Source of the DNA: Bdellovibrionales bacterium | GTDB lineage: Bacteria; Bdellovibrionota; Bdellovibrionia; Bdellovibrionales; UBA1609 | Reading direction: 5' to 3' | Length of the DNA: 43,099 bases | NCBI GenBank assembly: GCA_965200875.1 | Contig: CBDAVH010000001.1 | Span: 1 to 43,099 of the forward strand | Program-made: the position numbers and the translations under genes | The notes under the pieces: model-generated | The model's input: the letters and a program-made list of their open reading frames with translations, nothing else | The model's database searches: none | Told to the model about the DNA's origin: nothing | In this document: positions 1-43,099 of the stretch, piece by piece | How the letters are laid out: every line of letters starts with the position of its first letter | Numbering within the stretch: the first letter of the stretch is position 1

Positions 1-122
1 TTCTCTTTTGCCAAATTGCTTCTTTCATACATGCTGAAGCCAACAAATTTGGTATTTCCCAGATCGCCTTTATCCAGTCTTTCCTTTATTATTACTTTTT
101 TTTTCTTCCTGGAAATCATCAT
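1..122 (-). CDS. Endolysin N-terminal fragment (peptidase M15), continues across the window junction
   Basis: Open frame from ATG 122 to the window edge: MMISRKKKKVIIKERLDKGDLGNTKFVGFSMYERSNLAKE. The F..YE.S..A pattern fits the start of M15-family endolysins, whose C-terminal part lies at the other window end. Confidence 0.65.
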   Translation of the reverse strand, partial: MMISRKKKKVIIKERLDKGDLGNTKFVGFSMYERSNLAKE

Positions 123-259
123 AATGAATGGAATATAGAGAGAGATTGCGAAAAAAAAACCAAGGAAAAATGCACCCATACACCCCTTTTGGCATAGTAT
201 TTTTAAAAAAACAAGTGATTTTTAGTGGATTTATGGGGGGTTTATGGTATAAAAATGGT

Positions 260-529
260 ATGAAAACGAAGCAAATCATCAAAACAGGGTTAAAAAGCTT
301 CCTGAAAAACACCCTGAAAATGGCTTCCTGGCAGATTTTTCTTATAATTCTGGCTTATGATGTACTCTGGCGATTGTTTGTTCCTTCCTTTATTCGAAGC
401 CACCAGGCAGCTGAAAAAATGAGAAAAAAGACCAAAGCCAGGCAGGACTTCCAAAAGAGAATTAAAGATCAAGCCACCAAAGAGAACTTTACGGAAAGTA
501 TGAAAAAACTCTGGGAGGAAAGAAAATGA
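260..529 (+). CDS. Hypothetical membrane protein (1 TM, basic coiled coil)
   Basis: ORF 128..529. The likely start is ATG 260, 6 nt after TGgTATAAA. TM segment WQIFLIILAYDVLWRLFV; ATGA coupling to the next gene. Confidence 0.7.
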   Translation: MKTKQIIKTGLKSFLKNTLKMASWQIFLIILAYDVLWRLFVPSFIRSHQAAEKMRKKTKARQDFQKRIKDQATKENFTESMKKLWEERK

Positions 530-843
530 TTTTTGATGGAAACAGCACCTGGATCTTTAACTTTCTCTTTTTTATTGCCTGTCTTTTTATCTTACTTGCT
601 GTTTGCACAGAAACAAGAGCCACAGACAAAGAAAGATATGGACCTCCCTTTTGTTACCTTCTCTTTTCAGAAGATCCCATGGACAGACAACAATACCAGG
701 ATCTTATTGAAAAATGGAAAGAGATTGATCAAAATTTAAATACCAGGCATGTCAAAGACTTTTACCTGAGAATGCCAAACAAATTTAATAAGGGTGAGAC
801 TTTTTACGAACTCTTTGAAAAAAACAAAGGCACGCTTTTTTAA
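526..843 (+). CDS. Hypothetical protein with N-terminal TM/signal segment
   Basis: 105-aa ORF, ATGA overlap with the upstream gene, hydrophobic residues 9-27. Confidence 0.7.
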   Translation: MIFDGNSTWIFNFLFFIACLFILLAVCTETRATDKERYGPPFCYLLFSEDPMDRQQYQDLIEKWKEIDQNLNTRHVKDFYLRMPNKFNKGETFYELFEKNKGTLF

Positions 844-849
844 CGTGCC
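828..849. terminator. Hairpin between convergent genes
   Basis: AGGCACG-loop-CGTGCCT inverted repeat at the convergence of 526..843 (+) and 880..1218 (-). Confidence 0.45.
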
Positions 850-879
850 TCTGATAGATAATACCCTTGCAAAAAAATT

Positions 880-1218
880 TTACATAAAGATTTTTGCGAT
901 GGACAAAGCCCCTTCAATTTTGGACTTGTCCTTAAGACCTGTAAGGGCTTTTGCCACTTTCTGAACAGTGTCTTTGTTCTTTTCCCACCACACATCATCG
1001 CCCTTCCAGGGGGTGGCCTCCACTACAGAGGACCCAGCCTTGATCAGGTTCCCCTGAATGGTGAGGACTCCATTGTCCAAGCTGAAGTTTGCTTTGTTCA
1101 ATAACTCTACATCAGCCAGGTTGATTTTCACCTGGACATCCGCATTGTCATTTATCCCCACAGAAAGATGCGATAACACATCTTCCTTAAGGTCTTTAAT
1201 AAAGTGTTTTACTGACAT
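880..1218 (-). CDS. Hypothetical protein
   Basis: 112-aa ORF with strong GGAGGT RBS; no recognisable family. Confidence 0.8.
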   Translation of the reverse strand: MSVKHFIKDLKEDVLSHLSVGINDNADVQVKINLADVELLNKANFSLDNGVLTIQGNLIKAGSSVVEATPWKGDDVWWEKNKDTVQKVAKALTGLKDKSKIEGALSIAKIFM

Positions 1219-1221
1219 CTT

Positions 1222-1554
1222 TTACCTCCCTGGTGAATGTTTGTTTTGATAATTATATTCTAAAATTATATTCATTTTTGTGTCAAGCTTTATTAAAAGC
1301 TTATTTATTTCTTTGTTTTCCTCAAAGAGTTTTGACTGGTTTTCTTCCAATCGGTCCATTCTTTTTTCAAGATGAGTGTCCTGGATTGCATGAGTGCCAT
1401 TCACCTGTAAAGCATTCCTGTACTTTTTTATGAGAGGAAGAGCCAAAGCTGCAAAAATAAGAAGCCCCCCCAAAGAGAAGATAAACCAGAGCTGGTGTGA
1501 AGGATCTAAAGAAGCCATGTTTTTTGTAACATTTTTTACCACTTCTTCATTCAT
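1222..1554 (-). CDS. Holin-like / spanin-like membrane protein
   Basis: One TM (LWFIFSLGGLLIFAALALPLI) followed by a coiled coil; lies close to the endolysin on the circular map. Confidence 0.45.
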   Translation of the reverse strand: MNEEVVKNVTKNMASLDPSHQLWFIFSLGGLLIFAALALPLIKKYRNALQVNGTHAIQDTHLEKRMDRLEENQSKLFEENKEINKLLIKLDTKMNIILEYNYQNKHSPGR

Positions 1555-1910
1555 TTAAGCTCCCTTAAAATACCATTTTCAATGGAAAAATGAATGGTAT
1601 TTCTACCTTCCACCTTACCCACACTGGATAATCCACCCTCTTTTACCGGAAGAAGAGAAATGGATTTTTCATCAAATAACCACTTTTTTTCAGGTCCTTT
1701 TACACATAGTTTCATAATTGAGAAATTTGTTTTATCTCCCTTTTGATAATCGGAATGAGGAACCACCACCAAGAGGTAATTCTTATGTTGAATTATATTA
1801 CCAGCTTTATCAAAAAAACCTTCAGGCAACTGCCACGGATCAATCAAAGACTCATTTTTATCAAATTTCTTAAAAAGCTTACATGGAATCTCAATCATTG
1901 ATATTTCCAA
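1551..1910 (-). CDS. Hypothetical protein, possible tail accessory
   Basis: 119-aa ORF overlapping both neighbours, directly after the tail-type gene. Confidence 0.7.
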   Translation of the reverse strand: MEISMIEIPCKLFKKFDKNESLIDPWQLPEGFFDKAGNIIQHKNYLLVVVPHSDYQKGDKTNFSIMKLCVKGPEKKWLFDEKSISLLPVKEGGLSSVGKVEGRNTIHFSIENGILRELK

Positions 1911-2691
1911 TCCGGCATGTTGCCGTACCCTGGCTGTTTGTGGCTGTAAAAACCACAGACTGAGCCTGTGGTGTGGCCATGGTTACCCTGAAGTCCGTAA
2001 AACTCCAGGTGTAAGGATTAGCTCCCTGTGTATAATGACGCTCATTGATGGTCCCTTGCTGGCCACCGGAAAACACATAAGTTATGAGTGGCCGGGGAAG
2101 GCCGGTGAAGGTCATCCCAAAAGTGTAAAGTGTTGTGGCATCCACAAAACCCGTCCGCCTGCAATTTGTCAGAGTGGGGTTTTTGGTGACAGTCACAGTC
2201 GCATCGCTATGGCTGGCACCACCGCTATTTCTGGCCACCAGGCGGTAAGTGGTGGGTTTTAAAGGCTGAGAGATATTGGGGAGTGACCCAGTGAGCGGGA
2301 GGCCCTTTCCTGCGGTAAAAGAGGCTCCTACGGCAACCCCTTCCGGTTCTCTATAAATCTGTGCAGAGAGTGAGAGCCCGGCTTGGGCAGACACAGAGAA
2401 AGAGAAACTGATAGTACCAGTAAGCCTTGTGTCCAGGTCTATCGTGGCCGGGGAAACGGAAAATGAAGAGATCGTGGGAGGATTTGTGTTGGCCCAGACC
2501 AGAGTATCCCCCATGTAAATCTTCTGGATTGGCCGGGTTCCCAGGAAGATATGAGGATAATTTGAGCCATCCCCTTTCCGGACTTCACCAAGAGCTTCTT
2601 TCATGGCCACACATGTAATTGCCGACCAGAGGACAAGAAGAGTGAGACCTATAAAAAACCTTACTTTTAGCCCCGTGGGCAAATTCTTCAT
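1891..2691 (-). CDS. Tail-fibre-associated protein with signal peptide and Ig-like repeats
   Basis: GGAGG RBS before ATG 2691 (MKNLPTG). Hydrophobic leader; IFLGTRPIQKIYMGDTLVW motif typical of phage minor tail proteins; two Ig-like modules ending YRLVARNSGG and VVFTATNSQG. Confidence 0.7.
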   Translation of the reverse strand: MKNLPTGLKVRFFIGLTLLVLWSAITCVAMKEALGEVRKGDGSNYPHIFLGTRPIQKIYMGDTLVWANTNPPTISSFSVSPATIDLDTRLTGTISFSFSVSAQAGLSLSAQIYREPEGVAVGASFTAGKGLPLTGSLPNISQPLKPTTYRLVARNSGGASHSDATVTVTKNPTLTNCRRTGFVDATTLYTFGMTFTGLPRPLITYVFSGGQQGTINERHYTQGANPYTWSFTDFRVTMATPQAQSVVFTATNSQGTATCRIGNIND

Positions 2692-2814
2692 AAAATACCT
2701 CCAAAAAACAGTCTGCATGAAGATATATATACCACATAAAGGAAAACAAACAAGCAAATAAAAGGTCTTTTTATGATACTATAGAGGATAAAAAAACCAA
2801 CAGTCTTTATTACC

Positions 2815-3147
2815 TCAATTTTTAGGCTTTGCCCTACGCTTCTTTTTTGTTTTATTCGCCTTCTTCGCCTTCTTTTCTTCATAATCAAAGACCTCCTTTA
2901 TTTTTTTAAAAAAGTCTTTTTTTAAATTGTTTCTTTTGATGTCATTAACAGAACTGTCCATATTTTTCTTTGCTTCCTCCGAAGACCAGTCCATAATGGA
3001 ATCCCAGCAATCAATTAAAACATCACGGATTGCCAGAAAAAAGCTTAAAAGATACTGAAAGACCACCACAGCAAGGTAGGTTACAGCACAAACAACCCCA
3101 AGGACAGCCCTCAGTAAGTCAGGTATTTTTCTTTTTTTTTCTTTCAT
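2815..3147 (-). CDS. Hypothetical membrane protein with Lys-rich tail
   Basis: 110-aa ORF, TM residues 12-40, GAGGAG RBS. Confidence 0.7.
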   Translation of the reverse strand: MKEKKRKIPDLLRAVLGVVCAVTYLAVVVFQYLLSFFLAIRDVLIDCWDSIMDWSSEEAKKNMDSSVNDIKRNNLKKDFFKKIKEVFDYEEKKAKKANKTKKKRRAKPKN

Positions 3148-3538
3148 TTAACTCCTCCTCTATTTTTAATAGTTTAGCCTCATTTTCACTTAAAACAAGA
3201 CTTCTTCTATAGATTAAATTTTCCATATTATTAATTTGCCAGGAAAAAAACTCGTAATGTTCTTTTTCTATCATATATCCACTAGAATTCTTTATAATCT
3301 CTTCTCTTTTTTTATTTAACGAAACAACTGTTTGTTTCGTTCTTTCCATTTCCTCTTTTAACAGGGTCATATCTCTTTTATAGAAATTTTTATCTGCTTC
3401 CAGGACATGCAAAGATATAATTACTGGTGGTTTTTCAAATAACTTTCTTATAAGTCTAAAAATCTCTGAGAATAAAAAGATAAGAGAAAAGATAAGAGAG
3501 CTTAAGGCACGGGAAATATCAGATGATTTTTTTTTCAT
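3119..3538 (-). CDS. Hypothetical coiled-coil protein
   Basis: 139-aa ORF coupled to its neighbours. Confidence 0.65.
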   Translation of the reverse strand: MKKKSSDISRALSSLIFSLIFLFSEIFRLIRKLFEKPPVIISLHVLEADKNFYKRDMTLLKEEMERTKQTVVSLNKKREEIIKNSSGYMIEKEHYEFFSWQINNMENLIYRRSLVLSENEAKLLKIEEELNERKKKKNT

Positions 3539-3666
3539 GCAGCACCATTAAAAATAAAAAAGTAAAAGTATCCTACAGCAAATCCACCTGAAAAGGAAAT
3601 AATTTGAGAAAACAGAAATACTAAAAAGTAAATCAAAGCAGGCCATGTGTTATATTTTTTTTTCAT
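3535..3666 (-). CDS. Small membrane protein (43 aa, not in ORF track)
   Basis: Hand-translated MKKKYNTWPALIYFLVFLFSQIISFSGGFAVGYFYFFIFNGAA; ATGA overlap with the 3538 gene. Confidence 0.65.
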   Translation of the reverse strand: MKKKYNTWPALIYFLVFLFSQIISFSGGFAVGYFYFFIFNGAA

Positions 3667-3696
3667 TTAAAAACTTTTCCTGACATTTCTATATAG

Positions 3697-3891
3697 TTAA
3701 TCGCCAAAATTCACAAAGCATTTTTTGCATATTGGCCTGCTTCCTACAGGAGGCTTAAAATCATAAACCCTTGAATATCCGTGTTTCCCATTACAAACAA
3801 AGCATATTAAATAAGTCTTTCTCATGAAAAACCTCCAGTAAAGGGATTCACCAAAAAAAACTCTAATAAAATCTTCCAAAAATTCTCTCAT
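3697..3891 (-). CDS. Small Zn-ribbon protein
   Basis: CFVC...CKKC pairs; alternative start MRKTY follows a GGAGG RBS. Confidence 0.65.
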   Translation of the reverse strand: MREFLEDFIRVFFGESLYWRFFMRKTYLICFVCNGKHGYSRVYDFKPPVGSRPICKKCFVNFGD

Positions 3892-4034
3892 GTTTTGGTC
3901 TCAATTACCTTAAATGGTATATCAGCTCCTCCTACACGAAGTATCCTTGGATTTTTTCCAAAGTATAGTGTAGCATTGAGTTTTGTTTTGATTATTTCCT
4001 CTAAAAGTTTTAAAATTTGCTTTTCATCTTTCAT
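3888..4034 (-). CDS. Small hypothetical protein (48 aa, not in ORF track)
   Basis: Hand-translated MKDEKQILKLLEEIIKTKLNATLYFGKNPRILRVGGADIPFKVIETKT; ATGA coupling to the next gene. Confidence 0.55.
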   Translation of the reverse strand: MKDEKQILKLLEEIIKTKLNATLYFGKNPRILRVGGADIPFKVIETKT

Positions 4035-4553
4035 ACAAATTATTCTTCCTCACAAATTCTTTATTGTCAAGAAACCATTTTTTTTTGTAAGCTATGGCCT
4101 CGTCAAGGGTTTTACAATTTTTCCCTACTTTACCAGTTTTTCTTATTTTAAGAGGTGGTATAAATCTGTAATAAGTATATCTGTAAGTGGTACAGTTTTT
4201 TCTTGTTGTACTCATCCAATGAAAAATATATTTTTCTCCTGTATTGGATCGTAGGAAGACCTGTTTTTTTGATTGAGGGAGGTTGTAGCTTCTCTTAAAT
4301 TTTCAATTCTGTCATCCCATTGTTTTCTGTTAATATGGTCAATTTGTTGGGGAAAATATCCCTTATGATAGAGAAAAACCAATCTGCTTCTTAAATAAAT
4401 TTTCCCTTTTATAACGATCTGATATCTGCCGTCTTTTCGTTGGCTTCCTGCCAGGCGGTTTTTCCGTATTCCTCTACTAAAAAAAATCCAAAACAACTCC
4501 CCGTTTTTATAGGTAAAAAGCTCTTTAACTTCTTTTTGAGTTATCATGTTCAA
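4024..4553 (-). pseudogene. HNH homing endonuclease with AP2-like C-terminal domain, split by a -1 frameshift
   Basis: 4212..4553 has the HNH motif IDHINRKQWDDRIENLREATTSLNQKN. The -1 frame continues SNTGEKYIFHW into 4024..4215 (KTLDEAIAYKK). Confidence 0.75.
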
Positions 4554-4560
4554 ATTCCTA

Positions 4561-4758
4561 TTAAAGATTTGCAGGATATTCCCTTAATATAAAGTCCCCT
4601 ATTGTTTCAGCATATTTCTTTTGGCCTTCAACAAAAGACCTTTCTTCACCATCCAAAACATCTTCTGGAATAGTGTCATGGCTTCTGGTATCCCCAAGAA
4701 GATCTTTAAATTCCTTTATATCTTCTCTGATTTTTTCCAATACTTTTTTTTTGTCCAT
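4561..4758 (-). CDS. Hypothetical protein
   Basis: 65 aa, strong GGAGGTGA RBS. Confidence 0.75.
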   Translation of the reverse strand: MDKKKVLEKIREDIKEFKDLLGDTRSHDTIPEDVLDGEERSFVEGQKKYAETIGDFILREYPANL

Positions 4759-4866
4759 AATTCACCTCCCTTCTTATAAAGAAAAGAGGGTATTTTTTGG
4801 AAAAACAAGAGATTACGCAGTGCATTTTTGTTTTTTTTAAGATTTTTTCATGGTAGGGTGAATAAT

Positions 4867-5061
4867 ATGAACAGATTTGACTTTCAAAAGATCAAAAGGC
4901 ATAACAGTATAGGTTCCAGGCTCCTGGATATATGCGATGAGATTATTGAATTTGACGAAGGCCCAGTTATTGATTTTATGGAGCGGTGGATTAAAGAACT
5001 GGATGATTCTGATTATGAAACAAAGTACAGAGAAGCCGCAAAGGAATTAAACGATGCATAA
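4867..5061 (+). CDS. Hypothetical protein
   Basis: ATG 4867, 7 nt after TGgTAGGGT; first gene of a plus-strand island. Confidence 0.7.
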   Translation: MNRFDFQKIKRHNSIGSRLLDICDEIIEFDEGPVIDFMERWIKELDDSDYETKYREAAKELNDA

Positions 5062-5257
5062 AGTTAAATATCTGACTTTTATGGAAGCTCTTAATTCAAA
5101 GCTAAAAGACGGCGAGGGACTTTTTCCTGTTAAAAATACCGGGTATTACATCAAAAGAAAATTAACTCTCAAAGAACTTAATATCAAAGGTTTTAAAAGG
5201 GAATATCCAGGTTTTCATTTTCCAGGTGATCAGGTTGGGCCAAATGAAGAAGAATAA
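5054..5257 (+). CDS. Hypothetical protein
   Basis: 67 aa, overlaps the upstream stop. Confidence 0.65.
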   Translation: MHKVKYLTFMEALNSKLKDGEGLFPVKNTGYYIKRKLTLKELNIKGFKREYPGFHFPGDQVGPNEEE

Positions 5258-5622
5258 TGTATAGTATTTTAGATACTGGACCTCATCTAACTGAGGAAAA
5301 AACTGAAGTTAGACAAGCAAATAGTGAAGAAATTGCTGGCTGGATTGTAAAAGTATATGTTCTGAGATTTATAGGCTTTTATCCATTCACTTATAGCAAA
5401 ACATTAATAAAAGAATTCTTTAAAGCAAAAAATCCTGTTGATTACTTTGATCCCCGTCCTCCAAAAATGAAAAAGTTACTTGAAAGAGTGAGACCTTGCC
5501 ATCATTGTGTCTGCATAACACCACATCCACCACACAGAGAAAAGAGAAGATTCAATGATCTTTTATACCTTCAAAAAGACAGGTTGGAATATGACATAAG
5601 AAACATACAAGGATGGGATTAG
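5257..5622 (+). CDS. Hypothetical protein with Cys/His cluster
   Basis: 121 aa, TAATG coupling, CHHCVC motif. Confidence 0.65.
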   Translation: MYSILDTGPHLTEEKTEVRQANSEEIAGWIVKVYVLRFIGFYPFTYSKTLIKEFFKAKNPVDYFDPRPPKMKKLLERVRPCHHCVCITPHPPHREKRRFNDLLYLQKDRLEYDIRNIQGWD

Positions 5623-5634
5623 AAGAGGCTGACC

Positions 5635-8600
5635 CTATTGATGGGTGAAATACGGGCAGTTGGGTAACCTGGTGGAAAGAGCCGTTCTTTGAGCCTCAGT
5701 CCCACTCCAGGCATTCCCGTCCGCTCCACAATCAATCTGAAAATAATTACCAGTCTTGGTGGCATCCGTCCTGTTCCCTTGGGGGACGAGTGCTTTTATA
5801 CGGGCATCCACAGATTCCCGATTAAAATCCTCAATCCACCTAACATCATCCCAAATGTACTTACTTCCCTGGTTTAAAGTCACATCCGGATAAAGCTTTA
5901 CTGCACCCACCAGGGCATTCACCAAATACCGCCTCCCAGGCTTGATAAAGCTCCCGTCCAGGCTTCCCACCTGGCAGAAGTTTGCATTCACTGTGGCTCC
6001 ACAGGTGTAACTGGCCCCGTTTATCCAAATCTGCGTGGGCTTCTGGCCGGAGGGGAAAACCCACATGGTCTTGTTGGCCTCATTCCCGGCGGCACGGGCA
6101 TTTGAGAAGGACACAAGCCCAGCCCACTTTGTGAGGTCTTTTTTGCCGCTCTCAAGGCTTCCAAGTTCTGTATGGTCTGTCAGTACAGACCCGTCTTCCC
6201 AGCCCGTGTAAAGGGTGTTTGAGGCTTCTGCGGCGGTAATGACAGCCCCGTCAAGGATTGTGTCATTATTCAGCATCTCAATCCTCTGCCCTTCCGTGGG
6301 GGAGGGGGGAGGACTATGGACTGCGGTTACAGCATTTGCCAGGCCCTGGAGGGCTGATTTGTCCAGTGTTCTGAGGGCTTTTGAAGCCCCGCTCTGGCCG
6401 GCCCATGAGCCGTCTTCAAATTGAATATTTACAGAATTGACAGTGGATGCAGAAGTAACCCGCTCTGAGGTTTTGACCTTAGGTGTTTTATAAACAGCTT
6501 GCCCAGACTCGGTCTCTAAGTATGAAAAACTGTAATTGACAGAGCCGATCTGTAGCAGAGCGGGTATGTGTGAGGGTTGGCCACCCTCCAAATCCACAAA
6601 AGCAGTATAACGCTGATAGGTGTCAGCATCCGTGCTGAGGTTATTGTAAGTCAGCCTCAACACCCCAGGGAAGGGGGTGGGGATGGTGAAAGTGGAACCA
6701 CTGGCCACAAAAGCAAGGTTCTTGTTTTGCTTACTCCCGGGGGTTTCCTCCTCTGCGGCTATCTTAAAATCTTTTGCAGGATCAATATCTGCATCATCAA
6801 AGCCATATCTTACTTTAGAATCCAAATCTATGGATTTCACAATAGGTTGTCCTGGTAATGGGCTTCCTATAAATGGAAAACCATAAGTTGCTGTTCTTCC
6901 TGTACTCCAGAGAGAAAAGAAACCTGATTCATAAGTATTTCTGTGACCTCCAACATTGACAACAATAGACCTGTTAAAAGTACTAAATGAGTTCCTTAAT
7001 TGTAACCCCACTGGAAATCCTGTTAATGTAATATCCAGTGATGCTGAAGCTCTTGCTTTAGTATCCTTATTAAAAGCATATAATTTATTACTGGAACATA
7101 CTGATCCAACATAAACATGAGTGCTATTTACATAGAGAACATAATCACTATTGATTTCCCTTCCTTCACATGGGGAAAGTGTGTTTCTTAATGGGATTAA
7201 ACTTATATCTTCATTGGATAATCTTGTTACCTGGAATGGAGTTTTTGTGTAAGACCACACAACAATTTTTAAATCACCAAGAGTGTTGAAATTCCCTGTT
7301 GAATTACCAACAACAAGATATATTCTGTCCTCTGTTACATACATTCCTGATATTCTATAAAATGCATTATTGGGATGAGAGGTAGAGGTAATTTGATAAG
7401 AAAAATTTGGTATGGGATTTTTTATACTCGGTATTGAAGAACTTGCAGCATTTGCATTATCAGAATAACCAAATGTTATGTTATAAGAACCTCTTGGATT
7501 GTTTTGTCGTGTTATCGGCATTATTAAAAGATCATTATCAGGATTTGATGCCCATGATACTATATACCTGTAAGAAGATATATTAAGATTTGGAGTTATT
7601 TCCTCTGCCCCAGTTTCTAAATTGATCCTTGAACCTTGATTTGAAGAAATGGAAGAAAAATCTCTATACAGATATTTACCTATTAAGGCAACACCTATAT
7701 AATAGTATGTTCTCTCACCTGTAATTGATAGAGATCTTTGAAAAGAGGGGTTTTCAATTACCTTATTCAAAGTAAATTGATTAAGTATTTCCTGATCATC
7801 ATTTGTTTTGGTTGCTATATCATCAATCTTTTCCAAAGCTTTTTGAACATTATCATCCCTGGTGTTCAGGTTTTTATCAAAGGTGGAGGTGGAAACAGTG
7901 ACACCGGAAGCTGCCAGGGAAGTAACAGGAGCATCAATCTCAGTCACAGACTTTAAAGCATGAAAATTAAAAGCATTCGTGGTCTCATCACCCTGCGTGG
8001 GAACCGCAGTGAAAAATCCCACCCCTGTAACATACTGACGACTTGTCCATACACCCTCCGAGTCCCCAGTCTCACTGGAAGGCACCAGGTAAGTCACATA
8101 ATCATGCTGAGCATTATCAGCCTGACGGGCAAACTGCACAGAATTCACAATAACAGGATTAACCCCAGCCTGGTAAAAACGAGCATACAAATTCGCCGGG
8201 GCATCCGCATAAGACACCGCAGACTTCTTAATCAGCAAAGTCGCATCCGCATCCGCAGACCCGTTATCCCTAAACTCCAGCCTGGTAATCGGTAAATCAG
8301 ACCCTGCCAGGGGCTGGCCACCATCCCAGGTACTCAAAGAACCATACACATCCCCGGTGGAGCTAAATCCCCAATTATTCGCATTTTTGGGATCAGCAAC
8401 ACCGGCCATTCTGAAAAGATGCCTCTCACCAGAATCAGCACCCCCAACCTCCACCCACCGGCCGGGAGCAGGTGTGTTTATCCGCAAAACCTGGCCATGA
8501 GCATAAGAACTTAAATTGGTGGGTGTGGTGTCTAAGGAAATAAACCTTGTATCCTCAGAGGATACATCCGTGGCAATCGTGAGAGTTTTACCCGCCTCAT

Positions 8601-9315
8601 CAGGGGTGACAGTGATATTCGCACCAGCCTTGATAACCTCCCGCACAGAGGGGTAAATATTGGTCTGATTGGGGGTAAATTCCTCAAGGTCCAGAAAGGC
8701 CAAAAATCCAGCCTTCCCCAGAGTGGCATTCCTCTTTGAGGAGCTGGTGGCCGGGTCAAAAGTCCCGTCCGTAAATTCAAACTTTACATCCTTCCACCCC
8801 CCCGCAGAGGGCAAAGCAGGACTAATGGTTGAATAAATAACATCCGTGGTTCCCAGCTTGGCATTCCTGGCCAACCAATTTACAGAATACTCTACAGCCC
8901 CAATCCAGATGTTCTTTACCCGCTTACTCTGAGCCGACCGATAAGCTACCCGGGTATCACTCAAAAGCATAATATCATTAGAGGGGGCCGGCAAAGCACT
9001 CCCCGTGCCAGTCTGCCCCGTAACACTCCTGTTCCATGCCACTGTACCCCACCCCGAAGGGGCTGAAGCCGTGGTAAAAGCTATCAAATTGCTGGTTTCC
9101 TGCTCCACCAGGAAGGTCATATTTTGATGCGTGGAAGCCGCCTGCGGGCTGAAAACATTCCCTATGGCCAACTCATTCGGATAAGCCTCCTGCACCTCCT
9201 CCGCCAAAATAGCCTGAGAAAAGACCTCATCCTGCGGAACCTCAGCACGGGAGCAAAGAGGAACAATTATGGGCAGAATAAAAGGAAGCCACCAGGGCCA
9301 AAAAAGATTTTTCAT
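5635..9315 (-). CDS. Large tail fibre / receptor-binding protein with signal peptide
   Basis: ORF 5635..9384, likely start MKNLFW at 9315. S/T/G-rich beta modules, FDKNL..DDNVQKALEKID motif, C-terminal WSGTEAQRTALSTRLPNCPYF motif typical of phage fibre ends. Confidence 0.75.
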   Translation of the reverse strand: MKNLFWPWWLPFILPIIVPLCSRAEVPQDEVFSQAILAEEVQEAYPNELAIGNVFSPQAASTHQNMTFLVEQETSNLIAFTTASAPSGWGTVAWNRSVTGQTGTGSALPAPSNDIMLLSDTRVAYRSAQSKRVKNIWIGAVEYSVNWLARNAKLGTTDVIYSTISPALPSAGGWKDVKFEFTDGTFDPATSSSKRNATLGKAGFLAFLDLEEFTPNQTNIYPSVREVIKAGANITVTPDEAGKTLTIATDVSSEDTRFISLDTTPTNLSSYAHGQVLRINTPAPGRWVEVGGADSGERHLFRMAGVADPKNANNWGFSSTGDVYGSLSTWDGGQPLAGSDLPITRLEFRDNGSADADATLLIKKSAVSYADAPANLYARFYQAGVNPVIVNSVQFARQADNAQHDYVTYLVPSSETGDSEGVWTSRQYVTGVGFFTAVPTQGDETTNAFNFHALKSVTEIDAPVTSLAASGVTVSTSTFDKNLNTRDDNVQKALEKIDDIATKTNDDQEILNQFTLNKVIENPSFQRSLSITGERTYYYIGVALIGKYLYRDFSSISSNQGSRINLETGAEEITPNLNISSYRYIVSWASNPDNDLLIMPITRQNNPRGSYNITFGYSDNANAASSSIPSIKNPIPNFSYQITSTSHPNNAFYRISGMYVTEDRIYLVVGNSTGNFNTLGDLKIVVWSYTKTPFQVTRLSNEDISLIPLRNTLSPCEGREINSDYVLYVNSTHVYVGSVCSSNKLYAFNKDTKARASASLDITLTGFPVGLQLRNSFSTFNRSIVVNVGGHRNTYESGFFSLWSTGRTATYGFPFIGSPLPGQPIVKSIDLDSKVRYGFDDADIDPAKDFKIAAEEETPGSKQNKNLAFVASGSTFTIPTPFPGVLRLTYNNLSTDADTYQRYTAFVDLEGGQPSHIPALLQIGSVNYSFSYLETESGQAVYKTPKVKTSERVTSASTVNSVNIQFEDGSWAGQSGASKALRTLDKSALQGLANAVTAVHSPPPSPTEGQRIEMLNNDTILDGAVITAAEASNTLYTGWEDGSVLTDHTELGSLESGKKDLTKWAGLVSFSNARAAGNEANKTMWVFPSGQKPTQIWINGASYTCGATVNANFCQVGSLDGSFIKPGRRYLVNALVGAVKLYPDVTLNQGSKYIWDDVRWIEDFNRESVDARIKALVPQGNRTDATKTGNYFQIDCGADGNAWSGTEAQRTALSTRLPNCPYFTHQ

Positions 9316-9410
9316 AGACACAGCGTACCATAAAATTTTATTGATTTTCAATCTTTTTTTAGGGTATTTTTGATCTACTATCATAATGGCTTTTTTAAGG
9401 AGGTATTTTA

Positions 9411-9612
9411 ATGGAAAAAAGAAAAACTTTTAGGGGATTATGTATCATTTTCCAAAATAAAAGAGATTGCTTATAAAACCAATAAGGAATCTGAAACTGT
9501 AGCACATTCAACTAAGGAAGATTTAATAACATCACAGGAAGATTTAATAGGGCAACACCAAAACAGAATCAATGAAAAAAAGGCTCTCATTGATTATCTC
9601 AAAAAACTTTAA
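9411..9612 (+). pseudogene. Small protein interrupted by a +1 base in an A run
   Basis: AAGGAGGT RBS plus ATG 9411 stops after 21 codons. Removing one A from 9415-9420 gives a 66-aa MEKEKLLGDYVSFSKIKEI...IDYLKKL. Confidence 0.6.
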
Positions 9613-9629
9613 ACTTTAGGAGGAAAACC

Positions 9630-9980
9630 ATGGATGTAGATTTAAAAATGGGAGAAATACTTATGAGAATTGAGAACCTGGAAAGAAAGGTTAATGAGAT
9701 TTTAAATATCAGGGAAAATCAACTATTTAAGAGAATTGAGAACCTGGAAAGCAAGGTTAATGAGAGTTTTCATAGCAGGAAAATTCAACACATGTTGAAC
9801 AGAAGGAACCTTATAAAAGAGAGAGCTGTAAATATGAGAAACAATAAAGATAGCAAGTCAGAGGTTGATTCAGAGGTTGATGCAGAATTAAAAGAGAAGG
9901 CCGATTCAGAGGTTGATGCAGAATTTAAAGAGTTTAAAAAGGCCGATTTAGAGGTCAGAAAAGCATTAGACTACCTATAA
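9630..9980 (+). CDS. Coiled-coil protein with internal repeats
   Basis: AGGAGG RBS; RIENLExKVNE x2 and DSEVDAE x2 repeats visible at the DNA level. Confidence 0.8.
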   Translation: MDVDLKMGEILMRIENLERKVNEILNIRENQLFKRIENLESKVNESFHSRKIQHMLNRRNLIKERAVNMRNNKDSKSEVDSEVDAELKEKADSEVDAEFKEFKKADLEVRKALDYL

Positions 9981-10006
9981 AATCAGGATAGAAAGGAGAA
10001 ATAATA

Positions 10007-10216
10007 ATGGCACTGGAACCTAAAAAAACTTTGGGGGATGTTTTAAGCTATCATGAAATGTCTTACTTAACCAAACTGAAAGAATGCACTCTGTTTCCAG
10101 AAGATGAAAAGAAAGATGAAATCTTAAAAAATTTAACCAGTATAATTGATTTTGAATTAAATCCAAAAATAAGTTATCTAACAGAGATAAAAGAAAAAAT
10201 AAAGAAATCCATGTGA
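10007..10216 (+). CDS. Hypothetical protein
   Basis: 69 aa, AAGGAG RBS. Confidence 0.75.
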   Translation: MALEPKKTLGDVLSYHEMSYLTKLKECTLFPEDEKKDEILKNLTSIIDFELNPKISYLTEIKEKIKKSM

Positions 10217-10223
10217 ATAGAAA

Positions 10224-10634
10224 ATGATAAATCAAAAGAAACCTCTTTGTAAGAAGTGCAAAAAACCTTTTATAAAAAGTGTGTGGAACAAGATTTATTG
10301 CTCCCGTGCATGTTTGCTTTCTGCCTTCCCCCATGCAAAATACAATAATAAAGACTATATTCCTTTTTTAAAAAAAAGAATAAGAATGGATTGTGTTTTT
10401 TGTGGGAAGGAATTTTCCCCCCGGTGGTACAATGAAACAACATGTTCCAAAGAATGCAAAAGAGGTCGGAAACTTTACACGAGCAGGGAGTATGCCAGGC
10501 GGTTATCTAAAGATAAGAAAAACACATATCAAAGGGAATATAGAAAGATTTATAAGAGGGAGGATATTATTACTGGCAAAAAACCTTCCAAACCTCCTTT
10601 TCATTGGAAGGACAGTAAGTATTTACCCAAGTGA
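10224..10634 (+). CDS. Tandem Zn-finger protein
   Basis: Two CxxCxKxF-x(8)-CSxxC units; basic. Confidence 0.75.
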   Translation: MINQKKPLCKKCKKPFIKSVWNKIYCSRACLLSAFPHAKYNNKDYIPFLKKRIRMDCVFCGKEFSPRWYNETTCSKECKRGRKLYTSREYARRLSKDKKNTYQREYRKIYKREDIITGKKPSKPPFHWKDSKYLPK

Positions 10635-10832
10635 TTTTATAATGGCTCTTCCTTCCGCTTTTGCCTTTTGAATTGCCAATCCCAATCGTCTTTCAATCAT
10701 ATAATTTAGATCATTAAATAATTGCTCTGATGACTTTAATCCATACTCTTTCACTACCCTTTTCAGGGCTTTTTTTATAAGAATACTCTCTGAGAGCTTT
10801 ATATCATCTAATGAGATATTTTCTTTTTTCAT
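10623..10832 (-). CDS. Hypothetical protein (possible ribbon-helix-helix-like)
   Basis: 69 aa, AGGAGG RBS, TAATG coupling. Confidence 0.65.
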   Translation of the reverse strand: MKKENISLDDIKLSESILIKKALKRVVKEYGLKSSEQLFNDLNYMIERRLGLAIQKAKAEGRAIIKSLG

Positions 10833-11212
10833 TACTCCTCCTTTAAAGGTTTTTTAAATTCTTGTTTTAGCTCATTCTTGGGAACGGCCCACATAATGGC
10901 ATCTTCAATAATAGATCTAAAATTTACAACATGAGATGCCTTCATAATTTCAAATCCAATTTTATGAGATATCATTTTTTTTCTCTCTAAAATAAGCTTA
11001 CAAATATTACTTCTATAACAAGCATGATAACTAATCATATCAACATAATCCCATTCTGTAGGTTTGTTTGGATGACAACTATGCATCCTTACTTCCTTTA
11101 AAGATACTTTTATCAAATGGTCATCCCCATTCATTATATCATCTATAGAAACCTCTATCCTCTTAATTAAGGAAAGATTAAAAATTCTATTCTCATGCAA
11201 AAGATACTTCAT
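10832..11212 (-). CDS. Hypothetical protein
   Basis: 126 aa, ATGA coupling. Confidence 0.7.
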   Translation of the reverse strand: MKYLLHENRIFNLSLIKRIEVSIDDIMNGDDHLIKVSLKEVRMHSCHPNKPTEWDYVDMISYHACYRSNICKLILERKKMISHKIGFEIMKASHVVNFRSIIEDAIMWAVPKNELKQEFKKPLKEE

Positions 11213-11478
11213 AGGTCTTCCACTTTCTTTATAGCTCTTTTTACATCATATAATTTTACTGCAAAATAACTGGATTCTCTAAAGAACTCTCTTTTAATTT
11301 GCTCTATACGCTGGTTTAAAAGAGAAAGTACTTTTTCTTTTGTCATCTCTGGGTCAAGTTTTTCTAAATATATCTCTCCTTCGTAAGCATGAACCAGATC
11401 TTTAAATTCCTCTACAGTTAATAAACTGCCAATAGGTTTCTTTTCTACTTCTTTGCTCATTTCTACTCCTTTGCTCAT
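11209..11478 (-). CDS. Hypothetical protein
   Basis: 89 aa; 18-bp duplication at the start (MSKGVE MSKEVE). Confidence 0.7.
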   Translation of the reverse strand: MSKGVEMSKEVEKKPIGSLLTVEEFKDLVHAYEGEIYLEKLDPEMTKEKVLSLLNQRIEQIKREFFRESSYFAVKLYDVKRAIKKVEDL

Positions 11479-11756
11479 TGCAATAACTCCAACTTGGCCT
11501 TTTTCTTTTCCTTTTGCTTCGCTTTAATATCATTATGATACTCAATAGCCGTGTCAAGGATTTCCTTAATACCCTTCTTATCCTTTATTAAACTTTCAAC
11601 AAGACCAGTAAAAGCCTCATCATAAGTCTTCCCATGAGTTTGCATCATAAAAAAACACAAAGAAGCCATGGATTCCCCAAGCTTCATGGAAGCATCCCTT
11701 ATGACAAGTTGCTGATCCATAGTAAGCTCTTTTTTTTTTCCACCTATTATAATCAT
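11475..11756 (-). CDS. Hypothetical protein
   Basis: 93 aa, coupled to the next gene. Confidence 0.7.
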   Translation of the reverse strand: MIIIGGKKKELTMDQQLVIRDASMKLGESMASLCFFMMQTHGKTYDEAFTGLVESLIKDKKGIKEILDTAIEYHNDIKAKQKEKKKAKLELLQ

Positions 11757-11771
11757 TTTACTCTTCCCAAT

Positions 11772-13178
11772 CTATTCATAATCTTTTAACACCAAAGGTA
11801 CCGATCTATTTTGAGAAAGGCAAAGGGTTTGTACAAATAATGCATAAGACACAGAATTTATGAGAACACTGCCGGCAGACTTCCACAGATCACTTTCCCG
11901 GCCATTCAAAAGGAAAAGAAGGTTCGTGTAATCCGAACTCTTTACCCCCACAAAAGGGGCATAATACCCCGTCACACCAGGTGTCTGAAAAACCACCCTG
12001 GCTCCGGCCAAAAGCAAAGAAGATACAGTCTTCTCAGTCCTCCCGGAAGGATCAGCTGCCGCCGTCTGTACCAAAGGCTGTAAAGTCGTCAAATCCCTCG
12101 TCTGTGTGGCTATACGGGAGGTCAAGCCATAAAAAAAAGTATGCTGAGGTATGGTGGCGCCACCACCTCCCCCACTCCCCGCAGGACCTTGCGGCCCCAC
12201 AGGCCCAGTATCCCCTTTATCACCCTTCGGTCCCGCAGGACCAGCAGGCCCCTCAGAACCCCGGGGACCAGGCTCACCATCCGCCCCCTGTGGCCCCACA
12301 GGCCCACTCGCACCATCCACACGGGTTACATATATCCCCGTCCTTACATCACTACTAAATGCAGGAATACTGAAAGTCATACTGTCACTCGGACTGTTTC
12401 CCTGAAACCTCACCCTTAAATCCAAATAATCATTCGCCTTGCAATCAATCAATCCAAGAGACACAGGAATTGCATAATCATTTGCCGATTGATAAGTCTG
12501 AATCATGGAAGGCCGCTCACTAATCACATCATCAATCAATGTGTCAGGAGTACCAGGCCGCAAATGCCTTATCTCAAAACCAATCTCCTTCGTCTGAGAA
12601 CCTGACCTCCCCTCAATATGAATCTCTACCTCAGCCCTGATGAAATAAATCCCATCCCTCAAAATCTTTACACCCTTGCCACTCTGAACCTCCGCCACAG
12701 TATCATCGCTCCCATGATCAGGAAAAGTCCCCACTGTAAAAGCATTGATCGTGTGACTTTGACGGGTGTTACCAGTTAAAGTCACATTGGAAGTCGTGGC
12801 ATTGATCCTGAAAACCGCCTCACTGATGGATACAGGAACACTGGGACCTCCCACACGGCCAACAAAAGTCAGTTGAATCTCATTTCCATTCCCATCCTTG
12901 CAAAACAGCTCCGTATTTTTAAAATACAGGCTGTTTAAACCCACTGGAGTAGTTTGTTGGGCTATAAACTGCAAACTCTTTAAGCCCAACAGAGACCTGT
13001 TTCTGAGTGAATAATCAGCATTTGGGAAAACAGAGGACAAGGGGACTGTAGCTCCCCGCAAAAGACTGTGATTATGAGCATCAATCTTCTGTAAATTGGA
13101 ATTAAATATCCGTATCAGGTCTGCCAAAGTGGCAGTACCAGCCAAAATTTCCTCTAAATTAAGATTAGGTGTCGCCAT
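11772..13178 (-). CDS. Collagen-like tail fibre protein
   Basis: N-terminal TPNLNL...KIDAHNH attachment-type motif, jelly-roll-like middle ([10 protein letters not shown]), about 15 Gly-X-Y triplets. Confidence 0.8.
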
Positions 13179-13228
13179 ACATCAATACTCTCACTTATTC
13201 CCCATTTTTGCAAATCCCCTCATTCCAC

Positions 13229-13624
13229 TTAATTTCCCTTGTATCCAGGTAATTCTTCTGTTTCTTCAACAGCAACCGATACAGTCTTTTTTAACTCCTC
13301 TTTCCTTCTCTCTTCCTTAAATTTACAAAAATCTTCATTAAACTGTTCATTCATGGCTCCATCTGTAAAAAGCCACCTGGGCAGCTCTAAAAACATTTCA
13401 ATTTTTGAATGCACTTTCAATTTTTTAAATATTTTGGTCAAGTGAAATTTAATTGTCTTCTCTCTTAACCCCAACAAAGAAGCAATATACTGATTTTTGG
13501 TCCCCATACATGCATAAGCAGCAATCTCCGCCTCTCTTTTTGTTATACCCTTTAAGTTAAAATACCAACTCTGAATCTTATCTCTGTGTTCTGGATTACA
13601 CACAAAATCCTTAAGCAATACCAT
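13229..13624 (-). CDS. LuxR/GerE-family HTH regulator
   Basis: ITKREAEIAAYACMGTKNQYIASLLGLREKTIKFHLTKIFKKLKV matches the LuxR HTH pattern; GGAGG RBS. Confidence 0.9.
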   Translation of the reverse strand: MVLLKDFVCNPEHRDKIQSWYFNLKGITKREAEIAAYACMGTKNQYIASLLGLREKTIKFHLTKIFKKLKVHSKIEMFLELPRWLFTDGAMNEQFNEDFCKFKEERRKEELKKTVSVAVEETEELPGYKGN

Positions 13625-13644
13625 AAAACACCTCCAACAAATAA

Positions 13645-14292
13645 TTAACCCACATACTTTGATGACATCAATAAATGGAAATTTGGTCTCTTAATTTTCA
13701 TCTCTAAATTACAATCCAGTGTCCGGTAGTCGTATATGAAAAAATGAGGACCTGATTTCTTATCCCAAAAAGAGCTAATATCCTCTCTTTTTGAGTAATC
13801 ATAAAAATCCCTTGGAAATTGTAATTTTTTAGAGATACCTGAATTCGTACAAAAAGTGATGATTGTTCCTGTAAAATTCCTTGCATATCTTTCCTTGTCA
13901 ATTTTGTCAGTATCCACATAAAAAACAAACTGCAAATGCTCCTGTATAATTATCGGGGACTTCTGTGCAATTTTTTCAAAAGTTAAAAACTGCCTCTGAG
14001 TGGATGAATGTTTTTTTACCCCGGGACCAGGATCAAAATAACTTAGAGAAGGGGGTTTTTCAGGAGCTGTCTTTACATCCACAAAATAAGGCTTGTCCCT
14101 GAAAGGAACCACAATATAATCAAAAGGCTGGGCCTTACGGAAAGCCTGCCCCTTAAAATTGTTCCCCTTGCTGGGACGGAATATCGTAGCCCCATCCTCT
14201 ATCCGAAGACAAAGAACATTATGAAAACGGCAAAAGCCCTCAAACATAGCCTGAGAACTTTTGCCTAAATTTTTACTCTTTATGCCACTCAT
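13645..14292 (-). CDS. RecU-like Holliday junction resolvase (PD-(D/E)xK)
   Basis: GKSSQAMFE...QPFDYIVV...FVDVKT nuclease core. Confidence 0.7.
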   Translation of the reverse strand: MSGIKSKNLGKSSQAMFEGFCRFHNVLCLRIEDGATIFRPSKGNNFKGQAFRKAQPFDYIVVPFRDKPYFVDVKTAPEKPPSLSYFDPGPGVKKHSSTQRQFLTFEKIAQKSPIIIQEHLQFVFYVDTDKIDKERYARNFTGTIITFCTNSGISKKLQFPRDFYDYSKREDISSFWDKKSGPHFFIYDYRTLDCNLEMKIKRPNFHLLMSSKYVG

Positions 14293-14886
14293 TTATTTTT
14301 TTCTGGCTTTTTTAGCCTTTGTTTTTTTCTTTACAGGTTTCTTACTTTTTGAAACCACTTTCTTTTTGGATTTCTTGTTAGCCATTTCTTCCTCCTCTCT
14401 TCTAAAATGTTTTAAACTATGAGATTCAAGACGGATAACAAAATCATCCATATCCCTACATCTCTCTTTTAATGCTCTTACCCTCTGTAAGCATCTGGGA
14501 AAAACAATCTCTATATCCCCTGTAGCTTTGTCTGTTTTAAAGAGATTATCAGCAATCCAATCCATGGTATTCAAATTACTGACATTTGATATGCAAAGAT
14601 TTTTATCGCACAGAGCGTAAAACAGCTCACCTTTTATGTTCCCCAGGGAGTTTATTACCTGACGAACATTCTGGAAAAACTCATCATAATCGCCAAAATC
14701 CCTGTGAATGTGACTGAGATGATTTATGTAATGTGAAAACTGAGCGATGTATTTTTTCCTAAGCTGAGTTAGCTTAAAATCAAAATCAATAAGCATCTTC
14801 CTTAAAGCATTGTAATTTGTGTCACTCATGAGAGGAGCTTTAATTACCTCTCTTATAACTTTTGATTCAATCTTGTTCTCATTCAT
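14293..14886 (-). CDS. Hypothetical protein with Lys-rich C-terminal peptide
   Basis: 197 aa, AAGGAGG RBS; internal in-frame RBS+ATG at 14385. Confidence 0.8.
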   Translation of the reverse strand: MNENKIESKVIREVIKAPLMSDTNYNALRKMLIDFDFKLTQLRKKYIAQFSHYINHLSHIHRDFGDYDEFFQNVRQVINSLGNIKGELFYALCDKNLCISNVSNLNTMDWIADNLFKTDKATGDIEIVFPRCLQRVRALKERCRDMDDFVIRLESHSLKHFRREEEEMANKKSKKKVVSKSKKPVKKKTKAKKARKK

Positions 14887-14973
14887 AATGAAACCTCCTT
14901 GTTTTATGATAATAATAATTAAAGAAGCTCAAAGAAAAAGAGAGAAGTCAAAAAGAAATTAAGACACAATGCG

Positions 14974-15249
14974 TTAAGAAAGTACCCTCACCCAGTACCC
15001 ATTCCGGCGGTGAAAAATATCCCTCTTCGCAATCCTCATATTCCCAATAACCCGATCCCTGGAAAAAATAATATAATCACCATCCACACCAGAAGACGGA
15101 AAATCATCCACCACAGAAAAAGAAGGACGAGCCAAATCAGCAATCCTCGCATCCAATTCCCTCATTGCTGATGATATATTCCCCTGAATACGATTAACCA
15201 CATCCGCATCCAATTCCCCACCAGAAACATTTATCCGCTCAAAAGCCAC
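14974..15249 (-). CDS. Small virion/tail protein
   Basis: 91 aa, GGAGG RBS with GTG start, directly after the adaptor gene; same codon style as the capsid gene. Confidence 0.7.
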   Translation of the reverse strand: MAFERINVSGGELDADVVNRIQGNISSAMRELDARIADLARPSFSVVDDFPSSGVDGDYIIFSRDRVIGNMRIAKRDIFHRRNGYWVRVLS

Positions 15250-15900
15250 CTAAAAATAACCCTCCACCTCTTGAACCACCTGAGTACTGCTGTCCCTACT
15301 ACTAGCCCATTCCATAACACTACGCATATACCCCTGAGCCATACTCCCAATCTCAGGAACAGGATTTTGCTGAATAACACCCAACAAATAAGCCACCTGG
15401 TAGATTAGATAATTCTCAAAACCCTTCTGTAAATCAGGATTATTCTCAAAATCAGGATCACTCGTGTAAGTCAGCCTAAACTGATTCCCTGATACATTAG
15501 ACTTGGGAAAAATCTTAATATGATCAGAAAATATCAAATACTTCCAGTTAGAATCAGGCCCCCAATACCAATAATCAATCAAAATCCCAGAAGCCAAAGA
15601 AGCTCCATGATAACTCGTCTGCTGAAGATGCCTGTAATAATCACCACGCTTTAATTCTACATTACGCATCCTGTAAAAATCAGAAGGTAAAGGAACCTCA
15701 TTACTCCCAGGGGACACAGGATCACTCAAAACCTGCTTTACATAAGTCCCCTCGTTCAACTCAACAATCTTAAAATAAAGATTGTCATAGACCTCTTTTA
15801 TACGATCCTTTATCTCTTCATCAGTATGAAAATCACCCTTAACATCAGCAACACTCCTGATCCTTCGGGTTAGGTCCTGAATGTTTATCGCAGCCAACAT
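15250..15900 (-). CDS. Head-tail adaptor (tail tubular A-like)
   Basis: Follows the capsid gene; N-terminal helices, LPSDFYRMRNV and IKIFP motifs of podovirus adaptors. Confidence 0.8.
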   Translation of the reverse strand: MLAAINIQDLTRRIRSVADVKGDFHTDEEIKDRIKEVYDNLYFKIVELNEGTYVKQVLSDPVSPGSNEVPLPSDFYRMRNVELKRGDYYRHLQQTSYHGASLASGILIDYWYWGPDSNWKYLIFSDHIKIFPKSNVSGNQFRLTYTSDPDFENNPDLQKGFENYLIYQVAYLLGVIQQNPVPEIGSMAQGYMRSVMEWASSRDSSTQVVQEVEGYF

Positions 15901-15912
15901 AAGACCTCCCAG

Positions 15913-15944
15913 AAAAAGTCCCCCCTCCCCGAAGAGAGGGGAAA
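15913..15944 (-). terminator. Rho-independent terminator after major capsid gene
   Basis: CCCCTCTC-TTCG-GGGAGGGG stem with a UUCG tetraloop, then ACTTTTT. Confidence 0.8.
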
Positions 15945-15956
15945 CCCATTTAATTT

Positions 15957-17231
15957 TTAAGCAAAAGTTGGAATATCAGCCCCAGTAAGCTCAATCTGAG
16001 CCGATAAACCAGGAGCCTGACAACACAAATTCCCATAAGACTCAAGCCTTACCTCACGACCAGGACTGTCATGAGCCTGCTTGTAAATCCCACCAGCAGC
16101 ATCCTGCACAAAAGACACAAAATCCGACTTTAAATGTCCAATATGAAAAGCCTCCTCCGTTAATAAAAGCATCTTGTTCGGAGGCATAAAAGGACTGGAA
16201 ACAAGCTCAATCACACCATTACTTGTCTGAAAACCCAAACGGCCCTGACCAATATAGGTGATCTCTGCCATCCTCTTTCCACCATCAGTAACAAAATTGA
16301 TGTTTTGCTCTTGCTCCGCTGCAATCTTGTTCTCAACAAGAGGAGATACATATACAGCATTCGGACCCCTACCAGAAAGGTTGTCTATGGAAGCCGCAAC
16401 CTCACGGACAGTCTTTGCAAAATTCGTGCCAATAGCCTTTGTAACTTTCTGACCAGCAAGCCTTAAGGGATCAATATTACGATTTAACCCATGCAAACTC
16501 CCCGGGGTAGAGCCACCAGGCAGGTAATCAAAGAAAGAAGTAAGTGCTGTTTCCCCACGATCCCCATTTCTGAATACATAGTCATTTACCACTATAGAAG
16601 CATGCAGAGCAGCAGTTAGCGTGATTTTACCGCCCTTACGATCAACACTTTCAATCGTGTAAGGACCACCAGCACGGGAAGCAGCAGCATTGGATGTTGA
16701 AAACTCCAACTCCATATTCACTTCAAAGTTAGCCATCACAGGGTTATTCAGGGTTATAGTCCTCCTCCCCGAAGCAATACCCCCAGCTTTAATCCGACCA
16801 ATAGCATTCGGCTGACCAGAATCATTCAATAAGGCGGAACATCTTTTATTCCTCAATGCCAAAATCGCATTGTCCGTCTCATCAGCGAATGCACCCACAA
16901 ACGCATGCAATGAGGTCATAGAAGCATAAATCACCTTGTTCTCAATCACACTCACCCCGAAGTCTTTGTCATACGGCACATTAAAAGCAACCCTTGCACC
17001 AGTGCTTTTTCTTCCGATTGAAGAGGCAATACCGAACTTTTTAGATTGAGCCGGTGTCATACCAGCACGGATCGGTACATACATCTCATTACCCCCAAGA
17101 TTGGGTAAGGATTGCATTGTCGTAATCCTTCGCAAAACTTTATCAGCCGTCATCAAACTGTCCTTCAGACCGAAGTCCAAATAAACAGTCTTCATATATT
17201 TTGAGAAATTTGTAAAACTTAGCCCGAACAT
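15957..17231 (-). CDS. Major capsid protein
   Basis: 424 aa after the scaffold gene, strong RBS, downstream terminator, HK97-like motif order (G..MYVPI; C-terminal YGNLCCQAPG). Confidence 0.85.
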   Translation of the reverse strand: MFGLSFTNFSKYMKTVYLDFGLKDSLMTADKVLRRITTMQSLPNLGGNEMYVPIRAGMTPAQSKKFGIASSIGRKSTGARVAFNVPYDKDFGVSVIENKVIYASMTSLHAFVGAFADETDNAILALRNKRCSALLNDSGQPNAIGRIKAGGIASGRRTITLNNPVMANFEVNMELEFSTSNAAASRAGGPYTIESVDRKGGKITLTAALHASIVVNDYVFRNGDRGETALTSFFDYLPGGSTPGSLHGLNRNIDPLRLAGQKVTKAIGTNFAKTVREVAASIDNLSGRGPNAVYVSPLVENKIAAEQEQNINFVTDGGKRMAEITYIGQGRLGFQTSNGVIELVSSPFMPPNKMLLLTEEAFHIGHLKSDFVSFVQDAAGGIYKQAHDSPGREVRLESYGNLCCQAPGLSAQIELTGADIPTFA

Positions 17232-17260
17232 AGAAACCTCCTGGTTATTTAAAATTTGGA

Positions 17261-17305
17261 TTTTTCTATGAAACTTTTAGGAATTTTTTATAAAACTTTT
17301 AGAAA
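17261..17305. repeat. Imperfect 22-23 bp tandem repeat in the capsid leader
   Basis: TTTTTCTATGAAACTTTTAGGAA / TTTTTTATAAAACTTTTAGAAA. Confidence 0.7.
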
Positions 17306-18460
17306 TTAACCTGACATATTCACAAGATGCTGGAATCCCTTCATTATAGTTGCATCTCTTGCCTTACCAATCGGCAAAGGCCCATTCACTAACTTTTGTC
17401 CCTGCCCTAAAACATTACCGACTTCAGAGCCATGGGAGCCTATAGGAAGCTTAATGGTCTGGTTAGGATCTTCAAGGAAATCAGGAGTTCGCATGCTTGG
17501 AAATTGCATAAGCTGATTGTCCGGGTTTTGAGGAGTTTGCACCGGGGGAACTTGGCTCTGAGGTTGATTTTGCTGAAAAACCTGCTGAGTCTGCTGAGGA
17601 GTAGTCTTCTGAAGACCAGGAATTTTCAAAACCTCAAGGTCCCCTATGGGATTAGATTGCTGAGATAATACATCTTGCTGTTGAGGAGTTTTAACCTCTG
17701 CCCCCCCAGTAATACGGCCATGCAGAGATTTAAGCTGCATCTCAGCATTCTGGACAGCATTTTCCAGAGGTAAAGGATTGCCGGTGTTCCGGTAATGAAC
17801 TTCCATGTGCTTCATTATGTTTTCAACCGTTACATCATCCAACATCCTTGAAGTGAGCTGATATTTATTCTTATTTTCCTCCTTACTCAAGAATTCTCTG
17901 ATTTGATTCCCTAAGAGCTGCCTTTGTTGAACATTAGTCACAGAAAGTAAGCCCTCTTTTAAAGCTTTTAGCTCTTTTTCAAGCTTTGCTTCTCTTTCAG
18001 TGGCATAATCATCACCAGTATCAAATTGATTTTCCTCAGAGGCTTGCTCTTCAGCATTTTCCTGTTTTTTGCCAGTGGCAGCTGAAATAACAGCTTGTAA
18101 TTGCTCCGGGGTTTGGATTTTGTACTTTCCAAGCATGTCCAGAAATGCTTGTTTTTGCTGAACCAGGTTATTTGCAGCAAGAACTTTTTGCCTTGCCAAC
18201 TCAATGGCTTCCGGAGTGACTTGTTGGCTGATTTGTTGGTTTTGCTGCTGAGTTTGAGGTGGAATCTGTCCGGCTTGATTTTGAGGAACTTGCTGAAACT
18301 GAGGGTTAGTAAATGGCTGGACGGGGTGAAAACCTTGCTGTGCTTGAGGCTGGTTTTGAACTCCCTGGGGGGCCTGATTGGCCTGTAAAGCCCCGTTTGG
18401 GGTTGTGTTGGGATTTATACCCATGGCTGATAATATTTGCTGTTTCTGATTTTCATCCAT
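17306..18460 (-). CDS. Gln-rich scaffold protein
   Basis: Low-complexity Q/P ends with a helical acidic core, immediately upstream of the capsid gene. Confidence 0.7.
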   Translation of the reverse strand: MDENQKQQILSAMGINPNTTPNGALQANQAPQGVQNQPQAQQGFHPVQPFTNPQFQQVPQNQAGQIPPQTQQQNQQISQQVTPEAIELARQKVLAANNLVQQKQAFLDMLGKYKIQTPEQLQAVISAATGKKQENAEEQASEENQFDTGDDYATEREAKLEKELKALKEGLLSVTNVQQRQLLGNQIREFLSKEENKNKYQLTSRMLDDVTVENIMKHMEVHYRNTGNPLPLENAVQNAEMQLKSLHGRITGGAEVKTPQQQDVLSQQSNPIGDLEVLKIPGLQKTTPQQTQQVFQQNQPQSQVPPVQTPQNPDNQLMQFPSMRTPDFLEDPNQTIKLPIGSHGSEVGNVLGQGQKLVNGPLPIGKARDATIMKGFQHLVNMSG

Positions 18461-18518
18461 AAAAACCTCCTGATTAAGAGTATCTGAGCTTTTATTATTC
18501 AGTGTGTCAAGTTTTTTT

Positions 18519-19136
18519 TTACTTATCCTTCAGATAATCAGGAAGGCCAGTCTTCTCAGGCTTGGGTTCCTTACCAGCCTTCTTTTGCTCCTCCCACAAA
18601 TCTTTGAAGTCCCTGGCTCTGTCCGGGTTCCTTTCCTTAAAGAATTTGTAAAGACTTTTCCAGTCTTCCCGCTCCTGCCAGTCGGCTATAACCCGCTCCT
18701 CAATCTCTCTCAGTCGCTGATTAAAGCCCACGGGCTTAGGTATGCCAAAAGCCTCAAAGATGCTGGGAATGGGCTGTTTATGCGAAATAATCTGCCTCTC
18801 ACGGGTCTTTTCCAGGTAAAGCTGCTTTTCATCATCCTTCAGCCCCTTGATCCATAGCAGGGTCTCAAAATCACTTTCCATTCCCTTCTTAAGCTTCCTA
18901 AAGCTAGTCTGAAACAAATCAATAGCCTTCATTTGCTTCTCTATACCCGTTAGCTGGTCAAGTGGAGCAAGAGAGGATAAATCCACAGAAATAGACTCTT
19001 GCATCTTCTCTTTCAGGGCATTCAAAGCATCAGCACTTACCTTCTGGTAAAAATTCATGCTATCTGCTGATAATGGTTTAGTATTCCTGAGGTTATATCC
19101 TGTCATAGGTGTATTTTTGCTAAGTTTTGACCCCAT
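18519..19136 (-). CDS. Hypothetical helical protein (terminase small subunit candidate by position only)
   Basis: 205 aa, leaderless-type start, adjacent to the 10-bp repeat array; function not recognised. Confidence 0.6.
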   Translation of the reverse strand: MGSKLSKNTPMTGYNLRNTKPLSADSMNFYQKVSADALNALKEKMQESISVDLSSLAPLDQLTGIEKQMKAIDLFQTSFRKLKKGMESDFETLLWIKGLKDDEKQLYLEKTRERQIISHKQPIPSIFEAFGIPKPVGFNQRLREIEERVIADWQEREDWKSLYKFFKERNPDRARDFKDLWEEQKKAGKEPKPEKTGLPDYLKDK

Positions 19137-19180
19137 GTGTTAATAATAGAGCCATTTTTGAAGGGTTTTGCAACATAAAT

Positions 19181-19230
19181 TTTCAGTAGATTTCAGTATA
19201 TTTCAGAATATTTAAGAATATTTAAGAATA
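19181..19230. repeat. Five tandem 10-bp repeats
   Basis: TTTCAGTAGA TTTCAGTATA TTTCAGAATA TTTAAGAATA TTTAAGAATA. Confidence 0.95.
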
Positions 19231-19259
19231 ACGCACTGCTTTTTTTTTTAATTTAATAC

Positions 19260-19287
19260 TGGACAAAAGTATTGAGTATGATATTGT
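19260..19287 (+). promoter_or_regulatory. Sigma70-type promoter of the recombination operon
   Basis: TGGACA-16-TATTGT with extended TG and an upstream T-rich UP-like tract; predicted TSS about 19294. Confidence 0.6.
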
Positions 19288-19323
19288 GGGTTTATCTTAC
19301 AACAACAACAAGGAGGAAAAAGC

Positions 19324-19512
19324 ATGGAAATTATAAGAGAAGAGACGTCCAAGACGGGGGTTTTTTGCAGGCGTTGTGAAACCCGTATGGTGATACGGGA
19401 CAATTTTGAGGAGCGTTTATGCAGGTTTTGTGAGAAGATGGAGGATTCGGAGCATGATTTATGGATGGAGCTTAGTGAGACACCTGTGGATCAGCCCGGT
19501 CCGAGTGAGTAA
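19324..19512 (+). CDS. Small acidic Zn-ribbon protein
   Basis: AAGGAGG RBS; CRRC...CRFC. Confidence 0.8.
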   Translation: MEIIREETSKTGVFCRRCETRMVIRDNFEERLCRFCEKMEDSEHDLWMELSETPVDQPGPSE

Positions 19513-19640
19513 GATTAACCAAAAAAAAGGAGGGAATTATGAACATTCAAGGACACAATAAGGAGTTAAAAAAGAAAACTTTTGAGCATGTCAGAGCATG
19601 ACAGAAGCATTGAAATTTGCGGTTATTCAGATATTGATTA

Positions 19641-19706
19641 GCTGAAACAGGGGCTTTTTAGCCCTTGTCTTCCGGTGTTGGCCGGCCGGGACTGATGAGG
19701 TGGCCA
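19641..19706 (+). ncRNA. Type II hammerhead ribozyme HH1
   Basis: GAAA 19644-47; stem III ACAGGGGC/GCCCTTGT; GTC cleavage after C19669; stem I TTCCGG/CCGGGA; CTGATGA 19692-98; stem II GGT/GCT; pseudoknot of loop TGGCC with GGCCA. Confidence 0.88.
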
Positions 19707-19731
19707 GAAACTTTAACTGTAGGAGGTAAAA

Positions 19732-20301
19732 ATGTTTTCAAAAGCAAAAGAAATTGGGGAAAAGGCAGAGGGTAAGGTTAAGGCAGAGGGTAAGGTTGTG
19801 GAAGGGTCAGGGGGTAAGAGTTTGGGTAAGAAAAAGAGGTCTTTGTATGCGGCTCTTGCGAGGGCCAGCATCAAGATTCAGAAGAAATGTGTGACGGATT
19901 CAACAGCTTCAATACAAGGCAGGAGTGGGGGTTTCACTTATAAATACCTCTCTCTTGTTAAGCTATTGGGCTTAGCCAGGCAGCATTTAAATGATGAGGG
20001 TTTAAGCTTCCTTCAGTACCTGGATTTCGGGGGTATAGTCACAAAAATACTGGATCCGGAGACGGGGGAGTGTATTGAATCAAAGCATATGCTTCCCACG
20101 TATATGGAAGTAAAGACTCAGTCTCGTAGTCTTTCTCAGGACATGGGAGGGGCTATTACCTATTTTAGGAGATATGCCCTGGCGACTATGCTGGGGGTAC
20201 AGCCGGAGGATGACCGGGATGGGGCTTCTTATGATCAGAGGCCACATAATCCTGCAAGTGGCAGCTCTCATAAAGCAAAAGGAGGAATGCCTAACTTTTA
20301 A
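19732..20301 (+). CDS. erf: ERF-family single-strand annealing protein
   Basis: YKYLSL and QDMGGAITYFRRYALATMLGVQPEDDRDG ERF signature; AGGAGGT RBS. Confidence 0.95.
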   Translation: MFSKAKEIGEKAEGKVKAEGKVVEGSGGKSLGKKKRSLYAALARASIKIQKKCVTDSTASIQGRSGGFTYKYLSLVKLLGLARQHLNDEGLSFLQYLDFGGIVTKILDPETGECIESKHMLPTYMEVKTQSRSLSQDMGGAITYFRRYALATMLGVQPEDDRDGASYDQRPHNPASGSSHKAKGGMPNF

Positions 20302-20322
20302 TTAAATCAGAGGTTGAACAGC

Positions 20323-20433
20323 ACCGAAACGCCCCTGCTTCTAATAGCCTTCCTTGTTAGTTGTAAGAGATTATCAAAAGGTCAGCAGGGGTGTCTGCCT
20401 GGGGTGGTAACCAGGTACTGATGAGGTAGCCAT
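20323..20433 (+). ncRNA. Type II hammerhead ribozyme HH2 with extended stem III loop
   Basis: ACC-GAAA 20323-29; stem III ACGCCCCTGCT/AGCAGGGGTGT; GTC cleavage after C20395; stem I TGCCTGG/CCAGGTA; CTGATGA 20418-24; stem II GGT/ACC; loop GTGGT can pair with GCCAT. Confidence 0.92.
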
Positions 20434-20456
20434 AAACAAACAAGAGGGGGGTTAAG

Positions 20457-21023
20457 ATGATTTTAAAAAGAAGAACAACCGGGCGTGCAGAGTCCGATGC
20501 CGGGGAGGAGTTTGATTTCTTTTATATTATTGAAACCTACCAGGAAGAAAAAGATCCTTTATGGTGGGACAGATTTAAAAGTATTATAAAAGACTCTTTT
20601 ATGCTTAATGATGCATATACAAAAGAATTTGAAATTATGGGATTTTCCGGATATTTATTACCGGATGACGGAAAAAATTCCTTTAAGGAATATCTTACAT
20701 TAAAAGATGGTTTAATTCTTATCTATCTGCTTAAAGAAGCAGTAAGAATAAAAATAAAAATGTTTCAAGGTTTATTGGATAACAATACTTTGGCATGGAA
20801 ACCAGAGCCAGAAAATGTAATTAAAGAATATGAGGAAGCCCGTAACAAACATAAGGGTTCTATGGAATTTTTAAACAATCTTGAAAACATTATCCACAGT
20901 GTGAAGTTTTATTATGAAAAAAATGTCAATGCTTTTAAGTCAAATCCTTTTGTGCCAATTGTGCCAAAAGATAAAATACATTTTCTAAAAAACATAGAAG
21001 TATTAAACCATAAAAAAATTTAA
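20457..21023 (+). CDS. Hypothetical protein
   Basis: 188 aa, GAGGGGGG RBS just after HH2. Confidence 0.8.
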   Translation: MILKRRTTGRAESDAGEEFDFFYIIETYQEEKDPLWWDRFKSIIKDSFMLNDAYTKEFEIMGFSGYLLPDDGKNSFKEYLTLKDGLILIYLLKEAVRIKIKMFQGLLDNNTLAWKPEPENVIKEYEEARNKHKGSMEFLNNLENIIHSVKFYYEKNVNAFKSNPFVPIVPKDKIHFLKNIEVLNHKKI

Positions 21024-21037
21024 AAAGGAGGAAAAAA

Positions 21038-22024
21038 ATGACTGAAAAAACGGACAAAACAATACATAACTTAAGCTTGTTAAAGCCGGTGGATACAAAA
21101 ATAACCAATATTGAGGAGAAAGAATGTGTATCAGCCAGCAAGCTGAAAACACTTTTTAATTATGGAGTATGGGGATTTTTAAAATCCTATGTTCTTGGTG
21201 AAAGAGTGAAAGTAAAACCAGCCATGCAAAAGGGATCACAAAGCCATGAGGTATTTTACAAAATACTCTCAATCCTCAAAAGCTATAACAAAAATGGTAG
21301 TCTCATCTCACAAGATATAATTACCAAGGTACTTGGCTTGGAATTTGAAAAAAACTTTATTCAAAAACCAAAAGGTCTGAGAAAAACAGTTGATAAAGAG
21401 GCTTTTGAAAAAGAAGCCAAAGGGAAAATTATTTTAACAGAGGAGCTTTTGGAAACATACAATAGCTCAGTATTATTCTTATCTTCCATATCTTTAAAAG
21501 ATTTGGAGCTTTTGATTTACTCAGATATTGAGAAAAAACTTATAACCTCCGGGGTGGGTGTGAAGTTTTTAGGTATCTATGATTTGTTAAACTTCAATGA
21601 AAATCATGGTTTTGATATAAAGACTTCGTCTGTCAGCGGAGACCCCAAAAACTCTGCCCTTAAATACAAGGGGCAGGATTATTTCATACAAGAGATGCTT
21701 TACAGGATGATTTATAAGCAGGTTACTGGGAAAGATCTTGAGGATTTTAGATTTATAATGATTGAAACTTCTTTCCCTTTTAAGGTTTATTTTATGGAGC
21801 TTGATTTTCCCCTGGCGGCTCCGGAGTATTCTCAGTTTATGGAAAAACTGATAAATAATTATTCTTTTATACTGAACAAGTTAAAGGAATTTACCAATGA
21901 TCCCTTTAATGTTTTCTGTAAAAGAGACAGGAATGAGGGAGTGGATTTAATAAAAAAGACAAGATTATTGGAGGAAAGTATGGGTAAAACCTTTAAGGTT
22001 AAGCCCTTTATGAAGTGGATTTAA
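21038..22024 (+). CDS. PD-(D/E)xK exonuclease (RecE/ExoVIII-like)
   Basis: SASKLK, AMQKGSQSHE, GIYDLL, FDIKTS, YFIQEMLY, FRFIMIE motifs; in the same operon as ERF. Confidence 0.88.
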   Translation: MTEKTDKTIHNLSLLKPVDTKITNIEEKECVSASKLKTLFNYGVWGFLKSYVLGERVKVKPAMQKGSQSHEVFYKILSILKSYNKNGSLISQDIITKVLGLEFEKNFIQKPKGLRKTVDKEAFEKEAKGKIILTEELLETYNSSVLFLSSISLKDLELLIYSDIEKKLITSGVGVKFLGIYDLLNFNENHGFDIKTSSVSGDPKNSALKYKGQDYFIQEMLYRMIYKQVTGKDLEDFRFIMIETSFPFKVYFMELDFPLAAPEYSQFMEKLINNYSFILNKLKEFTNDPFNVFCKRDRNEGVDLIKKTRLLEESMGKTFKVKPFMKWI

Positions 22025-23421
22025 TATATTCCTTCCCTTCTTTGCATCTCTCTTGTTTCCTCTATAACCTTTTGCAAATCTTTTTCAGCCTCAGTCCTCG
22101 TGTCCCGGGGACTGGGGTACTGATTTATTACCCACCGCACAGCATACAGGCAGGCATCCAGTAAGTCTGAATGGATGCTGTTGTCTTCGTCAATCCCTGT
22201 GTAAAGATCGTTAAAAAATATTCGGTCCATTTCCTGGAGTAACAGGCTGTCTTTTTTAAACAGGAGTCTTCCCCGGTAAGCTTCAGTCCTCATTTCCAGA
22301 AGGTGAGCCATTTTGTCAGTCTTTTTGGCAGCAATAATTCCATGAATGCCGTGCCTGTTCCTTATGATATTTGCCAGCCTCTTTCCATGGCCTCCATAAT
22401 CAAAGGCTATGGGATGAGGCTCACTTCCTTTGTTATACTCCTCTCTCACACTTTTTATCTTGGCAGCCAGGTCTTCAGTATCAGCATCCACACTGCTTAA
22501 CTCCACCTCATAATCCACATAAGCGGTCCTGTGATGATTGGAGTAACAAATAACCACAATGGCATCCTTTGCCATACCTCCCCCAGTATCCACACCAATC
22601 ACCTTCTCATATTTGGATACATCTTCCGGTAGTTTTTCATAAGTTTTTATCTTTGAGGTTTGAAATACCAGGGAGCTGGTATCATAAGCAAACTCCCCGA
22701 ACATATCCCTCCTGAAGCCAGGATCATTTTCATAAGCCTCCTGGATGCTTTTATAGCCCCGTCTCTTGGCCATTTTTAACAAGTAGTCTTTTATTTCCCT
22801 GGATGTATATGCGGGGTTCTCATGGATTGTTAATTTTATTCTTTCAATCTCTTTATTATTTAAATTTTCCTCAATGTAGGGAATTTTTACAGGAGGTGGG
22901 TTATAGATAAGATTTATGGAGGCATATTTAACACCGATTGAAGTTGGCTCTATTACATTATTTAGATAATGCCTTGTTACGATTTCTCTTACAGTATGGA
23001 CTTCGTCAAAAAACACTGCAAGAACAGGGAAACCATAATCAAGGTTTGCACTGGGTATATCTCTTAATCCCCGGAAATGAATTTCACAGTATCTTCCTGC
23101 ACGGATCATATTCTTACCACTGTAAAAATCAAATCCAAGATTAAATTTTTGATTAATTCCAAGAAAAAGTCGCCAGTACAGGCTCTTTGTCTTCTCTATG
23201 GTGGCAGAGGCAAATACAATTCTTTTCATAAATGTTTGTTCATATGACTTACTTATTAGATACAAAGCCTTACAAACATTGGCAAAAGTTTTGCCAGCCC
23301 GCCTGCTTCCATAAGCAGTATTCCATAACGCATTTTCTGTTATATAATTATACTGTTTTGGATGAGAACCGTAAAAACCCTTAATATATGAAAGTACAGG
23401 TGTTAAATTTTGTTTTTCCAT
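22021..23421 (-). CDS. terL: Terminase large subunit
   Basis: Walker A SRRAGKT, Walker B VFFDE, RNase H nuclease IGVDTGG...D and C-terminal DLLDACLYA. Confidence 0.95.
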   Translation of the reverse strand: MEKQNLTPVLSYIKGFYGSHPKQYNYITENALWNTAYGSRRAGKTFANVCKALYLISKSYEQTFMKRIVFASATIEKTKSLYWRLFLGINQKFNLGFDFYSGKNMIRAGRYCEIHFRGLRDIPSANLDYGFPVLAVFFDEVHTVREIVTRHYLNNVIEPTSIGVKYASINLIYNPPPVKIPYIEENLNNKEIERIKLTIHENPAYTSREIKDYLLKMAKRRGYKSIQEAYENDPGFRRDMFGEFAYDTSSLVFQTSKIKTYEKLPEDVSKYEKVIGVDTGGGMAKDAIVVICYSNHHRTAYVDYEVELSSVDADTEDLAAKIKSVREEYNKGSEPHPIAFDYGGHGKRLANIIRNRHGIHGIIAAKKTDKMAHLLEMRTEAYRGRLLFKKDSLLLQEMDRIFFNDLYTGIDEDNSIHSDLLDACLYAVRWVINQYPSPRDTRTEAEKDLQKVIEETREMQRREGIY

Positions 23422-23819
23422 TTAAAAGATTTCTCAGGAAATATTTTTTTTATGGATTCTGAAGCAAAGAATTTCCTGGCCTGTATGCTCATGTATTTTA
23501 TTGTGTAAGGATTTTCTTTTAAAAAAATATTTTTATATTTCTCAAACAACCTTTTCATATATCCCTGTCTTTGGGATTGCAAGGGAGTAAAAAACCATAT
23601 TATATCCTTGTTAATATCATCATAGATGATATAACTGGTTACATATTGATCATAATGATCAAAAACATATTTAAAATTTTTTATAAATCCTTTGTTTTCC
23701 TCCTCAAAAACTTTTCTTTCCATGTAAGAGAAAGAATTAAAGTACAGTCCTCTTAAGGCTGATTTTTCCATATATCTTTCAAAATGTTCTTTGTTCTCTG
23801 GATACATCTTTATTTCCAT
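23403..23819 (-). CDS. GNAT-like acetyltransferase
   Basis: IIWFFT..QSQRQGYMKRL resembles the acetyl-CoA binding motif A. Confidence 0.6.
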   Translation of the reverse strand: MEIKMYPENKEHFERYMEKSALRGLYFNSFSYMERKVFEEENKGFIKNFKYVFDHYDQYVTSYIIYDDINKDIIWFFTPLQSQRQGYMKRLFEKYKNIFLKENPYTIKYMSIQARKFFASESIKKIFPEKSFKWKNKI

Positions 23820-25591
23820 TAAGAAGGTCCAAAAGCATATTGATCAGCATTGGCTGTAAGCTCTCCTCCCTGTGGTTCCTGGCCTCCCTGGGGACCAGTG
23901 GGTGGCATACTTCCCTGTAAGCTAATCTTGAGTTTTTGATAAACTCCTTCCAAGAACTCAATAAATTTATCCATAATTTGAATTTTTTTATCATCATCAT
24001 CTTCCTGAATAAGAGAGCAATATATCAATCTGCTTCTTTCCAGGTAATTTCCCACACCCAGGACTTTTTTAAAATCCGGAGTTTTCCCCATAGAAAGAGC
24101 TTTATTTATAAGAAGATCAATGGTTTTTGGTATGGATACAGAGGAATCTATGAATGCTTGTGTGTCCTTGCTGTCAATTAAGGATAAGGCTTGTGATTTT
24201 GTTACCAAGTTGGAATTATAAAGCTCAGAGGACAAAGAAAGCTGACCTGCCGGGGTTTCTGGCAAAAGATTACTTACCCATATAGTAATATTGCTCATAA
24301 GTTCTTCCATGGTTTTCTTGTCTATCCCTGTAAATTGCTCAGTCTTTCCCTGTTTTTTCATTGTTTTTATTATTCTTTTTGCACATCTGATATAAAGGTT
24401 TTCATAATTTTCTCTTATGAATTCAAATCTTTCAATATCAATTTGTTGATAACTTCTGAGTGCGGCTCCACTGGCATTCTGAAGCCCGGGAGGAATTTGA
24501 CCATGAGACATAAGCCTATTCACTCCAACAATCTCAAAAGTTTTTTCCCACAGGCTATGTAAAAAATCAAAATACTGGTCACTCATAATGGGTGGAGTGA
24601 TATATTGAGGGGGACCAGAACCTTCCTTCTCAAAATTAAATTCCAGGAGCTGAGCCACCTGGTTTGTCAGCATTTTTACGATTGATCCATGAGAGCTGTT
24701 TTTACCCACAATAATTGTGGGGATCGCAAATCTTCTTATACTCTTTGCGATCTTATCTAACATGTAAGTAATATATTCCTGAATATGGAATATTTTTTCG
24801 CACACTCCCACTCCAAGCACTCCCTGAACACCTGGAATAAAATTAAGCAGTTCGTAAGGAACATCATAGTGCCAGTCAGAATAATCCAGGATTAACTCAT
24901 CTGTAAAAATACATTTTTTCTTTTCTTTGTAATAGATTTCATAAACTCTTATTTTCTTTTCTTCCTGGTATTTCTTTTTTATCTGTAATTCTTTTTGAGG
25001 ATACATCTCAATAATTTTCCAACGATCATAACTGTCCCAATCTCCTGCTTCTTTAAGACGGCATTCCCCTGTCCCAGAATCTGAACAAAAAAACCTGTTG
25101 TAATACAGCCTTTTAAATTTTAATTTATCAATAAAGAATTTCAGGATTCCCAATCCTGTAATACAGGAATCCCGGGATGTCATGGAACCTTCCTGGTAAA
25201 TTTTTATTTTTTTAAAAAGTTTTAAAAAGTATCTGTCCAGTTTTCCAGCAGCTGATTTATATTTTGCAGAAGCTCCTTTCGTTAAGAAGCTTACTTTTGG
25301 TTTATTTTTTACGAGCTTGGAATGAGCTGTTTCCACATTCGCCTGAAGGGCATTAAAGGTGAATAAAGGATTTAGAGGATGATCTGTGGCACCTGGACTT
25401 TCTTCAATATGCATTGTTTTTAAATTTTTACTATATGATTTTTTTCTTTGTAAATACCTCTCATAAGTGGCATTATACCTGTAAAAAGTTTCCATTTCCA
25501 GAATCAGATCCTGTACTCTCTTTTTTACCTCAGAGAGACGGGTTTGTTCGGTCTTATCCATACCCATTGCTGTTTTATCCATGAACCACAT
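23819..25591 (-). CDS. Portal protein
   Basis: 590 aa; N..QANVET..SKL, DSCITGLGILK, LGVGVCEKI..IQ and SGAALR motifs of P22/podovirus-type portals. Confidence 0.88.
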   Translation of the reverse strand: MWFMDKTAMGMDKTEQTRLSEVKKRVQDLILEMETFYRYNATYERYLQRKKSYSKNLKTMHIEESPGATDHPLNPLFTFNALQANVETAHSKLVKNKPKVSFLTKGASAKYKSAAGKLDRYFLKLFKKIKIYQEGSMTSRDSCITGLGILKFFIDKLKFKRLYYNRFFCSDSGTGECRLKEAGDWDSYDRWKIIEMYPQKELQIKKKYQEEKKIRVYEIYYKEKKKCIFTDELILDYSDWHYDVPYELLNFIPGVQGVLGVGVCEKIFHIQEYITYMLDKIAKSIRRFAIPTIIVGKNSSHGSIVKMLTNQVAQLLEFNFEKEGSGPPQYITPPIMSDQYFDFLHSLWEKTFEIVGVNRLMSHGQIPPGLQNASGAALRSYQQIDIERFEFIRENYENLYIRCAKRIIKTMKKQGKTEQFTGIDKKTMEELMSNITIWVSNLLPETPAGQLSLSSELYNSNLVTKSQALSLIDSKDTQAFIDSSVSIPKTIDLLINKALSMGKTPDFKKVLGVGNYLERSRLIYCSLIQEDDDDKKIQIMDKFIEFLEGVYQKLKISLQGSMPPTGPQGGQEPQGGELTANADQYAFGPS

Positions 25592-25788
25592 TATGAAGGT
25601 ACCCCTTTCTTTAACTCCAGTTCTCTCGCTAATCTGTCCTGTTCAATCTTCCATGAAAATCTGGTGATTTTTATTTCTGTACCATTATTGTTATACTCTA
25701 TGCTTTCCAGGTTATTGGAAACCACCAGGTCGCATAAATCCTTTATAAGTTTTTCTTTAGCCATAAAGTCTTCCCTGCACTTTTTCAA
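25591..25788 (-). CDS. Small hypothetical protein upstream of portal
   Basis: TAATG coupling to the portal gene; probable start MAKEK at 25764. Confidence 0.7.
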   Translation of the reverse strand: MKKCREDFMAKEKLIKDLCDLVVSNNLESIEYNNNGTEIKITRFSWKIEQDRLARELELKKGVPS

Positions 25789-28423
25789 TATTAAATTTTC
25801 TCTTCGGTCCGCCTCTCATTGTATCCTGTTGCTCTCTGTTTTTTTGCTCCATATCCATAAAGTAATACATAACATGAGCCTGGTCGTAAGAGGTGGATGT
25901 TAAATTTTTAAAATGCTCTACAGCAGGGGATGTTTGATCCATTTGTTGGACAGTTTGAAGGAATTCTGCAAAAAAAGCTGGATAATTTCTTTTAAAAAAC
26001 TCCAGTCCCTCCACTGTGAGACTTTTTTCTCTGAAAGCTTTTATAAAGCCAGGTGTTGTAAGCCCCTGATCCACAGTGGAATAGAATTTTTTAATATCAT
26101 TGTCATCATAAATTCCCTCCCCTTTTTCATTGAAGGACAAAGGTTTTGGAAGTATTTGCATAACAGATTCTTTGAGTTGCATGCTTTGGTTTTGAAACTG
26201 GCTGGCCGGTGATCTTCCCCCATATAAATCCACCATTCCATAAAGGTCCTCCTGCCCATGTACAATTCTTTCCACAGGATCTCTATAAATAACCTGCCTG
26301 TTTAAATCATTTATATTATTTACCTGCATTCCAAAAAGAAAGGCAGAAAGTTTTTTTGTATTCATTTTATAGACACTGGAAAATTGCTTATCCATTTTTT
26401 TGTAAGCTTCTGAGGTGTTGTTTATTATGGATTTTAAACCTTTAGGGGTTTTAATAAGCTGAGTAAGTCTGTTTGTATTGTCAATCATGTTCGCCATGGA
26501 AAGCATTCTGTGGCCGGTTTTACGCCATATATTTGCACCCAGAGACAGGCCAACACCACCGACTATGGCTCCCACAGGGCCGGCAACAACACCACCACCA
26601 GCAATACCTGAAGCAGCTATGAATATATCCCTCCCCTGGTACATATTCAATCCACTCCATAATCCTCTTTCTTTTTCCTTTATAACTTTCTTTTTTAGAA
26701 TGTCATGAATGACATTACTCTTTTCAAATTCCTTTTTGGCGGCATACATTTGTGAAAGAGTTTTTTGATATTTTGTTCCAAGAAAATCTGATTTTAATTT
26801 CATTAAATGGTTTTGGATGTTATCCATAAGATGCGTTTCATAATTGCTTGTAACATAATAAGCCCTTCTAAAGGCATCATGAACTTTTGTGGCTTTTTCC
26901 CCAAGGGGGTATCGGGATTTTTCTGCAAATCCCCTTGCAATCTGATGAATATCGCTAAATTTTAAATCACCTTTTGTACTGATAAACTTTTCCACTTTTT
27001 TAAGGTAATCATTAAAAGGTTTTAAATTTGTAAATTTTTCCACTTCAGTAGTTAGGTTTTTCCGAAGATCTCCAAAAAATCTTTTTGGAAGCCATACTCC
27101 TGGAAAATTTTCTTTTATTATTGCAAGGTCAAAGTCTTTTCTTTTTTTACCTAATTCTATCCCCCAAAAATCACGTCTGGCAGCTATAAGTTTTAAAGCC
27201 TGCACTCTGCTTTTTGGAGCAATGCCAATCTCAGAAATATAATCAGAGACCTCCTTTAAAAGCTCAGATTCATTAAATTTTTTACCCCGCACGGCACTTA
27301 CAGAAGCTGGTATATCATCCAAAACCCCTTTAAAGCTTCCCTGTGTTTCTCTGGATGTTTCAATACGAAGGGGCTTTGGTTTTTGAGTAATAACTCCAGA
27401 AACAATTTTCTTTACCTCATCAGGTGATTTTTCACCCAGGGCTTCAAAGGCTTTTTTAACCTGCTTATAATCTTTTTCTTTGGAAATACCCAGGAAGGAA
27501 GCTCTGAGATTTTGAGCTGCTTTTCCGGCACTTTTCTTTGCCATACCTGCCCCGGCTCCTATGGCTTTCACTCCAAGTCCCAGGGTTTTTCCTCCAAGCC
27601 CCATGGCCCCCATAAGAACCGCTGTGCTGGTAAAGGTTTCTTTGGAAGCATGAAGACCTGCCCCCAGGGCAGAGTCCATTTTTCTACCGGCCTCCACACC
27701 ACCCGGAAAATCCTTTTGCTGATTTACCCGATGCTGCTGTATTCCGGCCTTGGTTCCTGAAATAACAGCTTCAGCCCCGGCGAAGGCTCCCCCAACACCA
27801 GCACCCTTAAGCATGGCTTGTGTTTTCTTACCCGTAAGACCATATTTAGCCCCCAGGGAAGCCAATTTATCCCCGCTTTTGGTGGCCACCTTTAAGACCT
27901 GTGCGGAGGGTAATTTGCCAGCTCCTGTAAAAGCCTTCCCTACAGCTTTTTTGGCTCCAGCTTTTACTCCCTGGCTCAATAAACCACCTACACCACCCAA
28001 TGCGAAGGGTATGATATTCCCTGCCGCTCTTCCCCAGGATTCAGCTCCCCCAAAGAGTTCTTTTCTTTCCTTTTCCACCATCTGTGCATGAGGATTGTTC
28101 GGAGCCACCAGGGAGTCCACCAGACCAAGAGTTAAAGCCTCACTTAAGAAACCTTTTATAAATTGCCCACCTTTTGAATTTTCCGCCTCCAGCTCTTTTC
28201 TTATGGCATAACGATCAGGATCCATAAGTTTTCCACCATCCCCCAGGGAGGCCATCAAATCTCTGCCTTTTACCTTTTCCCCCTCCCCATTTTCCTTAAT
28301 CACGATATAATCATCATCTCTCACAGGAAGGTACCTGTCCCCCTCAATGGTCATCTTTTCCAGAGCTTCTTTATCATTAAGCTGCAAACCTTTTCGGGTT
28401 TTTAAATCAAACACTCTGATCAT
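25757..28423 (-). CDS. Internal virion / DNA ejection protein (888 aa)
   Basis: Gly/Ala-rich hydrophobic segments plus a helical basic region; third of three coupled large genes. Confidence 0.65.
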   Translation of the reverse strand: MIRVFDLKTRKGLQLNDKEALEKMTIEGDRYLPVRDDDYIVIKENGEGEKVKGRDLMASLGDGGKLMDPDRYAIRKELEAENSKGGQFIKGFLSEALTLGLVDSLVAPNNPHAQMVEKERKELFGGAESWGRAAGNIIPFALGGVGGLLSQGVKAGAKKAVGKAFTGAGKLPSAQVLKVATKSGDKLASLGAKYGLTGKKTQAMLKGAGVGGAFAGAEAVISGTKAGIQQHRVNQQKDFPGGVEAGRKMDSALGAGLHASKETFTSTAVLMGAMGLGGKTLGLGVKAIGAGAGMAKKSAGKAAQNLRASFLGISKEKDYKQVKKAFEALGEKSPDEVKKIVSGVITQKPKPLRIETSRETQGSFKGVLDDIPASVSAVRGKKFNESELLKEVSDYISEIGIAPKSRVQALKLIAARRDFWGIELGKKRKDFDLAIIKENFPGVWLPKRFFGDLRKNLTTEVEKFTNLKPFNDYLKKVEKFISTKGDLKFSDIHQIARGFAEKSRYPLGEKATKVHDAFRRAYYVTSNYETHLMDNIQNHLMKLKSDFLGTKYQKTLSQMYAAKKEFEKSNVIHDILKKKVIKEKERGLWSGLNMYQGRDIFIAASGIAGGGVVAGPVGAIVGGVGLSLGANIWRKTGHRMLSMANMIDNTNRLTQLIKTPKGLKSIINNTSEAYKKMDKQFSSVYKMNTKKLSAFLFGMQVNNINDLNRQVIYRDPVERIVHGQEDLYGMVDLYGGRSPASQFQNQSMQLKESVMQILPKPLSFNEKGEGIYDDNDIKKFYSTVDQGLTTPGFIKAFREKSLTVEGLEFFKRNYPAFFAEFLQTVQQMDQTSPAVEHFKNLTSTSYDQAHVMYYFMDMEQKNREQQDTMRGGPKRKFNIEKVQGRLYG

Positions 28424-30423
28424 TAGGCATTCCTGTTCCAGACTTTGTCCAAATCTTTTCTTGTTTTAAAATGTGTATCAGCTGTAATGTATTTATGCAT
28501 TTCTTTTTTGGAAATCCCAAATTGTCTCGCAGCAAGTTCGTACTGGTTTTTAAGAGACAAGTCTCTGAAATTCTTACCTCCCTTTGCACCTCTTCCATAT
28601 AAGCGGGTGGCATCATTTCTCATTCTTTCCACCATATTATGAATTGCATTTTTCTTCATAATTTTTACAATGAGGTCATATCTTCCTGTAAATTTTTTCT
28701 TAAGCATGGCTCCAAATTTAGTCGCATCCCACTTACCAGGAGCTACAACTTCATAGATTTCCTGAAGCAGAAGCCTTTCTGCATCGGACATGTTACCACC
28801 ACCCGTATATTGTATCCTTGCACGGGTCATGGCTCCCAAAAGAATTTTATTTAATTCTGTAAAATGCTTTTGGGCTGTTTTTGCTTTTTCAGTATAGGCC
28901 ACTGCAGGAATGGCTGTGGCTCTTGTGTATCCTGCCACATGAATATTCCTTAAAAGACTTCTCACCCGGTTCATATCACGGATTGTTCCCGCTGAAGTAT
29001 TTGCTTCATTGACTATAGCTTTTTTATCGGACACAATAAATTCAGAACCACCAAAATTATAAGCTTGTTTTGTTACAGCCAGGGAATCAGAAAGCTTTGG
29101 ATATTTTGATTCGCTCGCCTCACCCCCAAGCTTTGCAAGTTTTAACCTTGAAGAAATATCATGCTGAAACTGATCGTTATCGTTTTCAAACAATTGTTGA
29201 TTGATGCTGTTATTATTTATTACTCTTTGTTGTTCCAAAGTATCAATGGTGGTTTGAACTTTTAAAGACTCTTCCTGATTTTTAACAGCTTGTTGCTGGA
29301 ATTTAAGCTCATTTTCCATAGTTTCCAGGAGGACATTTTCTGTGGCTTTTGATGCCGCATAATCATCATTAAGAATTTTTATCATCTTTCCATAAAGAGT
29401 GTCTGTGTCTTTTAAGTAAGCTGATTGAGCATTATAGGAAGCTTTTTGAGATTCCAATTCTCTTTCAATCATGTTGTTTATCATGAGTTTTCCATTTTTT
29501 TCCAATCCTCCGGAGGTGGAAAGTAGGGAATGAGCGAGGGCCCCGGCCATTTGAAAGAAGCCCAGCCCGGACACGGCACTTCTCACGGAGGGGGGATTGG
29601 CAGCCAGTTCTCTGTAAGTATCGTTTAGTTGGAGTCTTTTTTGTGTCAGTCTGTTGATTCCTTCCTGCCTGGTATCTCTTACAATTTTCATTCTTTCTCT
29701 GGCGGCTGCATATTCTGGTCTGGTTTCCTGCCATAATTGATCGTAAGCCATAACTGCTTCGGCATGAGCTGCGGCATCAGCCATGGGTTCAGGCATTCTT
29801 TGAAAATTTGGGGTTTGAGGGGCCTGGTCAAAGGAGGGTAAATCCACGGCTGTTTGTTGCTGATCGGGAGTGATATCAATTTTTATATCTCTGGGATTAA
29901 ATTCTTTAAAAGTTCTGCCTTCATAGCCGGCCCCGGGGTCTGAGGGACCTGTGGCAGGCTTCATAATTCCAGGGAGGGGTTGATTGGGTTGTTGGGGTTG
30001 AGAGACGGGGCTTGGTTTTCCTGCCTGAATATCCTGCCCCCCAGGGAGGAAGCTTTTAAAAAAATCACCAATCCCTGCCGGTTTTCTTTTTGCCTGCTTA
30101 TTCCCGGCCGGCATATAGTGTCTTTTGTCCAGCATGAAAGGAACATCATGATCCATCTGGGTATTGATTAAGGATTGTTTTTTGGTGAGGTTATCCAGCC
30201 CCACTCCCATTCTTTGGGTTTCTACAAGGCTGGCTTCCTGGGCATTTTTTGCAGCTTCCTGCCCTAAGGATTTGGCTTGTAATTGAAGCTGTGCCTGGTC
30301 CTTGTTGCTCTGTAAGACAAGTTTTTTTTGGTCCAGTTCATTTTTAATGCTTAGCTGGCGGATTTTTTCCCTGTCAGAGGCCAGTTTTTTATCATTTTGT
30401 AATTGTAAGTTAAGGGCTGGCAT
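28423..30423 (-). CDS. Internal virion / DNA ejection protein (666 aa)
   Basis: Coiled-coil, Q/P-rich; TAATG-coupled on both sides. Confidence 0.65.
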   Translation of the reverse strand: MPALNLQLQNDKKLASDREKIRQLSIKNELDQKKLVLQSNKDQAQLQLQAKSLGQEAAKNAQEASLVETQRMGVGLDNLTKKQSLINTQMDHDVPFMLDKRHYMPAGNKQAKRKPAGIGDFFKSFLPGGQDIQAGKPSPVSQPQQPNQPLPGIMKPATGPSDPGAGYEGRTFKEFNPRDIKIDITPDQQQTAVDLPSFDQAPQTPNFQRMPEPMADAAAHAEAVMAYDQLWQETRPEYAAARERMKIVRDTRQEGINRLTQKRLQLNDTYRELAANPPSVRSAVSGLGFFQMAGALAHSLLSTSGGLEKNGKLMINNMIERELESQKASYNAQSAYLKDTDTLYGKMIKILNDDYAASKATENVLLETMENELKFQQQAVKNQEESLKVQTTIDTLEQQRVINNNSINQQLFENDNDQFQHDISSRLKLAKLGGEASESKYPKLSDSLAVTKQAYNFGGSEFIVSDKKAIVNEANTSAGTIRDMNRVRSLLRNIHVAGYTRATAIPAVAYTEKAKTAQKHFTELNKILLGAMTRARIQYTGGGNMSDAERLLLQEIYEVVAPGKWDATKFGAMLKKKFTGRYDLIVKIMKKNAIHNMVERMRNDATRLYGRGAKGGKNFRDLSLKNQYELAARQFGISKKEMHKYITADTHFKTRKDLDKVWNRNA

Positions 30424-32114
30424 TAGAAACCTCCTGCGGCGGGGGGTGAAACAACACCCGAGGATGAATCAACAGTGTAGCCTGCGGCACGTGGGTTGGC
30501 TCTGGCTCCTCCCGGGGTTTGCCATTGAATACCGCCGCTTGGTCCAAGAGCTGGCTGGCCATAGCCGCCGCCCTGGCTTCCCCCAAAGCCTGGCATCTGA
30601 GAGGGCATCATTCCTGATATATAATTCAGGTTAGGTGAGGCACCTCCGCCTCCTCCCAAACCGGCAGAGAGTAAGCTTCCCCCCAAACTACCAATTCCTG
30701 CCCCCAGAGCTGTACCCACCCCGGGGATAACACTTCCCAAGATACCCCCTGCGATGGGTAATGCTGTGGCTGCCACATTCCCCATCCAATTCCACCGCTG
30801 ATCACTTATGGCTTTATTCCACGCCTGATTGTGTTTAAATTTTTCCCATTCCTGCATCTCTCTGGCCCAGCTCATTTTTTGGTTCCATTGCTCAGCTCCC
30901 AGGGAGCGGTCCATATCTTTTTGGTCCAGGCCCCAATGAAACTGCCTGTTTCCTTCATTAAACTGGTCATAAGCCAGTCCCATACCAGCATTGGCTTTCC
31001 ATGCATCAAGGGCCAGTCTTTGGCCGGCCAGGTTACTGTCTATCCCAAATTTTTCTACCCGCATCACATCATCCAGGCTTTTAGTTCTCCACCGCATCAT
31101 CTGATCCCAGCCTTGTTGCCAGGCATTGTCTATTCCCATACCGACATCAAAGCCCTGAGTGGCGGAGTTTCTTAAAGCTCTTTCAGTGCTTAGGGCCAGT
31201 TTGTTTCCGACTTCAAAGTCCTGTCCGTAGAGGGATTGTCTTAACCCAGCTCCTCGGAGGGCCATATCTGAGAGTTGGCCTGAAAGTCCCATCTGCCTTC
31301 CCATGAGCTGGTCCTGCATACCCAGTCTTTGGATATACTCATCGGCTCTTGCTGCGGCGGTTTGGTTCATGATATTGGCTGAGGAATTTGCGAGCTCGTC
31401 TCTGAGGGCCTGGTCACCGCCAGACACTCCCCTTCCCTGGGCGGCTGCGAGCATCGCTCCCTGAGCCAGTTGGCGGTCGTAATTCATTCGGGCTTGTTGC
31501 TCTACGGATGACGGGGCTTCACGGACTTCCTCAAGCAGGGCTTTTTGCTGGTCTCTGAGGTCATAGAGTTCGTCTCTTTCTGTTTGATAAGCTTTGTCAT
31601 ATCTGCGGAGGACATCCTGGAGGTGGGTACCCCAGCGGGACCTCATATCCTCTGCCTGGCTCATCCAGTTTTCCACGGCCCAGGAATCTTTTGTTTTCCA
31701 ATCCTGGCCAATTCTTTGTAATCTACCCTGTTTTTGATTCCAGCCTTGTTCAATCCGCTGCTCACGGCCAAACCGCTGCTCCTGCTCATATTCTCTCATT
31801 CGGCGGGTTCGGTCCTGCCATTCTTTTAGGTAAGGATTGCTTTTTATCTCTGCCAGGGTAAAAGGATCGGGGCGGTCGTAAGTTTTTCCTCTGTCTCTTT
31901 CTCTTCTGGATTTTAGTCTCTCTTCTTCGGCTCTTCTTTCAGAGGATCCACCCCCTCCCCGGGAGCTTGATCGGGATCTTCGTCTCTGCCTTTCCTGGGC
32001 TTCCCGGAAAGATCTGTCAGCTCTCCTTCGGGTACTCCGGGTGCTTCTTCTGCGGGTACTTCTGCTTTCCCCTTCATTCCCTCTCCGAAACTGTCTTCGT
32101 CTGGCTACTGCCAT
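30423..32114 (-). CDS. Ejection / DNA pilot-like protein with Arg-rich N-terminus
   Basis: R/S-rich first 80 aa, Q/A/G/M-rich helices, glycine-zipper GGILGSVIPGVGTALGAGIGSLGG. Confidence 0.7.
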   Translation of the reverse strand: MAVARRRQFRRGNEGESRSTRRRSTRSTRRRADRSFREAQERQRRRSRSSSRGGGGSSERRAEEERLKSRRERDRGKTYDRPDPFTLAEIKSNPYLKEWQDRTRRMREYEQEQRFGREQRIEQGWNQKQGRLQRIGQDWKTKDSWAVENWMSQAEDMRSRWGTHLQDVLRRYDKAYQTERDELYDLRDQQKALLEEVREAPSSVEQQARMNYDRQLAQGAMLAAAQGRGVSGGDQALRDELANSSANIMNQTAAARADEYIQRLGMQDQLMGRQMGLSGQLSDMALRGAGLRQSLYGQDFEVGNKLALSTERALRNSATQGFDVGMGIDNAWQQGWDQMMRWRTKSLDDVMRVEKFGIDSNLAGQRLALDAWKANAGMGLAYDQFNEGNRQFHWGLDQKDMDRSLGAEQWNQKMSWAREMQEWEKFKHNQAWNKAISDQRWNWMGNVAATALPIAGGILGSVIPGVGTALGAGIGSLGGSLLSAGLGGGGGASPNLNYISGMMPSQMPGFGGSQGGGYGQPALGPSGGIQWQTPGGARANPRAAGYTVDSSSGVVSPPAAGGF

Positions 32115-32130
32115 AACCCACCTCTACGGC

Positions 32131-32159
32131 AGGGTGTCATAAGTGGTGCGATGTGTCAA
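32131..32159 (-). promoter_or_regulatory. Promoter for ejection-portal-terminase operon
   Basis: TTGACA-17-CACCCT with extended TG, then GAGGT RBS; -10 box is non-consensus. Confidence 0.5.
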
Positions 32160-32189
32160 GCTAAGCGGCTGAAGCGGTGGGAGGGGGGT

Positions 32190-32221
32190 AAAAAAAAGGG
32201 GAGCTGAATAACCAACTCCCC
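32190..32221 (-). terminator. Rho-independent terminator
   Basis: GGGGAGTTG-GTTATT-CAGCTCCCC followed by T8. Confidence 0.85.
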
Positions 32222-32328
32222 CCTCAACCATAACCAGTATCAGCACTTTCCAGCAACTGAAACTAACAGTCCAGCACTTTTCAGCACTGAAACAGAGAAC
32301 AATTTTAAGAAGGATTAAAGTTTGCTCT
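32190..32328 (-). ncRNA. Candidate ~140-nt small RNA
   Basis: Bounded by TTGACT-16-TACTCT (32362-32335) and the T8 terminator; no RBS-led ORF; two 22-23 nt repeats. Confidence 0.55.
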
Positions 32329-32364
32329 GGGTTTAGAGTATCAGGGGGTTTGGGGGAGTCAAGG

Positions 32365-32401
32365 AAAAAAGAAGGGGGCCGATGAAGCAAGAACCCCCTT
32401 C
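32365..32401 (-). terminator. Rho-independent terminator after ssb
   Basis: GAAGGGGG...CCCCCTTC stem followed by T6. Confidence 0.75.
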
Positions 32402-32452
32402 TAAGAACAATAAGGAAATAAGCTGTGAAGCTAGAAACAGACTGCCATAGAG

Positions 32453-32800
32453 TTAGGCGGCTGGCAAGGGTTTTTCTTCAGGTTTTGAAAGATTTACCAC
32501 TTTCCAGGCAAAAACCTCCATGAAGGACTTTTCCTCGCCTTTCTGGTTTTTGAAGGATTTTGTTTGAATGCGGGCATTAACGAGGACGACATCCCCACCT
32601 TTAAGCTCTTTGCAGCATCTGGAGGCCAGGTCCCCTGCAATGGATACTTTTGCCCATTGTGTTTGCCCATGCTCCTGGTTGTAAGCATCCGTGACATTCA
32701 GCAACAAATGCGAAAATGTGGAACCTTTTTTGGTGGTTATGAGCTTCGGGGCTTCCCCCAAAGAACCCAGCAAAAGTACCTGATTAAATGTTGTTTCCAT
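32453..32800 (-). CDS. ssb: Single-stranded DNA-binding protein
   Basis: NQVLLLGSLGEAP, TQWAKV, LKGGDVVLVNARIQTKSF OB-fold pattern; lacks the acidic DDIPF tail. Confidence 0.9.
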   Translation of the reverse strand: METTFNQVLLLGSLGEAPKLITTKKGSTFSHLLLNVTDAYNQEHGQTQWAKVSIAGDLASRCCKELKGGDVVLVNARIQTKSFKNQKGEEKSFMEVFAWKVVNLSKPEEKPLPAA

Positions 32801-33094
32801 AAAAACCTCCCTTTCCAGGATTAAAATAAAAGTTAAGAAAAACAGTACAAAAGGCTTAAAAAAAAATCAAATAATTACTAAAAAGGTCCAGTTTTTCTTA
32901 ACGCAGTGCGAAAGTACTTGACAACAAAAAAATGGAGAGACACGTAAATAAAAGACAAATCCGATAAAAGAGCTTGCTCTTGCGAAGCTTGAGCATGCGG
33001 TTTTTAGAGGATTTAACAGTTTTAACCCCTTGCTTATGGGAGCAAATGATGTCATTTGTGACCTTAAGCTTGGGGTTCAAAAAAAGCATGTACA

Positions 33095-33390
33095 TATCAA
33101 ATGTTACATATCCCGGTACAGGGTCTTATTGATGATTAATTAATTTTAAATATTCCCGGTTCCTTGTACGATAAAGAGTCTGTAGATCTTGAAGTTAGAT
33201 CTCCGGTAGACGTTAGATCCAGTTAATTAAATACGTTTCTGTTACGTTAAGATCTTACGTAGTTAATACGTAAGTACGTATACGTAACGTAGATTAGATC
33301 TTTTTTTTTTTTTTTTTTTTTCTTTCTTTTTGCTTCTTTTTCTTTCTTTGTTTTTTCTTTTCTTTTTTTTTACCCTCTGAGTTTTTTTTA
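33095..33390. other. Origin-like non-coding region
   Basis: Clustered AGATC(T) and ACGT palindromes, TTAATTAA tracts and a long T-rich run, next to ssb; stops occur in all three minus-strand frames of the palindrome block. Confidence 0.5.
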
Positions 33391-33448
33391 TGGAGCGGTG
33401 CATTTTCCTTTGGCACCCTAATTTCTTTTTTGATAGCCTGCCCGGGAA

Positions 33449-34024
33449 ATGGAAAAAGCCTTCAATTTTATTAAAGACACTCATTATTCTGTAGAGGAAC
33501 TTAGGGAATTTAGAGACCTTGACATGGAAAAAGATACCCTTGTATTCAGAAATCAAGACTGCAGGGACTTCAATGAGGGACCTGCAAGATATACCCCCTC
33601 CGATATAATTCTGAACTTCCTGCCCCAAGGTACCTTTCACATCTCATTCTACTCCAACTATGATTTTAAGGATGCTATCAGAAGATTCCATTTATCTGAG
33701 ATGACAAACTCATACCTGAGAGATTTGATACAACTTCATGAAGATGGCTTACTTAAGAAAGCCATCCTCTTTCAGGAAGATATGGACTATCCCTTACACA
33801 AATTGGAAAGCGTTAAGAAACCCCAGGCTGAGTTTTATGCTGCGATAGTGGAAAAAATAAAACCTGAATATGTTAATCTAAATATTTACACACCCGAAGA
33901 TGGTCAGGCAGGATTTTTCCGTATTACTCAAGGACTTTACTTTATGGAGAAAGCGGATATACAAATAGCATTAAGAAATTTTGATGATAAGAAAATAAAA
34001 TCTATCCTTAATAAGGATGTCTAA
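33449..34024 (+). CDS. Hypothetical protein
   Basis: 191 aa, first gene of a tightly coupled plus-strand island. Confidence 0.75.
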   Translation: MEKAFNFIKDTHYSVEELREFRDLDMEKDTLVFRNQDCRDFNEGPARYTPSDIILNFLPQGTFHISFYSNYDFKDAIRRFHLSEMTNSYLRDLIQLHEDGLLKKAILFQEDMDYPLHKLESVKKPQAEFYAAIVEKIKPEYVNLNIYTPEDGQAGFFRITQGLYFMEKADIQIALRNFDDKKIKSILNKDV

Positions 34025-34471
34025 ATGGATTTGCGATACCCCATTATAAATCTTACTCAGCATGAACCCACTCTTGAGCAAAAAAAAGCCGGGGTTTCAC
34101 CTTCCAGCGAACCTATAAAAAAACTCATTACTTTTGATTGTTTCCCCTCAAAAAGTGATATAAAAAGAAGATGTGACATTCTTGCAATCATGGCATCCGA
34201 AGATGGATATGATTTTGCTCTTATCGGGGGAGTTCCTTTTATGATGCCTCAGCTTGAAAAATCCTTAAAAACTTATGGTGTAACCCCTATATATGCTTTC
34301 ACCAAAAGAATAGTCCTGGAAAAAGAAGGGAAAAAAATATCAGCATTTAAGCATGAGGGATTTTACCATGAGAATCCCCAGTACGATAAAGATATGACTG
34401 GATTAAAAAAAATATATCAAAAAGGTTTTCCCAAGATTGAGAGAGTAAAAAAAGATGACAAAATCCCTTAA
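34025..34471 (+). CDS. Csx20-like (CARF-related) protein, candidate ring nuclease
   Basis: NLTQH..T.EQ, DFALIGG, GVTPIYAFTKR...K.SAFKH..F resemble the recalled Csx20/Csx15 pattern; not search-verified. Confidence 0.55.
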   Translation: MDLRYPIINLTQHEPTLEQKKAGVSPSSEPIKKLITFDCFPSKSDIKRRCDILAIMASEDGYDFALIGGVPFMMPQLEKSLKTYGVTPIYAFTKRIVLEKEGKKISAFKHEGFYHENPQYDKDMTGLKKIYQKGFPKIERVKKDDKIP

Positions 34472-34973
34472 AATTCAGACTCAGCTTGAGTATTTTTACC
34501 CCATACACAAAGAAATATCCAAGGCTTATTTTATTATGATTGAAGATGTTTCTATAGCTGTTTGGAAATCAAATAACACTCATAAGCTTGATAAAGAAAC
34601 CAGGGAGTTAAAGATAAAGGGGTACAATTTAATATCCATTATAAAAAGCAGTAATGATTATTTTAAGAGAGTGGGGAGAGATGAGGATGTTATTGCATTG
34701 GAGGAAATATCCCCCAGGGACCAAAAGACGGATATTCAATTCCAGGTTTTAAGGGAAGATATCATGAAGCACAAGGGTTTAACCCGGAGCCAGTATTTTG
34801 AACTTCTAAAATGGGAAAATGATAACCGCTATGTTCCAAAAAAGAATAAAACTCCCTGCCCATTCCCCGAAGATGCGGAGGAAAAACAAGAGCTTCAGGC
34901 AGCCCAGGTAATAGCTGCTCCCATCCCCAAAGAAACCTACCCTGGACCCTTAAGTGAGCTTTCTCATGGATAA
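34455..34973 (+). CDS. Hypothetical protein
   Basis: 172 aa, overlaps both neighbours. Confidence 0.75.
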   Translation: MTKSLKIQTQLEYFYPIHKEISKAYFIMIEDVSIAVWKSNNTHKLDKETRELKIKGYNLISIIKSSNDYFKRVGRDEDVIALEEISPRDQKTDIQFQVLREDIMKHKGLTRSQYFELLKWENDNRYVPKKNKTPCPFPEDAEEKQELQAAQVIAAPIPKETYPGPLSELSHG

Positions 34974-35229
34974 TCTTCCCGAAATTAATGACTCCTCTAT
35001 AGAAAAAGCGATCCTTGAATTAGATTATGAAATAAAAGCTTACAGGATTTTAATAAAAAGAATAAGAGATTACTGGATTAAAGTCAAAAAATCAAAAGAG
35101 AAAAAAGACCTTATTGGACAATTCTATACTTACCACCTGGCCAGAATCCTTATAAGGGATGAAGCCCCTTTATTACGTGTTGATAAGGATTTATTTTATT
35201 ATATTATGAAACAGAATAAAAATGATTAA
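34966..35229 (+). CDS. Hypothetical protein
   Basis: ORF 34954..35229, probable ATG start at 34966. Confidence 0.65.
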   Translation: MDNLPEINDSSIEKAILELDYEIKAYRILIKRIRDYWIKVKKSKEKKDLIGQFYTYHLARILIRDEAPLLRVDKDLFYYIMKQNKND

Positions 35230-35434
35230 GCTGGAAGGGAAATTTATTTTTCAAAAACGATCAAAGCATACCGGTTCATTTCACGAAGAGGGACTTCTTA
35301 TTTATTATAAGAAAAAAGAGATAAGATCCCAAAAAGAATTTGAGAAAATTCCAAAAGGGGAAGTCTTTAAATTACAGGCAGAAGGTGACGCTGGTTGGAT
35401 AGTGATTGATATAGGAAGGTTTAAAAAAATTTAA
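35222..35434 (+). CDS. Hypothetical protein
   Basis: 70 aa, overlaps the upstream stop. Confidence 0.65.
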   Translation: MIKLEGKFIFQKRSKHTGSFHEEGLLIYYKKKEIRSQKEFEKIPKGEVFKLQAEGDAGWIVIDIGRFKKI

Positions 35435-35451
35435 TAACACAGGAGGTATCC

Positions 35452-35769
35452 ATGTTAAAAACAATTCCCATAAAAGAAGCCATGAATATTATAGATGAAA
35501 AGTACTCCCAATTAAGAACCAAAATTATGAAAATTCTTTCCTATAAAGAATACTGTAGCACATACTATATTAAAGAAGTAATAAACCGATCTATGCCTGA
35601 GGTTTCAAAGGAAAATCTTTATACAGAAGAGGAGATTTTTCATACTCTTGTGTGGCTAAAAAATAAAAAAATTATCTCACAGGCTTTTGGATTGGATTCC
35701 TGCTACGTTTATAAATTAAATGAAAAAGAAAAGAAACATGAAAATCCATTCCGTAATATAAGTCCTTAG
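35452..35769 (+). CDS. Hypothetical protein, winged-helix-like
   Basis: AGGAGG RBS; helix-helix-helix then LKNKKIISQ...YVYKLN wing pattern. Confidence 0.65.
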   Translation: MLKTIPIKEAMNIIDEKYSQLRTKIMKILSYKEYCSTYYIKEVINRSMPEVSKENLYTEEEIFHTLVWLKNKKIISQAFGLDSCYVYKLNEKEKKHENPFRNISP

Positions 35770-38700
35770 GGGGATAAAGTGGGGAGTTGTCTAACTCTGG
35801 TAACAGAACCTCTGGAGGGTTTAACATTCACACCAAGTTTCATTTCCTGAAATTGAGCCTCTTTGGAGAAGGAGGACCACCTAAGTTTTACCGCTGAACA
35901 AAGTTGTATCCGGGGCTGGAAACGGAATTGCCTCAGCTCACTGAGACTGGTACCCAGGGAGGGGTTGGTCCCGGGTATGTTTTGAGCAGGACTGTCTGTA
36001 AAACCGCTTAAATCGGCCTGTATAACCTCCGAAGCCACATCCTTAAAATCATACCAGATGGTGAGACTAAGGCTTTCCAGGCCCCTAAAATGAGCTAAAA
36101 GTATCACTTCCATAAATCTTTGAAAATCCTGCACGGCTTTAAAATTCAGCCAGCCTGTCTCCAACACTTGCCGATTACTGATCACAGACGATACATCATC
36201 CCCAAGCTCTTTATTCCTCTCCTGGTAAATAAACCCATTGGAGGCTAATAAAGTATAACGATTGTTTAGTACGGAAGCTGCCACATAACCCGGCCAATTT
36301 AACACTGTCCATTTCCCAAATCTGTAATTATAGACCAAGACAGGATTATCATCATTATCTGTAAGTATCCGTATCTCTTCGGTATCTTTGAGAACATCCA
36401 TGGATATAATTTTCCCTTTATAGATACCTCTGACATCTTTTCCCAGAAAATCAGGGGTTAGTCCTCTTCTAAGCACCCAGATTCCCCGGTCTTCTGTGGA
36501 AAAAAGCATTCCCATGGGTATATTGTGAGAGCTTTGGGAATCTCTGGCAGAGAGATTTATCAATCCTGTAATTTTCTCAGGGGTGGCTTGGGCCAGTCTG
36601 TTTTCATCAATCACCCAGGAATAGACATCTTTGGATGTGTGTATAACCAGGTAGCGGTCCATTTCTCTCACACTTCGGACTTCATTATCCATAAGTATTT
36701 CCACCAGATCATTGGGAAGGCCGCTGTTTTTAAAATCAATCGCCTGATTGGTAAAACTTCTTATGGGGGAAGAGACCATGATTCGGTTTTTCTTTTCCGG
36801 GAAACCAAACAACACAAATCTTCCTTTATAATCAATCACATGAGCTGCCCCGGATACTGTGATATTGTTCGGGGTCTCAGTGGCCCCCAAATCCTTATCC
36901 ACCACATCATCCGTAAATATCTGCTTCTCAGTATCTTTGGAATTTTTTAATTCCTTTAAAAGTTTAAAAGTGTTTAAACCCTCTTCGGTTCTATAGACCT
37001 CAATGGTGATACTGTCCTCCGGCTTGTTCGTAAGATGCAGGTTATTTATTTCAAAGGTGGGCTGATTGTTTGCAACCCCTAATTGAGATTTTGTGAATAA
37101 GCTTATGATATCGGACCATTGGCTTCTGTGTTCAAATCCTTTTTGATCCACCCATTTAAAACGGCATCTGTACTGGTAGGCTTTTATTCTTAACAATTCT
37201 CTTCCGGGGATGCTGGATTGTTGCTCGCTGGTTACGACCAGCGGGTAACGGAGGGTTACATTTATGGTGGTTGTGGGGGGTGGGATTGTGAAGGCAAAAA
37301 TATCTGTGGTTAGGGGTAAAGGATTGGCTATGGTTTTCTTGTAGTAAGTTTTTCTGCCAGAGCTGTCCCCGGGTACTGCGGGGACTTCAATGAAGGAGGA
37401 GGAGGGAAGTACAAAGTTATTTCTTTTGCTTCGGTCTGTGGTGAGATAGACATCCACAGCACCGGCGGTGTCATTGGCTCTGAGGTCTTTGGCGGAGCTA
37501 AAGTTCATGCTGAAGATAATGGGCTGGATGTCTCTTGCTGAAAAGTTTGATGATGTATCTGTGCTGGCATGCCCCACCAGGGCGATACGGAAAGCGGTAC
37601 TGTTTGTAATAGCTTCCGTTATGATGTTCTTTAATATCTGAGAGGATGCAAGAGCTGCTTTAAGATTGTACCTTACTGTATAGGTACTTTCCAGGTTATA
37701 GGTTTGTACATCACCGGCTGGCACTTCTTCAAGCTCCACTTCATAAGAAAGGGAGCTTTGTAAAAACCTGAGTTTTCCGATCCTGGCCTCTACCTCTGTT
37801 TTAAAATCAGCCACAGTCCCGAAGTTTGAGGAAGCTGTGGAAAAAGCCACATAAAGATTGCTCCCCAGGGTATTGTTATCCGCATCATTCCAAATACCTG
37901 TAAGTTCTATATTATTCACCACTGCGGAGGCTATCTGGCCAGCCGGGGTAAGCGTGGAGGCCCCCACCCTGGCAGCATACCCTGTCTTTAAATAACCTTC
38001 CTCTTTGCTTCTCTGTACTGTCCTCATTGCATTTATTGTATATCTTTTTACAGCTTGGGGATTTCCTCCTAATATATATAGATAATCATTACTTAGTGAT
38101 AATAAAATCCCCAACTGTGGTGTAATTTGAGTTCGTGCGTTTAAATCAGAAATATTAAAAACTCCTGTATAGATATTTTGAACACTTAATCGCTCACCCA
38201 CAAATTCAATTATAATTTTATCATCATTTGAAATACCTGCCTGTATATAATTAAAACTTATACTGGAGTCTGAAGTGGTTAAAGTTTTTGTTCTTTGTAA
38301 AACCCCAGAAGCAGAATACTGATATATGGTTTTTCTGTCTCTTATATAAACAAGAAAACTGTCCCTTGTTTTTATTCCTGAATTTTTGATAATTTCATAT
38401 CTACGGCTTCCTCCTTCTGACTCTGTTATTTCAATATCCCTTACAAATACCCCGGATTTTGTAAATAAACTTAATCTCTCTCCTCTTCTTTGATCTAAAT
38501 CATGAGAGATCAATATATGAGTTGAAGATGCAGTCATTCCAAATAAAGATGATCCTAAATCTCTTCCACTTAAAGTTATTGAAGGTTTAGATACCCCTGT
38601 GTTTCCATTAAAAACCAGTACATTCGTTGATCTTCTTGACAAGATGTATATATCTGTCCCATCTGTAAAAATTGTAAAGCTGTTGGATGAAGTATATAAT

Positions 38701-40892
38701 ACTCTTGCATTTGATCCATCCAAATCAGAAATAGTTAAATTAAACCTGTTGCTACTATACCTTGACCAAAAAAGTTTTGAACCTATAACAATAGATGGAT
38801 GATCATTGGAAGGATTTGGAACTGTAAGATTTGTATCAAAAACAGGTGGTAAGGAAGGATCAACTTCCATGGTATCACCAGTCCTCAAGACTGCGGACTG
38901 GACTACAGCCTGAGAGAGAGAGGATGCAGGATTTTGCACAGTGGTTTCCCGCCCGCTCTGGTTTGAGAATTTTCTCAAACTCATCCTATCAACCCTTACA
39001 TCTGTCTGTGAGTTCTCTGTAGTACCCTCCACCACAGTCTCATTGATGGCAGTCTTGTTATAAAACACACAACCAGCCAGCTTCGCCTTATACTTCCTCC
39101 CACTTACCAGGGGGCTGGTGGCCACCGCATGATAACTCCCATGGAGCGTGGGGCTGGCTTTAGTGTAATTCACATGATTTTCATACAGCTGAAAAAACTG
39201 GTCATTCTCACCCGCCAAAAGCAAGCCCTGCGGCCTCGTCTGATCCCCATATCCCCCCGTAGGAGGGGTAACCTCCCACACAAGCACCTTCTTCGCCGTG
39301 TCGTAATAAACATTCGTTAGCTTACCCCCGGGAAGGGTCTTTGTGTCACTGGCCCTTAAAATGCGTTTAGAAGCCCCTGTGCCGTCACTCCAGCCAGCCT
39401 CCCTGTTTGCTATCCCCACTGTGTTTCCCACAGTCTGAGCCGTAAATACGGCATTTTCTGTGGTATAAGGAGTCGTCTTCGCATTCGTCACCTCCAAATC
39501 CACCTCTTTAAACTCATCCGCTGCCAGGTTTTCCACTGTGCTTGGGGGAATTTCCACCTCCAGCAAATCCCCATATTCCGACCGATCATAGTCATCAGTC
39601 GGGGTTTTGGCGATCTTTGGTTTTTCTGAAAACCCAGCCTCCACCACATTTTGCTCATCTGTGTAAGAATTCACAGGCCCGGAAATCATCACCTGCCCTC
39701 CAATATCTGACACATCAGGCTTAAACCGGCCGGAAAAATCCAGACATACCAGCTCCAACCCCAGAGGATAAATCACCTGCCCACGACCCACCTCCTCAGC
39801 CTGCCCCGTCTTCAAAATCGGAAAATAAATCTGATCCTTGCTCTCTATGTACCTCGGCCGGCCACGGAAATTCATCCGAACATCATTGTCGCTCTTGTCC
39901 AACGGGACAAAATTCGCATGATAATGCCCCACAATCACATTCAAGCTGTTTATGATGAAAAAACCCGTCTGCACAGACCACAAGACCTTAAACTGGTCCG
40001 TCCCTACATCAAACCTGGTCCATTCGTAAAAATCCCATAAAGTCTTGTTCTCAAAACTTATGGCATGCTCGGTGGGAAGGGAGTTAAAATATAAGGACAG
40101 CCTTCTGGTCTCTGTACTCGCAGGATTGTAAGCAAAAGTATCTTCCTGCAAAGCTCCCCCGGGAGTGGTCCGATATCTGTACCTGCAAAGGTCTGGATAG
40201 ATGACAAAATCCTCCAAAGTCCTGCCCCCTGGCAGGGTGTAGTTAAAAGTGGCCCCGGGGCCTCTTAAACCCGATAAAGGCAGAAAACTCTGAATCCTGA
40301 TGCTGGTATCCCGTCCAACACCCAGCCATACCTGTTTGGGAACATTACCGCCCCCATACTCCGTGTAAGCATTTAAATTCTTGGCACCAGACCCTGAGAT
40401 GTATAAAACCTTTTCCTCATCCAAGACCCGATCCTGCAAGGTGCTGAAAAGCTTGTATAAAAGCTGCCCCTCAAACTCGTAAATCAAGACCAAAATATCA
40501 TTCCACTCTGTAAAGGCAGGATAGCGGATATCCTTTTCCTTCTGGCTTATGGGGAAAATATTAACCCCCATATTTCTTCTACGGCTTAAAATCTTCCATT
40601 TTCTCTCATTCGGGGTGGCCACACGCTCCGGGTCATAAATCATAAAAGCCTTGTCCGTCACCCCGAACAAATGAGAATTATTGAGAGTAAAAATCTTGAT
40701 GGGCCGGCCATAAAGGCTCTCACTCGGAAAAGTGGCATCTGTGAGCCTGTTTAAGCCATTCGCTGAGCTGATAGCCCCCTCCTGACGATGGACCAGACCC
40801 TCCGCACGGGACAGCAAAGGAAGCTGTAAAAGCTCCTGTGGAACATCCCGGGTAAGCTTCCCCGAAAATGGAACACTTATAAAATTTTTCAT
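35766..40892 (-). CDS. Tail nozzle (tail tubular B-like) protein with large insertions
   Basis: 1708 aa; beta-propeller C-terminus (YKGRFVLFG, LVYNYRFGKWT, LETGWLNF...QDFQRF) typical of podovirus nozzle proteins. Confidence 0.8.
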   Translation of the reverse strand: MKNFISVPFSGKLTRDVPQELLQLPLLSRAEGLVHRQEGAISSANGLNRLTDATFPSESLYGRPIKIFTLNNSHLFGVTDKAFMIYDPERVATPNERKWKILSRRRNMGVNIFPISQKEKDIRYPAFTEWNDILVLIYEFEGQLLYKLFSTLQDRVLDEEKVLYISGSGAKNLNAYTEYGGGNVPKQVWLGVGRDTSIRIQSFLPLSGLRGPGATFNYTLPGGRTLEDFVIYPDLCRYRYRTTPGGALQEDTFAYNPASTETRRLSLYFNSLPTEHAISFENKTLWDFYEWTRFDVGTDQFKVLWSVQTGFFIINSLNVIVGHYHANFVPLDKSDNDVRMNFRGRPRYIESKDQIYFPILKTGQAEEVGRGQVIYPLGLELVCLDFSGRFKPDVSDIGGQVMISGPVNSYTDEQNVVEAGFSEKPKIAKTPTDDYDRSEYGDLLEVEIPPSTVENLAADEFKEVDLEVTNAKTTPYTTENAVFTAQTVGNTVGIANREAGWSDGTGASKRILRASDTKTLPGGKLTNVYYDTAKKVLVWEVTPPTGGYGDQTRPQGLLLAGENDQFFQLYENHVNYTKASPTLHGSYHAVATSPLVSGRKYKAKLAGCVFYNKTAINETVVEGTTENSQTDVRVDRMSLRKFSNQSGRETTVQNPASSLSQAVVQSAVLRTGDTMEVDPSLPPVFDTNLTVPNPSNDHPSIVIGSKLFWSRYSSNRFNLTISDLDGSNARVLYTSSNSFTIFTDGTDIYILSRRSTNVLVFNGNTGVSKPSITLSGRDLGSSLFGMTASSTHILISHDLDQRRGERLSLFTKSGVFVRDIEITESEGGSRRYEIIKNSGIKTRDSFLVYIRDRKTIYQYSASGVLQRTKTLTTSDSSISFNYIQAGISNDDKIIIEFVGERLSVQNIYTGVFNISDLNARTQITPQLGILLSLSNDYLYILGGNPQAVKRYTINAMRTVQRSKEEGYLKTGYAARVGASTLTPAGQIASAVVNNIELTGIWNDADNNTLGSNLYVAFSTASSNFGTVADFKTEVEARIGKLRFLQSSLSYEVELEEVPAGDVQTYNLESTYTVRYNLKAALASSQILKNIITEAITNSTAFRIALVGHASTDTSSNFSARDIQPIIFSMNFSSAKDLRANDTAGAVDVYLTTDRSKRNNFVLPSSSFIEVPAVPGDSSGRKTYYKKTIANPLPLTTDIFAFTIPPPTTTINVTLRYPLVVTSEQQSSIPGRELLRIKAYQYRCRFKWVDQKGFEHRSQWSDIISLFTKSQLGVANNQPTFEINNLHLTNKPEDSITIEVYRTEEGLNTFKLLKELKNSKDTEKQIFTDDVVDKDLGATETPNNITVSGAAHVIDYKGRFVLFGFPEKKNRIMVSSPIRSFTNQAIDFKNSGLPNDLVEILMDNEVRSVREMDRYLVIHTSKDVYSWVIDENRLAQATPEKITGLINLSARDSQSSHNIPMGMLFSTEDRGIWVLRRGLTPDFLGKDVRGIYKGKIISMDVLKDTEEIRILTDNDDNPVLVYNYRFGKWTVLNWPGYVAASVLNNRYTLLASNGFIYQERNKELGDDVSSVISNRQVLETGWLNFKAVQDFQRFMEVILLAHFRGLESLSLTIWYDFKDVASEVIQADLSGFTDSPAQNIPGTNPSLGTSLSELRQFRFQPRIQLCSAVKLRWSSFSKEAQFQEMKLGVNVKPSRGSVTRVRQLPTLSP

Positions 40893-40899
40893 AACACAG

Positions 40900-40950
40900 A
40901 GTGTAACAGAATAAAAAAGATTTGCAATCAGAAAAAAACAAAGAGATTGT
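40900..40950. promoter_or_regulatory. Divergent promoters sharing one palindromic -35 box
   Basis: TTGCAA 40922-27 lies 16 bp from TACACT (minus strand) and 17 bp from GATTGT (plus strand); each -10 is 6-7 nt from an ATG. Confidence 0.6.
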
Positions 40951-40956
40951 GGGGAT

Positions 40957-41325
40957 ATGAGATTTGAGCCGAAATTTAAGATGATTTTTAAACTTAAGGA
41001 TACGTTACCTATGGCTGATGATGAGCTTCTTTTTACGATTAAAAACCTGAAAGAAAATATTGTTTATCATAATGCTAATGAAAGAAGTTACAGAAGGAAA
41101 GAAGCTATTGATACAATCTATGATTTTTTTCAAGGGAGAGAAAAAGAAGATTTTGGCCAAATGGTAACATTGGTCCAGTATAATGACAGTGAAACCGACC
41201 CTACTGAAATAAGAGAATTAACAGACTCCAACATGGAATTAAGAAACACGATTTTATCATACTTAAATGGGTATATGATACCGGTTAAAGACAAGAAAAT
41301 AAAGTCAATCACAGTAAGGTTTTAA
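40957..41325 (+). CDS. Hypothetical protein
   Basis: 122-aa ORF. Confidence 0.75.
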   Translation: MRFEPKFKMIFKLKDTLPMADDELLFTIKNLKENIVYHNANERSYRRKEAIDTIYDFFQGREKEDFGQMVTLVQYNDSETDPTEIRELTDSNMELRNTILSYLNGYMIPVKDKKIKSITVRF

Positions 41326-41327
41326 AA

Positions 41328-41900
41328 ATGCCAATAAAATTAACAAAACCAAAACCAAAAGACAAAAAACTTGAAGAACTTGTACTTGAAGAACTTGTAT
41401 CCGTCTATGAGTATGATTTGCTTCATTCCATAAAAAAAGTCCTTGGTCTTGGAAATAATAAAATCCATTCCTCACTTGATCTTGCTTTAAAACAAAAACC
41501 TCAATATGTTGATGAGAGTGATTTAAAACTTATAGTAAATGAAAAATCTTATGTATCCCTGGGTGAGATTGAGAGTTTTCTCTCTTTGAGGTTTGATTTG
41601 ATAGTAAAAACCTATAAACACATAAACCAAATTATACAAAGAGCGAAAGAAATTAAAGACTCCAGTATTGTATGGCAGACATTAATGACACAAGAGGAAT
41701 ACAAATGGCTCTGTTTTATAAAACAAGACTGGTTTTTTGAAAAAAAGAAATACGAACCTGTTGAAAAAGCTGTCTTCATTGAGGAGCTTGAAAAAGCCAA
41801 TCAAGGGGAAGTTACGGAATTAATGAAAGAAACAAAAGGTGGTGTATTTTTCCTCAAGGATTTAATAAGAAAGTTGTCTCAGAATGAAAAAAAAGAATAA
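41328..41900 (+). CDS. Hypothetical protein
   Basis: 190-aa ORF with 15-bp tandem duplication (LEELV x2). Confidence 0.75.
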   Translation: MPIKLTKPKPKDKKLEELVLEELVSVYEYDLLHSIKKVLGLGNNKIHSSLDLALKQKPQYVDESDLKLIVNEKSYVSLGEIESFLSLRFDLIVKTYKHINQIIQRAKEIKDSSIVWQTLMTQEEYKWLCFIKQDWFFEKKKYEPVEKAVFIEELEKANQGEVTELMKETKGGVFFLKDLIRKLSQNEKKE

Positions 41901-42354
41901 CCGCATAGAATTAAAACTGATATTTCTGTTTGATAAAAGTTTTCACATGCAACCAAAGCAGTTATTAAAAAAACTTATTGTGACATTTTTAAAAAACGAT
42001 ATAGTCCAGAAATCTTTGAAGAAGCCTTATATTTTTTTACCAGAAAATTCTATGGATACTAATGATTTTATTAATTTTTACAATAAGGTTTTTAAATTAT
42101 TTTTAAATAAGATAAGTATCTCTGAAGCACATATAAAATGTTGGGAGGATAAAGACAGAGACAGATCTCTTGAAGAGCTTGAGGAATATCCTGATGATGA
42201 ATTTCATTTTTGGATTAAAGAAAATTTAACCCATGAGATGATAAAAGATAATATTTTAGAAAACACTTTTTACTGGAAGAAAGAGTTTGTTCCCAGATCC
42301 AAAGTTACTGTTCTTATAATAGGAACACCTACTGGAAAGTCCCTACATCCTTAA
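41884..42354 (+). CDS. Hypothetical protein
   Basis: 156-aa ORF overlapping the upstream gene. Confidence 0.7.
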   Translation: MKKKNNRIELKLIFLFDKSFHMQPKQLLKKLIVTFLKNDIVQKSLKKPYIFLPENSMDTNDFINFYNKVFKLFLNKISISEAHIKCWEDKDRDRSLEELEEYPDDEFHFWIKENLTHEMIKDNILENTFYWKKEFVPRSKVTVLIIGTPTGKSLHP

Positions 42355-42670
42355 ACCTCTTTTCCATATATTCCAAATAACTTTGAAGCTTGGGAAAACT
42401 CTGGTCTGTAAATCCTGTGACCAGTATCTTCCTGCCTGGTGGGCAGTGAAAAGTCTTTACATCCTTACAATAATAAGAACCTTCCTTTATCCCAGCATCA
42501 CAGATTGTCATGGGTAGTGAAGAGATATAATCCTCATCACAATTTAACAGGACATTGATTTGCTGAACCCCCCTTAAATCCTTTAAGGGAAATTTGTATT
42601 CAGGAACCAGTAATGTTGTACAGGAAGAGAATGCGAAAAGTATAAAAAAAATCAAATACTTTAATTCCAT
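42329..42670 (-). CDS. Lipoprotein (o-spanin-like or exclusion protein)
   Basis: Signal peptide with lipobox FSSC, four further Cys, downstream of the endolysin. Confidence 0.7.
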   Translation of the reverse strand: MELKYLIFFILFAFSSCTTLLVPEYKFPLKDLRGVQQINVLLNCDEDYISSLPMTICDAGIKEGSYYCKDVKTFHCPPGRKILVTGFTDQSFPKLQSYLEYMEKRFKDVGTFQ

Positions 42671-42672
42671 TT

Positions 42673-42738
42673 TTATTTTCCCTTCCCTTTACCTTTTCCT
42701 TTTCCACGGCCTTTTCCGCCTTTATGACTTCCTGGCAT
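42673..42738 (-). CDS. 21-aa Gly-Lys repeat peptide
   Basis: MPGSHKGGKGRGKGKGKGKGK; ATG 1 nt after the endolysin stop, GGGGGTGAG RBS-like sequence upstream. Confidence 0.5.
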   Translation of the reverse strand: MPGSHKGGKGRGKGKGKGKGK

Positions 42739-42739
42739 A

Positions 42740-43099
42740 CTACTCACCCCCTTTTGGTTTATCTGGTAATCTGTCGGGATTGGGGAGTTCAAAATGGCTT
42801 TTTCTGTTTTTAACAAAGCTGCAATGCAGCCATTGTCTTCCCTTTGGCCCTTCAAAAATTAACTGATCAAATTCCAAAGTATCAAATATCCAACGATACA
42901 CCTGGTAAAGATCAGCATTTTTTATGATAAAATCCATAGCCTCCCCCCGGCAATGCTGGGAGTAATCCTTACTTTTTAATAGCCTGTTTAACTCCAAACA
43001 CCTAAAACCGGAAGTAACAAGCACATTTTCCTTTCCGTATTTATGCCATAACGGGACTGTGATGTTTGAATGAAGGTCCTTTAATCTTTTCTTAATGTT
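42740..43099 (-). CDS. Endolysin, peptidase M15 (C-terminal part; 5' end is at the other window edge)
   Basis: VTSGFRC..LN, SQHCRGEAMD, FDQLIFE, WLHCS Zn-peptidase motifs; frame open to 43099. Confidence 0.9.
   Translation of the reverse strand, partial: NIKKRLKDLHSNITVPLWHKYGKENVLVTSGFRCLELNRLLKSKDYSQHCRGEAMDFIIKNADLYQVYRWIFDTLEFDQLIFEGPKGRQWLHCSFVKNRKSHFELPNPDRLPDKPKGGE

Follow-up and report, generated by a model that had tools for sequence, protein, structure and literature searches.

Predicted export of two fibre subunits encoded by a podovirus-type phage binned with a Bdellovibrionales genome, and their proposed docking on the virion at lysis

Tailed-phage particles are taken to be built entirely in the cytoplasm. 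Among other phages, pIII of the filamentous phages is a Sec-exported, disulfide-bonded virion adhesin, anchored in the membrane and added during extrusion, while T4 Hoc, a cytoplasmic protein, displays Ig domains on a tailed virion. One survey, in the part of its text available, names T4 Hoc and takes the lack of signal peptides as support for the phage origin of a protein (PMC6199706). T5 pb4-pb5 and the models in PMC12309495, as far as the accessible sections describe them, pair a long, probably trimeric carrier with a separate small Ig-type protein taken up at its tip, and the only signal peptide that these sections mention is that of Lom. In Bdellovibrio bacteriovorus, the chromosomal MAT fibres carry a conserved 130-aa beta-rich domain after the signal peptide, and 13 of the 21 end in S74 (PMC10769870, available part). 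In the literature searched, namely the main texts of openly accessible papers, no description of exported tail fibres was found.

The DNA analysed here (the window, 43,099 bases) is the entire second contig of a two-contig genome whose partner contig measures 1.83 Mb; it is a podovirus-type phage binned with a Bdellovibrionales genome. Its virion, packaging and lysis genes are the following.

15250..32114, minus strand: podovirus-type virion and packaging genes, leaderless, assigned by family matches and by size and position
15250-15900, minus strand: adaptor, SU10_adaptor above cut-off
15957-17231, minus strand: capsid, a weak match to SU10_MCP
22021-23421, minus strand: terminase, by PHROG
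23819-25591, minus strand: portal, by PHROG
25757-32114, minus strand: three probable ejection proteins, labelled from size and position
42329..43099, minus strand: lysis genes, an M15-type endolysin and a 113-aa ORF

The endolysin ORF is 5'-open at the contig end, and the lipoprotein-like 113-aa ORF beside it is a putative spanin. A 1708-aa gene, whose product matched no family, is the probable nozzle by size and position. The virion genes all lie on the minus strand, yet they are scattered, with AT-rich small genes between them that are often on the plus strand. No terminal repeat was found on the contig, the endolysin frame gives no clean join from one contig end to the other, and one contig of short-read run X1 extends 10.6 kb beyond base 800, exceeding what the window has left. 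A promoter scan gave chance level (33 found, 29.1 expected).

Two further proteins of the window, a large one of 1226 residues and a small one of 266, are our subject.

5635..9315, minus strand: 1226-aa protein, proposed exported proximal fibre subunit, a mosaic of beta-rich modules
9244..9315, minus strand: Sec/SPI leader predicted at aa 1-24 of the large protein, SRA followed by EV
6811..7875, minus strand: low-GC swappable middle module, aa 481-835, with Cys716/740
5644..5730, minus strand: C-terminal tail-tip-type motif between Cys1196 and Cys1220
1891..2691, minus strand: 266-aa protein, proposed exported distal subunit, with leader, tail-type N-terminal peptide and two tandem Ig domains
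2697..2702, minus strand: Shine-Dalgarno sequence GGAGGT of the small gene
2587..2691, minus strand: Sec/SPI leader predicted at aa 1-35 of the small protein, ALG followed by EV
2480..2586, minus strand: mature N-terminal peptide of the small protein (..HIFLGTRPIQKIYMGDTLVW), matching phrog_1304, the proposed docking peptide
1915..2163, minus strand: Cys177 and Cys259, a disulfide predicted from model secondary structure and family co-occurrence

Like the T5-type spikes and the models in the accessible sections of PMC12309495, this pair would consist of a long carrier and a small Ig-type tip protein; here both subunits have leaders and cysteine pairs, and no sequence likeness to pb4-pb5-type two-part spike proteins was found. 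The predicted subunits would share Sec export and disulfides with pIII, from which the membrane anchor and the addition during extrusion set them apart, and Ig domains on a tailed virion with Hoc, which differs in being cytoplasmic. With the MAT fibres, so far as the available text describes them, they have in common a signal peptide, a mosaic phage-like fibre body, variable adhesive modules and a related host order; unlike these, they are encoded on phage contigs, have no S74 match, end in a tail-tip motif and come with a separate Ig partner. Absence of S74 alone does not exclude membership, because eight MATs in that text also lack it; as to a MAT-like chromosomal multigene family, neither window protein matches the co-binned chromosome. 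Each of the parts, whether tail-tip motif, Ig domains or collagen anchor, belongs to a known kind; the export route is not previously described in the literature searched.

The leaders were assessed with a rule of our own, requiring a mean hydropathy of at least 2.0 over 11 uncharged residues within the first 55, with a basic residue before. Both N-termini pass, as against none of the internal windows of either protein (0/1147 and 0/176) and none of the ten other ORFs of the window that were tested, all with virion or packaging roles. The rule also passes three small membrane-type ORFs of the window and the tape measure protein of a second phage (G065, see below), and it is therefore a hydrophobic-leader test and no substitute for SignalP. 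Both leaders have a basic n-region and an uncharged hydrophobic h-region, and small residues stand at -1 and -3 before the predicted mature start (SRA before E, ALG before E). Among the leader-bearing rows of an alignment of the small family, counted by eye, position -1 is A, G or S in 16/16 and position -3 is A, S or C in 15/16, and the leader sequences themselves are unrelated. The leader cysteines (VPLC and AITC) misfit the lipobox pattern and are absent from many homologues. For the large family, 15 homologues match aa 55-470 and 835-1220 in varying parts; eleven pass the rule and a twelfth has a leader by eye, two of the remaining three being apparently 5'-truncated and the third a fused form (P0035) discussed below. 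The earlier note had read both leaders from the window alone, and conservation in homologues bears it out (12/15 large-family members with a leader, a small residue at -1 in 16/16 of the small family). The note had also pointed to the EV that follows both leaders; the letters are there, and the resemblance, like the shared MKNL, is a coincidence, because at +1 the homologues show E, D, Q or T, behind leaders of unrelated sequence. The range that it gave, 1891..9315, needs a correction: the two genes are not adjacent, and between them, at 2692-5634, lie small ORFs unrelated to either, one of them an HNH gene.

The leaders might be artefacts of start calling, with translation beginning downstream. 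The large gene, whose frame could also open 23 codons upstream, at 9384, has no Shine-Dalgarno sequence at either ATG, and the small protein has a Met at position 31. Against this, GGAGGT lies 5 bases upstream of the small gene's ATG, and 40 homologues keep open, hydrophobic, cleavable leaders that are unrelated in sequence and track cysteine pairs. The leader of the large protein lies downstream of either start, its homologues start in the 9315 register, and for both minus-strand ORFs the starts proposed earlier, 9315 and 2691, hold good. Short-read contigs of run X1 span both starts with no alternative letters, a support that is not independent because X1 is possibly the source sample. An artefact is thus very improbable. 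The large gene (9316-9340) and the probable nozzle gene (40893-40915) have similar pre-ATG bases (ctgtgtct, ctgtgtt), neither with a Shine-Dalgarno sequence, and both are possibly expressed from near-leaderless transcripts.

That the mature parts hold paired cysteines, as the earlier note had it, is correct: 716/740, 1105/1114 and 1196/1220 in the large protein and 177/259 in the small one. The small family made it possible to compare leaders with cysteines. A profile search of 1.84 billion representatives, together with a word search, yielded 173 candidates. The second Ig domain is covered in 113 of them, and one animal-like Ig protein was excluded. Leader-bearing and leaderless members both occur, and leaderless ones (P0021, P0053 and P0102, for example) begin with Met in the predicted cleavage register, as predicted by cleavage to a fixed mature N-terminus. 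Under the mechanical rule, 24/37 leader-positive and 8/75 leader-negative rows have the two aligned cysteines (Fisher p 6e-9, in a sample whose kin are not independent). Curation by eye, done after seeing the cysteines, removed 14 apparently 5'-truncated rows and reassigned three leaders that the rule had missed. In the resulting 98 rows the last 100 aa always contain exactly 0 or 2 cysteines, and the pair is found in 33/40 leader-bearing and 1/58 leaderless members; seven of the 14 dropped rows have the pair, and if these rows are kept as leaderless the latter figure becomes 8/72. The leaderless member with a pair is P0051, and 7/40 leader-bearing rows, among them the G065 copy, have none. 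The leader-bearing rows show three different pairings: one joins the first strand to the last, one joins the first strand to a position some 20 residues on, and one closes a 12-residue loop (P0057). On a quick IQ-TREE tree the leader label changes 13 times, at least 6 of these changes being forced by well-supported branches; the tree-corrected independent-pairs test gave 2.6 pairs for and 0 against (p 0.25), in the same direction with too few pairs for significance.

The near absence of the cysteine pair from leaderless relatives makes it likely that these parts fold outside the cytoplasm. Export and disulfide bonding, which the earlier note had proposed, are well supported by this homologue comparison, and we regard it as highly probable that both fibre proteins are exported and form disulfides. 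The co-binned chromosome encodes SecA, signal peptidase I (two S26-family genes), a DsbA-like protein and a VKOR-thioredoxin fusion (732261-733349); DsbB gave no match in the genome, and its role is filled there by VKOR.

An AlphaFold2 model of the small protein (pLDDT 88) shows a leader helix, then a short three-stranded peptide, then a tandem pair of Ig domains, the second of which has Cys177 in its first strand and Cys259 in its last. Structural matches identify the fold as Ig, I-set-like, with Z up to 10.2; the I-set match is weak in the G065 copy. The mature N-terminal peptide matches the PHROG 1304 minor tail proteins (profile positions 5-36, E 3.3e-4). Many members of the family (P0021, P0125, P0129, P0131 and others) have long propeller-blade-like repeat modules, inserted between the docking peptide and the Ig pair or placed before them.

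A leader of 35 aa is long, and in the model it forms a single helix (aa 6-33), as might be expected if the two proteins were periplasmic, or tethered by an uncleaved helix, and acted in superinfection exclusion or lysis timing; secreted non-virion proteins do occur among tail genes, lambda Lom being an example in the accessible part of PMC12309495. We think such a function improbable, because the (-3,-1) rule is kept immediately before the conserved N-terminus, some homologues have leaders of just 15-16 aa, and the variable middle modules suggest outward ligand binding.

The middle module of the large protein has a GC3 of 0.1-0.3 as against about 0.5, and four homologues have Kelch propellers in their middle part. 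The probable nozzle gene and the large fibre gene each contain one sharply bounded low-GC in-frame insert (38013-38828 and 6811-7875) with GC3 about 0.2; the two inserts are unlike each other and matched no family. In runs X1 and X2, the part of the large gene encoding the C-terminal region has a second allele at 5981-6126, with 13 substitutions and two compensating one-base gaps, which is local variation within the phage population. AlphaFold2 modelled the large protein poorly (pLDDT 54, pTM 0.29), and fold searches with the model returned nothing usable.

All large-family members with an intact end have a C-terminal motif in common. A profile built from 11 homologue C-termini found the window protein as its sole match among 1704 ORFs (E 1.7e-4). 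The G065 homologue passes PF24243 "phage tail tip domain" (Phage_tail_C) with 33.6 bits against a cut-off of 23.7, and P0030 matches it weakly; the window protein has no PF24243 match, its tip homology resting on our own C-terminal profile. The sequences suggest that the window motif works like PF24243, though it is not a member by the Pfam cut-off; it also differs from that domain in being flanked by cysteines and lying within an exported protein. The tip cysteines are present in 10/11 large-family C-termini and missing only in P0035, which is leaderless and has one cysteine. Neither exported protein matched any Pfam domain, S74 included, or any of 50,697 GenBank phages; the PDB sequence search gave no match for the large protein, its tip or the N-terminus of the anchor described below, and every ESM Atlas match scored under 0.9. 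Related loci were absent from viral-contig and genome-contig collections, and a metagenome search returned one weak locus. Many contigs that carry homologues are 40-53 kb long.

P0035 connects the large protein to a third gene of the window, a collagen fibre without leader, which, like the other two, stands kilobases away.

11772..13178, minus strand: 468-aa leaderless collagen fibre, proposed cytoplasmic virion anchor
about 11772-12146, minus strand: domain X, C-terminal in the 468-aa fibre and shared with the G065 siphovirus (E 5e-11)

The N-terminal domain of P0035 is homologous to that of the 468-aa fibre (E 3e-16), and is followed by a short collagen stretch and then directly by the first module of the large protein; both domain X and the mature N-terminal peptide of the large protein are missing from P0035. 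The large protein, for its part, lacks this N-terminal domain and keeps the conserved mature peptide. In podovirus lateral tail fibres an N-terminal domain attaches to the tail adaptor; the domain here, which had no PHROG, Pfam or PDB match in the 468-aa fibre, may bind the tail. The fused P0035, the PF24243 match in G065 and the PHROG minor-tail match of the small protein support kinship with virion fibres, and this much of the earlier view of the pair as virion fibres stands; attachment to virions is proposed from the architecture.

The second phage is a siphovirus (contig of 45,350 bases, in genome G065) with tape measure, tail tube and J-like tip genes. Among window ORFs of at least 100 aa, only four have matches in it, namely the two fibre subunits, the collagen fibre by its domain X and, weakly, the recombinase Erf; the two phages are otherwise unrelated. 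Both of its fibre subunits have leaders, and its small subunit has no cysteines. In this phage, domain X forms the end of a leaderless protein of 173 aa, encoded directly before the capsid gene, and two further domain-X proteins carry other N-termini. The siphovirus large gene is split by contig ends (L092:7300-7350 and L090:1-774), its first piece stopping early, which is either an assembly break or a real frameshift. Gene order in this phage is scrambled as well, and its J-like tip gene is inverted.

Our preferred reading, to which we give a probability of roughly 0.55, is that the exported proteins are segments of a three-part fibre and dock on the virion at lysis, each docking step being drawn from architecture. 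The leaderless collagen fibre would be the cytoplasmic anchor built into the virion, on the tail here and perhaps on the head in the siphovirus, and the large and small proteins would likely be the outer segments. The latter would pass the host Sec system, be cleaved and disulfide-bonded, and wait in the periplasm. Because the phage has portal, terminase and lysis genes, the compartments meet only at lysis, which would mix them and let the exported subunits dock on the virion-bound collagen fibre. The mature N-terminal peptide of the large protein (about aa 25-55) may bind domain X, replacing the covalent link of P0035, and that of the small Ig protein may plug into the C-terminal tip motif of the large one. 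Tip motif and mature N-terminal peptide would, judging by their arrangement here, bind each other. The assembled fibre would bind a surface on or near the host and, to speculate, a confined lysate could favour late assembly if the host grows inside prey. A predicted complex of domain X (3 copies, from a 4-row alignment) with aa 25-200 of the large protein (3 copies) scored 0.00, in a run in which the controls were also not folded, and weighs neither for nor against the docking.

Domain X has weak look-alikes among C1q/BclA-type tips (scores 0.79-0.82, leads only), so the 468-aa fibre may be complete alone. It could then be the whole virion fibre, and the exported pair would be released free at lysis as a fibre-derived decoy, a matrix-binding factor or an aggregation factor; indeed, the best-supported links (leader, disulfides, tip motif with a matching peptide) need no virion. 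Such release is rather unlikely in our view, for domain X accompanies the pair into the siphovirus behind a different and very short N-terminus, and it is missing from P0035, in which the conserved mature peptide of the large protein is absent too.

The earlier note had offered display on the host cell as the other outcome. Phage-encoded adhesins of the MAT kind would then alter binding to prey or to an animal host in the carrier state; the probable host belongs to the Bdellovibrionales by its best RecA matches, the phage contig is co-binned with that chromosome, and MAT fibres are, in the available part of PMC10769870, phage-like trimers with signal peptides. This outcome is weakened, and we hold it to be unlikely. 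Neither protein was found to have a lipobox, S74, another Pfam domain or a known outer-membrane anchor domain, no integrase or repressor was found among the window ORFs scanned, and leaderless relatives cannot be surface adhesins. In addition, the small family and domain X were found on no chromosome among 384 genomes of the order, in which only the two phage contigs carry them.

For the host itself, the three best matches of the chromosomal RecA are in Pseudobdellovibrionaceae and Bdellovibrio (scan of 1/64 parts of the collection). Phage and chromosome have no DNA in common and no linking CRISPR spacer was found, so that the link is one of binning only; it gains some weight from the second phage contig, which has the same module and comes from another genus of the same family. 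A search of 108 other genomes from that family found no match to the phage terminase. A LuxR-type regulator (13229-13624) and an SSB (32453-32800) are the sole phage proteins matching the co-binned chromosome, at about 30% identity.

The wider proposition is that virion assembly in tailed phages includes a periplasmic branch, carried by a portable module of three genes (cytoplasmic anchor, exported fibre, exported Ig tip) that in our data co-occurs in two genomes, a podovirus and a siphovirus, its host-recognition fibre folded oxidatively outside the cytoplasm and clipped on after lysis, in a family that switched between cytoplasmic and exported states several times and gained disulfides with export. 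We give it even odds. Because one protein occurs here as a cytoplasmic, an exported and a fused form, the family is a good test case, and these forms, together with a module common to two tail types, provide a built-in control. If the proposition is true, morphogenesis would include a new step, in which an exported and oxidised fibre joins the particle at lysis. Phages would gain disulfide-stabilised binding domains, their infectivity would depend on the Sec and Dsb proteins of the host, and annotation pipelines would be misfiling such virion parts as secreted cargo.

Follow-up and report, generated by a model that had tools for sequence, protein, structure and literature searches.

Two type II hammerhead ribozymes were identified on either side of a gene for an ERF-family single-strand annealing protein (erf) of a phage, and it is probable that they process a polycistronic phage RNA into linear mRNAs around this gene. 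The genes orf62, erf, orf188, and an exonuclease gene (~19.3-22.1 kb, + strand) probably share one transcript, in which the two cis-acting hammerheads occupy the gaps either side of erf, about 20-30 nt before the next ribosome-binding site (RBS). Cuts after C19669 and C20395 would give three linear RNAs: a leader that carries orf62, an mRNA of 726 nt for erf alone, and an mRNA for orf188 and the exonuclease.

Detection of hammerhead ribozymes

The window, that is the whole stretch of DNA analyzed (43,099 nt), is a phage contig with 58 phage ORFs. Searches against Pfam and PHROG identified genes encoding a large terminase, a portal-like protein, a tail fibre, an SU10-type adaptor, SSB, and HNH proteins. 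Terminal repeats were looked for and not detected; the outermost 20, 30, and 50 nt at either end of the contig were each unique. A search for RNA sequencing runs that contain this DNA gave no match; the one matching data set consisted of contigs, may be the origin of this DNA, and spanned 19300-20700 as a single unjointed piece.

Scanning the 43,099 nt with cmscan at the Rfam gathering threshold gave only two matches, both to Hammerhead_II (RF02276; curated gathering cut-off, 37 bits), both on the + strand and both spanning the full model (positions 1-66). Hammerhead 1 (HH1; 19640-19709) scored 38.7 bits (E = 1.7e-4) and hammerhead 2 (HH2; 20322-20435) scored 54.4 bits (E = 1.3e-8). No further ribozymes were detected in the window by Rfam at E ≤ 1, and no matches other than HH1 and HH2 were present in the whole 1.87-Mb assembly. 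A strict descriptor (CUGANGA, GAAA, and GUH; loop-closed stems I and III, each 4 bp or longer; an open stem II of 2 bp or longer) also matched the window at HH1 and HH2 only, and gave 0 matches in 20 window shuffles. The initial annotation had read two complete type II hammerheads from the letters and proposed Infernal hammerhead II models as a check; both motifs exceeded the gathering cut-off at these coordinates.

Structure of HH1 and HH2

Both hammerheads were intergenic, on the coding strand, and directly ahead of RBSs. Each contained CUGAUGA, GAAA, and GUC in the correct order, with A19647-U19668 and A20329-U20394 paired, and each had type II topology, in which stems I and III were loop-closed and the 3-bp stem II was open. 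All stems and loops differed in sequence between HH1 and HH2, while the three helices and the pseudoknot were kept. The cores, the GUC sites, the loop I pseudoknots, and the differing stems are thus as first described in the initial annotation.

In HH2, stem II comprised A20323-U20427, C20324-G20426, and C20325-G20425, the last being the 10.1/11.1 pair. It was followed by GAAA (20326-20329) and an 11-bp stem III (20329-20339/20384-20394) that carried a 44-nt structured loop with a nested hairpin; taken alone, stem III had a z score of -4.56, and 0 of 200 shuffles were equally stable. The GUC (20393-20395) places the predicted cut after 20395, and beyond it were found a 7-bp stem I (20396-20402/20411-20417), CUGAUGA (20418-20424), and a pseudoknot (20404-20408 × 20429-20433) of three Watson-Crick and two G·U pairs. 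The minimum-energy fold of 20322-20438 was the hammerhead fold.

In HH1, GAAA (19644-19647) was followed by a 9-bp stem III (19647-19655/19660-19668), GUC (19667-19669; predicted cut after 19669), a 7-bp stem I (19670-19676/19685-19691), and CUGAUGA (19692-19698), and the pseudoknot (19679-19683 × 19702-19706) had five Watson-Crick pairs. Stem II (GCU/GGU) consisted of G19641·U19701, C19642-G19700, and U19643·G19699. The last of these, U11.1·G10.1, adjoins the core; among the matches listed, this position was C-G in 72 of 73 clustered viral hammerheads, and a proper 10.1-11.1 pair next to the core is used as a criterion by Perreault et al. (2011; PMC3088659).

The U·G, the two wobbles of stem II, a score for HH1 that exceeds the cut-off by just 1.7 bits, and a minimum-energy fold that, computed without pseudoknot terms, was an alternative structure and not the hammerhead would all be consistent with HH2 alone being efficient and HH1 being weak or decayed. 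The main products would then be orf62-erf and orf188-exonuclease RNAs, and erf would be split only from the genes downstream. However, the core nucleotides of HH1 were all consensus, its stems I and III had 7 bp and 9 bp, its pseudoknot was all Watson-Crick, G·U counts as a standard pair, and the pseudoknot lies beyond the fold program, which cannot score such elements. We regard HH2 as the sole efficient ribozyme, with HH1 weak or decayed, as a rather unlikely reading; as judged from the U·G beside the core and the near-threshold score, HH1 may cleave more slowly than HH2.

Gene context and predicted products

The + strand gene block begins with orf62 (19324-19512), located upstream of HH1 and encoding a small CxxC...CxxC protein for which no Pfam or PHROG family was found at threshold. 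Two overlapping sigma-70-like promoter candidates (19253-19287, + strand; 9/12 matches each) were located before it, in the divergent intergenic gap 19137-19323. The region held 10 such sites against a shuffle mean of 9.6, i.e., not above shuffles, and 19253-19287 is a possible start of the + strand operon from its position alone.

The erf gene (19732-20301, + strand) encodes a 189-aa protein that matched PF04404 (E = 3.6e-11; 43.7 bits, cut-off 25) and phrog_2324 (E = 4.8e-21). Its RBS, AGGAGG (19721-19726, + strand), was located 12 nt 3' of the HH1 tail. The predicted cuts are 726 nt apart, and the fragment between them (19670-20395) contained this RBS and the complete ERF ORF, so that the pair does bracket a single ERF gene with its RBS, as had been proposed from the sequence.

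Downstream of HH2, orf188 (20457-21023, + strand; RBS 20443-20451) is the first gene; it had no Pfam or PHROG family, and no relative of it was found in viral contigs. The last gene of the block (21038-22024, + strand) encodes a PD-(D/E)XK exonuclease, similar to exonuclease VIII (phrog_412, E = 2.9e-12); its score against Pfam DUF3799 (23.9 bits) was under the cut-off of 26. A terminator-like hairpin (22088-22118, + strand; 13 pairs, eight of them G-C), which like the promoter candidates is a consensus match only, follows the exonuclease gene and falls inside the convergently oriented terminase gene, at its 3' end.

On cleavage, the 5' end of each released mRNA would carry a hydroxyl group and lead into the stem I hairpin with its pseudoknot; at its 3' end, the erf mRNA would have a 2',3'-cyclic phosphate behind the long hairpin of stem III. 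Through such ends, the annealing protein would be expected to become independent of its neighbours in stability, and hence in dosage. Genes for RNase E/G (306.8 bits) and RNase Y were identified in the host assembly. RNases of the E/G family are stimulated by 5'-monophosphate ends, and a 5'-hydroxyl is not one. We infer cleavage at both sites in vivo, the single transcript, and the effects of the ends on stability.

Unmasking of the RBSs by cleavage was considered and rejected. The predicted accessibility was essentially the same in the uncut and cleaved RNAs (0.67 and 0.72 for erf, 19719-19734; 0.63 and 0.65 for the second RBS), and thus no translational effect is indicated.

Hammerhead pairs in viral contigs and ERF loci

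Loci were fetched from viral contigs by the hammerhead II pattern, and 80 of at least 127 were used (L020-L099). Among the matches listed, the descriptor identified at least two type II hammerheads in 31 of the 80 loci, and of the 48 adjacent pairs, 39 were no more than 1000 nt apart, around one small ORF. When 20 clustered loci were re-scanned at the Rfam gathering threshold, 37 type II hammerheads were found, and 10 of the 20 loci had two or more (again among the matches listed). The descriptor found 59 hammerheads in the same 20 loci, each method finding some that the other missed, and four loci (L025, L047, L064, and L089) had no Rfam match; the chimera statistics given below therefore partly rest on motifs under the Rfam cut-off. 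A gene flanked by two hammerheads is, among the matches listed, a common layout in viral contigs. None of the 47 flanked ORFs in these matches was an ERF gene, and 43 had no Pfam family.

The association of hammerheads with erf is not conserved. A survey of ERF-flanking hammerhead pairs in relatives, suggested in the initial annotation, came out empty: with type I, II, and III descriptors, no hammerhead was detected beside ERF relatives (28-41% identity) in 83 loci (314,497 nt). Rfam at gathering threshold on 20 of the 80 metagenome ERF loci returned only a tRNA and no hammerhead. Close phage relatives were not found by blastn against 50,697 phage records, and the 2.8-kb block gave only chance-level matches of 26-56 nt against the genomes of 100 relatives. 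Searching viral contigs with ERF, orf188, the exonuclease, and the terminase gave only two ERF loci (32% identity), which lacked ribozymes; a genome-contig search gave one ERF locus (32% identity), and a word-indexed protein search gave two ERF homologues (40% identity).

The absence of hammerheads from ERF relatives elsewhere and the varying identity of the flanked genes would also be in accordance with a mosaic-segment boundary, at which the hammerheads sit or with which they arrived as neutral or selfish passengers. In line with this, G+C content was 0.46-0.47 in erf and in the HH2 gap but 0.30 in orf188 and 0.33 in the exonuclease gene, the drop lying exactly after HH2. G+C already ranges from 0.27 to 0.48 along the region, however, and the intact state of HH1 and HH2, with compensatory changes in their stems, speaks for a maintained function. 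That the hammerheads mark such a boundary and do not serve erf is a quite improbable explanation.

Proposed circularization of the erf RNA

The initial annotation had put forward a self-circularizing mRNA. The 5'-hydroxyl of U19670 would be joined to the 2',3'-cyclic phosphate of C20395, either by a chimeric hammerhead (5' half of HH2 and 3' half of HH1) working in reverse or by a ligase, possibly an unrecognized one, to give a translated, exonuclease-resistant 726-nt RNA. A 5'-hydroxyl and a 2',3'-cyclic phosphate are indeed the end groups that a hammerhead in reverse or an RtcB-type ligase can join. Stem II of the chimera (ACC/GGU) is all Watson-Crick, regains the C11.1-G10.1 that HH1 lacks, and, as had been claimed, pairs better than the GCU/GGU of HH1 with its two wobbles. 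Minimum-energy folding of the 726-nt RNA put both ends in one exterior loop, by way of a helix beside stem III (19673-19680 × 20319-20326). Circular products of this kind were already considered by Perreault et al. (2011; PMC3088659).

The compatibility of the chimera is automatic, however, because GGU is the 3' stem II strand of both ribozymes, and any two tandem type II hammerheads yield a fragment with hammerhead halves at its ends. Among the matches listed, the circle-type chimera was compatible in 24 of 48 adjacent viral pairs and the opposite chimera in 23 of 48; where the stem II strands differed (21 pairs), the corresponding counts were one and two. Compatibility was thus equal for the two types and nearly confined to pairs that share stem II strands, giving no sign of selection for the circle chimera in these matches. 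This pair-wise test is a small general result against circularization as the purpose of such clusters, among the matches listed.

The ends themselves do not favour joining either. At -30.7 kcal/mol, the end-to-end duplex was equalled in shuffled sequences (179 of 1000 and 274 of 1000) and in natural windows (116 of 444), and the halves would be held by just the 3 bp of stem II. As an end-joining device, the helix 19673-19680 × 20319-20326 was rejected: it is at chance level and would destroy stem I of HH1 and stem II of HH2. Since the hammerhead at the junction (7-bp stem I, 11-bp stem III) would be fully competent, it should by inference re-cleave the circle. The ERF ORF carries a stop codon, so endless translation is excluded.

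RtcB, Rnl, 2'-5' ligase, and LigT (PF01139, PF09414, PF13563, and PF02834) had 0 matches in the assembly, which is 94.5% complete and includes the phage contig, an absence that at this completeness is not proof; the controls gave matches in 6-11 of 14 reference genomes. No RNA ligase families were found by Pfam among the 58 phage ORFs. For tandem hammerheads, Perreault et al. (2011; PMC3088659) searched for circular or spliced products and state, as data not shown, that none was detected. If true, a circle would be the first natural ribozyme-made circular protein-coding mRNA in a phage and a long-lived supply of recombinase, but with the chimera statistics, the ligase search without a match in the assembly, the chance-level end pairing, and this published null result the claim is unsupported, and we consider it highly improbable.

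Comparison with known systems

The layout and both interpretations of it, processing and circles, were already published in 2011 in PLoS Comput Biol (Perreault et al., 2011; PMC3088659). Clustered prophage hammerheads are described there as flanking single genes or short gene blocks, the identities of which are not constant, and cleavage in vitro was obtained at all sites in three tandem arrangements. Processing into single-gene mRNAs is proposed in that paper, which also states the idea of a circular or spliced product. A 2019 review (PMC6765202) repeats the polycistronic-processing reading and describes the biological role of the many phage-genome hammerheads as still open. Cutting of an early transcript into separately handled pieces, the fallback in the initial annotation, is the best-supported reading of the present pair and the one published for such layouts (PMC3088659, PMC6765202).

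The pair shares with the prophage clusters (PMC3088659) the type II fold, the pseudoknot between loop I and the 3' tail, a stem II of 2-3 bp, and the presence of several same-strand copies on a phage polycistronic unit with one gene bracketed. It differs from them in that an ERF recombinase is flanked, in the 44-nt structured stem III loop of HH2, and in the U·G at 11.1/10.1 of HH1.

As in Avsunviroidae and in plant LTR and metazoan retrozymes (PMC7761336, PMC6765202), two cuts would free a unit of several hundred nt with a 5'-hydroxyl and a 2',3'-cyclic phosphate. As described in these two sources, however, viroid and retrozyme units lie between repeated copies of one type III or type I hammerhead, are non-coding or replicative, have rod folds that unite their ends, and depend on a host tRNA ligase or RtcB for closure, whereas the unit here is an mRNA between differing type II copies, its end pairing is at chance level, and no such ligase was found in the assembly.

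The HHphage ribozyme of haloviruses HF1 and HF2 (PMC3088659) is likewise located directly before an early DNA-metabolism gene, 13 nt ahead of the start codon of an early helicase, and a mapped transcript 5' end lies no more than 3 nt from its cleavage site. It is a single ribozyme of variant structure in an archaeal virus, in contrast to the gene-bracketing pair described here.

With two different, intact type II ribozymes around a single gene whose function is known, within a recombination module, the case is unusually tidy, and it could help to show whether cleavage by ribozymes determines how much of adjacent phage gene products is made relative to one another. In RiboJ-type synthetic insulators, a hammerhead placed before an RBS removes the upstream RNA, leaving the gene with an invariant 5' leader that opens with a hairpin. 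RiboJ was engineered from the hammerhead of a satellite RNA, and it stands here as an analogy for how HH1 and HH2 may work, not as a family to which they belong.

Gene content of the phage contig

The 1.87-Mb assembly has two contigs, and the window is the whole of the second (43,099 nt); judged by what it encodes, it is phage DNA. A large terminase (phrog_2, E 2.7e-26), a portal-like protein, a collagen-repeat tail fibre, an SU10-type adaptor, SSB, an HNH endonuclease and a peptidase M15 were found, and a LuxR/GerE-type helix-turn-helix regulator (13229-13624, minus strand; E 3.2e-14) lies amid the structural genes. Nearly all genes from 5.6 to 33 kb are on the minus strand, interrupted by a short plus-strand block that starts after a divergent gap (19137-19323) and is followed by the terminase gene in convergent orientation. 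This block consists of orf62 (19324-19512), erf (19732-20301), orf188 (20457-21023) and a gene for a PD-(D/E)XK exonuclease (21038-22024), all on the plus strand. The erf product was firmly assigned by homology to the ERF-family single-strand annealing proteins (Pfam PF04404, 43.7 bits against a cut-off of 25; phrog_2324, E 4.8e-21). The opening gene, orf62, encodes a 62-aa CxxC...CxxC protein. Lying between erf and the exonuclease gene, orf188 is a third member of the recombination module without family assignment: searches of Pfam and PHROG gave no family, and no relatives were found in viral contigs.

G+C content falls directly after the second ribozyme described below, from 0.46-0.47 in erf and the following gap to 0.30 in orf188. 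It is 0.41-0.47 across orf62, erf and both gaps, and 0.33 in the exonuclease gene, with a contig mean of 0.40. This compositional step between 19324-20456 and 20457-22024 may mark a mosaic junction at the ribozyme.

Two type II hammerheads flank erf

Both motifs scored above the Rfam gathering cut-off (37 bits) for Hammerhead_II on the plus strand: HH1, upstream of erf (19640-19709, 38.7 bits), and HH2, downstream (20322-20435, 54.4 bits). No further ribozyme was found in the window at a relaxed Rfam threshold (E ≤ 1), nor any other Rfam hammerhead in the whole assembly. A strict hand-written descriptor (cores, cleavage triplet, closed stems I and III, open stem II) matched exactly these two motifs in the window and nothing in 20 window shuffles. 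Reading of the sequence bore out each hammerhead element proposed in the initial annotation. Both motifs have CUGAUGA and GAAA cores, GUC triplets that place the predicted cuts after 19669 (HH1) and 20395 (HH2), a 7-bp stem I, an open 3-bp stem II, a stem III of 9 bp (HH1) or 11 bp (HH2), and a loop-I pseudoknot of five Watson-Crick pairs in HH1 and three plus two wobbles in HH2. Pairing is kept in the helices despite different sequences. The 726-nt piece between the predicted cuts likewise contains the ribosome-binding site and complete erf ORF, as had been stated.

The minimum-energy structure of HH2 has the hammerhead shape, and its extended stem III is unusually stable (z −4.56; 0/200 shuffles equally stable). 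HH1 is the weaker case: it lies only 1.7 bits over the cut-off, it has a U.G wobble at 11.1/10.1, a pair that is C-G in 72/73 clustered viral hammerheads, and its minimum-energy fold is an alternative structure, in a computation that cannot include the pseudoknot. We conclude that HH1 and HH2 are real type II hammerheads in an already known arrangement.

A candidate ORF of 20 codons, with a AAGGAGGG site of its own, possibly lies just 5' of HH1 (19540-19602); cleavage of HH1 would separate erf from both this ORF and orf62.

Hammerheads in other loci

Contig 2 of a sister genome in the host's genus, a second small replicon of 31,540 nt, carries type II hammerheads (L018:8357-8425 and L019:3740-3807; 45.3 and 40.7 bits) with a GUA site and CUGACGA core, directly 5' of a serine-recombinase-like ORF (MREKRQKYVAYYRVSTNKQ...). 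Since the copies lie ~15.4 kb apart within duplicated sequence with frame differences, this contig may represent one ~15-kb element assembled head to tail. In the viral contig L078 (5,060 nt), nine type II hammerheads were called by the descriptor within 5 kb, with one small ORF (72-243 aa) in each gap; Rfam gathering confirmed four there and six in the viral locus L076, both being dense arrays. In another viral locus, a RAGATH-24 RNA (L041:2638-2746, 81.6 bits) has a type II hammerhead ~80 nt away, in keeping with the established link between RAGATH motifs and phage regions rich in ribozymes.

None of the collections searched yielded a close relative of the phage. The proposed survey for hammerhead pairs around ERF genes returned none: 0/83 loci encoding ERF relatives (28-41% identity) had hammerheads. 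Conversely, 0/47 hammerhead-flanked ORFs of viral contigs encoded ERF, and 43/47 had no Pfam family.

The rebuilt hammerhead follows from shared strands

In type II hammerheads the strand order is stem II 5' strand, GAAA, stem III hairpin, GUC, stem I hairpin, CUGAUGA and stem II 3' strand. Excision by any two tandem copies therefore leaves a fragment with the 3' half of one hammerhead at its start and the 5' half of the second at its end, and the fit between these halves rests solely on the 3 bp of stem II. The initial annotation was correct that the chimera (ACC/GGU) pairs better than HH1 itself (GCU/GGU), which reflects the better 5' strand of HH2, but the fit is automatic: the 3' strand is GGU in both hammerheads, so any 5' strand able to pair within its own hammerhead can also pair with the 3' strand of the other.

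Chimera fit was surveyed by a pattern scan of viral contigs, which gave at least 127 loci, 80 of them fetched with flanks and analysed. At least two type II hammerheads were present in 31/80 (descriptor); removal of duplicates left 109 hammerheads, among which 48 pairs are adjacent and on the same strand. In a cross-check on 20 of these loci, the descriptor called 59 type II hammerheads and Rfam gathering 37, each missing some of the other's calls, with 4/20 loci lacking an Rfam match. With fit defined as 3 bp or more, the circle-type chimera (5' strand of the downstream copy with 3' strand of the upstream one) fitted in 24/48 pairs and the opposite chimera in 23/48, which gives no sign that neighbours are matched for circle formation. 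Random cross-locus combinations fitted in 23.5%; the excess among neighbours arises because they share strands, the 3' trinucleotide being identical in 26/48 pairs. Among the 21 pairs differing on both strands, one circle-type and two opposite chimeras fitted.

Proposed circularisation of the erf RNA

That the excised RNA becomes a circular mRNA after both cuts, as initially suggested, is very improbable. Its backing is the end chemistry, hammerhead-released ends being suited to joining; several tests, including the chimera statistics, count against it. In its minimum-energy fold the excised RNA does have both ends in one exterior loop, brought there by pairing of 19673-19680 with 20319-20326, but this helix would disrupt stem I of HH1 and stem II of HH2, and pairing of the end regions is at chance level: the best duplex has −30.7 kcal/mol, a value also reached by 179 and 274 of 1000 shuffled sequences and in 116/444 natural contig windows. 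RtcB (PF01139), Rnl-type ligase (PF09414), 2'-5' ligase (PF13563) and LigT (PF02834) had no match in the 94.5%-complete assembly, each family being found in 6 to 11 of 14 control genomes, and no RNA ligase family occurred among the 58 phage ORFs scanned. A search of RNA data sets for this DNA gave no match; the one data set in which it occurs consists of contigs and shows no joints. A junction hammerhead with a 7-bp stem I, 11-bp stem III and fully paired stem II would also be expected to re-cut the circle; viroids escape such re-cleavage by adopting folds other than the hammerhead. According to Perreault et al. (2011; PMC3088659), successive cleavage and ligation could give spliced or circular products, neither of which they detected, and the titles and abstracts retrieved by literature searches on phage and prophage hammerheads and circular RNA report no such product.

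Probable processing of the plus-strand transcript

Most likely, on the present analysis, HH1 and HH2 process the transcript of the orf62-erf-orf188-exonuclease block, yielding linear RNAs. Each resulting mRNA would begin with a 5'-hydroxyl and a stem I hairpin with pseudoknot, 12-15 nt before the ribosome-binding site; at the 3' end of the erf mRNA, the long stem III hairpin would carry a cyclic phosphate. RNase E/G and RNase Y are encoded in the host assembly, in which a search for RNase J gave no match. A 5'-hydroxyl provides none of the 5'-monophosphate stimulation of RNase E/G, and greater stability of the pieces would therefore be expected. Translational switching by cleavage was discarded because ribosome-binding-site exposure was unchanged in a simple accessibility calculation.

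The fallback proposal of the initial annotation, a transcript cut into separate pieces, agrees with the published reading of such arrangements, cleavage here being predicted from sequence. A 2019 review (PMC6765202) kept processing as a working idea with its purpose still undefined. Perreault et al. (2011; PMC3088659) described in vitro cleavage at every site of three tandem arrangements; the pair flanking erf matches their description in every respect tested and is therefore read as a processing arrangement of the same kind.
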